Below, one piece after another: positions 1 through 64,000 of a stretch of DNA of 64,000 nucleotides. How positions within the stretch are numbered: position 1 is the first letter of the stretch; each line of letters opens with the position of its first letter. Under the pieces are notes generated by a model. The model was not told the origin of the DNA, made no database searches, and was given only the letters and a program-made list of their open reading frames with translations. The stretch lies in the NCBI GenBank assembly GCA_030390025.1, contig CM059432.1, forward strand, positions 11,718,001 through 11,782,000, in the 5' to 3' direction. Both the position numbers and the translations under genes were made by a program. Source of the stretch: Squalus acanthias (taxonomy: Eukaryota).

Positions 1-722
1 CACTAATGTCCTTTAGGGAAGGAAATCTGCCGTCCTTACCCGGTCTGGCCTATATGTGACTCCAGACCCACAGCAATGTGGTTGACTCCTAACTGCCCTC
101 TGAAATGGCCCAGCGAGTCACTCAGTTGTACCAAACCGCTGCAATGAAGGCAGACTGCAGTGTTTCAAGAAGGCGGCTCACCACCACCTTCTCAAGGGCA
201 ATTAGGGATGGGCAATAAATGCTGGCCTTGCCAGCGACACCCACATCCCATGAATGAATGAATAAAAAAAAAACTTGTATTACGCGGTCATATAGTTAGA
301 TATTACGGGCACACTCCTGAATGTAAGAATATGAGACCACTTACAGGAGTGACTAGCACCATTGTACCTGAGAGAATATCTAAGGCGAGACCCTACTATT
401 GTGACATTGTGCTATACACCATTTCAATTCAACTACTTCCATAGAATGAGCATCATTACAAGAGTTTGTGGTCTTTCATGTTATGCATTTGCTTGCGTGT
501 AGTGATTGATTGGGCAGCTAACGAGTACTAACGCTTGTTGGAAAATGGTTGGTTGTGTTTCTGCAGTGATTTGACTGGGGCCGTTTTTCGCTGCTATCCA
601 GTCCTGCTCAAGTCGCGCAGGAAGGAATTGCACATGCTCTGTTTTAGTTGAAGACCAGAAAGCGCGTGTGTCAGCTGGAGCAGTAGTAGAGAGTCCTTCA
701 TTAGGATTAGCCAGGTCTCAGA

Positions 723-980
723 TGACCGAGATGAGGAGAAATTTCTTCACTCAGAGGGTTGCGAGTTTTTGGAATTCTCTACCCCAGAGGGCAGTGGATG
801 CTCAGTCGTTGAGTATATTCAAGACTGAGATCGATAGATTCTTGGGCACTAAGGGAATCAAGGGATATGGGGATCGGGCAGGAAAGTGGAGTAGATGTAG
901 AAGATCAGCCACGATCTTATTGAATGGCAGGCTCGAAGGGCCTAATGGCCGACTCCTGCTCCTATTTCTTATGTTCTTAC
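723..980 (+). mobile_element. CR1 3' end; further short CR1 ends near 1345, 1975, 4420, 6905, 15200, 16850, 24840, 28478, 37475, 43848 and 55590
   Basis: EMRRNFFTQRV..WNSLP peptide and tail gaatggcc..ctcctgctcctatttcttatgttctt. Confidence 0.85.
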
Positions 981-1466
981 GTTCTCACGCAGGGCAGCAG
1001 GTGGAGGGCTACAATGTGCCTCGGTGCTGCGTGTCCAGTAAAAGGGGTGTAAATCAGCCAGGGTTCCACTTCCTGCTTGCTCTGCAGTAGCACCTGCTGG
1101 AAGCGCACGTGTATGGACATTGGTCGTGATGCCCTCTACGGTCCAACAGCCTGCTGAGGCTCACTGTCTATGTTCACACATGAAGAATGGCACTGGGTTG
1201 AGATATAGTAAGGGTGCGTGAAGCCGTACTTCAGTAAGAGTTGACGCTTTCAGGGTAGGAGGGGAGAAAATGGGCACAAGAATTGTCCGGGCCAATTTGG
1301 CTCCATTTATTCGCGCAACCGCGCAATGAAACAGGAGGGTTTCTGGTTGACTGATTGGATGGCTCTTTCAAAGAGCCGGCACGGGCACGATGGGCCGAAT
1401 GGTCTCCTCCTGCGCTGTATCGTTCTATGGTGCTCTGTCCTAATCTGTTATCTGATTGATTGGCAG

Positions 1467-1550
1467 AATCTGAAGAAGATGCAGGTACTGAACAAGGGTG
1501 TAAGCACTCAACCCAACATGGAGCTCGACGAACTCAATAACTTTGACTGG
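1467..1550 (+). CDS. SPIRE1: SPIRE1 exon, post-KIND linker and start of myosin-V globular-tail-binding motif (NLKKMQVLNKGVSTQPNMELDELNNFDW)
   Basis: cag| acceptor, |gtaag donor, 84 nt, phase 0-0. Resembles vertebrate SPIRE1 NLKKIQEM...LEELKNADW and joins the next exon in frame. Confidence 0.88.
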
Positions 1551-2759
1551 GTAAGATGCTGTGGTCAGTCGATCAGTGCCTCCTTTTTTATCATTAATAT
1601 TTTTAACAAAGCAAAATTTCGTATTGTACAGTCATCTGCAAAGTTCTGGTATCTGCGGGACCTTATAAGCACTCGAGCATTTCGCATATATCGGGATTGA
1701 ATTATAGTGTCAGAAAATCACCCCTTTCACCTGCCACTACTCGCCCAAACACCACACCCTACTGCGGACTCGCTCTCTGCCACTGGCTACAATATACTGA
1801 CATTGCCTCGCCCCCTTTAGTTCGGCCTTCACTCACCTGCCAAGAAGCAGCCTGAACCCCGCCTATACATAGCAGCGCCAAGTTGAACGCAGTCACTTAT
1901 ATAAGAGCAGAAAAGAGGGCAGAGCAGGTCAGTCGCCATCTGAAAGAAAAGAGAGAGGCCAGTGTTTCATGCCAGTCACTCGCCGCCTGAAAGGGTGGTA
2001 GAGGCAGAAACCCTCATCGCACTTAGTAATTGGATATGCACTTTTAAACTGCAGGGCTACGGGTCAAGAGCTGGAAAAGTGGGATTAGGCTGGATGGCTC
2101 TTTTTCGACCGGCACAGACACGCTGGCCTCCTTCCGTGCCGCAAATGTCTATGAGTCTATGAGCGAACCCTCATTAGCTGCCGACGCTTGGAGTGCTTGA
2201 TACCGCTCCTGGCCGACAGAAGGGGAAGTGGGGCGACGTTTCCCAGCGCTCGCCGCCCCTTTATCCTGATGAGCGTCGCTCACAGTGAACCGAGTCGAAC
2301 ACACCTATTTGTTCCTTGAAATTTGTCTGAACCCATTCATTATCATGCAGCTAAAAATGGGTCTGGGAAGCAAACCAAACCACTTGTAAACAGTGTTTAA
2401 TCCCGCACATGACACAATGGAGTAATAACTAAGTTTTTGTATGTCAACATCTGATAACTGAGCATCACAGTTAAATCAAAAAAACAAAGTCAGCAGCTTG
2501 ACTCGACTGGAGACTGTGTGCAGTGTGTAAGACGCTCTGATTGTCTGACAGTTTATAGAGTTCAGACCCGTGGAACAGACAACACAAAACCCAGTGAATC
2601 TGTGAAACGCCTTTTACTTAAAAATCAGCAAGCGGTTACAAGTAATTACCAGAATACAAACTGTGCTCAATTCATGTACTTATCACAAGCAAACATCTAA
2701 AATCATTTGAAATTAAAACACTAAAATCATTTGAAATAAAAACACTAAAGCAATAAAAA

Positions 2760-2886
2760 CGAAGGGTCATCGACCTGAAACGTTAACTCTATTTCTCTCT
2801 CCACGGATGCTGCCTGACCTGCTGAGTATTTCCAGCATTTTCTGTTTTTATTTCATGTTTCCAGCATCCACAGTATTTTGCTTTTG
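2760..2886 (+). mobile_element. Penelope (second family) 3' fragment
   Basis: Same sequence as 42200-42285, starting inside the hammerhead core. Confidence 0.75.
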
Positions 2887-3379
2887 AATCTAAAATCATT
2901 TACTTTAAGCAAAACCACATACATACTATTCACCAGTGAGAGGTCAATTCAACGATGAACTAGATGTATGACTAACTTTAACTGGCAACTGACCAGGTCA
3001 CCATCGACTATAGCCCCGAATGTCAGTGTCCAATAACACTTATACCCCAAAACTTGGCGACTCGCCCACAGCATTCGTGCTTCACACTGTGGGGAATGTT
3101 GTTTTTTTCTCTCTCTCTCTCTTCCTATCTGTTTTGATGCTTAGTTAACCAAAGCGTCAACCCAGCTTCTCCAGTCTCTTCACATAAATGAAGACCATCA
3201 TCCCCCACCCAAAAGATGGGACGATCCACCCAAATTGCCATCCTGCTCCCCCTTGATAGACAAGCCTTTTGTTAGGATCAGATAACTTTTTAACAAATTC
3301 TGTTTCATGTAACGTATGACTCGTTTGCAAAATTTTGCCATCCATTTTCTTCTTTCTTCCAACGTTCTTCTACCCTCTT

Positions 3380-3893
3380 AAAGAGTGTGATGGAATACTC
3401 TCCACTTGCCTGGATGAGTGCAGCTCCAACAACACTCAAGAAGCTCGACACCATCCAGGACAAAGCAGTCTGCTTGATCGGCACCCCATCCACCACCTTA
3501 AATATTCACTCCCTCCACCACCGGCCTACTGTGGCTGCAGTGTGTACCATCTACAAGATGCACTGCAGCAACTCGCCAAGGCTCCTTCGGCAGCACCTCC
3601 CAAACCCGCGACCTCTTCCACCTAGAAGGACAAGGGCAGCAGGCGCATGGGAACACCACCACCTCCAAGTCACACACCATCCTGACTTGGAAATATATCG
3701 GCCGTTCCTTCATCGTCGCTGGGTCAAAATCCTGGAACTCCCTACCTAACAGCACTGTGGGAGTACCTTCACCACACGGACTGCAGCGTTTCAAGAAGGC
3801 GGCTCACCCCCACCTTCTCAAGGGCAACTAGGGATGGGCAATAAATGCTGGCCTTGCCAGCGACGTCCACATCCCATGAACGAATAAAATAAA
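3380..3893 (+). mobile_element. Second LINE family 3' end (CR1-group, Zenon-like C-terminus)
   Basis: MEYSPLAW...DTIQDKA...HSLHHR C-terminal region of RT; ends AATAAA...aataaaa. Confidence 0.8.
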
Positions 3894-4124
3894 AGTAGAC
3901 TCTTGCCCCTGTCGAGAGTGAGCAACAGTCTGGCCCATCCCTCCAGATGCCGTGTCAGACGCTGCTTTTCTTTTCGCCTTTCTAATAGAGGCACAATTCT
4001 CGTTGGGTGCTGCTCCTCGGCGCCATTTCCAAAAACCGTATTTAAAACACCTTCTCCTTTCATTCTGAAGGGATCACGGAACGCGTGACTTCCAACTCTA
4101 AGAGCCCTTTGCTTTCACTTTCAG

Positions 4125-4289
4125 GCGTGCTTCTGGGTGCAAGTGATGAGAGATTTGCGGAATGGCGTGAAGCTGAAGAAGGTGCAAGAGAGACAATACA
4201 ACCCCCTTCCGATTGAGTACCAGCTCACTCCGTATGAAATGCTGATGGATGACATCCGATCGAGAAGGTACACCCTGCGGAAAGTCATG
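4125..4289 (+). CDS. SPIRE1: SPIRE1 exon, WH2-A and WH2-B ([55 protein letters not shown])
   Basis: tttcag| acceptor, |gtgagt donor, 165 nt. Almost identical to the recalled SPIRE1 WH2 region. Confidence 0.97.
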
Positions 4290-7200
4290 GTGAGTCATTG
4301 ATACCGAGCACCGCTTGGTCAAGAGGTGTATATGTGTGTGTGTGTGAGCAAATTCAGGGCCGTAGAGGGCCTCGATGTAAATATATTCGTGAGGCTCCCC
4401 CGCCTCCCTTCCACAGGCTTCTTGGGATGGAGGGATCTTAGCTACAAGGACAGGTTGGACAAGCTGGATTTGTTTTCATTAGAGCAAAGGAGGTTGCGGG
4501 GTGATTTGATAAGAGGTGTACAAGATTATGACAGGTTTGGATAGGCTAGACGGGGAAAGGCTGTTCCCACTAGTTGATGGTAGAAGGACTAGGGGGACAC
4601 AGATTTAAGGTTTTGGGCAAGAGATACAGGGGGGATGCGAGGAAGAACTTTTTTACGCAGCGAGCGGTGATGACCTGGAACTCACTGCCGACAGAAGTGG
4701 TGGAAGCAGAGACACTCAATGTTTTCAAGGGGAGACTGGATAGGCACTTGAGGGAAATAAACTTGCAGGGCTACGGGGATAGAGCGGGGGAATGGGACTG
4801 ACTGGATTGCTCTACAGAGAGCCGGCACAGACTCGATGGGCCGAATGGTCTCCTTCTGTGCCGTTATGACTCTATGACCTCCATAAAAGTGCGCGGTTAA
4901 AATGGCGGCGGGCAGGAGCGCAGCGGTAAGTTGGGCAGGTAGGGTTAAAATCTTTGGGCTTCTGATGTAGCAACACTTAACCAAGTTCGAATTTTTATTG
5001 GATAGGGAACGGAGAAGGGCCGTGAGATTTTGATTGCCTTGTCTAAATTTATAACATGTGCTGAATATCAGTGCTTTAGTTGAGGTGGTTTATTTCTCAG
5101 CTTACTACGCGTATCTACACCAGAAGTCACACAATTTCTCATGTGATGTAGGCATTCGCATACTCAATCACAGCAACCTCTAAAACGGTTCCCTCTCACA
5201 GCAGTGTTTTCTACCACCGACCATTGTTTAATCTGTGCTGCAGTCTCCACTTTCTGAGGGCTGCAGCTATTTACTTTAATAATCTAAACGGAAATGAAAA
5301 TTTGGATTGCTGTCTTAACAACGGCCAGCCCACTTCTGTGCCAATCGCATAGTCGCCACTTGGCTCCACCTCAGTACCGTAACTTCGTATCGTGAAACAG
5401 AGCTGGACTGAGTTCGGTGATTAAAAAAAGACTTGCATTTATATAGCGCCTTTCACGACCTCATGACGTCTCAAAGCGCTTTACAGCCGATGAAGTACTT
5501 TTTGGAGTGTAGTCACTGTTGTAATGTAGGAAACGCAGCAGCCAATTTGCGCGCAGCAAACTCCCACAAACAGCAATGTTATAATGACCGGATAATCTGT
5601 TTTTAGTGATGTTGGTTGAGGGATAAATATTGGCCAGGACACCGGGGATAACTCCCCTGCTCTTCAAAATAGTGCCGTGGGATCTCGTACGTCCACCTGA
5701 GAGAGCAGACGGGGGTCTCGGTTTAACGTCTCACGGTTAAGGCCAACGTGTTGTCTAATCCTGAGCAGTGTAGTAGGCCAGTAGAAAGAAGACGATAAGT
5801 CAGGGATGTGAAAAGGTCATTTGACGCAACAAAAATCGCTCCTCTGCTAAAAGAGCTGCGTTTTGAAAGCCCCAATGTCTTTGTCTCCACTATCTCACCT
5901 CGCAGATTGTTCCAAAACATTTATCACAGTTTCAGTAGAAGGGGACATTTTTTTGTATGTCGGTGTGAGTCAGTTTGCAATAGTTATGGACTGGTGTAAA
6001 TCTTGCTGGAATGGTAATGTGCCAATAGCACTCAATTGTCTGTGATCGTTAACTATTTGCATAAATATTCACAGCTCCTGGTGCAGGATTGGTCAGTGTT
6101 GAGAGACGAAAATTGCAGGCGATTAAAACTTACAGGGACACCGAGGATTAAAAGATGTTGGCAGAATGGGAGTAGATAAATTCTTGCAGCTTTTGGAAAT
6201 GCTCAAAAGCCTTCGAAATGTCCTGGCAGCCTCTGTCAAGCATGAGTCAGCAGGCAAGCGATAGATCAGCCCAGTCCACCAACACCCTGTTTGACGGCTA
6301 CTGAAGCAGAGGTGGTGCAGCACCTTGTCGTGAGAAGGGTGGCCACTTGTTTGCCACTTCACTGCACCATTCCGCAATGAGGCGGAGCCATGCTTGAGGC
6401 TGCAGCTGATCGGTTTTGGCACTGGCTGTACCAGTCCTTCGCTGCACAAAAATCTAGGCTGACACTCCCAGTGCAGTGCTGAGGGAGTGCTGCACTGTCG
6501 GAGGTGCTGTCTTTTGGATGAGACGTTAAACCGAGGCCCCGTCTGCTCTCTCAGGTGGTCGTAAAAGATCCCGCGGCACTATTTCGAAGAAGAGCGGGGG
6601 AGTTCTCCCCAGCGTCCTGGGGCCAATATTTATCCCTCAATCAACATCACTAAAAAAAAAACCAGATTATCTGGTCATGATCACATTGCTTTTGTGGGAG
6701 CTTGCTGTGCGTTAAATTGACTGCCGCAGTTTCTACATTACAACAGTGACTATAATTCGAAAAGCACTTCATTGGCTGTAAAGCGCTTTGGGACATCCTG
6801 AGGTCGTGAAAGGCGCTATACAAATGCAAGTCTTTTTTTTCTTCTTCTTTTGCATTGTAGCAGATCTGAATGCGTCTCTCTGCTGAGCCAGACCTGGATT
6901 TACAGTTTCATAGAATCATAGAATGGCACAGCACAGAAGGAGGCCATTCGGCCCATCGTGCCTGTGCCGGCTCTTTGGTAGAGCGATCCAGTTAATCCCA
7001 CTCTCCCCCCCTGCTCTTTCCCCGTAGCCCTGTAACTTTTTTTCCCTTCAAGTATTCTGGTTTGAATGTTCCTACTGAATCTGCTTCCACCGCCCTTTCA
7101 GGCAGCGCATTCCAGATCACAACAACTGGCGGCGTAAAAAAAAAGTTTCCTCCTGTTGCCTCTGGTTCTGTTGCCAATCACCTTAAACGTGTGTCCCGCG

Positions 7201-7332
7201 GTTACCCTGCCTTCTGCCACCGCAAGCAGTTTCTCCTTATTTCCGTTTCCTATGGTGGTTGTTATCCAGGTGTGCCGGGGCTGCAGGTTTTGGGTTGGTG
7301 GCAACTCGGCAAGTGCGGCTCGTTAGGGTGCA

Positions 7333-7561
7333 CTGGCGGTCGATCACTCTGGCGGCCGATCACTCTGGTGGCCGATCACTCTGGCGGTCGATCACTCTGG
7401 CGGTCGATCACTCTGGCGGCCGATCACTCTGGCGGCCGATCACTCTGGCGGCCGATCACTCTGGCGGCCGATCACTCTGGCGGTCGATCACTCTGGCGGC
7501 CGATCACTCTGGCGGCCGATCACTCTGGCGGCCGATCACTCTGGCGGTCGATCACTCTGGC
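7333..7561. repeat. 16-bp minisatellite, about 14 copies (ctggcggYcgatcact)
   Basis: Directly visible tandem array. Confidence 0.95.
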
Positions 7562-7744
7562 CTGCCTTCGTTCATACTGTACCGCTGAGAGCCTGTGGGC
7601 TGCTTCTGAGGAAATGTCCAACGTCCCAGTTAGTCAGGCAGTCACCTGTGTCGGCGGTGCCGTTGCGTCTGCTGTCCCAGTTCCCTTCGGGAATAGCAGC
7701 CTCCATTAAACATCAGCCGAAGTGAGGCATGTTTACCTTTACAA

Positions 7745-8222
7745 AAGAAAGACTTGCATTTATATAGCGCCTTTCACAACCTCAGGACGGCCCAAAGCGC
7801 TTTACAGCCAATGGAGTACATTTTTTGAAGTGTAGTCACTGTTGTAATGTGGGAAACACGGCAGCCAATTTGCGCACAGCAAGCTCCCACACACAGCAAT
7901 GTGATAATGACCAGATAATCTGTTTTAGTGATGTTGATTGAGAGATAAATATTGGCCCCAGAACACCGGGGATAACTCCCCTGCTCTTCTTCGAAATAGT
8001 GCCTTGGGATCTTTTACTTCCACCTGAGAGAGCAGACGGGGCCTCGGTTTAACGTCTCATCCGAAAGACGGCACCTCCGACAGTGCAGCACTCCCTCAGC
8101 GCTGCACTGGGAGTGTCAGCCTAGATTTCTGCACTCAAGTCTCTGGAGTGGGACTTGAACCCACAACCTTCTGACTCAGAGGCAAGGGTGCTGAGCCACA
8201 ACTGACACAGCTGACACAGCTG
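7745..8222 (-). mobile_element. tRNA-derived SINE, DeuSINE/SacSINE1-like; copies at about 5430(-), 6445(+), 24395(-), 25640(-), 39483(-), 42425(-), 50800(-), 52920(-), 53580(+), 55130(+), 58093(-)
   Basis: A-box (tggctcag) and B-box (ggttcaagtccc) head, conserved body, tail gtgaaaggcgctatataaatgcaagtcttt. Confidence 0.8.
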
Positions 8223-8454
8223 ATGTGGGCGTGTGAGTACCAACAAGTGAGCACACATCACCTCGCATGCCTGGCATCCCTCCATTGTTTCTTCTCATCT
8301 TCCTAACCCCTCAGATAGAGGGATTGCCATCGGGGAAACCCATTAGTGCCAGGAATGGTGCTGAGGGCAGTAAGCCACATTTTTAGAATTGGCACAAAGG
8401 TTCAGCGGAAAAACAAAAACAAACCAGAAATGGGCCAGAAATAGCCTAGAAACA

Positions 8455-8968
8455 CTTCAAGGGGCTCGGGGGAGCGCTATTTAAAGGCGGGCGCTTCCTG
8501 CCTTGTCGGCAAAATTTTTGGTTTTAACGCTGTCCTAAGGAGTTTTGGCCCTCAGCACCACTTTTGTGGTTCCTAAGTGCCGAGCTCTTTCCCTGGGCCT
8601 ATCCATTAGTGCTTCCAACACAATTGCTTTCGAGGTCTCTCCAGGCCGAGATTCCAGGCTGCAATGAGCAGGGAGTGGCTGGCCAGCAAGATGGCCCCTC
8701 CCCTTTAAGAACTGGACGGCGCCAGTCTGTCTGGCTTCCATGGTTACTGACATCGCCTGAGCTTCAGTAGCGTTCTGAGGTAGCGCCTCGCTCCCTGACG
8801 TTGGCGCCTTAAGAGAGGTGTGTAGCGCCTGATTTAGTGCTCAAATCACCTCCAGGGGGCGATAGAAGCGAATTTTGCAGTCGGAGGCGATAATTAGCGC
8901 CGGGCGCTAAACTGTGCGCCCGGCCGATATTAGCGCCCCAAAATGGGCGATACCCAAATTTTGCTCCT
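8455..8968 (+). mobile_element. Truncated, diverged relative of MITE family A (right half)
   Basis: Similar to 9570-10168 including the subterminal region; left end missing. Boundaries approximate. Confidence 0.7.
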
Positions 8969-9276
8969 TAATATTTCACAGACCTTGGGTGAGGATCTCC
9001 CTTAGTTGGCTCTGTTTCAGACTTTAGAGCTTGAATTTCACAAATCTTTGCTCATAGTTCATTACCTTCACAAAGGATTATATAGGATATACAGCACAGA
9101 AACAGGCCATTCGGCCCAACCAGTCCATGCGGCGTTAATGCTCCACTCGAGACTCGTCTAACTCTTATCAGCATAACCCTCTATTCCCTTCTCCCTCACA
9201 TGCTTATCTAACTTCCCCTTAAATGCTATTCGCCTCAACCACTCCCTGTGGTAGTGAGTTCCACGTTAGAGTCATA

Positions 9277-10168
9277 GGGGGAAAAATTCAGTTGGTTGCG
9301 CCTCCCGTTAGCGCCTTAAGAGGGCGCTAATGGGGTGCAAAAGAGTCTAGCGCCCGGGCGCGGCGATGTTTGCGCCGCTCGTGAAATTAACTAGACATTT
9401 TGCGACGACGCTAAACACTACCGCCACGATCTCCTGCGCCGGCAGATCGTGACGTCAGTCGAGTGCGCAACGCCCTGGTATCGCCCCGGAGCGGAAATTG
9501 AGTGGCGCCCCCTGCCTTACCGCCTGCCGCTAGCAACGACAGGTTGAGGGGAGCGTTTTGCAGTCAGGAAGGGACTGGGGGAGCGCTATTTAAAGGTGAC
9601 CGCTTCCTGCCTTTTATTGTTGGTGACATTTTAGAACCACGCATTCTGAGAGAAAGAGAGAGAGACTTCTGGAGAGATTCAACGCTGTGTGAAGGAGTTT
9701 TGGGTACTGAGCAGCACTTTGCAGGTTCATTTTGATTTGCCCTTCCTTGTAACGATTTAGAAGAGACTGTGGGGTCTGCACTCTGAGCTCTTTCCCTGGT
9801 ACTCTTCATTGTTCTTTCCAGCAGATTTGATGTGCAGGTCTCCAGGCCGAGATTCAAGGCTGCAATGAGCAGAATGTGGATGGAAAGCAAGATCAACCCT
9901 CTCCTTTAAAAACTGGCCCGCGCCATTGTGTGTGTGTTCCATTGCTGACTGACATCACATGAGCTTCGCCAGCGCTCTGAGGTAGCGCCTCGCTCCTCGG
10001 CCTTTGCGCCTTAAGACAGGTGTGAAGCGCCTGATTTAGCGCTCCAATCACCTCCAGGGGCGATAAAAGTCAAGTTTGCAGTCGGTGGCGATAATTAACG
10101 CCAGGCGCTAATCTTTGCGCCCGGACGATAATTGCGCCCCAAATGGGGCGATATTGAATTTCTCCCCC
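9277..10168 (+). mobile_element. GC-rich non-autonomous DNA transposon, family A (Harbinger/PIF-like MITE)
   Basis: TIR GGGGGA(A/G)AAATTCA; 3-bp TSD ATA; interrupts a CR1 tail. Confidence 0.85.
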
Positions 10169-10660
10169 ATAGAGTTATACAGCACAGAAAGAGGCCCTTC
10201 GGCCCATCGTGTCCGCGCCGGCCATCAAGCCCTGTCTATTTTAATCCCATTTTCCAGCACTTGGTCTGTAGCCTTGTATGCTATGGCGTTTCAAGTGCTC
10301 ATCTAAATGCTTCTTGAATGTTGTGAGGGTTCCTGCCTCTACCACCCTTTCAGGCAGTGAGTTCCAGATTCCAACCACCCTCTGGGTGAAAAAGCTTTTC
10401 CTCAAATCCCCTCTAAACCTCCTGCCCCTTACCTTGAAACTATGCCCCCTGGTTATTGACCCCTCTACTAAGGGGAAAGGTTCCTTTCTATCTACCCTAT
10501 CTATGCCCCTCATAATTTTGTACACCTCAATCAGGTCCCCCCTCAGCCTTCTCTGCTCTAAGGAAAACAACCCCAGCCTGCCCAGTCTCTCTTCATAGCT
10601 GAAGCGCTCCAGCCCAGGTAACATCCTGGTGAATCTCCTCTGCACCCTCTCCAATGCAAT
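10169..10660 (-). mobile_element. CR1 3' fragment
   Basis: 140-aa ORF2 C-terminus. Confidence 0.88.
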
Positions 10661-11300
10661 CACACTCTCTGGGTAAAGAAGTTTCTTCTGAATTCCCTAT
10701 TTGATTTCTTGGTGACGATCTTATATTGATGGCCTCTGCTTGTTTGTCTTCTTGCACCTTTTCCAAGGCATTCGGTTTTGTGGCATGATGGCCATAATTG
10801 AGACCAGTATTCCAGGTGTGGGCCATTGTTGCAGAGTGGAGTCGGGCACAGACCGAGACGGGACCCTCTAGAGTAAAGGGCAGTCACACGTGAAAGTCAC
10901 ATTGTCCAGATTGACCTGCCGCAGTCAGACTAAAGCCTATTGGAGGACGAATACATTTTCTAAAACAAGATTAATAGTAGCCTTCACTCGTGGTGAACCC
11001 CGACTGATAATATTGTCTCAATTTTGAAAAGAAAAACTTGTATATTCAGTCAACACATGATTTAAACAAGGCAAAAGGATGGATCTCAATAGTTTACTGA
11101 AAACGAAATCACTGGAAACACTCAGCAGGTCGGGCAGCATCTGTGGAGAGAGAAATGAGTTAACATAAGAATTAGGAGCAGGAGTCGGCCATACGGCACC
11201 TCGGGCCTGCTCCGCCATTCAATAAGATCATGGCTGATCTTCTACCTCAACTCCACTTTCCTGCCCGATCCCTATATTCCTTGACTCTCCTAGAGTCCAA

Positions 11301-11998
11301 GGGGGAAAAGTTGGGTTGCGTTGCGCCTCCCGGTAGCGCCCCGGGGCGCTAACAGGGGGCAAAGCACCTAGCGCCCGGGCGCGGCACCGCTAACACCTCC
11401 TGCGAAATTCAGTGGGAGGTTAGCGGTAGCCGGTAGCGCCCCACAGCGCTGCGCCTCCGGCGATGACATCATCAGCTTGCGCAGCACCCCGTTTGCGCCC
11501 CGGCCGCAGACTTCGCTCGCCCCCCCCCTGACCTATCGCCGGACACTATGTCCGACAGGGTCAGGGTGTCGTGTTTGCGGCCGCGGCGGCGCAAATTAAA
11601 GGGCAGGTGCCGGACGGCCATTTTTTTTGGGCCGCCTGCCAGCACCTGCCCCCTCGCGCCTCCTCCTGCGGGGTGCCGGCCGCGATCGGTCAGTTTTCAA
11701 ATTTCAAACTCTTTTGCCGGCATCCCGCTCCCCGGTGGTCCAGCAGGGCCCCGGTGCGCGCTACGCTAGGCCCCTCCCCTTTAATCAGGGGAGGGAGGCC
11801 TGCAGTACCGCGGCGCTACGTGCTGACGCGCGTGGCACTGCTGCACGTAGCGCCGTGATATTGAATGGTAGCGCCCCAAGAGGGAGGGGGAGCGCTTCCA
11901 GTAGCTCCCTGCCTCCTGCTTGGGGCGCTACCATTCACTTTCGGGCACGGGGGCGCTAACTTAGCGCCCCAAAGGGGGCTCAACCCAATTTTTCCCCC
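11301..11998 (+). mobile_element. GC-rich MITE family B
   Basis: TIR GGGGGAAAA(G/A)TTGGGTTG; TSD CAA; shares subterminal sequence with family A. Confidence 0.8.
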
Positions 11999-12000
11999 CA

Positions 12001-12270
12001 AATCTCTAACATCTTCCAGTCCTGATGAAAGGTCGCCTTTCGCCAGAACTGGAAGATGTTAGAGATTTCTAAGTTTATAAGCAAGTATAGAGCCAGGGAA
12101 AAGGGGAGGGGTGGGGCAGGAAAAGAACAAAAGGGAAAGGTCTGTGATAGGGTGGAAAGCAGGAGATTAAATGACAAAAGGGATGATGGTGCAAGGCAAA
12201 AGGGGGTGGTAATGGGACAAGTAAAGAAACAAAAGATGGGTCTAGAGGAGGTGTAAATGGCAACAGAAGA
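12001..12270 (-). mobile_element. Penelope (second family) fragment with a short fold-back at 12001-12067
   Basis: aatctctaacatcttccagt...actggaagatgttagagatt inverted pair; body similar to 41790-42000. Confidence 0.7.
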
Positions 12271-12377
12271 ACAGCAGAGGGGGAGGGAAGCCTGGAAAAT
12301 CTGGCAAATTACTAATGAGTTGGAGCCCCGTAACTGGTTTATTTTACAGTCGGTCACCAAGTCCTGATGTGTCTTCT

Positions 12378-13680
12378 TTTTTAAATTCGTTTTTATGGGA
12401 TGTGGGCGTCGCTGGCAATGCCAGCATTTATTGCCCATCCCTAATTGCCCTCGAGAAGGTGGTGGTGAGCCGCCTTCTTGAACCGCTGCAGTCCGTGTGG
12501 TGAAGGGAGTCCCACAGTGCTGTTAGGGAGGGAGTTTCAGGATTTTGACCCAGCGACGATGAAGGAACGGCAATATACTTCTAAATCAGGATGATGTGTG
12601 ACTTGGAGGGGAACTTGGAGGTGGTGGTGTTCGCATACGTCTGCTGATCTTGTCCTTCTAGGTGGAAGAGGTCGCGGGTTTGGGAGGTGCTGCCGAAGAA
12701 GCCTTGGCGAGTTGCTGCAGTGCATCTTGTAGATGGTACACACTGCAGCCACGGTACGCCGGTGGTGGAGGGAGTGAATGTTTAAGGTGGTAGAGTGGGT
12801 GCCAATCAAGCGGGCTGCTTTGTCCTGGATGGTGTCGAGCTTCTTGAGTGTTCAAAAATGAGAAGTCGCACAACACCAGGTTATAGTCCAACAATTTTAT
12901 TTAAAATTACAAGCTTTCGGAGCGGCTGCTCCTTCGTCAGGCGAAGCGAAGAAATACAAATCGGCACAGCATATATAGACAGAGAACAATGTCAGACGAC
13001 CACAGCCAATCCCTCCGACTGCCCTCCACCACACCTCGGCAGAGAGACAATCAGGTCAGTCAGGAAGACACCACATCAAAGACACAGCAAAACACAACCA
13101 AGACAACGAGGTGGGGCCACAGGGGGTCCAATGCGCCAGATGCTGCAGCATTTGACACATTATACCCCCCGTGACCCCACCTCACCGCCCCAGCTGCATT
13201 CCGCCATGTCTCCGATACAATGTCTTCCTGACCGACCCGACCGTCCCTCTGCCGAGGTGTGACAAAAGGCAGCCAGAAAGATCAACTGCAGTCGTCTGAC
13301 ACTGCACTCTGCACAGGCATTGTTCTCTGTCTATATATGCTGTGCTGATCCGTATCTCCCCACTTCACCTGACGAAGGAGCAGCCGCTCCGAAAGCCCGC
13401 GATTTCAAACAAAACTGTTGGATCACAACCTGGTGTTGTGCGTTGAGTGTTGTTGGAGCTGCACTCATCCAGGCAAGTGGAGAGTATTCCATCACACTCC
13501 TTACTTGTGCCTTGTAGATGGTAGAAAGGCTTTGGGGAGTCAGGAGGTGAGACACTCGCCGCAGAATACCTAGCCTCTGACCTGCTCTTGTTGCCACAGT
13601 ATTTATGTGGCTGGTCCAGTTAAGTTTCTGGTCAATGGTGACCCCCAGGATGTTGATGGTGGGGGACTCGTTGATGGTAC
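12378..13680 (-). mobile_element. Second LINE family, interrupted by Penelope
   Basis: Same sequence as 22110-22935. Confidence 0.8.
12853..13442. mobile_element. Penelope-like insertion with inverted pLTR arms, nested in a LINE
   Basis: About 135-bp inverted arms of the same family as 56578-57486; 9-bp TSD ttgagtgtt (12844-12852, 13443-13451). Confidence 0.85.
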
Positions 13681-15640
13681 ATATATTTTAAACCCTTTTC
13701 TATTACTCTGTAATAGACTATCTCCGAAGTATGATCAATACATATTGATCTGTTTTGAGTCTGCCCCGGGTAAGCACAAATAAAATTAACTGGGACTATT
13801 TGTCCTGGTTAGCACTATTGACGTGCCACATGCCTCTAATTAGGCTGGAACACATCTTTCAGTCAGCTTGACCCTGGGTTTCGCTGCTTCACTCGTGGGG
13901 AGTGATAATCGTTCTGGTTTAAAAATGTTGGCTATCTTAATGGATGCCATTCATCAAAATTAATCCATTTATTTAGACGTGCTTACAGTCTCTCTAGTTA
14001 GTCCTAGTTGGCGATGAGCAGCACTGAGAAGACAGGGCCTGAAAACATGCGGGGCCTGTGATCCCGCTACCCATGCCAAGGCTGTGCCCGCAGGGAGTCT
14101 CTGCTGCTGCCCCTGCAGAGTGTGCCGCGTCAGGGGGAGATTCTCCTCGGGGGGGAGGTTCTCCGTTCCGCATGCCCCTCCGGGAGCCCGCCTGACTACG
14201 ATTGAATTTCAGGCGTCCCGACTGTCCCAAGCAGGCTAGAACATTGGCCCAGTGGTGCCATCTGAAGGGGGTGCCGGATCCTCACGGTGAGGTCATTTTA
14301 TGGGCACCTTTGTGAGGGAGCTGGTAAAAAGAGGCCTCACTTCTTTCAAGGCAACATTTGGTGTGCTTCTCCCCCCCCGTCCCCTTCTCCCCCCTCCCAC
14401 CAACCCCCCCCCCCCCCCCCGACCCTTCCGGGCCACATTCTCTCTAACGAAGGTTCTACCCTTTACAAGGCCTCATGGATACTGGCAGCGCAGTTCGTGT
14501 TCCAGTGTATCTGGGTCCTGGCCGGTCCTCTGGCCTGCCTCCAGCACTCCCGTTAGCGTTACAACTGAAGTGCGCCAGATTAGTCCTCTTAAACATCAAC
14601 TTGTCATGTAAATAACTTCATGTTAAGAGATAAGATGATCAAAATGTTCATATTATTGAAAGATTATTGTTAAATACTGGGTATGGAAGCAAAATTAAAT
14701 GCGAGGAAAAAAAAATCAAGAAATACTAACTCTTATTCTGTTTTTATTTTAAAAAGGTAGATAAATGGTCCCTATACTCCAGTAATGGAGCATTAGATTC
14801 TTAGCCTTGACTGATATTTGAACCCAGCAAACCACAAATGGTATTTAATTTTATTAGGAAAATAAGACAGGAGAATATCTGAAATAAACACCAGCCTCGA
14901 GCATTCCCAGAGTGCTGCACCCTTGCTCAACCTTGGCTGATTTGTGAACCCAGGTCTGCTGCTCCAGAGCATCAGACTCTCACTCAACCTCCACTGGCCT
15001 TTGAACCCAGAGAGTGTCAGTTAATCTCAATGGGTCAGCCTTTGTGGGCCTTGTTGAGGTGGCTCGGTGACACTTTATCTTCAACGGAAGGAAAGCCAGA
15101 TTCAGTGTAAGTGTGCCTCTTGCTGACTGATAATGGAACCACGATAACAGCATCCGTAGAGACATCTGGTGCTCAGGGACCTCTTCTGATGGAAAATAAC
15201 ATGCTAACGCAGAAGCTAGGATTGTTCTCCTTGGAGAAAAACAGGTTTAGGGGAGATTTAATAGAGGTGTTCAAAATTATGAGGGGTTTTGACAGAGTAG
15301 ATAGGGAGAAACTATTTCGACTGGCAGGAGGGCCAGGAACCAGAGGACACAGATTTAAGATAATTGGCAAAAAAGCCAATTTGGGAGATGAGGAAATCTT
15401 TTTTTGCTCAGCGAGTTGTTATGATCTGGAATGCATTGTCTGAAAGGGTGGTGGAGGCAGATTCAGTAGTAACTTTCAAAAGGGAATTGGAGATAGACTT
15501 GAAAAGGAAACACTTGCAGGGCTATGGGGAAAGAGCAGGAGGAGTGGGACTAATTGGACAGCTCTTTCAAAGAGCCAGCACAGGTACGATGGGCCAAATG
15601 GCCTCCTTCTGTGCTGTATCATACAGAGAAGGAACATAAT

Positions 15641-15947
15641 GGGCTGGATTTTCATTGACCCGTGGAGGTGGGTTTGGAGGCGTGTGGGGTGGTTAAAATT
15701 GCAAAAACTGGCGGGTGGACACAAGTCCGCCTCCATGCAATTTTCATTAAATCGTGTCTGCTAGTCCCGACTCCATCCCACTTCTAAGAGACGGGATAGG
15801 CTGTTAAGGCCCTTAACAAGCACTAAATTGCCTCTATAATGCCATTTTGAAAGGCCTTTGTGATTTTAACCCTTGTTCTACGTGAAGCACGCCTGTTCTG
15901 AACCACGATTGTGAAACCTGGCGGGAGCACATTTGGCTGGCTGGAGA

Positions 15948-15980
<33 letters not shown>

Positions 15981-16246
15981 GTCTCTGTAAAAATATCTGG
16001 CAGCAGACTTAGGGCTGCTGCTGCTCATTTTGCAAAGGCCAGGCAGTCTCTGAAGACCTTCAATGCAGCAGCAATGATGACATCATCAGAGGCGACTTTC
16101 AGACTGAAAACACTAATTGGTTCATGGGTTCCCACATGCTGGAACTCAATTGCCCAATTAGGTGAAAATTCCATCAATCTCCCACATCCAATTGCAGTCG
16201 GGTGGATAACACGACCCCAACCCGCCCCAGTATCAAAATCCAGCCC
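15641..16246. mobile_element. Older Harbinger-like MITE
   Basis: Perfect 12-bp TIR GGGCTGGATTTT/AAAATCCAGCCC with 3-bp TSD AAT. Confidence 0.75.
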
Positions 16247-17544
16247 AATGGGCCTGAAATGGCATATTTGGCTGTGCAAGCCGTTATTTGGACTGTTCAG
16301 CTCCCCGTTCATATTGAAGCTGCTTCAGTATATTAAGTGGAGGATGTTAACCTGCTGTTCCGTACGAGAGGCCAGAGAAGGAGCCAGGCGTTCCGTACAA
16401 CATATACCTGTAGCTGTGCCTATTAAGTTTTATAAACTTTGGTGAGTTCACTTGATCTGGCCAGACACACCCAATACTTAACTGAAGCAGGCATGAACAG
16501 ACTGGGAAACTGCGAAGAGGAATAAAAGGCAAATCACGTCAAGGGTGGCGTGTGAATTATAAAGGAAACACTTACAGGTTGATAAGTTGAAGGTTAATTA
16601 AAGCAGTGTGCTCCTTGTACAGTTTGAAATGCGATTCTAAACCGAAGGGAAAAGAAATGAGTCAAATGCCCGTCCCAATTTCTGTGCGATGCTGACGAAT
16701 GATTCTGCTGTGTTGGTTCGGATCCCTTCATTGCTGCAGTTGCTGTCAAAGTGGATTAAATTACCTCGCTGCTGGCATGTGCAAACTTATTGATTTAAAA
16801 AAGGACAAGAACCTATTTGAGTCAAGTGTTAACCTTCAATTTAGGACGATCATAGAATCATACAGCACAGAAGGAGCCCATTCGGCCCATCGTGCCTGTG
16901 CCGGCTCTTTGAAAGAGCCGTCCAATTCGTTCCCCCCCCCCTGCTCTTTCCCCACAGCCCTGCAAATGTTTCCTTTTCAAGTCTATATCCAGTTCCCCTT
17001 TTGAAAGTTACTATTGAATCTGCTTCCACCGCCCTTTCAGGCAGCGCGTTCCAGATCATCATAACTCGCTGCATTAAAAAAAAAATCTCCTCATCTTCCC
17101 CTCTGGTTCTTTTGCCAATTATCTTAAATCTCTGGTTACCAACCCTCAACCAGTGGAAACAGTTTCTCCTTAGTTACTCTGTCAAAACCCCTCATAATTT
17201 TAAACACCTCTATTGAATTTCCTTTCTCTGCTCTAAGGAGAACAATCCCAGCTGTCTGAAGGGCGTGAACATGCTGGAACCCTGAGAGAGTGACATCAGT
17301 TTAAACTATTTAAATTAATGGTTGTAAAATCATGTGTAGCACACACCCAACTTTCCAATACGCACTCCTGTCGGCCGAGACACCCCAGCAATAACGTGAA
17401 GTTGAAAACGACTCCTTTATTGTGTAATCTTTCTCACGATGTATTTCTCCTTCTCGAGTAGCAGTTTACTCAGGAGAGGGATAGAAATCAAATACTTCCG
17501 GGTCGCTGGTGATGCTTGTTTCTCACAAGTTTGACTCACCCCTG

Positions 17545-17935
17545 GCTTCTTGTTGTTTCGTATGGCGGGAAAAGCTTATTATGGGATGTCTAGTTTGGCT
17601 GTCCATCCGATGGCCTCCTGAGATGCCGAGGGGAGAAATGAGGTGCCTCCCGCAACAGATCTCAGTGGGCAGGTTGATGCGATGTGTTCCATGGTCTGGG
17701 ACTCGTGGCCACAGCCGCACTTCGGGGTCGTCCCTCATCTTCCACTTGTGGAGCTGGTGGTCGCATCGTCCGTGCCCTGTGTGGATTGGGTTGAGCGCTG
17801 TCCACTGTCCTCGAGAGAGGTCAAAGCCAGGGACCTCTGCTGTTGGGTCAGTGATGAGGTGGTCATTCCATGACTCCGAGATCCCTCCTTCAGTCTGCTC
17901 GATGTCTCAGAAACTCTTCGCTTCCCATCTATTTG
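17545..17935 (-). mobile_element. Ingi/Vingi-like (I-group) LINE 3' end
   Basis: PGFDLSRGQWTALNPIHTGHGRC..KW..DP, one frameshift, then KCGCGHESQTMEHIASTCP (CCHC-type finger) ...WTAKLDIP*, followed by a short 3' UTR with gccatacga. Confidence 0.65.
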
Positions 17936-18096
17936 TGTCCAGGATTCCATTGCATCACAGAAGTTTGCAGTACAGAAGGAGGCCATTAGGCCCATTCCTA
18001 TCATATCTGTGCTGCTTAAGCATTCCAACCCTAATCTTCATGCTCTGTTAGCTTCCCATAGCTCTTTAGGTTCCTCATCCCTCATCCCCTTTCCAT

Positions 18097-19215
18097 GCAA
18101 GGATGTCTTGCTGCAGTTGTACGGGGCCTTGGTGAGACCACACCTTGAGTATTGTGTGCAGTTTTGGTCGCCTTATCTGAGGAAGGATGTTCTTGTCATG
18201 GAGGGAGTGCAGCGAAGATTCACCAGACTGATACCTGGGATGGCAGGAATGACATATGAGGAGAGATTGGGTCAATTGGGCTTGTATTCGCTAGAGTTTA
18301 GAAGAATGAGAGGGGATCTCATTGAAACTTATAAAATTCTAACAGGACTAGACAGACTAGACGCAGGAAGGATGTTCCCGATGGAGGGGGAGTCCAGAAC
18401 CAGAGGTCACAGTCTAAGGATAAGGGGTAAGCCATTTAGGACTGAGATGAGGAGGAATTTCTTCACCCAGAGAGTGATGAACCTGTGGAATTCTCTACCA
18501 CAGAAGACAGTTGAATCCAATTCATTAAATATATTCAAGAAGGAGTTAGATATATTTCATAAGGCTAAGGGAATCAAGGGATATGGGGAGAAAGCAGGGA
18601 CAGGGTACTGAATTTGGATGATCAGCCATGATCGCATTGAATGGCGGAGCAGGCTTGAGGGGCCGAATGGCCTACTCCTGCTCCTATCTTCTATGTTTCT
18701 ATGTTTCTCAAGATTTGCTCTAGGGCTAATTTTCATCTACAGGTAGGTGTAAGTCAGTTCTAAGTGTTTAAGAACTGGTAAAGATTGGATAGGCTGGGGC
18801 TGTTTTCTTTGGAACAGAGGAGGCTGAGGGGAGACCTCATTGAGGTGTATAAAATTATGAGGGGCCTAGATAGAGTGGATAGGAAGGACCTATTTCCCTT
18901 AGCAGTGGGGTCAACAACCAGGGGGCAGAGATTTAAAGTAATTGGTCGGAGGTTTAGAGGGGATTCGAGGAGAAATTTCTTCACCCAGAGGGTTGTGGGG
19001 GTCTGGAACTCACTGCCTGAAAGGGTGGTAGAGGCAGGAACCCGAACCACATTTAAAAAGTACTTGGATGTGCACTTGGGATGCTCTAACCTGCAGGGCT
19101 ACGGACCAAGAGCTGGGAAGTGGGATTAGGCTGGATAGCTCTTTGTTGGCCGGCGCGGACACAATGGGCCGAAATGGCCTCCTTCCATGCTGTAACTTTC
19201 TATGATTCTATGAAT
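18097..19215 (+). mobile_element. Two adjacent CR1 3' fragments of different subfamilies
   Basis: [13 protein letters not shown] and RGDLIE...NFFTQRV..WNSLP motifs, each with a tandem-repeat tail. Confidence 0.9.
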
Positions 19216-19945
19216 AAGAATGGAAAGGGCAAATGCTAATAGTGCACAATTCTCCAGTGTAAGTTAATTTGCATAATTATTCACTGTAGCAGCTGAGTTT
19301 AGTGAGCACAGTAGTAGTGGGAGAGAAGACTGCAAGGGAAATTTAAAGGGATTAGACGAGCTAAAGGGAAGTTGCGCAGTACGGGGCAAAAATTCAGAAA
19401 GCTTCTGGAGAGTCCCACAAAGCAGCTGAACACATTGGCAGCCCTCGGCAAGGCTGAGGGGGCACGGCATTAAGGAGCGGCAGGCGACAACGAAGGGGAG
19501 GGAAACCCTGTTAAGAGTCGGAGCAGCCCATTACACAATCACCACAGTCGATGGCTATTCATGTTAAGGTGGTGTAGCATGAGGTGCTTGTTGTGAGGAG
19601 GGTTTGCCTCTGTGCCACTCCAAATCACCATCCCCATAGGTTATCACCGCAGCGCGCCGACAAGGAGTTAAAGCCAAGCTTCAGCCAAAACTTGACCGTT
19701 ACTGTCCTGCAATGTGCCAACCTTGTGCTCCACAGCAGCCGCAGGTGTCCTTAATGCAGAAGGCACAGCTCTGCACCTGCCTTTCTATTACAGCAGACCC
19801 TGAGAAGATTGTCTCCATTGTTATGTATGGGCGTCAAAGTCTTCAAAAATGATTGGCTGCATCTTCCAAGATGCCACCAATCAGCTTGCTGTTGATCGTC
19901 CTGCGTGCTTTCTTTCATGCAGTACCACGTAAAGCATGACATACA

Positions 19946-20689
19946 GGGGGAAAAATTCAGCTGCCTGCGCCTCCCGTTAGCGCCTTAAGAGGGCGCTAAT
20001 GGGGCGCAAAGCAGCTAACGCCCGGGCGCAGCGCCGCCCACGCCTCCCGCAAAATTCAGCGGGAGGTTAGCGGCGGCGCCAGCCGGTAGCGCCCTGTGGC
20101 ACTGCGCCGCCGGCGATGACGTCATCGCCGTGCGCAGCACCCCGCTCGTGCTCCAGCCGCGATCTTCGGTCGCGCCCCCTGACTTACCGCCAGATGCTAT
20201 GTCCGACGGGTTCAGGGGGGCGTACGTGCGGCCGGGGCGGCGATATTTAAAGGGGAGGTGGCAGGCGGCCATTTTTGTTGCTGGCCGCCTGCCAGCACCT
20301 GCCCCCGTTGCTGTCCCCGGCCCCCGTGAAGCCCCCCCCACCGTGAAGTGCCGGCTGCGCTCCAAGAGCCCGGCACTTCTCTTGAGTGCCGGGCTCTTTT
20401 GCCGGCACTCACGATCCCTGGGGGCCCAGCTGGGCCCCGGTTCGCGCTGCGCAGGGCCCCTCCCCTTTAAGAAGGGGAGGAAGGCCTGCAGTACCGCGGC
20501 ACGTAGCGCCAGGATATTCCCTCGCAGAGCCCCAAGAGGGATGCGGGGTGCTTCCAGTAGCGCCCCGCTTCCCTCTTGGGGCGCAACCACTCAAGTTCCG
20601 GCGCGGGGGCGCTAATTTTTTCGGGGCGCTAAACGTAGCGCCCCGGCGAGGTTAGCACCCCAAATGGGGCGCGACTCAATTTTTAGCCC
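19946..20689 (+). mobile_element. GC-rich MITE family B
   Basis: Ends GGGGGAAAAATT...AATTTTTAGCCC; flanks ACA/ATA; similar to 11301-11998. Confidence 0.78.
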
Positions 20690-20746
20690 ATAGTGTTTGG
20701 GGTGCTCCAAAAGAACCATCCAACTGACGTCATCGGGGATCTGCTG

Positions 20747-21266
20747 GCACAGCTTCCTTTGGGAAGAAGAGAAGGTTCGGGGCAGCCTCCTTTGGGAAGA
20801 GGAGAACGTTCCGGGCAGCTTCCTTTGGGAAGAGGAGAAGGTTCAGGGCAGCTTCCTTTGGGAAGCGGAGAAGGTTCGGGGCAGCTTCCTTTGGGAAGAG
20901 GAGAAGGTTCAGGGCAGCTTCCTTTGGGAAGTGGAGAAGGTTCGGGGCAGCTTCCTTTGGGAAGAGGAGAAGGGTCAGGGCAGCTTCCTTTGGGAAGAGG
21001 AGAAGCTTCGGGGCAGCTTCCTTTGGGAAGAGGAGAAGGTTCAGGGCAGCTTCCTTCGGGAAGAGGAGAAGGTTCAGGGCAGCTTCCTTCGGGAAGAGGA
21101 GAAGGTTCGGGGCAACTTCCTTCGGGAAGAGGAGAAGGTTCAGGGCAGCTTCCTTTGGGAAGAGGAGAAGCTTCGGGGCAGCTACCTTTGGGAAGAGGAG
21201 AAGGTTCGGGGCAGCTACCTTTGGGAAGAGGAGAAGGTTCGGGGCAGCTTCCTTTGGGAAGAGGAG
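20747..21266. repeat. 33-bp minisatellite, about 16 copies (gcagcttcctttgggaagaggagaaggttcRgg)
   Basis: Directly visible; gives an 11-aa periodicity in three open frames. Confidence 0.95.
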
Positions 21267-22109
21267 CCTCTCCACAAACTCGAGCTCATGCAGACCTCTG
21301 CTGCTCGTCTCCTGACTCGCACCAAGTCCCGTTCACCCATCACCCCTTGTGCTCGCTGCACATTGCCCTGTAAATGGATCTGACAAGGTTCGGCAGCACT
21401 TTTCTCGTGGAAAAGGTTTACCGTAGTCTGCTTTGGAGTTAAATGTTTGAGATCTAAATGTATTTTACAAAACAAAGCAAGACACAAAGTGCAAATAAAA
21501 ACCTCTGCCTTGATCTCCAGTTCAAGGTTACGAGCTATTAAATGCAGCATTGCGTGGAGTGCGTGAGCTTCATACATTATAGTCAGAGTTGCATTGACTT
21601 TGACACTATTAAAAGGAAAATTCATTCTCACACTTACAGCCTTGGGCAGCATGCAGTGTGATGTTTCCCATGATTTTAAAATCTTGGCGGGCAATGAAAA
21701 GATGCATTCATGCTCCATTCTAGCCAAGTTTTATTATTAACCTAATTTTGTTGATATCTGAAATGTTTCTGTGCTCGAGACTAAGTTGGCCATCCGTTTG
21801 GATAAATACTCGGCTCGGATAAATGTAAAACAATGCAGCCTGAAGCGGGAAATCGTATAATCCAGCCTATAGGTGTGAACAAAAATATTTACTCTCCGAT
21901 TTTAACTGGAGGCGAGGGGTTTGGTGGCTAGCCAGAATTTGCCTGTTAAAATAGGGGCACAGCACGAGGCCAGCGAGGATTGGGTGAGTAGGTCGCCTCA
22001 AGGAGTTTAACCCCCAGCTCCCCCCCAACACTCTGTTCTCGTTGGGCATGGGGGGTTAAATCGGGGCTTTATTGATGGTTAGCAATCCTTCCTTTCCTTC
22101 ATGGCCATG

Positions 22110-22935
22110 ATTTTTGTTTATTCGTTCATGGGATGTGGGCATCGCTGGCAAGGCCAGCATTTATTGCCCATCCCAACTGCCCTTGAGAAGGTGGTGGTGA
22201 GACGCCTTCTTGAACCGCTGCAGTCCGTGTGGTGAAGGTGCTCCCACAGTGCTGTTAGGGAGGGAGTTCCAGGATTTTGACCCAGCGACAATGAAGGAAT
22301 GGCGATATATTTCCATGTCAGGATGGTGGGGAACTTGGAGGTGATGGTGTTCCCATGCACCTGCTGCCCTTGTCCTTCTAGGTGGTAGAGGTCATGGGTT
22401 TGGGAGGTGCTGCCGAAGAAGCCTTGGCGAGTTGCTGCAGTGCATCTTGTAGATGGTACACACTGCAGTCACGGTGCCCCAGTGGTGGAGGGAGTGAATG
22501 TTTAAGGTGGTGGATGGGATGCCAATCAAGCGGGCTGCTTTGTCCTGGATGGTGTCGAGCTTCTTGAGTGTTGTTGGAGCTGCACTCATCCAGGCAAGTG
22601 GAGAGTATTCCATCACTCTCCTTACTTGTGCCTTGTAGATGGTGGAGAGGCTTTGGGGAGTCAGGAGGTGAGACACTCGCCGCAGAATACCTAGCCTCTG
22701 ACCTGCTCTTGTTGCCACAGTATTTATGAGGCTTGTCCAGTAAAGTTTCTGGTCAATGGTGACCCCCAGGATGTTGATGGTGGGGGATTCGGCGATGGTA
22801 ATGCCATTGAATGTCAAGGGGCGGTGGTTAGACTCTCTCTTGTTGAACATGGTCATTGCCTGGCACTTGTGTGATGCAAATGTTACTTGCCACTTATCAG
22901 CCCAAGCCCGGATGTCATCCAGGTCTTGCTGCATA
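22110..22935 (-). mobile_element. Second LINE family 3' fragment (other copies near 26620-26980, 37010-37265, 38490-38810, 52005-52400)
   Basis: 180-aa ORF QQDLDDIRAWADKWQVTF...YKAQVR..MEY (RT thumb region). Confidence 0.85.
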
Positions 22936-23532
22936 TTGATTTGATAGAAGTTTAAATATTAGGAAAAATGAAAGTTGAGGGATAGTTTATTGAGCTCCTA
23001 AAGGATGACCCTTTTGTACATTTTCAAAAGTTGCAAGGCAAGTATGATTGTGCTGAAAGTGTTTGATATTACATTATCATGTTGAATAATGTAGGGTTGA
23101 ATTGTTTATTTTAAGGAAAATCAACTCTGTACAGTTATTCGCTACATAAGCCCCTATTACGTGAATTCTAACTAGAAAACCAGGAAATTTTGGAGTAAGT
23201 TAGCAACGGCGAGATTGGTGCGAAATTTTCGGCATACGTCATTGCCGTTGCAGGAAATTCTGGACCGATATAAACAGAAAATGTTTCCGGGGCAGGTTGG
23301 ATATGATGGGTAATTTTTTTTCCGTTTGCCCTCCTGGTGCAGAGATTTGTCCCTCGTGGTATTTGGCACGTTCTGGCTGTCGGACAAATCCATTGGGATT
23401 CTGTTGCATGTTTTCGGTACATCGAAGAGATGCCCTATCCCAATGCTCCTTTACAGCTCCTGGGTGTAGTAATGCTCTGCTTAAAAAGATGGTGCGATTT
23501 CTGTGTGAGCACTTCTCATTCCTCTGCCGCAG

Positions 23533-23619
23533 ATCAATGGTAGCATCCCTCCCAAACTGAAGAAAAGCGCCCACGAAATGATCCTGGACTTTATCCGTTC
23601 ACGGCCTCCGTTAAACCCT
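23533..23619 (+). CDS. SPIRE1: SPIRE1 exon, WH2-C ([29 protein letters not shown])
   Basis: cgcag| acceptor, |gtgagt donor, 87 nt, phase 0-0. Matches [29 protein letters not shown]. Confidence 0.96.
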
Positions 23620-25321
23620 GTGAGTACAGCAGATCTCTTTTAGAATTTGTAACAGCCACGATTGACTTGCGAGACCAGTCTGACAAGTTTGGACGACACT
23701 GTAAACCACGGGTGTGAATCACGCGGTTAGAACGTGACTTGAGCTGAGCTTTCTGTAACTGACTTGATTTCTCCGACTGGAATTTTAAACATGAAGGCAT
23801 TGAAGATGTTTAAATTGTCCATTGGAGTCAACAGCAGGGAGGTCTGTGCTTGTCAAACCCATTTGCATTTATCAAGTTGCTGATTCCCCATGGAGTGAAG
23901 TTAAAGTGAATTCAAGTATAATAATAATAAGATGGAATGCAATAATTACATAGAATGTACAGCACAGAAAGAGGCCATTCGGCCCAACAAGTCTAAGCCG
24001 GTGTTTATGCTCCACACCAGCCTCCTCCCACCTTACTTCATCTCACCCCATCAGCATATCCTTCTCTTCCTTTCTCCCTCATGTACTTATCCAGCTTCCT
24101 CTTAATTAAATATAAAATATATAATATACACTAAAAGAACATATTAAGTATAATAAGCGAAATTATATATATATATATATACATTCTCGCCTTTGAGCTG
24201 CACCTCATGGGATGTCAGAAAATGATGATTACCTGGATTTTTGTAGTTACATAGACTTACATAGAATATACAGCACAGAAACAGGCCACTCGGCCCAACT
24301 AGTCTGTGCTGGTGTTTATACTCCGCACAAGCCCCCTCCCATTCCATCTAGCTCATCTCAGCCTTTCAGCATACCTTTCTATTTGCATTTGCATTGCATT
24401 TTTTTTTTAATACAGCGCCTTTCACGACCACCGGACGTCTCAAAGCGCTTTACAGCCATAGAAGTACTTTTTTTGAAGTGCAGTCACTGTTGTAATGTGG
24501 GAAACGCGGCAGCCAATTTACGCACAGCAAGCTCCCACAAACAGCAATGTGATAATGACCAGATAATCTGTTTTTGTTATGTTGGTTGAGGGATAAATAT
24601 TGGCCAGGACACCGGGGATAACTCCCCTGCTCTTCTTCGAAATAGTGGCCATGGGATCTTTTACGTCCACCTGAGAGAGCAGACGGGGCCCTCGGTTTAA
24701 CGTCTCATCTGAAAGACGGCACCTCCGACAGTGCAGCACTCCCTCAGCACTGCACTGGGAGTGTCAGCCTAGCTTTATGTGCTCAAGTCCCTGGAGTGGG
24801 ACTCGAACCCACAACCTTCTGGCTCAGAGGCGAGTGTGCTATTCCCTTTTCTCTCATGTACTCGTCTAGTTTCATTCTGAAAGCATCTGAGCGATTTGCC
24901 TCAACCATTCCCTGTGGTGGCGAGTTCAACGTTCTAACCACTCTCTGAGTGAAGACATTTTTCCTTATTTCCCCATTGGATTTATTAGTAACTATCTTGT
25001 ATTTATGGCCCCCAGTTTTGGATTCTCCCACAAGTGGAAACATTCTCTCCACATCTATCCTGTCCAACCCATTCATAATTTCAAGAGGTAAGCTCTATCA
25101 GGCCACCTCTAATAAGTCTTCTCTTTTCTAAAGCAAAAAGCCCCAACCTGTTTAATCTTTCCCAATCATAGACTGGTTACAGCACAGAAGGAGGCCATTC
25201 GGCCCGTCGAGCCCGTGCCAGTAATCTCCCAGCTGTCAGTTCTGGTACCATCCTTGCAAATCTTTTCTTGCACTTTCTCCAGTCGGATTTTTTAACTGTT
25301 GTTATTTTCTCTGGGGCACAG

Positions 25322-25451
25322 GCATCTGCACGGAAACTGAAGCCAACTCCACCGCGCCCTCGGAGCCTTCACGAAAGAATATTGGAAGAAATCAAGTCTG
25401 AGCGGAAACTACGGCCAGTGTCTCCCGATGAGATCAGGCGCAGCAAATTTG
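25322..25451 (+). CDS. SPIRE1: SPIRE1 exon, linker 3 and WH2-D ([43 protein letters not shown])
   Basis: cacag| acceptor, |gtgagt donor, 130 nt, phase 0-1. Confidence 0.96.
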
Positions 25452-28400
25452 GTGAGTCCGTGGAGCTAACATTGCCGTTTTATAAAAGGGATTGTTTACG
25501 GATTTTCGTTTCTTTATTTGCTAAGAAGTAACAAAGGCACCCAATACACCGAGTGACTGTATACATTTCCATTTAAAAGTCAATATAGGAGCATTCATTT
25601 CTTTTTTTTAATCATTTTTACTTAATTTTAATGAAAGAAAGTCAGATTTGCATTTCTATAGCGCCTTTCACGACCACCGGATGTCCCAAAGTGCTTTACA
25701 GCCAACGAAGTACTATTTGAAGTGCAGTCACTGTTGTAATGTAGGAAACGCAGCAGCCAATTTGCGCACAGCAAGCTCCCACAAACAGCAATGTGATAAT
25801 GACCAGATAATCTGTTATAGTGATGTTGATTGAGGGATAAATATTGGCCAGGACACAGGGGATAACTCCCCTGCTCTTCTTTAAATAAGGCCGCGGGATC
25901 TTTTACATCCACCTGAGAGAGCAGACGGGGCCTCGGTTTAACGTCTCATCCGAAAGACGGCACCTCCGACAGTGCAGCACTCCCTCAGCACTGCACTGGG
26001 AGTATCAGCCTAGATTGTTGGCTCAAGTCTCTGGAGTGGGTCTGTGAACCCACAACCTTCTGACTCAGAGGCGAGTGTGTCACCCACTGAGCCACAGCTG
26101 ACATGAGTGGAAAAATAGAGAACCCGATGCAAGAAGCTAAAAAAAGGCTGCGGTTGGCGGGCACAGCTTGAAAAGCACCTCGTATTGACTGATTATTACA
26201 TAGCTGTCTTTGGAAATGTGCCGCATAATGTTTTAAAGCATGATTTTAAACAATTACTGCGAACAGTTAAAAATGAAGCAAGTTCACCTCCCAGCGGCTA
26301 ATCCCAGAGCAGCATTGTTAAAGATGACTGAAGCCCATGCAACTCTCCTGGCTGACAGGACCATGTGACAGTGAGCAATATCCATGGGGACTGGAGGGAA
26401 CAATAAAAGTACAGTGAAGTAGAAACAACTTGTGTTTAAATAGCACCATATCACATCCTCAGAATGTCCCAAAGCACTTCCCCACCAATGAGTTACTTTT
26501 GATGTGCAGCCACTGTTGTTGTGTTGGCAACGGCAACCGAGAATTCTGCCCACAAACAGCAAAGAAATGAACGGCCAGTCAATCTGTTTCTGGTGGAGGT
26601 TTTTAAAAAAAAAATGTTTTATTTGCTCCTGGGATGTGGGCATCACTAGCGAGGCCAGCATTTATTGCCCCTCCCTAATTGCCCTTGAGAAGGTGGTGGT
26701 GAACCGCCTTCTTGAACCGCAGCAGTCCGTGAGATGAAGATACTCCCACAGTGCTGTTAGGGAGGGAGTTCCAGGATTTTGACCCAGCGACGATGAAAGA
26801 ACAGGAACAACAACAACAACTTGCCTTTATACAGCGCCGTTAACGTAGTAAAAAAGTCCCAAGGCGCTTCACAGGAGTGTTATAAGACAAAAGTTTGACA
26901 GCGATATATGTCCTAGTCGGGATGGTGTGTGACTTGGAGGGGAACTTGCAGGTGGTGCTGCCCTTGTCCTTCTAGGCGGTAGAGGGAGGAATGCTAATCT
27001 CACAACCAGGAAAACTCCCTGCTCTTCCTCGAACAGTGCCATGGGATCTTTAACCTTCATCTGAATCAGCAGATAGGGTTTCACTCCAGTGCCTCATCCA
27101 AAAGATGGTGCCTTCAAGCATGCATTCCTCCCACAGTCCTGCACTGAAGTCTTAGCTTAGATTACAGCCCAAAACCCTTTTGACTCTGAAATGAGAATGT
27201 TACCAACTGAGCCAAACTGACACGTGTAATCAGCAAAGGTTCGACTGAACTTCTTCCTGTTTGTGTTTGGTCTTGTTCTTCAGATGTGTATTTGCGTGAA
27301 TGGGTGCGTGCTTTATAGCAGTTCATCTTTATGAGTCTTTTGTGGAATAATAATAGTGAACATTACAATGCAAAATTGTAAGATTCACCATTAAGGACAT
27401 TAAAGCCCATTCTTTCCCCAGTGATATGAACGCAGGAAGTAGGGCCCCTGTCTCTACATGATTGTGTTTGATTCAAGGCATTGAGTTTGTCATGGCGGCA
27501 CTCATAGGGATTACCATCTACACTGAGATACCGGATCGTTTGGTGGTGGGGGGCGGGGGTGGGGGGAGGTCTACATTACCACTCTTGAGAGTTTAACATG
27601 TCTAAAAGACCCACGGGTCACACCAGAGAACAATAGCAATTTTTCCACACACGTCAAGAACTTTGTAACACTTGTGCAGTGGTGTAGTCGATAGGTGTCT
27701 TCAATTGTGTAGCTTGTCATGTGATATGTCCCGTGTTACACATTGCCGAGGGTGGTGTCGTATCATGTGGATAGCTAAGTGATAACTAACTGGAGTTAAA
27801 ACATATATACATTGTCATTTTACTGGGTGCTGAAAGTACCCCTCTTAAAAGCCCATGTTCTGGGATTCAACTCGAGGACATTTGATTGTAAGCTGCGGCA
27901 AGTTATTTTAACCCAATGGAACTTGCCCATTTTTCAAATATTGTGTGAAATTTGGGGCACCCTCCCTTCAAAATGACATTGATGCACTAGATCGAGTTCA
28001 GAGAAGAGTGGTAAGGATTTTGAATCGCACTTAATTAAGGGAGGCTGACAGAACTGAACGTGTTCTCATTGGATGAAAGGGATGTGATCCACATTTCTAA
28101 AGTGCCAGGAGGAATGGGGAATGGAATGCGTGAGTTGTCGTCAGCAGGTTGTTTAACTCAAACTGCGTTTCTAGAACTAGAAGGCAGGAATAGAAATTCA
28201 GCAAACTTCAGCCAAGGCTTAAGATGAGAGCAGTGGTTGTGTGGAGTCGATGGCATGTAACTGGACAAGGTTGTAATAAATGTGTTGTTATGTTGCATTG
28301 ATGTCCTGGAGAGAATTCCAGGGTGAAAGTTTCAGGGCTTTCGTTTGGACCTTTACTGTTGGTTACTCAACTCCTCGCAGGCTGGCAGTGCCCATGACTT

Positions 28401-30089
28401 TCCAAACTGTACATGAGCTGTTAGTTCGAGGGGCTGAACTGCTCAGGGCAGATTTTCTTCTTTCTGTTTTTGTTGAGAGATTGAGTAGAATGGGCCTATA
28501 TTCTCTGGAATTTAGAAGGATGAGAGGTGATCTCATTGAAACGTATAAAATTCTTAGAGGGCTTGACAGGGTAGATGCTGAGAGGATGTTTCCCCTGGCT
28601 GGAGAGTCTAGAACCAGGGGTCACAGTCTCAGGATAAGGGGTCGGCCATTTAGGACTGAGATGAGGAGAAATTTCTTCACTCAGAGGATTGTGAATCTTT
28701 GAAATTCTCTACCCCAGAGGCTCAGTCGTTGAGTATATTCAAGACTGAGATCGATAGATGTTTGGGCACTAAGGGAATCAAGGGATACGGCGATCGGGCG
28801 GGAAAGTGGAGATGAGGTAGAAGTTCAACCATGATCTTATTGACTGGCGGAGCAGACTCGAGGGGGGCGTATGTCCTACTCCTGCTCCTATTTCTTATGT
28901 TCTTATGTTCTAGTGTGCTTGGGAATAAATAATTGGCTGGTCAGAGCATATAGAAGAAAATCGGTTTGGGGGTGGGGGGTGTGGGGGCCGGAATCGCACG
29001 GCTGTAATGAAGCCCACCAGATATTCCCTTAACTTGAAATTATATAACATTACATAGAATTTACAGCACAGAAACAGGCCATTCGATCTATGATGGCTCC
29101 ACGCGTGCCTCCTCTGACCCTGCTTTATTTAACTCTATCAACATATCCTTCTATTCCTTTGTCCCTTATGTGTTTATCTAGCTTCCCCTTAAATTCCCCT
29201 ACGATAGCTCTCATGTCCCTATGTGGTCCTTCACCTAGGTTTTTACGGGTACTGATAACGTAGGAATGAGAAGAGTTCTGGTAAACTCCAGTCAATTCTC
29301 AACGTGGTGCCTGAAATTTTGTGCCTACAATCGGCACTGGATGATAATACTGACGACTTCATAATGAAAATTTGCTCAGCGAGCATAGGGGTGATGGGTG
29401 AAAGAAAGTTAGGGTTTGACAAGTTAGGGCTTGTCAATTCCAGTCTAAGTACCCTTTTTACTGCATGGTAAGGCTGAATTACTGCCAAACAACCTCTCTG
29501 GAACTGAAAATTAACTTTTACAAGTGTGCAGTCTCATTCCTTCAGCTTTTAATTATTATTGGAGATCTAAAATAAAAATTCATAAATGTTTAAAAAACTT
29601 TTTCTTATCTCTCTTATATCTCTCTTTGAATCCAAACTTTCTTTCCCTCTCTTTATTTCGCTTTCTATGCCTGATTTGACATTGAATTCACTATTCTAAC
29701 TGACACTTCCTGGTTCGGACTGTACTGCTCAGTCACAATTCTTCAATCTGATTGGTTAAGGAGATGCACAGTTGCTTGCCCTGTAGAGAGCGCTGCGCCG
29801 TTTGGATGTTTGGCTGACAGCAACTTGCCGTGCAGGAGCCAATCGAACGTCTGTGGTCAAGTGCAAGTCTAGCGAACATGCACCACTCACAGCGAAATCC
29901 GGACCATAGTTCCACTCACTAAGGTGCAATTAGAAACATAGAAACATAGAAAGAACATCGAAAAATAGGAGCAGGAGTCGGCCATTCGGCCCTTCGAGCT
30001 GATCCTCTCTCAATACCATATTTCCGCTCTCTCCCCATACCCCTTGATGCCTTTTGCGTCTGTCGAAACATAGAGTTCCATCAGTACAA

Positions 30090-30226
30090 CACAAAAGCAA
30101 AATACTGCGGATGCTGGAAATCTGAAATAAAAACAGAAAATGCTGGAAATACTCAGCAGGTCAGGCAGCATCTGTGAAGAGAAAAACAGAGTTAACATTT
30201 CAGGTCGATGACCCTTCATCAGAACT
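30090..30226 (-). mobile_element. Penelope (second family) 3' fragment
   Basis: Same sequence as 41663-41796; begins at hammerhead stem I. Confidence 0.75.
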
Positions 30227-31390
30227 TAAGTTAGAATAGTGAAATCAATTCCATCAGAGGCTGGTGTCTTCCAGTATCATTGGCAGCCATTGTTCGCTTG
30301 GCATTCACATACGTGCACTTCCAGTATTATTTGTTCGCATTAGGGCTAAGAAGCGAGAATCCTGGTCAAATTTCCCCCTTACCCAGAGACCACTGCAGCT
30401 GACTGCTGTCTCAGCTGAGATCGCATAGCTCAGTGTAGATAGAGGGCTGAGACTTTCTGGTCTGTACAGCCCAGAAACAGAGAGAGTAGATTTTCTTTTT
30501 TTGTGAATGTTGTGCTTACCAAGAAAGAGGGAATGTCGCACTCTCCCCTTCCAGTGTCAGTATTGAGCAATGCCGAGCAACGTTCCCTTTAAGTTGCGTG
30601 GCCGCGCAGCCAGCTCGATGGTGCTCTAACGGCAAAACCCGCGTATGCGCGGTAATTTGAAGGGGCCGCGCACCCAAGAAAAAATGAGCAGGAACATTAG
30701 TGCCCAGTAACAGGTAGCATAAGAACAGAAAAAGGCCATCAGCCCATAATAAGCCCAACAGATTAACTTCAATGCTGTAACATTTTAAGAATATAAGAAC
30801 ATAAGAAATAAGAGCAGGAGTCGGCCATTCGGCCCCTCGAGCCTGCTCCGCCATTCAATAAGATCATGGCTGATCATCGACCTCAACTCCACGTTCCCGC
30901 CCGATCTCCATATCCCTTGATTCTTCACCCAGAGGGTTGTGGGGGTCTGGAAATCACTGCCTGAAAGGGTGGTAGAGGCACAAACCCTAACCACATTTAA
31001 ATGTACTTGGATATGCACTTGGGATGCTGTAACCTGCAGGGCTACAGACCAAGAGCTGGGAAGTGGGGTTAGGCTGGATAGCTCTTTGTTGGCCGGCACG
31101 GACACGATGGGCCGAAATGGCCTCCTTCCGTGCTGTAACTTTCTATGATTCTATGATTCCCCTAGAGTCCAAAAATCTATCTATCTCAGCCTTGAATATA
31201 ATCAAAGACTCAGCATTCACAGCCCTCTGGGGCAGAGAATTCCAAAGATTCACAACCCTCTGAGTGAAGAAATTCCTCCTCATCCCGGTCTTAAATGGCC
31301 TACCCCTTATCCTGAGACTATGCCCCCTAGTTCTAGACTGTGCAGCCAGAGGAAACAACCTCTCAGCATCTACCCTGTCAATCCCCTTCA

Positions 31391-31484
31391 CTTCACCTGA
31401 CGAAGGAGCAGCGCTCCGAAAGCTTGTGATTTCAAATAAAACTGTTGGACTATAACTTGGTGTTGTGCGACTTCTCATTTTTGT
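31391..31484 (+). mobile_element. 94-bp Penelope pLTR mini-insertion in a CR1 fragment
   Basis: 11-bp TSD aatccccttca (31380-31390, 31485-31495). Consists of a hammerhead, AATAAA and the pLTR tail. Confidence 0.85.
31393..31429 (+). ncRNA. Minimal type I hammerhead ribozyme motif
   Basis: TCAC-CTGACGA-A-GGAGC(agc)GCTCC-GAAA-GC-TT-GTGA: stem I TCAC/GTGA, stem II, palindromic stem III AGCT. Confidence 0.75.
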
Positions 31485-31776
31485 AATCCCCTTCAGAATC
31501 TTGTATGTTTCAATGAGATCACCTCTCATTCTTCTAAACTCCAGGCAGTATAGGCCCATTCTACATAATCTTTCATCATAAGACAGCCCTCTCATCCCAA
31601 GAATCAATCTAGTGAACCTTCGTTGCACCGCCTCTAAGGCAAGTAGATAAGTAGTCCAAAACTGTGCACAGGTGTGGTCTCACCAAGGTCCTGTACAATT
31701 GTAGCAAGACTTCCTTCTCTTTTCACCTATTAGTCTTTGTAAGGTGCAGGTTTACTAGCAGGTATTAAACCTGCTA

Positions 31777-32313
31777 GCAAAGAAGGGAGGGAAAAAGAGT
31801 GGCAGGGCTATAGTAATAGGGGATTCGATTGTAAGGGGAATAGATAGGAGTTTCTGTGGTCGCGACCGAGACTCCAGGATGGTAATTTGCCTCCCTGGTG
31901 CAAGGGTCAAGGATGTCTCGGCGCGGGTGCAGAACATTCTGGAGGGGGAGGGGGAACAGCCAGTTGTCGTGATACATGTTGGTACCAACGACGTAGCTAA
32001 AAAAAGGGAAGAGGTCCTACAAGTAGAATTTAGGGAGTTAGGAGCCAAGCTAAAAAGTAGGACCTCGAAGGTAGTAATCTCTGGATTACTACCAGTGCCA
32101 CGTGCTAGTAAGAGTACAGAGAACAGGATAGTTAGGCTAAATACGTGGCTTGAGCAGTGGTGTAAGAGGGAGGGTTTTAAATTTTTGAGGCATTGGGACC
32201 AGTTTTGTGGTAGGTGTGACCTATACAAAAGGGACGGTCTACACCTGTGCAAAGATGGAACTGAGGTTCTCGGGGTAAATTTTGATAAAGCAGTTCGGGA
32301 GCATTTAAACTAG
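31777..32313 (+). CDS. CR1 ORF1 3' part, SGNH/GDSL esterase-like
   Basis: Motifs IVIGDSIVRG, IHVGTND and DGLHL; ends EHLN-stop. The start is approximate because of 5' truncation. Confidence 0.88.
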   Translation, partial: AKKGGKKSGRAIVIGDSIVRGIDRSFCGRDRDSRMVICLPGARVKDVSARVQNILEGEGEQPVVVIHVGTNDVAKKREEVLQVEFRELGAKLKSRTSKVVISGLLPVPRASKSTENRIVRLNTWLEQWCKREGFKFLRHWDQFCGRCDLYKRDGLHLCKDGTEVLGVNFDKAVREHLN

Positions 32314-35255
32314 TATGGCAGGGGGCTAGAAACCCATGTAGTGAAATAGAGGAAAGTGAAAGGCAGACAGAAATAAATGGTAAAAAGGAGAGGAACAAAA
32401 AACAAAGGGCCAAACTAATTCATAAAAAATGTGAGCATAAAAAAAGCCTGAGGGTTTTATACCTTAATGCGAGAAGCATCAGGAACAAGGTAGATGAATT
32501 AGCTGTGGAAATAGAGGTTAATAATTATGATCTAATTGGGATTACGGAAACATGGTTGCAGGGTGAGCAGGGCTGGGAGCTTAACATACAGGGGTATTCA
32601 GTATTTAGGAAGGATCGACAAAAAAGAAAGGGAGGAGGGGTAGCATTGCTGGTAAAAGAGGGGATAAATGCAATTGAAAGGAAGGATATTAACTCAGTTA
32701 ATACAGAATCTATATGGGTGGAGCTAAGAAATAGCGAGGGGCGAAAAACATTAATAGGAGTGGTATATAGGCCTCCAAATAGTAAAATAGAGGTTGGGGA
32801 GGGCATCACGAGGGAAATTAGAGAAGCGTGCAATAAGAGCACAGCTGTCATCATAGGTGACTTTAACTTACATATAGATTGGACTAGCCTAATCAGTAAA
32901 AATAATGAGGAGGAGGAATTCCTTGAGTGTTTAAGGGATGGTTATCTGGATCAATATGTCGAGGAACCAACTCGGGAACAGGCTATATTGGACTGGGTAC
33001 TGTGCAATGAGAAGGGACTAATTAGTAATCTTGTTGTACGGGGACCCTTGGGTCAGAGCGATCATAACATGATCGATTTCTCACTCGAAATGGAGAGCGA
33101 AGAAATTGACTCAGAGACTCAGGTCCTGAATTTAAACAAGGGGAATTATGATGCCATTAGACGGGAACTGAGTAGGTCTGATTGGACAACGTTCCTGGGA
33201 GGACTGGAGGTAGATAAACAATGGCAAGCATTTAAAGATAGAATGACAAAATTGCAAAAATTGTTTATACCAATCTGGCATAAAAGGAAATCTAAAAAGG
33301 TGACTCAACCGTGGATAACAGGGGAAATTAGAGACAGCATAAAATCCAAAGATAGGGCGTATAAAATAGCCAAAAAACGCGCCAGAGCGGAAGATTGGGA
33401 ACAGTTTAAGATAGAGCAAAGGAGGGCAAAGGGCTTAATCAAGAAGGGCAAAATAGCTTACGAAAGCAAGCTGGCGGAAAATATAAAAACTAACTCCAAA
33501 AGCTTTTATAAGTATATCAAGAGGAAAAGACTGGTGAAAACCAAAGTTGGTCCATTGCAGTCAGATACGGGGGAATATATAATGGGAAATAAGGAAATGG
33601 CAGACCAACTAAATGCATACTTTGGGTCAGTCTTTACGAAGGAAGACACAAAAAACCTCCCTGGGATATCGGGAAAAATAGGGACATTGGCAAAGGAGGA
33701 ACTGACGCAAATCAATATCTCTAAGGATATGGTGTTAAGGAAGCTAAAGGGATTGAAGGCGGACAAATCCCCAGGGCCTGATAACATGCATCCTAGGGTA
33801 CTGAAGGAGGTGGCCCTAGAGATAGCGGATGCACTAAGCATGATTTTTCAGAATTCATTAGACTCGGGAACAGTGCCCATGGATTGGAGGGTAGCTAACG
33901 TTACCCCACTATTCAAAAAGGGGGGTAGGGAAAAAGCAGGTAATTACAGACCTGTAAGCCTTACATCAGTTGTGGGCAAAATGCTGGAGTCCATCATTAA
34001 GGATGAAATAGCCGAGCACTTAGCAAATGGGGACAGGATAGGACAGAGTCAACATGGATTTACAAAGGGTAAATCGTGCTTGACTAATCTATTGGAATTT
34101 TTTGAGGGAGTAACTGGTAAAATAGATGGGGGAGAGCCAGTAGATGTGGTGTACCTGGACTTCCAAAAGGCCTTCGATAAGGTCCCACATAAAAGATTAG
34201 CATGGAAAATTGAAGCTCATGGGATAAAGGGGAAAGTATTGACGTGGATAGAGAACTGGCTGTCAGATAGAAAACAGAGAGTTGGAATAAACGGCTCATT
34301 TTCTGAATGGCAGGCAGTAACAAGTGGGGTACCACAGGGATCTGTCCTGGGTCCCCAGCTGTTCACAATTTATATTAATGACCTGGATCAGGGAGTCGAA
34401 TGCAGCATTTCCAAATTTGCAGACGACACTAAACTAGGAGGGGGGGTGGGCTCAGAGGAGGAGACCAGGAAGCTCCAGAGCGATTTGGACAGACTGGGTG
34501 ATTGGGCGGATAAATGGCAGATGCACTATAATGTGGACAAGTGCGAAGTTATCCACCTTGGGTGCAGAAACGGGAGGGCAAATTATTATTTAAATGGCAA
34601 TAAATTGGGAGAGGGGGAAGTACAGAGAGACCTGGGTGTTCTTGTACACCAGTCACTGAAGGCGAGCATGCAGGTGCAACAGGCGGTCAAGAAGGCAAAC
34701 GGTATGCTGGCCTTCATAGCAAAAGGGTTGGAATACAGGAACAGGGATACCTTGCTGCAGCTGTACAGGGCACTGGTGAGACCACACCTCGAGTACTGTG
34801 TACAGTTTTGGTCGCCTCATCTGAGGAAAGATGTTCTTGCCATGGAGGGGGTGCAGCGGCGATTCACCAGGCTGATACCAGGAATGGCGGGATTGACCTA
34901 TGAGGAGAGACTATGTAGTTTAGGGATGTACACACTGGAGTTTAGAAGATTGAGAGGGGACCTCATAGAAGTGTATAAAATTCTGACAGGTCTAGACAGA
35001 TTAGATGCAGAAGGAATGTTTCCCTTGGCGGGTGAGAACAGAACTAGAGGACATAATTTAAGGATAAGGGCTAAACCATTTAGGACAGAAATGAGGGGGA
35101 ATTTCTTCACTCAGAGAGTGGTGAACCTGTGGAACTCATTGCCACAGAGGGCAGTGTACGCCAGCTCATTAAATATATTTAAGAGGGAATTAGATATATT
35201 TCTACAGGCAAAAGGGGTTAAGGGTTACGGAGAGAAGGCGGGGACGGGATACTGA
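32289..35255 (+). CDS. CR1 ORF2, APE endonuclease plus reverse transcriptase
   Basis: Frame open from 32289. Motifs LYLNARSIRNK, ITETW, GDFN, SDH, YLDFQKAFDKV, GVPQGSVLGP, FADD; no stops. Confidence 0.95.
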   Translation, partial: SSSGAFKLVWQGARNPCSEIEESERQTEINGKKERNKKQRAKLIHKKCEHKKSLRVLYLNARSIRNKVDELAVEIEVNNYDLIGITETWLQGEQGWELNIQGYSVFRKDRQKRKGGGVALLVKEGINAIERKDINSVNTESIWVELRNSEGRKTLIGVVYRPPNSKIEVGEGITREIREACNKSTAVIIGDFNLHIDWTSLISKNNEEEEFLECLRDGYLDQYVEEPTREQAILDWVLCNEKGLISNLVVRGPLGQSDHNMIDFSLEMESEEIDSETQVLNLNKGNYDAIRRELSRSDWTTFLGGLEVDKQWQAFKDRMTKLQKLFIPIWHKRKSKKVTQPWITGEIRDSIKSKDRAYKIAKKRARAEDWEQFKIEQRRAKGLIKKGKIAYESKLAENIKTNSKSFYKYIKRKRLVKTKVGPLQSDTGEYIMGNKEMADQLNAYFGSVFTKEDTKNLPGISGKIGTLAKEELTQINISKDMVLRKLKGLKADKSPGPDNMHPRVLKEVALEIADALSMIFQNSLDSGTVPMDWRVANVTPLFKKGGREKAGNYRPVSLTSVVGKMLESIIKDEIAEHLANGDRIGQSQHGFTKGKSCLTNLLEFFEGVTGKIDGGEPVDVVYLDFQKAFDKVPHKRLAWKIEAHGIKGKVLTWIENWLSDRKQRVGINGSFSEWQAVTSGVPQGSVLGPQLFTIYINDLDQGVECSISKFADDTKLGGGVGSEEETRKLQSDLDRLGDWADKWQMHYNVDKCEVIHLGCRNGRANYYLNGNKLGEGEVQRDLGVLVHQSLKASMQVQQAVKKANGMLAFIAKGLEYRNRDTLLQLYRALVRPHLEYCVQFWSPHLRKDVLAMEGVQRRFTRLIPGMAGLTYEERLCSLGMYTLEFRRLRGDLIEVYKILTGLDRLDAEGMFPLAGENRTRGHNLRIRAKPFRTEMRGNFFTQRVVNLWNSLPQRAVYASSLNIFKRELDIFLQAKGVKGYGEKAGTGY

Positions 35256-35454
35256 ATTGAAGGATCAGCCATGATCTCATTAAATGGCGGAGCAGGCTCG
35301 AAGGGCCGGATGGCCTACTCCTGCTCCTATCTTCTATGTATCTATGTATGTAATTGCAGGAGTTAGTTATTTCATGTTGACATATGGCTGCAGCTCATTG
35401 CAAACTGTGCAGTTAGGGAAAGGGCTATTGAACAGAAAATTAAGATGTGCGTGT

Positions 35455-35700
35455 AGATACTCATATACAGAGACAGACACAAACACATGGATACACAGAA
35501 ACATATATACACACATAGATACACAGACACACATACAGCCACACATGGATACACAGACAGAGACACACAAACACATATGGATAAACAGACACAAACACAC
35601 ATGGATACACAAACAGACATACACAGAAACACACATGAATATCCAAACATACACTTGAATATACAGCCACACACATATGCATAGAGAAACACACATACAT
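35455..35700. repeat. Degenerate (AC/AT)n low-complexity tract
   Basis: Directly visible. Confidence 0.9.
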
Positions 35701-38183
35701 AGCTCCTTAAAACCTACCTCTTTGACCAAGCTTTTGGTCCTAATCTGCTCTAATTTCTCCTTATGTGGCTCGGTGTCAAATTTTGTCTGATAGCACTCCT
35801 GCAAAGCGCCTTGGGATGCTTTACTATGTTAAACTTGCTATATAAATACAAGTTGTTTTCGTTACAAGATGCAAAACTATCGTGGTTTTGCTGCAATAAA
35901 ACACAGCCCTTTTGTGAACTGCCGGCTGATATCCGACAGAGAGCCAGGATCTGTCCCAGTAGGTAGTGTGCTGGGGAGAGTGGAAGTGGAGATCATTTAG
36001 ACTTCAATTAGAGTTCAGTTGCTCAGGGACATAAACACTGGTTTGAGCGTACAATGGCTCCAGTAATTAAATGCTAACAGTCAGAAGGGCATTGGACTTT
36101 TAAAGGTTTTTTTTATTCTTAAAAGCAGGTTTAGCAGTGGAGACTGGGCTACTATTCCGTTGATGCAAGTTTGCATACCAGCCTCAACAACAATAACTTG
36201 CATTTATATAGCGCCTTTAACGCAGTAAAACGTCCCCAAGCTGCTGCACAGGCCCGTTATCAGACAAACATTGACACGGAGCCACAGAGGTATAAACAGC
36301 AGTAAAATGGGAAATATCCCAAAAATTTGCAGGGACCAAATTGAGGAAAATATCAAAAGTGACGATGGAGGTATTCAATTGCATGTATGTCAATGTAACT
36401 AATAAGGTTGGTGAGCTGCAGGCACAAATTGCTAGATGGGATTATGACGTGGTTGCATTAACAGAGACATGGCTCAAACAAGGCCAGGAATGGGTTCTTA
36501 ATACTCCTGGTACCCAAGTATTCAGGAATGAAAGAGAAGGAAAAAGAGGAGGGGGCATGGCAGTATTGATTAAGGATGTGGTACAGTTCTAAATAGAAAG
36601 GATATTCTAGGAATGAATCTATTTGGCTTGAGTTGAGGAACAGAAGGGGAGCGGTTACATTGCTGGGAATTTTTATAGAGCTCCAAGCAGTGAGATAACT
36701 TAGTTAACTTAGCCTCCTCTAATGACTGAGTAGGTAAATGCACCATCTGGTGTGATACTAAGCCATTCAAACCAGGAAGGTCCCAGATTTACTCCTTGGC
36801 CCAAGTGAACTGATCTCAGTACAGCCAGCCCTCGAGACACACAATTTGGACTAGGGCCTCTAGTTACTCCTGTAAAATTCATGTGTGTGGATATTGGAGA
36901 GGGCAGGATTAGGCTCAGTTCTCATGCAATCTACAGTTAAAATATCTGCCAATGTTTTCTGTGGCTCACACATGAAGAATGGTTATTTGGGGCAGGTACT
37001 GAAATGCGCATTTATTGCCCATCCCTAATTGCCCTGGAAAAGGTGGTGGTGAGCCGCCATCTTGAACCGCTGCAGTCCGTGTGGTGAAGGCACTCCCACA
37101 GTGCTGTGAAGGAGGGAGTTCCAGGATTTTACCCCAGCGACGATGAAGGAACGGCCGATATATTTTCAAGTCGGGATGGTGTGTGACTTGGAGGTGGTGG
37201 TGTTTCCATGCACCTGCTGCCCTTGTCCTTCTAGGTGGTAGAGGTCGCGGGTTTGAGCGGTGCTGTCCTGTGGCTGTGGATTCATACTCCAGTAAAAATC
37301 AGTACCTTAAGCAGAGAAAGGGTAATAATTGAGAAAAGCGTCACTGCAATATAACAAGGTTTGTTGTAGCAACCGCGTGGATTCTGTTTCAATTGGTGCT
37401 CTCGAGAACCAATCCATATCCTATCTGAACAGCAAGTCTCCATTCTCCTGCCTTAATTGGGTCTTTTTCATTGAAATAAGAACATAAGAAATAAGAGCAG
37501 GAGTTGGCCATATGGCTCTTCGAGCCTGCTCCGCCATTCAATAAGATCATGGCTGATCTTCAACCTCAACTCCGCTTCCCCGCCCGATCTCCATATTTCT
37601 TGGTTTCCTTAGTATCCAAAAATCTATCGATCTCCGTCTTGAATATACTCAACGACTGAGCATCCACAGCCCTTTGGGGCAGAGAATTCCAAAGATTCAC
37701 AACCCTCTGAGTGAAGAAATTCCTCCTCATCTCAGTCTTAAATGGCCGACCCCTTATCCTGAGTCTATGACCCCTAGTTCTAGACACTCCAGCCAGGGGA
37801 AAACAACCTCTCAGTATCGACCCTGTCAATCCCCTTCACAATCTTATATATTTCAATGAGATCACTTCTCATTCTTCTAAAAACTCCAGAGAGTATGTGC
37901 CCATTCTACTCAATCTCTCCTCGTAGGACAGCCCTCTCAGCCAGGGACCCAGGAATCCATCCAGTGAACCTATCTAATTGTGTGTCCTTTCCTAAGGACA
38001 AGTCATTCGAAAGGACCAAAGACAGATGAAAAGTCGGAGTGCTGTTCTGTGTACTTAACCGTTCTGTCTTTTTCAGTTCTGTGCACAATGTTGAAAATAT
38101 AAAGTTTTAATGATGAGATAAAATTCTAACCCTGTGATTTTTTTTTTCTGTTCTTCCTAACCATCCAATTGTTTTTCTTACAG

Positions 38184-38225
38184 TAATGCGGCCACTTAGC
38201 ATGTCTTACAGTTTTGACTTGTCAG
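38184..38225 (+). CDS. SPIRE1: SPIRE1 42-nt cassette exon (VMRPLSMSYSFDLS)
   Basis: Long polypyrimidine tract with tacag|, |gtaaag donor, symmetric phase 1-1. Matches mammalian AMRPLSMSYSFDLS. Confidence 0.93.
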
Positions 38226-39352
38226 GTAAAGGCAGCTCCAGTACCTGACATGTGGTGGTTATTGTCCTGTCCCGCTTCTGCTTTCGCCTCCTTCACTCCA
38301 TCCATCTTTATTTTGATCATCTGAGCTCCATTGGTTAATTTAGTGCTGCTGGTGGCTTTGTGATCTGTGCTTGGTGCAGGGGCTTTGGCGGTGTCGTTTC
38401 AACGTGTGTGTGGTGGCGGGGTGCTTTCAGCCAATTGTAAATTGTGCTTAAGCCAAGAGAGAATGAATGTGGTTGGAATGTGGAACCTTTTCATTTACTC
38501 ATTCCACGGGGTGTGGGGGTCGCCTGGCAAGGCCGGCATTTATCGCCCATCCCTAGTCGCCCCTTGAGAAGGTGGTGGTGAGCCGCCGCCTTCTTGAACC
38601 GCTGCAGTCCGTGTGGTGAAGGTGCTCCCACGGTGCTGTCAGGGAGGGAGTTCCAGGATTTTGACCCGGCGACGATGAAGGAACGGCGCGGTATATTTCC
38701 AAGTCAGGACGGTGTGTGACTTGGAGGTGGTGGTGTTCCCATGCGCCCGCTGCCCTTGTCCTTCTAGGTGGTAGAGGTCGCGGGTTTGGGAGGTGCTGTC
38801 GAAGCAACGTACCATACTTGCTACCAGAGGTGGTGGAGAGGTAGAGCTGAGTGCCAGCGTAGATGTGGAATCTGACATCGCTGAGGGACAGCATATAGAT
38901 AAGGAATAGGAGGGGGCCAAGGATAGATCCTTGGGGGACTCCAGAGATATGTTTGCGGGGCAGGAAGAGAAGCTGCTGCTGGAAGTTCTCTGGCTACGAT
39001 TGGATAGGTAAGAGTGGAGCCAAGAATTAGCCTCTCTTGGTTCTTCTCTTTAGTTCTCATGAGGAGACTGAAGGAGCTTTCTGGATGGATGGGCTAAGAT
39101 GGGCCGAAAGGCCTTCCTCATCTGTGTCGGTATTGTAATCATGTGAATTGATTGTGCTTAATTTAAGCCAAACAATCATAGTGGAGTTACCCCCACCATG
39201 TGATGTGTGTGACTACAGTTCATCCGCTGAGCATCTCTTTTATATTTTTCCTGCTTTATTGTATAAGGAGATCTGTTAAAACACAGAACATTATAGGAAC
39301 TGTTCAGCTAGTGAGACTAGAATTAGTGCATAGCACATACGGTTAGAGTGTA

Positions 39353-40002
39353 TGGGGTAGCTCTTGACTTTGTGCGATAGTGTAAAACAGGTGAGAGCAG
39401 CCCATTTTACATCTCTCCTGATTTTTATTTCCGGAGGAGAGCTGTAAAACGGGCTGCAAACTCGCTATCACCCGTTTTAAAAAGAAAGACTCGCATTTCT
39501 ACAGCGCCTTTCACGACCTCAGGACGTCCCAAAGCGCTTTACAGCCAATGAAGTACTTTTTGAAGTGTAGTCACTGCTGTAATGTAGGAAACACGGCAGC
39601 CAATTTGCGCACAGCAAGCTCCCACAAACAGCAATGTGATAATGACCAGATAATCTGTTTTTAGTGATGTTGATTGAGGGATAAACATTGGCCAGGACAC
39701 CGGGGAGAACTCCCCTGCTCTTCTTCAATAGTGCCGCAGGATCTTTTACGTCCACCTGAGAGAGCAGACGGGCCCTCATTTAACGCTTTATTTGAAAGAC
39801 GACATCTCCGACAGTGCAGCACTCCCTCAGCACCGCACTGGAGTGTCAGCCTAGATTTTTGTGCTCAAGTCTCTGGAGTGGGACTTCGAACCCACAACCT
39901 TCTCGACTCTGGAAGTCAAGAGTGCTGCCCACTGAGCCACAGCTGACACTCTATCACACAATTAGATCTTTTACACTACGCACAAAGTCAAGATCTACCC
40001 CA
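39353..40002. mobile_element. Short palindromic MITE interrupted by a SINE
   Basis: Terminal inverted match tggggtagctcttgactttgtgcg / cgcacaaagtcaagatctacccca; SINE at 39483-39950 inside. Confidence 0.65.
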
Positions 40003-41420
40003 TATATTCTTTCCAGAAGAGATCACTGGATAGCGGTCAGGAGTCTGAACCCTGACTGATATTACGCCCCACCTCCACCCCACAAGCCTAGAGGTGCTGA
40101 AGCTATTTGTGATCCCCCTACACAAACCGGAGAGGTAATCTGGAAACTTCCTGGTCTGTTTGACTCATAAGAACATAAGAAATAGGAGCAGGAGTAGGCC
40201 ATTTAGCCCCTCGAGCCTGCTCCGCCATTCAATGAGATCATGGCTGATCTGATCTTGGGCTCAGCTCCATACTGGGAAGTGCATTTACCCATTGAGCCAT
40301 CAGGGGAGTTACACAGTGTTTAAGTGAGTCAGCTCAGGTGTGTCTGTATTTTGGACTCTTACTGTTGAGGAAATCAGCTGCGCTGTGCTTAATTATGCAG
40401 GCTGAGTTTAAAAAAAAAGGCTTTCTTCCAATTTAAATTATTTTTCTTACCTCTAAGCCCCCATGCCTTGTTAAGAGGGCAGACAGATGACCTTCTGCCA
40501 ATGTTGCCCTATAATCAGTCACTAAATGTTGTGGGGTGGATTCACCTCCGATCTTGCTTCCTTCCTAGTATTAAGCAGCTCACCATTCCTGCTGACAGTC
40601 CAACCAAGTTGGAAACTTGGCATGGAAGGAGGGTGTTTAAAAAGCAGGCACCAGTCCCTGGCACATGGGTTGGAACACCTGTACCCAGTGCCATTATTTT
40701 ATGAGGTTGCTTTTAGGCTTTGTGTCGGAAAAGCTGGGATGCTTCAACCCAGAGAAGAACTTTGCCGTAAGGAACAGAGGAGCCAGGAGTAGGCCGTCCA
40801 GCCCCCTTGAGCCTGTTCCGCCATTCAGTGAGATCGTGGCTAACCTGAGGATTATGGTGGGAAAGTTAGCGTGTCTGCCTGACCGATGGCTACGGCAATC
40901 TCACAAACGGGCAATGCCATTTGTAGGTGGTGTTCTTTTTATATTTTTCAAAATAGAAAAAGTTTTAACAAACAGGCTTCAAGTAACAAAGTTCATATGG
41001 AGAGAAGGGGTTTGCTCTGATTCATTGTTAGAGGTGCCACATTTGCCAGGTTTATACATCGAACAGAAGCCAGGACAAATGAAGGGATCAAAGCTCTAGT
41101 CTGCTATTTGTTTATGAAGAAAATTTATCGAACTCCATGATAACTTGAATTACTAATGTGTGCACACCATACGGCACAGGAGCAGGAAAGATGCACTTAA
41201 AAACTAGACTTTTGGTGATAGGTTTGCATTTTTAGACATTTTTACAGTAACTCATTCAAAAACTGCACTGCCGGTTCCAAAACCAACTTGATAAGGTGGC
41301 AACTCTAACCTTGAAATTGGCGCTATGGATGCAGCAGAACGAGGGCAGCTTAGAAATAGATTCCTGCAAAAATAGCGTCGTGGAGTAGGACCTTTATATT
41401 CACTTCTCCTGTGTTAACAG

Positions 41421-41584
41421 ATGTGACGACCCCAGAGAGGGGCAGAAAGACCACGCCACCTCCTGTGGCCAATGGCGCAGTTATGTCTGAAGCTACCGAA
41501 AATGACAGCCGGGCCACACAGGTGCAAAGGAAGAAGCTCCTGAAGGCGCCTACTCTGGCTGAGATAGACAGCTCCGACTCCGAG
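41421..41584 (+). CDS. SPIRE1: SPIRE1 exon (DVTTPERGRK...QRKKLLKAPTLAEIDSSDSE)
   Basis: aacag| acceptor, |gtaaag donor, 164 nt, phase 1-0. DVTTPE and QRKKLLxAPTLAExDSS are SPIRE1 motifs. Confidence 0.95.
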
Positions 41585-41662
41585 GTAAAGGAAAACCTAC
41601 TGCTTATTCTCTGTTGTTCTTCTACTTACTCATTTATTTGTGTGTGCGTGTGTATGTAAACA

Positions 41663-42288
41663 AAAGCAAACTACTGCGGATGCTGGAAATCCGAAATAAA
41701 AACAGAAAATGCTGGGAAACACTCAGCGGGTCAGGCAGCATCTGTGGAGAGAGAAACAGAGTTAACGTTTCAGGTCGATGACCCTTCGTCAGAACTGGAA
41801 AAAGTTAGAGATCCAACAGATTTTAAGCAAGTGTAGGGGCAGGGAAAGGGAGGAAGGGGCGGAAAGGACAAAAGGGAAGGTCTGTGATAGGATGGGAGGC
41901 AGGAGAGATTAAATGACAAAAGATACGATGGTACGAGGCAAAATGGTAATGGGACAAGTAAAGAAACAAAAGATGCATCCAGAGGATCTGTAAATGGGAA
42001 TATTCACCAACAGCTGCCGTCAGATCATAACCTCTGCCCCCATTTTTTCGGAGGGCATCATTCCTTTTGTCATTTAATCTCTCCTGCCTTCCAGCCTATC
42101 ACAGACCTTCCCTTTTGTTCTTTCCTCCCCTCCTCCCCCGTTTCCCTGCCTCTGCACCTGCTTAAAATCTGTTACGTCTCTAACTTTTTCCAGTTCTGAC
42201 GAAAGGTCATCGACCTGAAACGTTAACTCAGTTTCTCTCTCCACAGATGCTGCCTGACCTGCTGAGTGTTTCCAGCATTTTCTGTATA
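41663..42288. mobile_element. Second Penelope-like family, inverted pLTR pair
   Basis: Imperfect inverted arms; TSD tatgtaaaca (41653-41662, 42289-42298); hammerhead motif in both arms. Confidence 0.82.
42192..42228 (+). ncRNA. Minimal type I hammerhead ribozyme motif
   Basis: AGTT-CTGACGA-A-AGGTC(atc)GACCT-GAAA-CG-TT-AACT: stem I AGTT/AACT, palindromic stem III ACGT. Confidence 0.75.
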
Positions 42289-45275
42289 TATGTAAACATG
42301 TGTGTTTGTGTGTGCTGGGGGGGGGGGGGGGGGGTTCTTTCCTGTACCTACACCCTGTAATAGATCAGCAATGGAGATATCCACAGAGTAAGACAAGCCA
42401 TGATGCATTTAAGGGGAAAAAGAAAGAAAGACTTGCATTTCTATAGCGCCTTTCATGACCACCGGACATCTCAAAGTGCTTTACAGTCAATTAAGTACTT
42501 TTGAAGTGCAGTCACTGTTGTAATGTGGGAAACGCAGCAGCCAATTTGCGCACAGCAAGGTCCCACAAACAGCAATGTGATAATGACCAGATAATCTGTT
42601 TTTGTTATGTTGGTTGAGGGATAAATATTGGTCAGAACACCGGGGATAACTCCCCTACTCGTCTTCGAAATAGTGGCCATGGGACCTTTTACGTCCACCT
42701 GAGAGAGCAGACGGGGCCTCGGTTTAACGTCTCATCCGAAAGACGGCACCTCCGACAGTGCAGCACTCCCTCAGCACTGCACTGGGAGTGTCAGCCTAGC
42801 TTTATGTGCTCAAGTCCCTGGAGTGGGACTGTGAACCCACAACCTTCTGACTCAGAGGCAAGTGTGCTACCCACTGAGCCACAGCTGACACTAGATAAGT
42901 ACCTGAGGGAGAAAGGATGAGAAGACTACGTTGATTGGGTGAGATGAAGTAGAGTGGGAGGAGGCTCGTGTGGAGCATAAACACTGCCATAGACTATTTG
43001 GGCCCAATGGTCTGTTTCTGTGCTGCAAATTCTATGTAATTCCTTAAATACATAATGTCTGACCAATGTGCATTAGACACTGTGGTATCTACTTTTCCAG
43101 TTGATGGAATTCCAGGTAAAGTTGATGTATATTCAGGACCCGAGAAGCTGCAGCAACTCAACATTTAATTTCTGTGGCAAGTCTGATGTTTGGAGTCATC
43201 TCAATCTCAATATAGTAATTGTATAAAAACTGCTAAACTGGTAGCTTATGTTTAGAATAATTGGTGCATTTCTGAACAGTTTACAAGCAGGCTTAGCCTT
43301 TGAGTCCCTATATGCCTCTTGAGTCTTTGCAATAATATTTAACGCCCCCATCTTCCTTGCTTTTTCCCTATTGGTCATTTCTTTTTGCCCCACCATTGGC
43401 GGCCCATTGATCTGTACCCCAGCGAGGAATCTACAGCACGAAAGAAATGTAGAATGGGCGGGCAGAGCAAGAGTTGTGATTTGCATGACAGTAAAACATG
43501 TTTTCTCGTGAGCATCCCTGATTGCAATCACTCAACCATTGGTGGCCGTGCCTTCAGCTGTCAAGGCCCTAAGCTCTGGAATTCCCTCCCTAAACCTCTC
43601 CGCCTCTCTACCTCTCTTTTCTCCTTTAAGACGCTCCTTAAAACCTACCTCTCCTCTCCTAATATCTCCTTAAGTGGCTCGATGTCAAATTGCGTCTGAT
43701 AACGCTCCGTTAAAGGTGCTATATAAATGCAAGTTGTTGTTGTTGATGTTTATAGCCTTCAAACTTATTGTCAAATGTTTATCTAACTCCCTCTTAAACA
43801 AGCACTGTGATTATATTGGCAATCATAGTAGCTTGCGGTCGGGCAATATGGTAGCATGGATAGAGGATTGGTTAACGGACAGAAAACAGAGAGTAGGGAT
43901 AAACGGATCTTTTTCAGGTTGGCAGGCTGTAACTGGTGGGGTGCTGCAAGGATCAGTGTTGGGGCCTCCGCTATTTACAATCTATATTAATGACCTAGAT
44001 GAACAGTTCTGGTCTCCTTATCTAAGGAAGGATATACTTGCCTTGGAGGCGGTGCAACGAAGGTTCACTAGACTGATTCTTGGGATGAGAGGGCTGTCCT
44101 ATGAAGAGAGAGTGTGTAGAATGGGCCTATACTCCCTGGAGTTTAGAAGAATGAGAGGTGATCTCATTGAAACGTACAGCAAAGTTATGGCAATGGGGCA
44201 GGAGCAGCTCCAAGGCAATTCCTGGCATAATAGAGAAGCTACCAAAAGATCGTCTGTGAAGGATGAGCAGAATTTATTTGCGCAAAGCAGAAGCTTGAAA
44301 ATGAGTGATATTGTTGACACATCCACTGGGTCCTCTGCCACAGGCCTTAGCTTTATCAGATGACACTTTATGGACGACAAACAAGACAGTCCTTCCAATT
44401 AGAGGAATGTCTATTCCATAGAGTCACTTACAGAGCCCACTGCCTGTATAATCTGGGGCATGGGTCCTGAAAGGATGCCACACAGGATTTTCAGATCTAG
44501 CAATCATTGAGCTATGCTTTGCTCTTAATGAAGATTGAAGTGGAAGCGACTGATGTTGTACGTGATGTCCACAGAGAAGAATCGGTCAAGGACACAGACT
44601 CGGGGATCAGAAGTGGGCGCATAATCTAAGAACGTTGTCCCAAGTCGAATATCTCAAAGCTCAACAATGGAGGAAGCTTCTTGCAACAAGGAAAATCCCA
44701 TCAAATCCATAACAAAATGTTGCAAACATTCAGCAGGTCAGGCGTGACCCCCTTTGTCAACAGGGCCATGCCTGAAATGTTAACTTGTCTGTTTTTCTCT
44801 GCAGAGGCTGCCTGAGTGTTTCCAGCATTTTGTTAAGGATTTGATTCCAACAACTGCAGTTTTTTCTTTTGCTTTTTGCCCGTCAAATCCTACTTGGCAT
44901 TGGAAGGACAGAGGTTTTGTTTGTTACCTGTGGAGATGCCGATTACAGGATTATATTCAGAGGCACTGAGGAAATGGAGTAGCTAAAATACACACAGGAT
45001 GCAGATATTATAATCCACTCCTCTGCAGCGCATACATCCTGATTTGGCTGTGCAGCAGAAATATTTGTGTCTGATGATGCAGCCGTCTTCTTCCTATGTC
45101 TTTTGGTAGGAAGAACGAGGAGAGGCAATATAAACTAAAGGGTACAATCCTAAAGGGGGTGCATGAACAGTGAGATCTGGGGGTGTATGTGCACAAATCG
45201 TTGAAGGTGGCAGGGCAGGTTGAGAAAGCAGTTAAAAAAGCATACGGGATCCTGGGCTTTATAAATAGTGACATA

Positions 45276-46168
45276 GGGGGAGAAATTCAGTATCGCCCCA
45301 TTTGGGGCGCAATTATCGGCCGGGCGCGAAGATTAGCGCCTGGCGCTAATTATCGCCACCGACTGCAAACTTGACTTTTATCGCCCCTGCAGGTGATTGG
45401 AGCGCTAAATCAGGCGCTTCACACCTGTCTTAAGGCGCAAAGGCCGAGGAGCGAGGCGCTACCTCAGAGCGCTGGCGAAGCTCATGTGATGTCAGTCAGC
45501 AATGGAACACACACACAATGGCATGGGCCAGTTCTTAAAGGGGAGGGTTGATCTTGCTTTCCATCCACATCCTGCTCATTGCAGCCTTGAATCTCGGCCT
45601 GGAGAGACCTGCACATCAAATCTGCTGGAAAGAACAATGGAGAGTACCAGGGAAAGAGCTCAGAGTGCAGCCTCCACAGCCTCTTCTAAATCGATACAAG
45701 GAAGGGCAAATCAAAATGAACCTGCAAAGTGCTGCTCAGTACCCAAAACTCCTTCACACAGCGTTGAATCTCTCCAGAAGTCTCTCTCCCTCTCTCTCAG
45801 AATGCGTGGTTCAAAAATGGCACCAACAATAAAAGACAGGCAGCGGTCGCCTTTAAATAGCGTTCCCTCAGTCACTTCATGACTGCAAAACGCTCCCCTC
45901 AACCTGTCGTTGCTAGCGTCAGGTGGTAAGGCAGGGGGCGCCACTCAATATCCGCTCCGGGGCGATACCGGGGCGTTGCGCACTTGACTGACGTCATGAT
46001 CTGCCGGCGCAGGAGATCGTGGCGGTAGTGTTTAGTGTCGCCGCAAAATGTCTAGTTAATTTCGCGAGCGGCGCAAATATCGCCGCACCCGGTCGCTAGA
46101 TGATTTGCGCCCCATTAGCGCCCTCTTAAGGCGCTAACGGCAGGCGCAACCAACTGAATTTTTCCCCC
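45276..46168 (-). mobile_element. MITE family A copy
   Basis: Reverse-oriented near-identical copy of 9277-10168; TSD ATA; splits a CR1 RT fragment. Confidence 0.85.
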
Positions 46169-47310
46169 ATAGAGTACAAAAGCAAGGAAGTTATGATGAA
46201 CCTTTATAAAACACTGGTTCGGCCCCAACTGGAGTATTGTGTTCAATTCTGGGCACCGCACTTTAGGAAGGATGTGAAGGCCTTAGAGAGGGTCCAGGAA
46301 AGGTTTACGAGAATGATTCCAGGGATGAGGGACTTCAGTTACTTGGATAGACTGGAGAAGCTGGGGTTGTTCTCCTTAGAGCAGAGAAGATTGAGAGGAG
46401 ATTTGATAGAGGTGTTCAAAATCATGAGGGGTCTGGCCAGAGTAGATAGAGAGAAACTGTTCCCATTGGCGGAAGGGTCGAGAACCAGAGGACACAGATT
46501 TAAGGTGATTGGCAAAAGAACCAAAGGCGACATGAGGAAAAACCTTTTTACGCAGCAAGTGGTTAGGGTCTGGAATGCACTGCCTGAAAGGGTGGGTGGA
46601 GGCAGATTTAATCGTGGCTTTCAAAAGGGAATTGGATAAGTACCTGAAAGAAAAATATTTGCAGGGCTATGGGGAAAGGGCGGGGGAGTGGGACTAGCTG
46701 AAGTGCTCTTGCAGAGAGCCGGCATGGGCTCGACGGGCCGAATGGCCGCCTTCCGTGCTGTAACCATTCTATGATTCTATGTCTGGCTGTCAGTGCTAAG
46801 GTTCATTCTCAATTGTATCAGAAAAGTGGGACAGAGACTTGTACAAAAATGGTTGCTGACACAAGAGGGGAAGGTATTTGCACATCACTAGTTGAAGAAA
46901 GTACTAAAATCACTAAAAATAGCGACGCTGGTTAATAAGGCCATAAAAAAGCAAACAAAGCACTGGGTTTCATTTCTAGAGGGATAGAATTGAAAAGCAG
47001 AGAAGTTATGTTAAAGAACCTTGGTTAGACCACACTTGGAGGACTGTGCACAGTTCTGGTCTCCATATTATAAAAAGGATATAGAGGCACTGGAGAAGGT
47101 GCAAAAAAAATTTACTAGAATGATACCAGAACTGAGAGGCTATACCTATCAGGAAAGATTGAACAGGCTGGGGCTTTTTTCTCTAGAAAAGAGAAGGTTG
47201 AGGGGTGACCTGATAGAGGTCTTTAAGATTATGAAAGGGTTTTATAGAGTAGGTGTAGAGAAGATGTTTCCACTTGTGAGAGACACCAGAACTAGGGGCC
47301 ATAAATATAA

Positions 47311-47419
47311 AATAACAACAGAAAATGCTGGAAATACTCAGCAGGTCAGGCAGCATCGTGGAGGGTGAAACAGAGTTAACGTTTCAGGTCGATGACCCTT
47401 CATCAGAACTGGAAAAGGT
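47311..47419 (-). mobile_element. 109-bp Penelope (second family) mini-insertion in CR1
   Basis: 14-bp TSD ggccataaatataa (47297-47310, 47420-47433); hammerhead on the minus strand. Confidence 0.82.
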
Positions 47420-49098
47420 GGCCATAAATATAAGACAGTCACGAATAAATCCAATAGGGAATTCAGGAGAAACTTCTTTACCCAGAGAGTGGTGAGAATG
47501 TGGAACTCGCTACCACAGGGAGTGGTTGAGGCGAATAGCACAGATGCATTTAAGTGAAAGCTAGATAAGCACATGAGGGAGAGAGGAATAGAAGGTTATG
47601 CTGATAGGGTGAGATGGAGAGGGGTGGGAGGAGGCTCGAGTGGAGCATAAACGCCGGCAGAGACCAGTTGGGCCGAATGGCTTGTATCTGTGCTGTAATT
47701 ACTATGTAATTCTATGAATGCCTTTGCCGACTGTGGGAAAAATAGCTTTTTGAAGATCCTGAAATCAAACAGAACAAGAGACCTTCCAACAGATGAGATG
47801 GGAAGTCTGCGATGGGGTTTCTCCCTCATATGGGAAGTCCTTTCTTTGACCTGCCCGGTCGGTGTGCAGCTCCATACCTGGTATGGGGATGTCAGTGAGT
47901 TAAGATTCAGACCACAATCTCTCGGATTCCATTCTTATGGAATATGGCTGTAATTTGAACAGTTCAGTCAGTGACAACCTTGTTGCTCACTTTTTCATGA
48001 GCTGCGGTTAGAGTGAACTGTGTCGGTGGTTATCAGCAGTGTGCTCCACCCATTACACAGTCTATTTCTCCCAGTGGTGTGTAATGACATAAATACACAC
48101 TGGCCCTTTTATTACACCATGGGATGTTGGTGTGTAAATACTTAATGCATGCATCTACAATTCCTATATTCACTATTTTAGAAGAGGCGTGGATACATAC
48201 TCTAGTAACACATGGCATAATTTCAGGGCCATTTCAAAGTGTAAACATTTAATTTTAAGCACTGAAAGCAACTTTATTTAATGTTCAACTTACATCCAAA
48301 CAAATGTGATTACAACGTACAGGCGTAGGAAAGAATTGTTGGCCCCTAAATTTCACAAACGTTCTACTGGTCTCTCCCGTCGCAACTTCAGAGGAACCCC
48401 CGGAAAATGGAGGCGATCTGGTCTCTGCCGTTTGAGAGTTTCTTGGTTGCTCTGCAAAGGGCGACTCTTCTCTTTGATCCTTACAAGGCAAATGATGGGC
48501 CAGGGACAAGGCCGGGGATAGACCAGGAACAAGGACTCCCTAATCCTTGGAGTTTCTGCTCGTGAGGCTCACTGAAGACTTGGCTTGGAAGTATGGCGAG
48601 AGATGATGCATGCCAGATCTCCACAAGGATACATGTGGGCTCCCCGCCAGTGAAATGTGGGAGGTGATGCCAGACTGCCCAAGATCAAACTCCAAGAGAT
48701 ACAGCCAGGACTAGCTTCCTGTCAGGGGCAGGCTGCCAGAGACAAAGGCCACCTCAGAGCACGAGCAGCCAACCACTGGCCATCGGTTTACACCTCGGAG
48801 AAGCACTAGAATAGGTGAAAGAAAGGCATGTATAGGTACCCGGGGAAGCACAGTGTTGAGAAAGAGTAGGTTGGCTTGTGTACACTTTGGAATTAATTTA
48901 TTGTATATATGGCTCCTTGTTATTTGTGGAAGTTAGGGTCAAATGGGAAAGGGCGCACTTACTTGTTGTGACTTATTCACTCAGGTGATAATTAATGATA
49001 CGCTTATGTAGGGGCAAAGAGGGCTGATGTGTTGTCATGTTGCAGGATGGATAGTGGATTGAGGGAATGTTCCTTTATTGGAAAGTGAGGAAGACTAA

Positions 49099-49757
49099 GG
49101 GGGAAAAATTGGGTTGCTTTGCGCCTCCCGTTAGCGCCTTCTTAGGGCGTTAACGGGGCGCAAAGCAACTAGTGCCCGGGCGCGGTGCTGCCAATGCCTC
49201 CCGCGAAATTCAGCGGGAGGTTAGCGGCGGTGCTAACCGTTAGCGCCCCGCGGTGCTGCACCGCCGGCGATGATGTCATCGCCGTGCGTAGCAGCCCGCT
49301 CGTGCCCCGGCCGCGATCTTCGGTAACGCTATGTCCGATGGGGTCGGGGGGGGGGGGGGCCTACCTGCGGCCAGGGCGGCGCTATTTAAAGGCGAGGTGC
49401 CAGGCGGCTATTTTTGTTGCTGGCCGCCTGCCAGCACCTGCCTCCACTCCCGTCCCCGGCCTCCTTACCCGCTCCCCACCCCGCGGAGTGCTGGGCTCTT
49501 TTGCCGGCACTCCCGATCCCCGGGGGCCCAACTGGGCCCCGGGTTGCGCTGCGCAAGGCCCCTCCCCATTAAGAAGGGGAGGAAGGTCTGCAATACCACG
49601 GTGCGGCGTAGCGCCACGATATTCCCTCGGAGCGCCCCAAGAGGGAGGCGGGGCGCTTCCAGTAGCGCCCCGCTTCCCTCTTGGGGCGCAACCACTCAAT
49701 TTCGGTCGCAGGGGCGCTAATTTTTCTGGGGTTAAAAGTAGACTCAATTTTTAGCCC
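49099..49757 (+). mobile_element. GC-rich MITE family B
   Basis: Same termini; flanks TAA/AAA. Confidence 0.78.
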
Positions 49758-49899
49758 AAAGTGAGTAAGGTGGTGTTGTCAAAGGTAGACTATATTACAC
49801 AGAAGAGACCTCAGTGATGAGGTGTGTTATGATGCTCTTGCAGCAGTCAATGAGGAATCCTCAGAGTGCAGGTAATCGTGATGGTTTCCTCTATGTAGA

Positions 49900-50735
49900 A
49901 CTGGCTCCAACGGAGCCAGGGCCTCCTTGCCAGAAATGTCAAAGTTCAACCCTTCTTTTGAACGGTAAAGTTGTGAAGACCACGGTAGCCTACAACTATT
50001 TGTGACCCACAATCTAGAGCAGACTGCAGAGCAGCCCCAACTTGTCCAGGCACTGAAAGTGTGCCTTTGAGATGGTCCTCTCGACGACCAATCTTGTAGA
50101 GGCATGTGCCTCATTGTAGCAATCTCTCTATTGATACTTGGGCCACTCAGTGCAGTCGTCCATGGAGGCAGGTGTTGGGTTTTGTCACCCAGAAGCCACC
50201 CATTGATGCGATTTTCTTCCCTGAAGAGGTCAGCGAGGGGTGAATTGTGGAGGATGTGACCTTTGTGACAACTTGCAGCCTAACAGGTGTTGACCTGTAG
50301 GATCCTCCTCACATTGTCATGCACAATCTATACATTGAGGGAGTGGAAGCCTTTCCTGTTGAAGGGGTTTTCAGTGAGAGCCAGCCCGCAAAGCAACGTG
50401 GGAGCCATTAATTTCACACTGGAGCATGGGCAAGTCAGCAACCTCGTGAAACTGGATGGCCCTATCTCGTTGCTTCGTTGATGTGATGCCAGAGTGATGA
50501 TTTCACCATCTGACCTGACGAATGCCTGCCCGTGCTGCTGCCTGGCTGATATTACGGAGATCGCCTGTGGCTGCCTGAAATGAGCCCGCGCCAGAAAAGT
50601 TGTGTGCGGTGACCATCTTCACAGCTACAGAGAGAGCAGTGCGAGCAGATGAACGAGGCTGCAGGTCCTCATGCAGTCGGTGACGGAGCTGCCCTGCGGC
50701 CTTCTTGGTGTAGCGCACTCTTCTTAAACACATCA
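49900..50735 (-). pseudogene. Decayed Harbinger/PIF (HARBI1-like) DDE transposase
   Basis: Ordered remnants TALSVAVKMVTAHNFSGAGSFQAATGDLRNISQ, INGSHVAL, NRKGFHSLNV and YNEAHASTRLVVERTI, with stops and frameshifts. Confidence 0.85.
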
Positions 50736-51427
50736 GTCAGGTCCTCATAAGTCCTGTATTGCCTATATTTTCTATGGGGGGGGATTAATGTCAAAAAGAA
50801 AGAATTGCATTTATATAGCTCCTTTCACGACCTCAGGATGACCCAAAGCACTTTACAGCCAATGAAGTACTATTGAAGTGTAGTCACTGTTGTAATGTAG
50901 GAAACGCAGCAGCCAATTTGCACACAGCAAGCTCCCACAAACAGCAATCTGATAATGACCAGATAATCTGTTTTTGTTATGTTGATTGAGGGATAAATAT
51001 TGGCCATGTCACTGGGGATAACTCCCCAGCTCTTCTTCAATAGTGCCGGGGGATCTTTTACGTCCACCTTAGAGAGCAGACGGGGCCTCAGTTTAGCGTT
51101 TCATCCGAAAGACGGCACCTCCGACGGTGCAGCTCTCCCTCAGCGCTGCACTGGAGTGGAGTGTCAGCCTAGATTTATGTGTTCAAGTCTCTAGAGTGGG
51201 GCTTGAACACACAACCTTCTGACTCAAAGGCATTGAGCAAACCAAAGCTAATCCCACTGCTCTGCGCTCTTCTCATCGAAGAGCCTATACCCAAAATATG
51301 AACCCATCTTTTCTCTTTGCAGCTGCTGTTAGTCTGATGCGTGTTTCCAGCATTTTTCATTTGATTTCTGCAGCAGACCGCATTTTAGCAATTAAGTAAA
51401 TCCTTTTTTTCCCCCTCTAGTCGAATG

Positions 51428-51443
51428 TGCCACCTAGTGGCCA
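51428..51443 (-). promoter_or_regulatory. Candidate CTCF site
   Basis: Reverse complement TGGCCACTAGGTGGCA matches the CTCF core consensus; lies in apparently non-repetitive intron sequence. Confidence 0.5.
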
Positions 51444-53729
51444 AACTGTGAAATAATAAACGTTACAACCATTTTTTAATTATTATTGGTGAGCATGTTG
51501 AAGGGCCGAGGCCCCATTGTATGGAACACAACAAAGGTTGAAAAGAGTGAAAAAGAAGGCAGGGTAAATCAGGAACTAGTGATTCAAGGATGCTAAGTTT
51601 GAGTTTTAAAATCCGAAGATTGTGTAAGAAGGGAAAAAACTGAGGGAGGTAAGGAATCTCAGTTTTGAGGTCCTACAAAAAGTGATATGGAGACAGCGCA
51701 TTGAGTTTTGGTTTCTACACGTTAGGGGTGAATGTAGGGGAGGAAACCCATATCAGGACTGTGCCTTTATTACTTAGAAGGAATAGGAAAGGAAAGTTCA
51801 GAAACGCACTGACCATAATCATATAAATAAAATAGGGAAGTACAAGGAAGGTTGCGACAGAGAGAGAGAGAGATAGTTTGTAGGCTAACGGTGAAGATGG
51901 GATTACTTATCAAACAAGCTTTTTTTTGTAGAGCGCGAGACAGATAGGAGGACTTTCACAAGTATTTGAAGTCTTGGATAGACCTAGGGTAGCAATGCCT
52001 TTTTTAATTATTCATTATCAGGATGTGGGTGATGCTGGAAAGGCAACATTTATTGCCCATCCTTATTTTCCCTGAGAAGGTGGTGATGGGCCTTGTTGAA
52101 CAGTCTGCAGTCCTTGTGTTGATGACCATCCCTTGATGGTGTTCAGTAGGGAAGTCCAGGGTTTTGACCCAGTGACGATGAAGGAACAGGTAGATCTCCC
52201 TGTTGCGCTTCTCAGTGGTAAGAGATTGTGGGGGCTAAGAGGTGCTGTCAGAGTAAGCGTGGCGAATTGCAGCAGTGCATCCTGTAGATGGTACATGTTT
52301 AAGCCACAGTACGACGGTGGTGGAGGCGGTGGATATTCAGTCCAGTGGCAGGGGAAACCGGTCAACTTCAATGTTTTGTTCTGGATGGAGTCAATCTTCT
52401 TGAACGCACAAGTGTTCAGCACTGCAGCCGGGATGTTTACTGTGCCCAATGCCCTCAGTCACTTCTTAGTGTCATATGGAGTGGACCAAACTCGCTGCAT
52501 ACTGGCATCTGTTTAGTGGGGACGTCGGGAGGAGGCCGAGTGGGATCGTACACTTGGCACTTTTGGCCTGAAAACATTTGCAAACTGTTCAGCCTTGTCT
52601 CTTGCTCTCGTGTGCTGGGCTCCACCACAGTTCAGTTATTAAGGCAAGTTTGACTATTGTCTGATCCTTTTTCAAATTGTCAATTTGCTTCTTAGATACC
52701 TGATCAATGTGGGACCCTGGAGCCAGTCTGCACCGTCTTACTGTGGACATGGATATCTATGGACCCATTTTAGTTTTAAGGAATGGTTGTTCCTCTGGAA
52801 CTCAAATCCAGATCCAGACATTGTGAAACAAGCAGAATGAACACTCTGGCAACACATCACTTTATAACAGAGTTCTTTAAACTAAGCAGAAAAAATGGAG
52901 AGAAGAGAAAGCAAGAAGGAAGACTTGCATTTATATGGCACCTTGCACGACCTCAGGATGTCCCAAAGTGCTTTACAGCCAATGAAGTACTTTTGAAGTG
53001 TGGTCACTGTTGTAATGTAGGAAACGCAGCAGCCAATTTGCGCACAGAAAGCTCCCACAAACAGCAATGTGATAATGGACCAGATAATCTGTTTTTAGTG
53101 ATGTTGGTTGAGTGATAAATATTAGTCAGGGCACCAGGGAGATCTTCCCTGCTCTTCTTTCAAATAGTGCCAGGGGATCTTTTATGTCCACCTGAGGGGG
53201 CAGAAAGTCACTAAAAAAGGCTACTCTGACGTCTCTGCCAGCTTCCATTTATGGAGAGGTATTACAGTATGACCGAAGGCCCGCACTTTTCGTTGGTGAT
53301 TTCTTTTTGTCAACAGGTGGTAATCCATCGTCAGGTACAACAGTCTCCAAATCAAGTTACTGAGAAATCTACACAGGTAGAGCTTCTGTTTGCCTGATGC
53401 AAAATGCAAACCCTGTCGTTCCCCCCCCGCCACCCCCTCAGAGACACGCTACAGCTACCTAACTCCAGAGAGCTTAGGTATGGGTTAGCAGAAGCCAAAA
53501 CTTCAGATGCCCCAAGTGTGTGCAGGACTACTGATGGAGTTTGACCAGTTAACCAGTACAGAGCTTCCTGCTGCTTGTCCAGCTGTGGCTCAGTGGGCAG
53601 CACTCTCGCCTCTGAGTCCAAAGGCTGTGGGTTCAAGTCCCACTCCAGAGACTTGAGCACAAAAATCTAGGCTGACACTCCAATGCAGTGCTAAGGGAGT
53701 GCTGCACTGTCGGAGGTGCAGGCTTTTGG

Positions 53730-55127
53730 ATAAGAACATAAGAAATAGGAGCAGGAGTAGGCCATTCGGCCCTTCGAGCCTGCTCCGCCATTCAATGAGA
53801 TCATGGCTGATCTTCTGCCTCAACTCCATTCACCGGCCCTATCGCCATATCCCTTGATGCCCTTACTAGTCAGAAATCTATCGACTTCTGTTTTGAATGA
53901 CTGAGCCTCCACAGCCCTCTGGGGTAGAGAATTCCAAAGATTCACCACCCTCTGTGTGAAGAAATTTCTTCTCATCTCAGTCCTGAATGGCCTACCCTTT
54001 ATCTTGAGGCTGTGGCCCCTGGTTCTAGACTCCCCAGCCAAAGGAAACATTCCCCCAGCATCCACCCTATCAAGCCTTGTAATAATTTTGTATGCTTCAA
54101 TGAGATCCCCTCTCATTCTTCTGAATTCAAGAGAATACAGGCCTAGTTTACTCAATCTCTTCTCATACGACAGTCCCACCATCTCAAGAATCAATCTCGT
54201 GAACCTTCGTTGCACTCCCTCTATGGCAAGTATATCCTTCCTTAGGTAAGGAGACCAAAATTGTACATAGTACTCCAGCTGTGGTCTCACCAAGGCCCTA
54301 TATAATTGGAGTAAGACTTCTTTACTCCTGTACTCAAATCCTCTTGTAATGAAGGCCAGCATACCATTTGCCTTCCTAATGGCTTGCTGCACCTGCACAT
54401 TCACTTTCAGTGACTCATGTACAAGGACACCCAGGTCCCTTTGAGCATCTGCATTCCCCAATCTTTCACCATTTAGGAAATACTCTGCCTTTCTGTTTTT
54501 TCTACCAAAGTGGATAACTTCACATTTATCCACATTATATTCCATCTGCCATGTTCTCACCCACTCACTGAGCCTGTCGAGATCCCCTTGAAGCCTCTTC
54601 ACATCCTCTTCACAACTGATACTGCCACCTAGCTTTGTATCATCAGCAAATTTGGAAATGTTACATTTAGTCCCCTCATCCAAATCATTGATATAGATTG
54701 TGAATAGCTGGGGCCCAAGCATCGATCCTTGCGGTACCCCACTAGTAACAGCCAGCCATCCTGAAAAAGACCCGTTTATCCCTACTCTTTGTTTTCTGTC
54801 TGTTAACCAATTCTCAATGCATGCTAGTATATTACCCCCAATTCCATGTGCCCTAATTTTGTTCACCAACCTCTTGTGTGGGACCTTATCGAAGGCCTTC
54901 TGAAAATCCAGATACACCACATCTACCGGTTCCCCTTTGTCTACTCCACTAGTTACATCCCCAAAGAACTCAATAGGTTTGTCAAACAGGATTTCCCTTT
55001 CATAAATCCCTGTTGACTCTGCCCAATCTTACTATTAGTTTCTAAGTGCCCAGTTATTGCATCCTTTATAATAGATTCCAGCATTTTCCCAACTACTGAT
55101 GTGAGGCTAACAGGTCTGTAGTTCCCC
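53730..55127 (-). mobile_element. CR1 3' fragment (RT)
   Basis: 366-aa ORF with YLDFQKAFDKV and FADD plus CR1 3' UTR. Confidence 0.92.
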
Positions 55128-55999
55128 GATGTTAAATCGAAGCTCCGTCTACTCTCTCTCTCAGGCGGACGTAAAAGACCCCATGGTCACTATTTCGAAG
55201 AAGAGAAGGGGAGTTATCCCCGGTGTCCTGGGGCCAATATTTATCCCTCAATCAACGTTCCTAAAACAGATTATCTGGTCATTATCACATTGCTGTTTGT
55301 GGGAGCTTGCTGTGTGCAAATTGGCTGCCGTGTTTCCTACATTACAACAGGGACTACATTTCAAAAAAAGTACATAATTGGCTGTAAAGTGCTTGTTGAC
55401 GTCCGGTGGTGGTGAAAGGCGCTATATTAATGCAAGTCTTTCTTTCTTTCCAGCCAGGACTAGTCTACCAGTTGGTTGGGCCGTGGCTTGTAGCATTATT
55501 TGGAACTGAGTGACAAGTCTGCCTTTCCAGGTCACATAAATGAACCTAGCTGGTTAGTTAAATAAAAACATTGTCCTGAAATACTGCGATTATGAGGGAG
55601 ATTACATAAATTAGGCTTGAATTCCCTGGAATATAGAAGGTTAAGGGGTAGTTTGATTGAGGTTTTCAGGATTTTGAAAGGAATTGATAGGGTAGATAGA
55701 GAGAAAGTTTTCCCGCTGGTGGGGGAAAGTCTAGGACAAGGGGACATCACCTTAAAATCAGAGCCAGACCATTCAGGAGAGAAGCTAGGAAACAGCTCTT
55801 CACGCAAAGGGTGGAACTCTCTCCCACAAAAAGCAGTAGATGCTAGCTCAATTAATAATTTTAAATCTGAGCGCGATAGATTTTTGCTAGCCCAGGGTAT
55901 TAAGGGATATAGAGCCAAGGCGGGTGGGTAGAGTTAAGATACAGATCAGCCGCGATCTCATTGAATGGCAGAACAGGCTGGAGGGGCTGAATGGCCTAC

Positions 56000-56475
56000 T
56001 TTTTTTTTATTCATTCACGGGATGCGGGCGTTGCTGGCAAGGCCAGCATTTATTGCCCACCCCTAATTGCCCTCGAGAAGGTGGTGGTGAGCCGCCTTCT
56101 TGAACCGCTGCAGTCCGTGTGGTGAAGGTACTCCCACAGTCCTGACTTTGTCGTAGCGGTTTGGGAGGGCAGTTAAGAGTCAACCGCATTGCTGTGGGTC
56201 TGGAGTCACATATAGGCCAGACCGGGTGAGGACGGCAGATTTCCTTCCCTAAAGGACATTAGTGAACCAGATGGGTTTTTACGACAATCCGGTAGTTTCA
56301 TGGTCACCGTTACTGATACTAGCTTTTAAAAAAAAAAAAAATCCAGATTTATTTAATTAACTGGATTTAAATTCCCCAGCTGCCGCGGTGGGATTATGAA
56401 CTCATGTCTCCGGATCATTAGCCCCGGCCTCTGGATTACAAGCCCAGTAACATAACCATTATGCCCCCATACCCC
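56000..56475 (-). mobile_element. Second tRNA-derived SINE family (possibly MetaSINE-type); partial copy at 1-272 (+)
   Basis: tRNA-like head, core ttcactaatgtcctttagggaaggaaatctgcc, 3' tail shared with the second LINE family. Confidence 0.7.
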
Positions 56476-56577
56476 TGATCCTATGTTTCGTTTCCAATCT
56501 TCCATTGCTCGGTGTCTCATTTTGGAGCTACCTCAAGCCCAAAGAATGTAGCTTCCCTCTGCCAAGGATGATAGTGA

Positions 56578-57486
56578 TGCGGAAATGCCGGTGTTGGACT
56601 GGGGTGGACAAAAATGAGAAGTCGCACAACACCAGGTTATAGTCCAACAGTTTTATTTAAAATTACGAGCTTTCGGAGCGCTGCTCCTTCGTCAGGTACA
56701 GGTACAGTGAGGGAATATAAATCGATTACACAGTATATATACACAGAGAGCAATGTGTCTGCAGAGATACAATCTGTTAGGAAGGCATTACATCAAAGAC
56801 ACCTCAGAGTACAGCTAAGACAATGAGGTGGGTCACAGGGGGTCCAACGTGTCAAATGTTGCCGTCTGCAGTTGAGCTTTTAACTTTTTTTTTGTTTTTT
56901 TGTGGGTTTTTTTGTGTTTTTTTTTTAAACTGGAAAGACAGACAACGATGTCGAGTCACGTTCTGTAGCGTGACATGAACCCGAGATCCCTGTTGAGGCC
57001 GTCCTCATGGGTGTGGAACTTGGCTATCAGTTTCTGCTCGATGATTTTGCGCAAAATCATCGAGCAGAAACTGATAGCCAAGTTCCACACCCATGAGGAC
57101 GGCCTCAACAGGGATCTCGGGTTCATGTCACGCTACAGAACGTGACTCGACATCGTTGTCTGTCTTTCCAGTTTAAAAAAAAAACACAAAAAAACCCACA
57201 AAAAAACAAAAAAAAAGTTAAAAGCTCAACTGCAGACGGCAACATTTGACACGTTGGACCCCCTGTGACCCACCTCATTGTCTTAGCTGTACTCTGAGGT
57301 GTCTTTGATGTAATGCCTTCCTAACAGATTGTATCTCTGCAGACACATTGCTCTCTGTGTATATATACTGTGTAATCGATTTATATTCCCTCACTGTACC
57401 TGTACCTGAAGAAGGAGCAGCGCTCCGAAAGCTCGTAATTTTAAATAAAACTGTTAGACTATAACCTGGTGTTGTGCGACTTCTCA
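56578..57486. mobile_element. Penelope-like element as a head-to-head palindrome of two 3' ends
   Basis: Arms 56615-57050 and 57051-57486 with no spacer. Encodes RKIIEQKLIAKFHTHEDGLNRDLGFMSRYRT* (GIY-YIG C-terminus) at 57050-57145. Hammerhead in each arm; direct repeat caaggatgatagtga at 56563-56577 and 57485-57499. Confidence 0.9.
57403..57437 (+). ncRNA. Minimal type I hammerhead ribozyme motif (mirror copy on the minus strand at 56664-56698)
   Basis: TAC-CTGAAGA-A-GGAGC(agc)GCTCC-GAAA-GC-TC-GTA. Confidence 0.72.
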
Positions 57487-57715
57487 AGGATGATAGTGAC
57501 CACTTTAGTCATTTGGCAGGGAGCAGGTACCAGGAAGTCCACGCGAGCAGCATGACGAGCCCCTCAACTCACCATAAAATCTGTGAATGAATGGCCACCA
57601 TTCACGCATCGTACCTCATTGAAAATAACAGTGCTCTGCAGTTTGGGGAACCCATCATCGCGGTGATACACTTTCGTTTCTTTGTTTGAGCCGTGATATT
57701 TTATCTGTTTATCAG

Positions 57716-57806
57716 GAGGACAGAATTAAGATGCTGAGGAGCAGTTCCAGCGGATCAACTCTTAAGGTGGAAGACAGCTCCCCAGAGACTCCGAATGGCA
57801 AGAAAA
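57716..57806 (+). CDS. SPIRE1: SPIRE1 exon, Ser-rich linker (EDRIKMLRSSSSGSTLKVEDSSPETPNGKK)
   Basis: atcag| acceptor, |gtaagc donor, 91 nt, phase 0-1. Bridges the phases of both neighbouring exons exactly; only weak sequence similarity to mammals. Confidence 0.8.
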
Positions 57807-58289
57807 GTAAGCATGGTGGAATCTATTTGCACATGCAGTGAGTCACAGTGGACGATTGCATATTAGCGGGCTCACATACTTCTGTTATAATATTTCCAAA
57901 AATGTAAGGAGAAAGAAATGGAACTTGGCAACAACAGGTAAATATGCACCTGGAGAGACTGCCAGGAATTCGCTTCTGTGTGGTTACAGTGATTTGTTTT
58001 CAGAACTGAAATTCTTTCCTTTTGAAAATCACTTTTATTTAGGAACATAGGAACAGGAGTAGGCCATTCAACCCCTTGCGCCTGTTATAAGAAAGAACTC
58101 GCATTTATACAGCGCCTTTCACGACCTCAGGACTTCCCAAAGCGCTTTACAGCCAATGAAGTACTTTTTGAAGTGTAGTCACTGTTGTAATGTAGGAAAC
58201 ACGGCAGCCAATTTGTGCACAGCAAGCTCCCACAAACAGCAATGAGATAAATGACCAGATAATCTGTTTTAGTGATTGATTGAGGGATA

Positions 58290-59660
58290 AGAACATAAGA
58301 AATAAGAGCAGAAGTAGGTCATTTGGCCCCTCGAGCCTGCTCCGCCATTCGATAAGATCATGGCTGATCTGGTCTTGGCCTCAACTCCACTCCCTGCCTG
58401 CTCCCCATAACCCTTGACTCATTTAACATTCAAAAATCTGCCTATCTCCACCTTAAATATATTCAATGACCCAGCCTCCACAGCTCTCTGGGGTAGAGAA
58501 TTCCAAAGATTCACGACCCTCTAAGAGAAGAAATTCCTCCTCATCTCTGTTTTAAATGGGCGACTCCTTATTCTGAAACTATGCCCCCTAGTTCTAGATT
58601 CCCCCACGAGGGGAAACATCCTCCCTGCATCAATCATGTCAGGCCCCCTCAGAATCTATATGTTTCAATAAGATCACCTCTCATTCTTCTAAACTCCAAT
58701 GAGTATAGGCCCAACCTGCGCAACCTTTCTTTATAAGACAACCCCTTCATCTCAGGAATTAACCTAGTGAACCTTCTCTGAACTGCCTCCAATGCAAGTA
58801 TATCCTCCTTAAATAAGGAGACCAAAACTGTACGCTGTACTCCAGGTGTGGTCTCACCAACGCCCTGTACAGATGTAGTAAGACTTCCCTACTTTTATAC
58901 TCCATCCCCCTGTTAGGGGAAAAAAATCAATTCACCCGAGTCTGCTGAAGTAAGGTCAAACAGTTTATTTCCGACAGAATATTCTGGGAGACAGCACCAA
59001 AAACTCCGCAGCTCTGTGGGCCTACTGTCTCCCCGAGCAATACAAGGTACAGCTTTTTATACATAAATTATCCAATCATATGGATATACACAGGTCATAT
59101 GAGTCTCTTCATTAATTAGATCATTTGTACTTAACTATGTGAAAGGTTAGGAGGCCCCTTTCCTGGGTATACATTGTGTTCTGCTCTTGAGCTAATCAAT
59201 CAACCCCTGCCTGCCTGTCTGAGTCATCCCTCGTCCTGTGTCAATTCAACGGCGTCCATCTTCCGTTCTTAATTGGGTTATAATCCATCCTGAGTACATG
59301 TGGTCACTGCAGGTCCCTCAGCACACAGGCACATAATTACATTCAGTTTGTTCTTATACAATTTTAACTCCAACACCCCTTTGCAATAAAGGCCAACATT
59401 CCATTTGCCTTTCTAATTATTTGCTGTACCTGCATGCTAACTTTTTGTGGTTCATGTACAAGGACCCCCAGATCCCTCTGTACCACAGCATTTTGTAATC
59501 TCCCTCCATTTAAATAATAATTTGCTTTTTTATTTTTCCTACCAAAGTGGATAACCTCACACTTTCCCACATTATACTCCATCTGCCAAAGTTTTGCCCA
59601 CTCACTTAACCCAGCTATATCCCTTTGCAGATTCTTTGTGTCCTCTTCACAACTTGCTTT
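58290..59660 (-). mobile_element. CR1 fragment split by a solo LTR
   Basis: RT C-terminal peptides on both sides of the LTR. Confidence 0.88.
58911..59375 (-). mobile_element. Solo LTR (465 bp) inserted in CR1
   Basis: TGTT...AACA ends; 4-bp TSD CCCC. Minus-strand TATAAAA (59055-59061) followed by AATAAA (58964-58969). The host CR1 resumes seamlessly. Confidence 0.8.
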
Positions 59661-59978
59661 GTAAGTATGTAGGAAAGTATTTGTTCCCTATATCTTTCTT
59701 GCTCTTTAACTGTGGAAAGGGATCCTAAGTGATCGACATCTGTTTCCTCTGTGCCCGAGGTGCAACACCTGCCCAGCAGAGTGCATCTAGTGATCAGACC
59801 AAGAGATCAGTGCATTGCCCAATTGAGGAAAATGAGACCAAATGACAGATTTTGACAGGCCTTGAGCTCCCATTGTTCTGGTTAGGACTCATGCCTTCAG
59901 CCCTAGTATAAGGGTTCATAGATGCCGTGCTAGATTACGGGTGGCGTATCCATTTTGACGCTGCTGTTGTATCCTCAG

Positions 59979-60121
59979 CTCCTCCAATGTTCCTGCCCAT
60001 CTCCTCGACTCCACAGCCTGAACGAAGGAAGCCACCTCAGAGGCGGCACTCCATCGAGAAGGAAACACCAACCAACGTGCGCCAGTTCCTTCCTCCGTCG
60101 CGACAGAGTTCCAAGTCTCTG
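59979..60121 (+). CDS. SPIRE1: SPIRE1 exon ([47 protein letters not shown])
   Basis: ctcag| acceptor, |gtaagt donor, 143 nt, phase 1-0. Near-identical to the recalled SPIRE1 sequence. Confidence 0.97.
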
Positions 60122-61784
60122 GTAAGTGCAACATGAATGAGAGTTGTGATGGGGTTTCCACAGATCCTCCGTCACTTTTGTGAAGATGTATCTAAATGTG
60201 AGCACATTTCAAAAACAGAACTTCCAGGAAAGTTCCAAGGGGAACATTTCCATTGTGTTGCATTAGTATCAAATGTTCTCTGTCCAGCTCAGTCAGTTTT
60301 TCATCAGGTGCCATCGAAGGCTACTTTGAGCAATATATAGTTTGGGGCTTGAACTCAGCACTAACATGGACCTATAGCCGTAGTCCTTCTGCAGCACAGG
60401 TCAATGGAGATTTGGAAATTACAACACAGAAGGAGGATAGTTCTTCATCTGGAGATACTTAGTTTAATCCCATTTCCCTGCCCTTTCCCATACCCCTTTT
60501 ATATTAAATATTTATGCAGCTCCCTTTTAAGTGCTATAGTCTTGGAGAAAGTTTGGAATGCTTTGTACCCCAGGGGCCAGTGGGGAGCATGCTATTGAAC
60601 TTGTCTGGTGACACAAGGGGTCGATTTTAACCCTACCCATCCGGCAGAAACCGGGTGAGTGGGCAGTTATACACCAGTAGGTTAATTACCCACTCTGAGG
60701 AAGGCAGGAGCCTGATAAATGTACGCAAGTCAGAGTCCTATTACGTCAATAGGACCTCGATGCAATTTTAACGGGGACCCGAAGACGGAAGAGGCCTTTC
60801 TGGTGAGCAACAGGAGTGTTTCTCCGGGCTCCACAAGCAAATTTACTGCCTCTCCTGTCCCGGACTCTCCACCACCAACCCCCCTCCCCCCCTCCCCTTT
60901 CCCTACCCACGAGACCTTCCCTGAACCCTCTTCCTCACACTTATTTGGATGCCAGTGGGCGGCCCAGGACTGCCCAATCTTTGCCTGCCAGCATAGGGAC
61001 ATAGGAGCAGGAGGAGGCCATTCAGCTCCTCGAGCCTGTTCCGCCATTCAATGGGATCATGGCTGATCTGTGACCTAACTTATGTCTGAAGTTACTAATG
61101 TCAGCGCACAGACCAGGGGCTTGGATAGTGCCCAGCAGAAAGCCAAGACCCGATTTTAACCCTGCCCGCCCAGCGTGAAGGGGCGGGCGGTTAGTTAATA
61201 TGGCAGTCGAGCGCTTCTCGCTGCGTTCCTGACACGTTTGCGCCATTTTTAGTCACAGGAAAGGTACTTGCTACAGTCCCCAGAAGGAAACCTTGGGTCT
61301 CCCCTCGATCGCCTGCGGACCCTCCCCCACCACCGCTTACCTCATGTTGGGGATCGTTCCCTCAGGCCCCCCCCCCCCCCGGCCTTCCTCCCCCACCCTG
61401 GCACCAACCTTCTACCACCCAAAATCCCACTCACACCCACCGGCCAGGTTAGCAGGGGGAGTCCGATCTCTGAAATGTTAATGAGGCCCTGGAGTTAGAA
61501 TTTCCTGGGCTTCCCGCCAACAGCGTCATGGGAGGTTTCCATTCCACCCTGGCACCCACCAACCACACTCTCGCCCCAATTTCACATCTTAAGCTTGCGT
61601 TGAGCTTCATTGGAACAGTGTAGGAGACCCAAAACCAAGTATGAATGGGAGGCAGAGTTAAACTGTTGAGCTCACAGTCACACTTGCAGACAGGTCCAAG
61701 GTATTCAACCACCTAATTTTCATTTGGTCTACCCAATGTAGAGGAGATACCATTTATTTCCATTGACTTAAAAGTCAATATAAG

Positions 61785-63325
61785 AACATAAGAACTAAGA
61801 GCAAGTATATCCCTCCTTAAATAAGGAAACCAAAACTGTACGCAGTACTCCAGGTGTGGTCTCACAATTGTAGCAAGACTTCCTTACTATTGTACTCCAA
61901 CCCCCTTGCAATAAAGGCCAACATGCCATTTGCCTTCCTAATTGCTTGCTGTACCTGCATGCTAACTTTCTGTGGTTCTTGTACTGGGACACCTAAATCT
62001 CTCTGAACACCAACATTTAATGGTTTCTCACCATTTAATAGTTTCTCACCATTTAAAAAATATTCTGTTTTCCTATTCTTCCTACCAAAGTGAATAACCT
62101 CACATTTCCCCACATTATACTCCATCTGCCACCTTATTGCCCACTCACTTAACCTGTCTATGTCCCTTTGCAGACTCTTTGGGGGAGAAATTCAGTATCG
62201 CCCCATTTGGGGCGCAATTATCGGCCGGGCGCAAAGATTAGCGCCTGGCGCTAATTATCGCCACCGACTGCAAACTTGACTTTTATCGCCCCTGGAGGTG
62301 ATTGGAGCGCTAAATCAGGCGCTTCACACCTGTCTTAAGGCGCAAAGGCCGAGGAGCGAGGCGCTAACTCAGAGCGCTGGCGAAGCTCATGTGATGTCAG
62401 TCAGCAATGGAACACACACACAATGGCACGGGCCAGTTCTTAAAGGGGAGGGTTGATCTTGCTTTCCATCCACATCCTGCTCATTGCTGCCTTGAATCTC
62501 GGCCCGGAGAGACCTGTACATCAAACCTTCAGGAAAGAACAATGGAGAGGCCCAGGGAAAGAGCTCAGAGTGCAGCCCCCACAATCTCTTCTAAATCGAT
62601 ACAAGGAAGGGCAAATCAAAATGAACCTGCAAAGTGCTGCTCAGTACCCAAAACTCCTTCACACAGAGTTGAATCTCTCCGGAAGTCTCTCTCTCTCTCT
62701 CTCTCTCTCAGACTGCGTGGTTCAAAGATGTCACCAACAATAAAAGGCAGGAAGCGGTCGCCTTTAAATAGCGCTCCCCCAGTCCCTTCCTGACTGCAAA
62801 ACGCTCCCCTCAACCTGTCGTTGCTAGCGGCAGGCGGTAAGGCAGGGGGCGCCACTCAATATCCACTCCGGGGCGCTACCGGGGCGTTGCGCACTCGACT
62901 GACGTCACGGTCTGCCGGCGCAGGAGATCGTGGCGGTAGTATTTAGCGCCGCCGCAAAATGTCTAGTTAATTTCTCGAGCGGCGTAAACATTGCCGCACC
63001 CGGGCGCTAGTTGCTTTGCGCCCCATTATCGCCCTCTAAAGGCGCTAACGGGAGGCGCATCCAACTGAATTTTTCCCCCTTTGTGTCCTCCTCACAGCTT
63101 ACTTTCCTACCTAGCTTTGTATCATCAGCAAACTTGGATACATTACACTCGGTCCCTTCATCTAAGTCATTAATATAGATTGTAAATAGCTGAGGCCCAA
63201 GCACTGATCCTTGTGACACCCCACTAGTTATGGCCTGCCAACCTGAAAATGACCTGTTTATCCCTACTCTCTGTTTTCTGTCTGTTAACCAATCCTCTAT
63301 CCATGCTAATACATCACCCCCAACC
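61785..63325 (-). mobile_element. CR1 fragment split by a MITE
   Basis: QGSVLGPQLF..FADD at 63007-63219 continues at 61862-62180. Confidence 0.88.
62181..63079 (-). mobile_element. MITE family A copy
   Basis: Same TIRs; TSD TTT; splits a CR1 RT fragment. Confidence 0.85.
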
Positions 63326-63843
63326 TAATCTACCCCAATATGTTTATTTATTGGTGGTGTATGTATGTTGAGGGAAGAATACTTGGTCAGCGCTGGGAGT
63401 CAAAAAGTGCCATGGGACCATTTACATTTGCCTAAACCATTAGTACAGACGTCAGCCTAAATTCTGTGCTCAAGTCCTGATGTGGGTCTTGAACCTACAA
63501 CTTGGGGCTTAGGAGCCGAGGTTGCTACCAACTGAACCAGGCTGGCACTCTGAGTAAGGTCGGGACAATCACATATAAGGGCAGTGCAAACGAGATGCAA
63601 ATTTATGATAATTTTGTAGCTGTTTTATGTGTTCTGTCTAAAAGTTTCAAACCAAACTTGTGCTTTCATAAATGCTTCAGAAACGTTGCAAAGATTGTCA
63701 CAAACTCCTGTTGCTATTGTCAATTTCGGATGCTGAAAATGTACGGCTTTGGTTAGAAACAAGAATTGCAGTTTGTTTGTTAATAGTTCCGACAGAGAAT
63801 TCCCCGTGCAAATTTCCCTTGTAACCATCTATCTGTTGTCCAG

Positions 63844-64000
63844 GTGTCCAGGCTAAGCAGTTTCTTACCTCGGATGAACCGCCAACCGTTTTTCCCAACC
63901 ATACAAACAGCCTCCATGCTCAATTCCTACCCCGTGGAAGCCGCCATATTTGGTATAATGGGGGCTGTGTATTTTCTGTGTGGCAGAGTATTTAGCAGCA
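63844..64000 (+). CDS. SPIRE1: SPIRE1 alternative ExonC / exon 13-like mitochondria-targeting exon, running off the window (VSRLSSFLPRMNRQPFFPTIQTASMLNSYPVEAAIFGIMGAVYFLCGRVFSS)
   Basis: ttgtccag| acceptor in phase 0, 52 open codons, placed directly after the ...QSSKSL exon. Aligns without gaps to my recollection of mammalian ExonC (TIQTAS, PxEAAxFG, GAxYxLC). Confidence 0.85.
   Translation, partial: MSRLSSFLPRMNRQPFFPTIQTASMLNSYPVEAAIFGIMGAVYFLCGRVFSS

What the first reader, a model, noticed from the sequence alone, without database searches (positions are those of the whole stretch)
56563..57499. 872-bp spacerless palindrome from a very young Penelope insertion, about 230 bp upstream of an exon
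Two 436-bp arms meet with no loop at 57050/57051. I count only two differences between them, and even the homopolymer lengths match. Each arm has the GIY-YIG C-terminal coding end, a hammerhead and a polyA signal. Only the left arm has the 37-bp 3' extension, and a 13-15-bp target duplication flanks the unit. Inverted pLTRs are known for Penelope elements, but a zero-spacer fold-back suggests self-primed snap-back of the cDNA (inference). It would form a cruciform-prone site in DNA and long dsRNA in the SPIRE1 pre-mRNA, a possible ADAR or Dicer substrate beside a splice acceptor.
Basis: partly seen in the sequence, partly recalled or inferred. Interest (0 to 1): 0.7.

Follow-up and report, generated by a model that had tools for sequence, protein, structure and literature searches.

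The report
Penelope palindrome with RNA-edited sister copy
The mirror-image insert in this shark gene is a fresh but ordinary Penelope-type jumping-gene insertion, but a sister insert nearby carries the scars of an RNA-editing enzyme on both halves, showing that such mirror-image copies can be written into the genome from a folded-back RNA.

Summary
In detail: 436-bp arms, no spacer, 2 mismatches, a one-sided 37-bp tail and a 13-15-bp target duplication, in an intron of a shark SPIRE1-like gene. The layout is the published, canonical one for endonuclease-bearing Penelope-like elements, and self-priming at such junctions was proposed in 2013 (PMC3846280). So the flagged feature itself is ordinary.

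The new point is a second spacerless palindrome of the same family at 12853-13442. Of its 63 arm-to-arm transitions, 59 are A-to-G on the same genomic strand in both arms. Editing follows ADAR's 5'-neighbour order (U>A>C>G), and the flanks show no such skew. This copy was therefore reverse-transcribed from an ADAR-edited fold-back RNA. cDNA snap-back or twin priming alone would not leave that pattern.

Open question: did Penelope's own enzyme copy that RNA, or did the palindrome ride inside its host LINE? The LINE's sense strand is also the edited strand. The flagged copy is unedited, so snap-back remains possible for it. No reads or genome could be examined, and an effect on splicing has no support.

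The parts
56563..56577 (.). Target-site duplication, left copy (15 bp at most)
56578..56614 (-). 37-bp Penelope 'tail', left arm only; predicted to pair with the stretch before it
   Evidence: the complementary pair is also seen in L001
56615..57050 (-). Left (tail-bearing) arm: 3' end of a Penelope-like element
57051..57486 (+). Right (tailless) arm; both mismatches depart here from the state in the other four aligned arms or copies
57050..57145 (+). Last 31 codons and stop of the Penelope-like ORF, endonuclease end (mirror copy 56956-57051 on minus); the junction falls inside the first codon
57403..57437 (+). Minimal type I hammerhead-like motif: 3-bp helix I, bulged A, 5-bp helix II, 4-nt palindromic helix III (mirror copy 56664-56698 on minus)
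   Evidence: pattern scan and pairing check; activity not tested
57485..57499 (.). Target-site duplication, right copy (first 2 bp shared with the arm end)
57716..57806 (+). SPIRE1-like coding exon (91 nt) downstream of the insert
12853..13145 (-). Sister palindrome, tail-side arm (partial tail): 23 A-to-G changes in element sense, none from the hammerhead core to the end
13146..13442 (+). Sister palindrome, tailless arm: 36 T-to-C changes in element sense (A-to-G on the minus strand); zero spacer at 13145/13146
12844..12852 (.). 9-bp target duplication of the sister insertion (other copy 13443-13451); the empty site is intact in two paralogous LINE copies
12385..13690 (-). 5'-truncated LINE (ORF2 C-terminal end) that hosts the sister palindrome; its sense strand is the edited strand
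31380..31495 (+). Short non-inverted copy of the same family with an 11-bp target duplication, used as an outgroup

Best explanation
Identity (about 95% sure): the 872-bp unit is one very recent, non-autonomous, 5'-truncated insertion of an endonuclease-bearing Penelope-like retroelement in the canonical head-to-head layout, lying in a SPIRE1-like intron with no shown function. Mechanism (about 50%): such palindromes are copied by Penelope's own reverse transcriptase from a fold-back RNA, ordered antisense arm, turn, sense arm, tail. The endonuclease nicks the target, the enzyme primes at the tail, copies the sense arm, rounds the turn and copies the antisense arm. Shown: the layout; and that the sister copy passed through a double-stranded RNA edited on one continuous strand. 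Inferred: that Penelope's enzyme did the copying, and that the flagged, unedited copy arose the same way and escaped editing. Unresolved: whether the fold-back RNA is a transcript of an earlier palindromic copy or a sense/antisense duplex crossed by a template switch.
For: Sister palindrome: 59 of 63 arm-to-arm transitions are A-to-G on the minus strand in both arms (binomial p 1e-13), with 1 transversion. The young copy as outgroup gives the A or T state at 34 of 44 such columns, against the G or C state at 8 (control rates). Edited fraction by 5' neighbour: U 20 of 34, A 17 of 43, C 14 of 44, G 7 of 35 (trend p 7e-4); upstream-G depletion is the shared ADAR mark in PMC5625713, which also reports massive editing of Penelope RNA in lizard (passages). 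Flanks show no skew. The edited strand carries the tail at its 3' end and is opposite to the SPIRE1 pre-mRNA. The tail-side arm is unedited from the hammerhead core outward (0 of 20 A) while the facing arm is edited there (8 of 21; Fisher p 0.003), which points to the part where a Penelope enzyme starts copying (PMC11167929, parts 1-2 read). One of only two same-family palindromes in 64 kb is edited, which is easier to expect if the route is common (inference).
Against: The flagged copy has no clear ADAR mark, although a 436-bp perfect RNA duplex should be a strong substrate. The host LINE's sense strand is also the edited strand, so hitch-hiking in a LINE transcript fits too. Host and insert ages cannot be told apart (9 of 440 against 5-6 of 558 unconfounded changes, p 0.17-0.29). 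The facing arm also has a run of 17 unedited A, so long unedited runs occur. An 18-bp indel between the sister's arms suggests the palindrome may have aged as DNA before it was transcribed. The model needs an extra step to stop the second arm near the tail boundary. No 3'-neighbour preference was seen. The evidence is one edited copy.
Confidence: 0.5

Rival explanations
1. DNA-level copy-back plus hitch-hiking. The palindrome forms during insertion when the cDNA folds back or the enzyme switches onto its own cDNA. The sister copy was edited later, as a passenger in a transcript of its host LINE that was then retrotransposed.
For: The flagged arms are unedited, share all homopolymer lengths and are cut at the same base. 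The host LINE's sense strand is the edited strand. It keeps the sister's canonical ends and 9-bp duplication without extra steps. An unchecked note from this scan describes such a passenger case in another genome (e1-7810917).
Against: It does not explain why only the tail-side 3' end is unedited (0 of 13 A after the predicted hammerhead cut, 5.9 expected), nor two bases there that match the young subfamily. It needs a disrupted LINE to be remobilised in trans, presumably rare. A true snap-back should leave a loop; both palindromes have none. The host's mutation load is about twice the insert's, though not significantly.
Confidence: 0.35
2. Twin priming: both target strands prime on sense RNA, one at the tail and one at the tailless start site, and the two cDNAs join at a 2-nt microhomology.
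For: Two adjacent reverse-transcription start sites and extension of both target strands were shown in vitro for the anole element (PMC11167929). A second-family inverted pair at about 41650-42290 has unequal arms that are 90% alike and a spacer.
Against: Two independent cDNAs are unlikely to stop at the same base in 2 of 2 palindromes. In the sister copy the tailless arm has T-to-C, not A-to-G, in element sense, so it came through antisense RNA.
Confidence: 0.1
3. Assembly or sequencing artefact from fold-back reads.
For: Perfect palindromes are a known artefact class (own knowledge). No reads and no second assembly were examined.
Against: Target duplication, one-sided tail, 2 arm mismatches, different flanks, and a second palindrome with its own duplication whose empty site is intact (62 of 62 bases) in two paralogous LINE copies. 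An error acting alike on reads of both strands cannot give same-strand A-to-G in both arms (inference).
Confidence: 0.03

Closest known systems
Canonical endonuclease-bearing Penelope-like insertions with an adjacent inverted 5'-truncated copy (Pen2a_Av, Pen2_Av, Pen3a of Adineta vaga, PMC3846280; general scheme in PMC8557442)
   Same: Head-to-head arms, palindrome at the junction, 30-40-bp tail at one end only, short target duplication (8-10 bp there), hammerhead in the terminal repeat.
   Different: Here both arms are cut at the same base inside the endonuclease coding end, so the whole insert is one palindrome. The sister copy records ADAR editing, which the passages read do not mention.
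Antisense self-priming model for Penelope inverted junctions (PMC3846280, Discussion)
   Same: Holds that an antisense RNA takes part in making the head-to-head junction; the sister's tailless arm carries antisense-strand edits.
   Different: Simple self-priming on an edited antisense RNA would copy the same edits into both arms. Here each arm has its own edits, so both strands were RNA when edited (or, less likely, an RNA:DNA hybrid).
ADAR A-to-G hypermutation recorded in retroviral DNA: avian retroviruses, including an inverted repeat with nearly 50% of A changed (as reviewed in PMC12925331), and BLV proviruses (PMC8025556)
   Same: One-strand A-to-G clusters confined to a double-stranded region and fixed by reverse transcription.
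   Different: Here it is a Penelope-like element in a shark assembly, presumably germ-line, and the hairpin is the element itself.
Hyper-edited Penelope RNA in lizard and palindromic Harbinger RNA in frog (PMC5625713)
   Same: Self-folding repeats are strong ADAR substrates; G is depleted upstream of edited A.
   Different: Those are RNA-level edits; here they are written into DNA.
Minimal hammerheads of Penelope-like elements (PMC4209133)
   Same: Short helix I, bulged base before helix II, small palindromic helix III suited to dimers.
   Different: The two motifs of a palindrome lie on opposite strands, so one transcript holds only one, buried in duplex.

Membership tests
Endonuclease-bearing Penelope-like element | ORF with RT and C-terminal GIY-YIG endonuclease | tested here: inconclusive
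   Only the last 31 codons are in the window. They match the end of P0129, 881 aa, RVT_1 E 4e-10; relative P0125 hits GIY-YIG at E 0.0017, below the curated cut-off; the remnant itself hits no Pfam family. Origin is supported; this copy is non-autonomous.
Endonuclease-bearing Penelope-like element | Inverted 5'-truncated copy directly at the 5' end | tested here: met
Endonuclease-bearing Penelope-like element | 30-40-bp tail at one end only | tested here: met
   37 bp, left arm only; feature as in PMC8557442
Endonuclease-bearing Penelope-like element | Short target-site duplication | tested here: met
   13-15 bp; 9 and 11 bp in two sister copies
Endonuclease-bearing Penelope-like element | Minimal type I hammerhead motif in the terminal repeat | tested here: met
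   Core, helix II and palindromic helix III by pattern in 5 of 5 arms or copies, helix III altered in the edited tailless arm; no Rfam match
Endonuclease-bearing Penelope-like element | Ribozyme cleavage activity | not testable with these tools
   needs a bench assay
Neptune versus Penelope/Poseidon clade | Place in the RT tree | not tested
   No reference sequences were at hand and no tree was built
ADAR hyper-editing footprint (sister copy) | A-to-G dominates on one strand | tested here: met
   59 of 63 transitions, 1 transversion
ADAR hyper-editing footprint (sister copy) | Direction is A-to-G, not C-to-T | tested here: met
   Outgroup has the A or T state at 34 of 44 columns, the G or C state at 8, other at 2
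ADAR hyper-editing footprint (sister copy) | G depleted 5' of edited A | tested here: met
   7 of 35 edited after G against 20 of 34 after U; Fisher p 0.028, trend p 7e-4
ADAR hyper-editing footprint (sister copy) | Preference at the 3' neighbour | tested here: inconclusive
   No G excess (13 of 36, p 1.0); PMC5625713 says this preference varies by lineage
ADAR hyper-editing footprint (sister copy) | Confined to double-stranded RNA | tested here: met
   No T-to-C excess in the flanks against 12 paralogous alignments and 1 of 14 private host changes
ADAR hyper-editing footprint (flagged copy) | A-to-G cluster in the arms | tested here: not met
   2 differences only, both departing from the family state in the right arm
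Non-LTR retrozyme | Tandem head-to-tail hammerhead repeats | tested here: not met
   Arrangement is inverted, single unit; definition from 10.64898/2026.07.22.740005, passages

The most novel reading that the evidence does not exclude
Penelope's inverted second arm is copied from antisense RNA in a fold-back or sense/antisense duplex, so palindromic copies are a mobile RNA form of the element. ADAR edits fixed in genomic copies record which strand templated each arm. In the sister copy the enzyme may have started on an unedited RNA from a different subfamily and changed template at the hammerhead cut site, which would give the ribozyme a role in transposition.
Probability: 0.3. Interest if true: 0.8.

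Novelty: new variant of a known kind. Interest (0 to 1): 0.52.

Why it matters
How Penelope-like elements make their inverted copies is an open question: PMC8557442 calls the cycle's features still undefined, and PMC3846280 could not decide between sense and antisense templates. ADAR marks fixed in DNA are a natural strand label. Shared edits in both arms mean DNA copy-back; A-to-G in both arms in element sense means twin priming; same-strand edits mean a fold-back RNA. Counting these classes in any shark or lizard genome would test the mechanism without bench work. The flagged insertion alone matters little.

Tried and rejected
No whole genome is held, so copy numbers, shared junctions and a source locus could not be examined. 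No sequencing reads were examined, so artefact, polymorphism, RNA editing and exon inclusion remain open.

Searches for family copies: an exact 24-base motif found 0 stretches in metagenome and 0 in viral contigs. Protein-guided scans confirmed 1 of 148 candidates in metagenomes, 0 of 71 in viral contigs and 3 of 24 in genome contigs. None showed an inverted Penelope pair.

Rfam: no match at gathering score; 11 weak hits are hairpin look-alikes at the centre.

Rejected for the sister's pattern: (1) CpG decay. Changed sites look CpG-rich if read as C-to-T (28 of 59 against 25 of 112, p 0.001), which counts against my reading; but CpG decay is strand-symmetric, the outgroup mostly has A or T, and edits at CA and at facing TA steps mimic CpG. 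(2) One-strand C deamination, rejected on outgroup polarity. (3) Editing of the SPIRE1 pre-mRNA: wrong strand. (4) TpA-directed DNA hypermutation (unchecked notes): 39 of 59 changes do not follow U.

The second-family pair at about 41650-42290 shows no skew (8 against 8). The first Fisher test printed used wrong numbers and was redone. Dating host against insert was inconclusive.

Ten literature searches listed no paper on A-to-G edited genomic Penelope copies. The library lacks most subscription papers and no supplements were read, so absence from print is not shown.

Full report
OBSERVATION. The sequence is as described. Two 436-bp arms meet at 57050/57051 with no spacer and differ at 2 of 436 positions, with no indels. 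The left arm alone continues for 37 bp. A direct repeat of up to 15 bp flanks the unit, 2 bp of it shared with the right arm's end. Both mismatches are departures of the right arm from the state in the other four aligned arms or copies. One falls on the variable position of the hammerhead core (own knowledge of hammerhead numbering).

HOST. A 48-aa exon at 59978-60121 found 1553 relatives; the best named ones are SPIRE1-like proteins of cartilaginous fishes, up to 100% identical. I mapped 13 of the 120 listed proteins to the window. Exon 57716-57806 was matched by 11 of 13, all from cartilaginous fishes; the turtle and gar proteins did not match it at the threshold. The insert lies in the intron of about 16 kb before this exon and ends 217 nt from the acceptor.

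ELEMENT. The 30-aa remnant found 12 relatives among 1.84 billion representatives. One, P0129 (881 aa), has an RT domain and ends in this peptide; another has a weak GIY-YIG hit. P0129 matches the window only at the two arms, so no autonomous copy is here. A marine-metagenome contig, L001, has the same order of coding end, hammerhead motif and tail-like stretch. The motif has a 3-bp helix I, a bulged A, a 5-bp helix II and a 4-nt palindromic helix III, like variants in PMC4209133 (passages). Rfam does not detect it. The codon cut by the junction aligns to Arg in 6 of 8 relatives and Cys in 2 of 8, so the centre probably sits on a natural 2-nt self-complementary step (inference).

KNOWN ARCHITECTURE. 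PMC8557442 (passages) describes an inverted 5'-truncated copy directly at the 5' end and a 30-40-bp tail at one end as typical. PMC3846280 (passages and Discussion) reports palindromes at inverted junctions, 8-10-bp duplications, and proposes self-priming on an antisense template. PMC11167929 (parts 1-2 of 4) shows two reverse-transcription start sites bounding the tail. The flagged unit is therefore a standard product, and the self-priming idea is in print.

THE SISTER COPY. A search of the window with the left arm found three more stretches of the family. The stretch 12853-13442 is a second head-to-head pair with zero spacer at 13145/13146 and a 9-bp duplication. Its empty site is intact, 62 of 62 bases, in two paralogous LINE copies. 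The arms are only 72% alike, but the differences are one-sided. In 23 columns the tail-side arm has G for A and in 36 the other arm has C for T, against 4 reverse transitions and 1 transversion (another aligner gives 5 and 1). Both classes are A-to-G on the minus strand.

DIRECTION AND CONTEXT. The young copy has the A or T state at 34 of 44 informative columns and the G or C state at 8. At invariant C columns it has T in 2 of 49, and at invariant G columns A in 4 of 43, so A-to-G is the main direction. About 37% of A were changed (59 of about 160). The rate falls with the 5' neighbour: U 20 of 34, A 17 of 43, C 14 of 44, G 7 of 35 (trend p 7e-4). PMC5625713 (passages) gives upstream-G depletion as the common ADAR mark, reports hyper-editing in elephant shark brain, and names Penelope as massively edited in lizard RNA. 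Flanks show no skew. Against this reading: no 3' preference, and an apparent CpG excess if the changes are read as C-to-T, which edits at CA and facing TA steps can mimic. The edited strand is not the SPIRE1 pre-mRNA strand. Apart from edits the arms differ by about 2% and one 18-bp indel, so this copy is also fairly young.

WHAT THIS SHOWS. The sister copy was written into DNA from a molecule in which both arms were paired RNA on one continuous sense of strand. cDNA snap-back would put the same edits in both arms. Twin priming on sense RNA would give A-to-G in element sense in both arms. Neither is seen. Two routes remain. Penelope's enzyme may have copied a fold-back RNA from its tail. Or the palindrome formed earlier by any route and was carried in a transcript of its host LINE, whose sense strand is the minus strand; that rival was prompted by an unchecked note. 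Host and insert ages do not decide it.

A LEAD. The tail-side arm is edited at 23 of 44 A inside but 0 of 20 from the hammerhead core outward, while the facing arm is edited at 8 of 21 there. After the predicted cut site it is 0 of 13, with 5.9 expected (p 3e-4 if sites were independent, which they are not). At 3 and 8 bases past the cut the tail-side arm matches the young subfamily while the other arm matches the copy at 31.4 kb; upstream, both arms share their own subfamily's features. This fits a start on a separate, unedited RNA and a template change near the cut site. It rests on two bases, one of which could be an edit, and the facing arm has its own run of 17 unedited A. Gene conversion is an alternative.

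THE FLAGGED COPY. It is unedited, so it cannot be assigned a route. Identical tract lengths and the shared truncation point favour one source molecule over two. A transcript through it would fold into a near-perfect duplex, so editing in SPIRE1 pre-mRNA is plausible. Nothing supports an effect on the exon or an evolved role.

PRINT. ADAR marks fixed by reverse transcription are known for retroviruses (PMC12925331 and PMC8025556, passages). PMC4982230 (passages) says a role of ADAR editing in Alu evolution was not yet determined in 2016. PMC4866542 (passages) screens for APOBEC G-to-A marks and its main text does not mention ADAR. PMC7761336 and 10.64898/2026.07.22.740005 were seen as passages. 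Ten searches listed nothing on edited genomic Penelope copies; the library is partial and supplements were not read. Hajjar and Linial 1995 was seen only as cited in the review.

VERDICT. The flagged palindrome is real and ordinary in kind. The edited sister turns an open mechanistic question into a countable one, but it is a single copy with a live rival. Interest 0.52.

Noticed in passing
window 12853-13442: Second spacerless palindrome of the same family with same-strand A-to-G changes in both arms; taken into the main argument.
   Followed up: yes
window about 41650-42290: Head-to-head pair of a second hammerhead-bearing, Penelope-like family, starting about 70 nt after the SPIRE1-like exon ending near 41584. 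Arms 90% alike over 237 bp, unequal inner parts, tail-like extension on the left only, possible 10-bp duplication (41653-41662 and 42289-42298), no substitution skew.
   Followed up: partly
window about 12000-12263: Second-family copy on the minus strand that stops inside its hammerhead motif and abuts a short inverted piece, a tail-to-tail fold-back of about 35 bp per arm.
   Followed up: no
window 31380-31495: About 95-bp non-inverted copy of the first family with an 11-bp duplication; it ends 6-7 nt into the tail, within one base of where the sister's tail-side arm ends.
   Followed up: partly
window 2759-2886, 11112-11164, 30091-30226, 47310-47419: Further short copies of the second hammerhead-bearing family.
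   Followed up: no
window 9340-10175, 45276-46100, 62174-63017: Three GC-rich repeat copies 93-97% alike; family not identified. Shorter GC-rich near-palindromes lie at 11862-11937, 20529-20582 and 49632-49689.
   Followed up: no
window 32289-35255: 988-codon open frame with endonuclease and RT domains of a LINE on the plus strand.
   Followed up: no
window 7285-7620 and 20651-21365: Tandem arrays with 16-bp and 33-bp periods.
   Followed up: no
L001 520-1005 and L002 1-1304: Penelope-like sequence inside a marine-metagenome contig and in a contig of a gill-symbiont genome assembly; probably animal DNA or a chimeric contig.
   Followed up: partly

Follow-up and report, generated by a model that had tools for sequence, protein, structure and literature searches.

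The closest described counterpart of the exon studied here is an alternative exon of mammalian SPIRE1, whose product is known as Spire1C, SPIRE1-E13 or mitoSPIRE1. In the mouse this exon encodes 58 amino acids at the insertion point described below (Manor et al. 2015, PMC4574297; Straub et al. 2020, bioRxiv 10.1101/2020.06.19.161109), and in mammalian cells the encoded segment, named ExonC, is reported to be both necessary and sufficient for mitochondrial localisation (PMC4574297). Besides recruiting myosin 5 and formins, mammalian mitoSPIRE1 counteracts motility, and inclusion of the exon is high in mouse kidney (10.1101/2020.06.19.161109). The topology of the segment is disputed, a membrane-protected C-terminus being described in PMC4574297 and a hairpin with a cytosolic C-terminus in 10.1101/2020.06.19.161109. 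The exon was first traced from mammals to chicken, and was not found in annotated zebrafish (PMC4574297). The later preprint reports it in SPIRE1 of Callorhinchus milii (ghostshark) and places its origin in the jawed-vertebrate ancestor; according to the same source, tetrapods, gar and cichlid SPIRE1B have retained the exon, other teleost genes have lost or replaced it, and hagfish lacks it (10.1101/2020.06.19.161109).

Public databases also cover sharks and rays. RefSeq and UniRef isoforms named 'protein spire homolog 1-like' carry the same 58-residue insert, with 36 to 49 of 58 residues identical to the present exon (for example Hypanus sabinus XP_059832501.1, Heptranchias perlo XP_067834344.1 and Pristiophorus japonicus UniRef100_UPI00398EB743). 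In all, the insert is annotated in 13 shark/ray species: these three, Hemitrygon akajei, Mobula birostris, M. hypostoma, Pristis pectinata, Heterodontus francisci, Cetorhinus maximus, Hemiscyllium ocellatum, Stegostoma tigrinum, Scyliorhinus torazame and Leucoraja erinacea. Isoforms that skip the exon are annotated as well (P0014, P0026). These models are predictions in other species, and their names mention neither the exon nor mitochondria. The insert is also present in coelacanth, frog, turtle, crocodilian, bird and mammal models. The occurrence of the exon in cartilaginous fishes is already known, both from the 2020 preprint and from the public annotation of many sharks and rays. The novelty that the initial annotation attached to a shark copy is thereby lost, since fish orthologues are already annotated, the very finding that it had itself named as counting against novelty. 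Its account of the exon as known mainly from amniotes agrees with the range given in 2015 (mammals to chicken; PMC4574297) but is too narrow, given the coelacanth and frog models and the gar and cichlids added by the preprint. Its dating of the exon to at least the jawed-vertebrate ancestor holds, and the same conclusion is drawn in 10.1101/2020.06.19.161109. In the literature searched, we found no publication on the exon in a true shark; the database models do cover it. A search aimed at ray-finned fishes, lamprey and Callorhinchus returned only eight shark/ray models and coelacanth (9 of 21 candidates), using a word index that is insensitive and hence silent on absence. By its published description, the Callorhinchus milii exon 13 is the same exon, at the same place before the SPIRE-box and with the same dating (10.1101/2020.06.19.161109). 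C. milii is a chimaera, whereas by similarity the gene described here comes from a cartilaginous fish that is probably a shark (94% to Pristiophorus, 93% to Heptranchias); the passages of the preprint report no shark transcript data, and transcript contigs are given here.

The window, that is the whole stretch of DNA analysed, comprises 64,000 nucleotides (C8:11718001-11782000) of the 3.71-Gb genome of Squalus acanthias. Flanking DNA was added on both sides (80 kb upstream and 79 kb downstream, the overlap with the window being verified), and positions above 64000 are window coordinates carried on along the contig. The SPIRE1 features are as follows.

1467..1550, + strand: exon 5 (tblastn and splice sites)
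4125..4289, + strand: exon 6, start of the WH2 cluster (exon mapping; Pfam WH2 match below the cut-off, E 0.043)
23533..23619, + strand: exon 7 (exon mapping)
25322..25451, + strand: exon 8 (exon mapping)
38184..38225, + strand: alternative exon 9 (exon B of Manor et al.), 42 nt, 14 codons, frame-preserving and intact (exon mapping; mouse exon B sequence in PMC4574297)
41421..41584, + strand: exon 10 (exon mapping and splice sites)
57716..57806, + strand: exon 11 (exon mapping and splice sites)
59979..60121, + strand: exon 12 (...RQSSKSL), phase-0 end, donor GTAAGT (44 of 48 residues as in human; present in inclusion and skipping contigs)
63829..63843, + strand: pyrimidine-rich tract and AG acceptor of exon 13 (sequence; junction used in X3 contig 16)
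63844..64000, + strand: alternative exon 13 (ExonC), the part in the window, codons 1-52 and base 1 of codon 53 (splice sites, homology, transcript contigs)
L002 5683-5820, + strand, beyond the window (start at extended position 68683): SPIRE-box exon 14 (exon mapping)

We take exons 7 and 8 to belong to the WH2 cluster, and the end of exon 10 to be the region of the myosin-5-binding motif. The initial annotation had proposed that an exon follows the ...QSSKSL exon in the correct phase, with a phase-0 donor about six codons beyond the window and a SPIRE-box exon (EEFCYPVECL) further downstream, and the extended sequence bears this out. Exon 12 ends at 60121 in phase 0, and an AG acceptor at 63842-63843, behind the pyrimidine-rich tract, precedes exon 13. 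Translation of the + strand from 63844 to 63999 gives the same 52 residues as the peptide reported earlier. Past the window end the frame runs on for exactly six further codons (RWKRPK), to the phase-0 donor AAG/GTTTGC after 64017, so that exon 13 is 174 nt long (58 codons, phase 0/0, AG..GT) and ends 17 bases outside the window (64001-64017; L002 1001-1017). The full peptide of 58 residues is VSRLSSFLPRMNRQPFFPTIQTASMLNSYPVEAAIFGIMGAVYFLCGRVFSSRWKRPK. Introns of 3,722 nt (5') and 4,665 nt (3') flank the exon, and exon 14 (EEFCYPVECL...) begins in phase 0. The exon is placed between exon 12 (...SSKSL) and exon 14, inside an intact SPIRE1 gene; it adds 58 codons in frame after the myosin-5-binding region and ahead of the SPIRE-box, with the length and insertion point that the initial annotation had given for the mammalian exon.

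As the initial annotation had stated, the alignment to Spire1C ExonC is gapless: against human SPIRE1 isoform X2, 33 of 58 residues are identical and 44 of 58 similar (E 2e-21), and against the mouse ExonC of PMC4574297 31 of 58 are identical, counted by eye. The human insert differs from that mouse sequence at 3 of 58 positions by eye (the paper gives 2), and the human insert compared here is accordingly ExonC. Scored without gaps under BLOSUM62, the shark and human exons reach 177, compared with a mean of -50 ± 16 and a maximum of 43 over 100,000 shuffles (z 14). With a profile built from 39 distinct bony-vertebrate (non-chondrichthyan) exon sequences, the exon 13 frame scores E 4e-26, the next best among the 7,291 open frames of the 223-kb locus scoring E 0.65. 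A chance open frame is ruled out by the shuffles and the profile search. The exon is less conserved against human than its neighbours (33/58 as against 44/48 and 45/46), and in its N-terminal 18 residues 6 are identical to human. Over 53 distinct exon sequences eight columns are invariant (V1, P9, S24, E32, A33, G37, L45 and W54), five of which (E32, A33, G37, L45 and W54) lie in or next to the predicted helix. A protein search with the exon alone found four proteins among 12 candidates, all of them shark/ray SPIRE1 models, and a search with the exon plus its flanks found 1,418 proteins among 1,748 candidates, the best 120 of which were compared. A 58-residue insert stands at the exon 13 site in 138 of 140 database proteins, with two of the 140 lacking it, a ratio that is biased because the searches rank exon-containing forms first. 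The Pfam scan gave no family for exon 13, and among solved structures there was no relative, the single match having E 0.39. From length, phase, position and homology, the shark exon is the orthologue of SPIRE1 ExonC/exon 13. It has a modest use: being a natural sequence that has diverged to 57% identity with human, it narrows the residues likely to be important for targeting, and the invariant residues should help in working out the placement of the anchor in the membrane.

The function of mitoSPIRE1 has been shown in mammalian cells, and the shark exon is known here from sequence and contigs. On this basis we consider it probable, at roughly 0.88, that the 58 residues, like their mammalian counterparts, anchor the longer shark SPIRE1 isoform in the outer membrane of mitochondria. 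By analogy with the mammalian work, inclusion of exon 13 would shift SPIRE1 from RAB-marked vesicles to mitochondria. There its cytosolic KIND domain, WH2 repeats and myosin-5-binding motif would recruit formins and myosin 5, and the recruited machinery would build actin on the organelle, promoting its division and restraining its movement.

The basic and amphipathic start and the following hydrophobic helix that the initial annotation had described are recovered: the peptide opens with 14 residues of basic, amphipathic character (moment up to 0.73), and a helix is predicted over residues 28-53, with a core at 33-47. From an alignment of 30 sequences, AlphaFold2 predicts a disordered start and two helices, 20-26 and 28-53, with a one-residue break between them. 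The pLDDT is 86-90 over residues 31-50 but middling for the peptide as a whole (mean 67.6, pTM 0.35), in a model that contains no membrane. Residues 33-47 are uncharged and hydrophobic, and are followed by R48, R53, K55, R56 and K58. Outer-mitochondrial-membrane anchors usually consist of a moderately hydrophobic helix flanked by basic residues. The predicted shark helix covers the segment 26-46, called a transmembrane helix by Manor et al. (PMC4574297). The model neither shows nor excludes a hairpin, the mouse prediction being helix-loop-helix.

The alternative that survives best accepts the exon as orthologous and spliced, but supposes that in the shark it targets another membrane (the ER or vesicles) or spans it differently, mitochondrial specificity having come later. 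The best 19-residue Kyte-Doolittle window reaches 1.66 in the shark, compared with 0.89 in human, and the shark has G47, lacking the acidic residue of the 48 of 53 sequences that have E at this position. More hydrophobic anchors tend to favour the ER. Against the mitochondrial reading itself, only 6 of the 18 N-terminal residues match human, so that a targeting signal located there could have drifted, and the loss of the exon from many teleost SPIRE1 genes indicates that it is dispensable in some lineages (10.1101/2020.06.19.161109). Against the alternative, the exon keeps its length, the position of its helix, the face of small residues and a basic C-terminal flank from shark to human, and a single origin with a single function is simpler, which is also how the preprint reads the exon (10.1101/2020.06.19.161109). 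We therefore regard a different membrane target as distinctly improbable, and still prefer anchoring at mitochondria. The related proposition that the shark anchor truly spans the membrane, or is directed to some other organelle, we likewise consider unlikely. If true, it would offer a natural variant helping to settle the hairpin-versus-transmembrane dispute over mitoSPIRE1 topology, or would mean that mitochondrial specificity was refined after the divergence of sharks.

Of 13 sequencing runs screened for the exon, none is recorded as RNA, six hold at least half of 14 sampled exon words, and contigs of four were mapped on a 9.2-kb stretch (L010) spanning exons 12-14. The type of each run is either a guess at RNA or not given, and the organism labels are coded; the de Bruijn contigs show presence, rather than level, tissue or strand, and junctions were read from the positions of contig pieces. 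Contig 16 of run X3 (depth 46) joins exons 12, 13 and 14, matching L010 179-320, 4043-4215 and 8881-9020 at contiguous record positions 1664-2118, with 0 differences within exon 13. This is the inclusion junction 60121 to 63844 for which the initial annotation had proposed looking. The skipping junction that it had also named appears in contig 9 of run X12 (depth 32), where exon 12 is joined directly to exon 14 (L010 179-320 and 8882-9020 at record positions 533-813). At the contig joins, small offsets (one or two bases) fit letters shared by the splice sites. X3 and X12, which supply the full inclusion and skipping contigs, come from the same study (P2). Run X1, from another study and with another organism label, holds a 1,893-nt contig with exon 13 (0 differences, depth 15), whose join to exon 12 is suggested by equal depth (15.3). 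Despite the guessed run types, intron-free joins at GT..AG sites point to spliced RNA. A retrocopy as the source of the intron-free contigs was rejected, the genome matches, whose counts are lower bounds, all lying in intron-containing genes (at least one for the exon 13 query and at least two for a SPIRE-box query). Exon 13 is thus a cassette exon, both included and skipped, in runs guessed to be RNA. The alternative splicing that directs SPIRE1 to mitochondria would accordingly date to the jawed-vertebrate ancestor, as was already concluded in 2020 from ghostshark (10.1101/2020.06.19.161109), with confirmation in a shark by contigs of both splice forms.

These contigs largely refute the notion that the exon is a relic, present in the DNA but rarely spliced in or non-functional in this shark. 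It is true that the donor AAG/GTTTGC is far from consensus, that an out-of-frame AG at 63852 and GT at 64001 lie nearby, and that X12, one of the four mapped runs, shows the skipped form only. However, the frame is intact, the length is kept in 13 shark/ray species, the donors after exons 14 and 15 of the same gene also start with GTT, and exon 13 is present in the inclusion contig of X3 (depth 46) and the exon-bearing contig of X1 (depth 15). A relic is hence very improbable, and we favour a functional cassette exon. The out-of-frame donor at 64001 and acceptor at 63852 were rejected as alternatives, the listed contigs using 63844 and 64017 instead. Were the donor to be skipped, the frame would continue for 30 codons past exon 13 to a stop (L002 1018-1107), and such read-through would give a protein ending soon after the hydrophobic helix, in a tail-anchor-like arrangement. 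The listed contigs give no support for donor read-through, the exon 13 pieces of X1 and X3 ending at the donor.

The host gene can be followed well beyond the window. Using tblastn with three shark/ray SPIRE1 models, 16 coding exons (3-18) were mapped over a span that begins 56 kb ahead of the window and ends 31 kb beyond it; in the 80 kb upstream of the window, tblastn did not recover exons 1-2. AG is present at all 16 acceptors and GT at all 15 internal donors. Whichever of the two alternative exons are included, the joined frame stays open as far as one terminal stop (695, 637, 681 and 623 residues in the four combinations), the product of exons 3-18 having 695 residues with exon 13 and 637 without it. 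In a comparison with 17 proteins, the joined protein has 94.0% identity with its Pristiophorus counterpart and 93% with that of Heptranchias; the other sharks and rays tested lie at 87-92%, coelacanth at 75.8%, and human SPIRE1 at 73.5% (669 aligned residues). Two of seven pieces scanned gave Pfam matches, KIND on exon 3 (E 1e-23) and the WH2 match below the cut-off. CEP76 exons lie at C8:11,472,077-11,474,873 (+), on the same strand and ∼190 kb upstream of SPIRE1 exon 3. CEP76 adjoins SPIRE1 in mammals, and a canid database model (P0115), a fusion of the SPIRE1 and CEP76 families, is consistent with this adjacency. Exons 3 and 4 are separate in this gene and fused in a paralogue on C6; fusion of exons 3 and 4 is a hallmark of SPIRE2 (10.1101/591974). 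Taking together the KIND domain, the identity to human, the separate exons 3 and 4, both alternative exons and CEP76 upstream, the host gene is SPIRE1, not SPIRE2 or SPIRE3. That it is instead SPIRE3 or another paralogue, the exon then being older than the SPIRE1/SPIRE3 split, is scarcely credible, for although the database models of close relatives bear the name 'spire homolog 1-like', and Callorhinchus has a SPIRE3 likewise with separate exons 3 and 4 (10.1101/591974), the 73.5% identity to human SPIRE1, CEP76 upstream on the same strand, and the presence of both alternative exons, which are ascribed to SPIRE1 homologues in 10.1101/591974, all speak against it.

The second match of the SPIRE-box query is the C6 gene (G000:C6:28122825-28170271), in which exons 3 and 4 stand in one open frame, and which is a SPIRE2-type paralogue. 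A profile search found no ExonC in this paralogue over 80 kb, the best of 2,645 frames having E 0.096. Querying the genome with the SPIRE-box gave no third SPIRE gene (two matches, a lower bound), from which loss of the SPIRE3 possessed by Callorhinchus (10.1101/591974) is not implied.

The introns of SPIRE1 contain several repeats. Two retrotransposon pieces were recognised in the window, one at 53823-55028 (- strand) with a 402-residue open frame containing a reverse-transcriptase domain (E 3e-21), and the other at 31759-32310 (+ strand) with a 184-residue frame containing a GDSL/SGNH esterase domain (E 3e-12), presumably as in ORF1 of some LINE families. There are also two intronic minisatellites, at 7333-7561 (16-bp unit repeated 14.3 times, 96% matches) and at 20750-21266 (33-bp unit repeated 15.7 times, 93% matches); the 33-bp array yields long open frames on both strands, which are probably meaningless.
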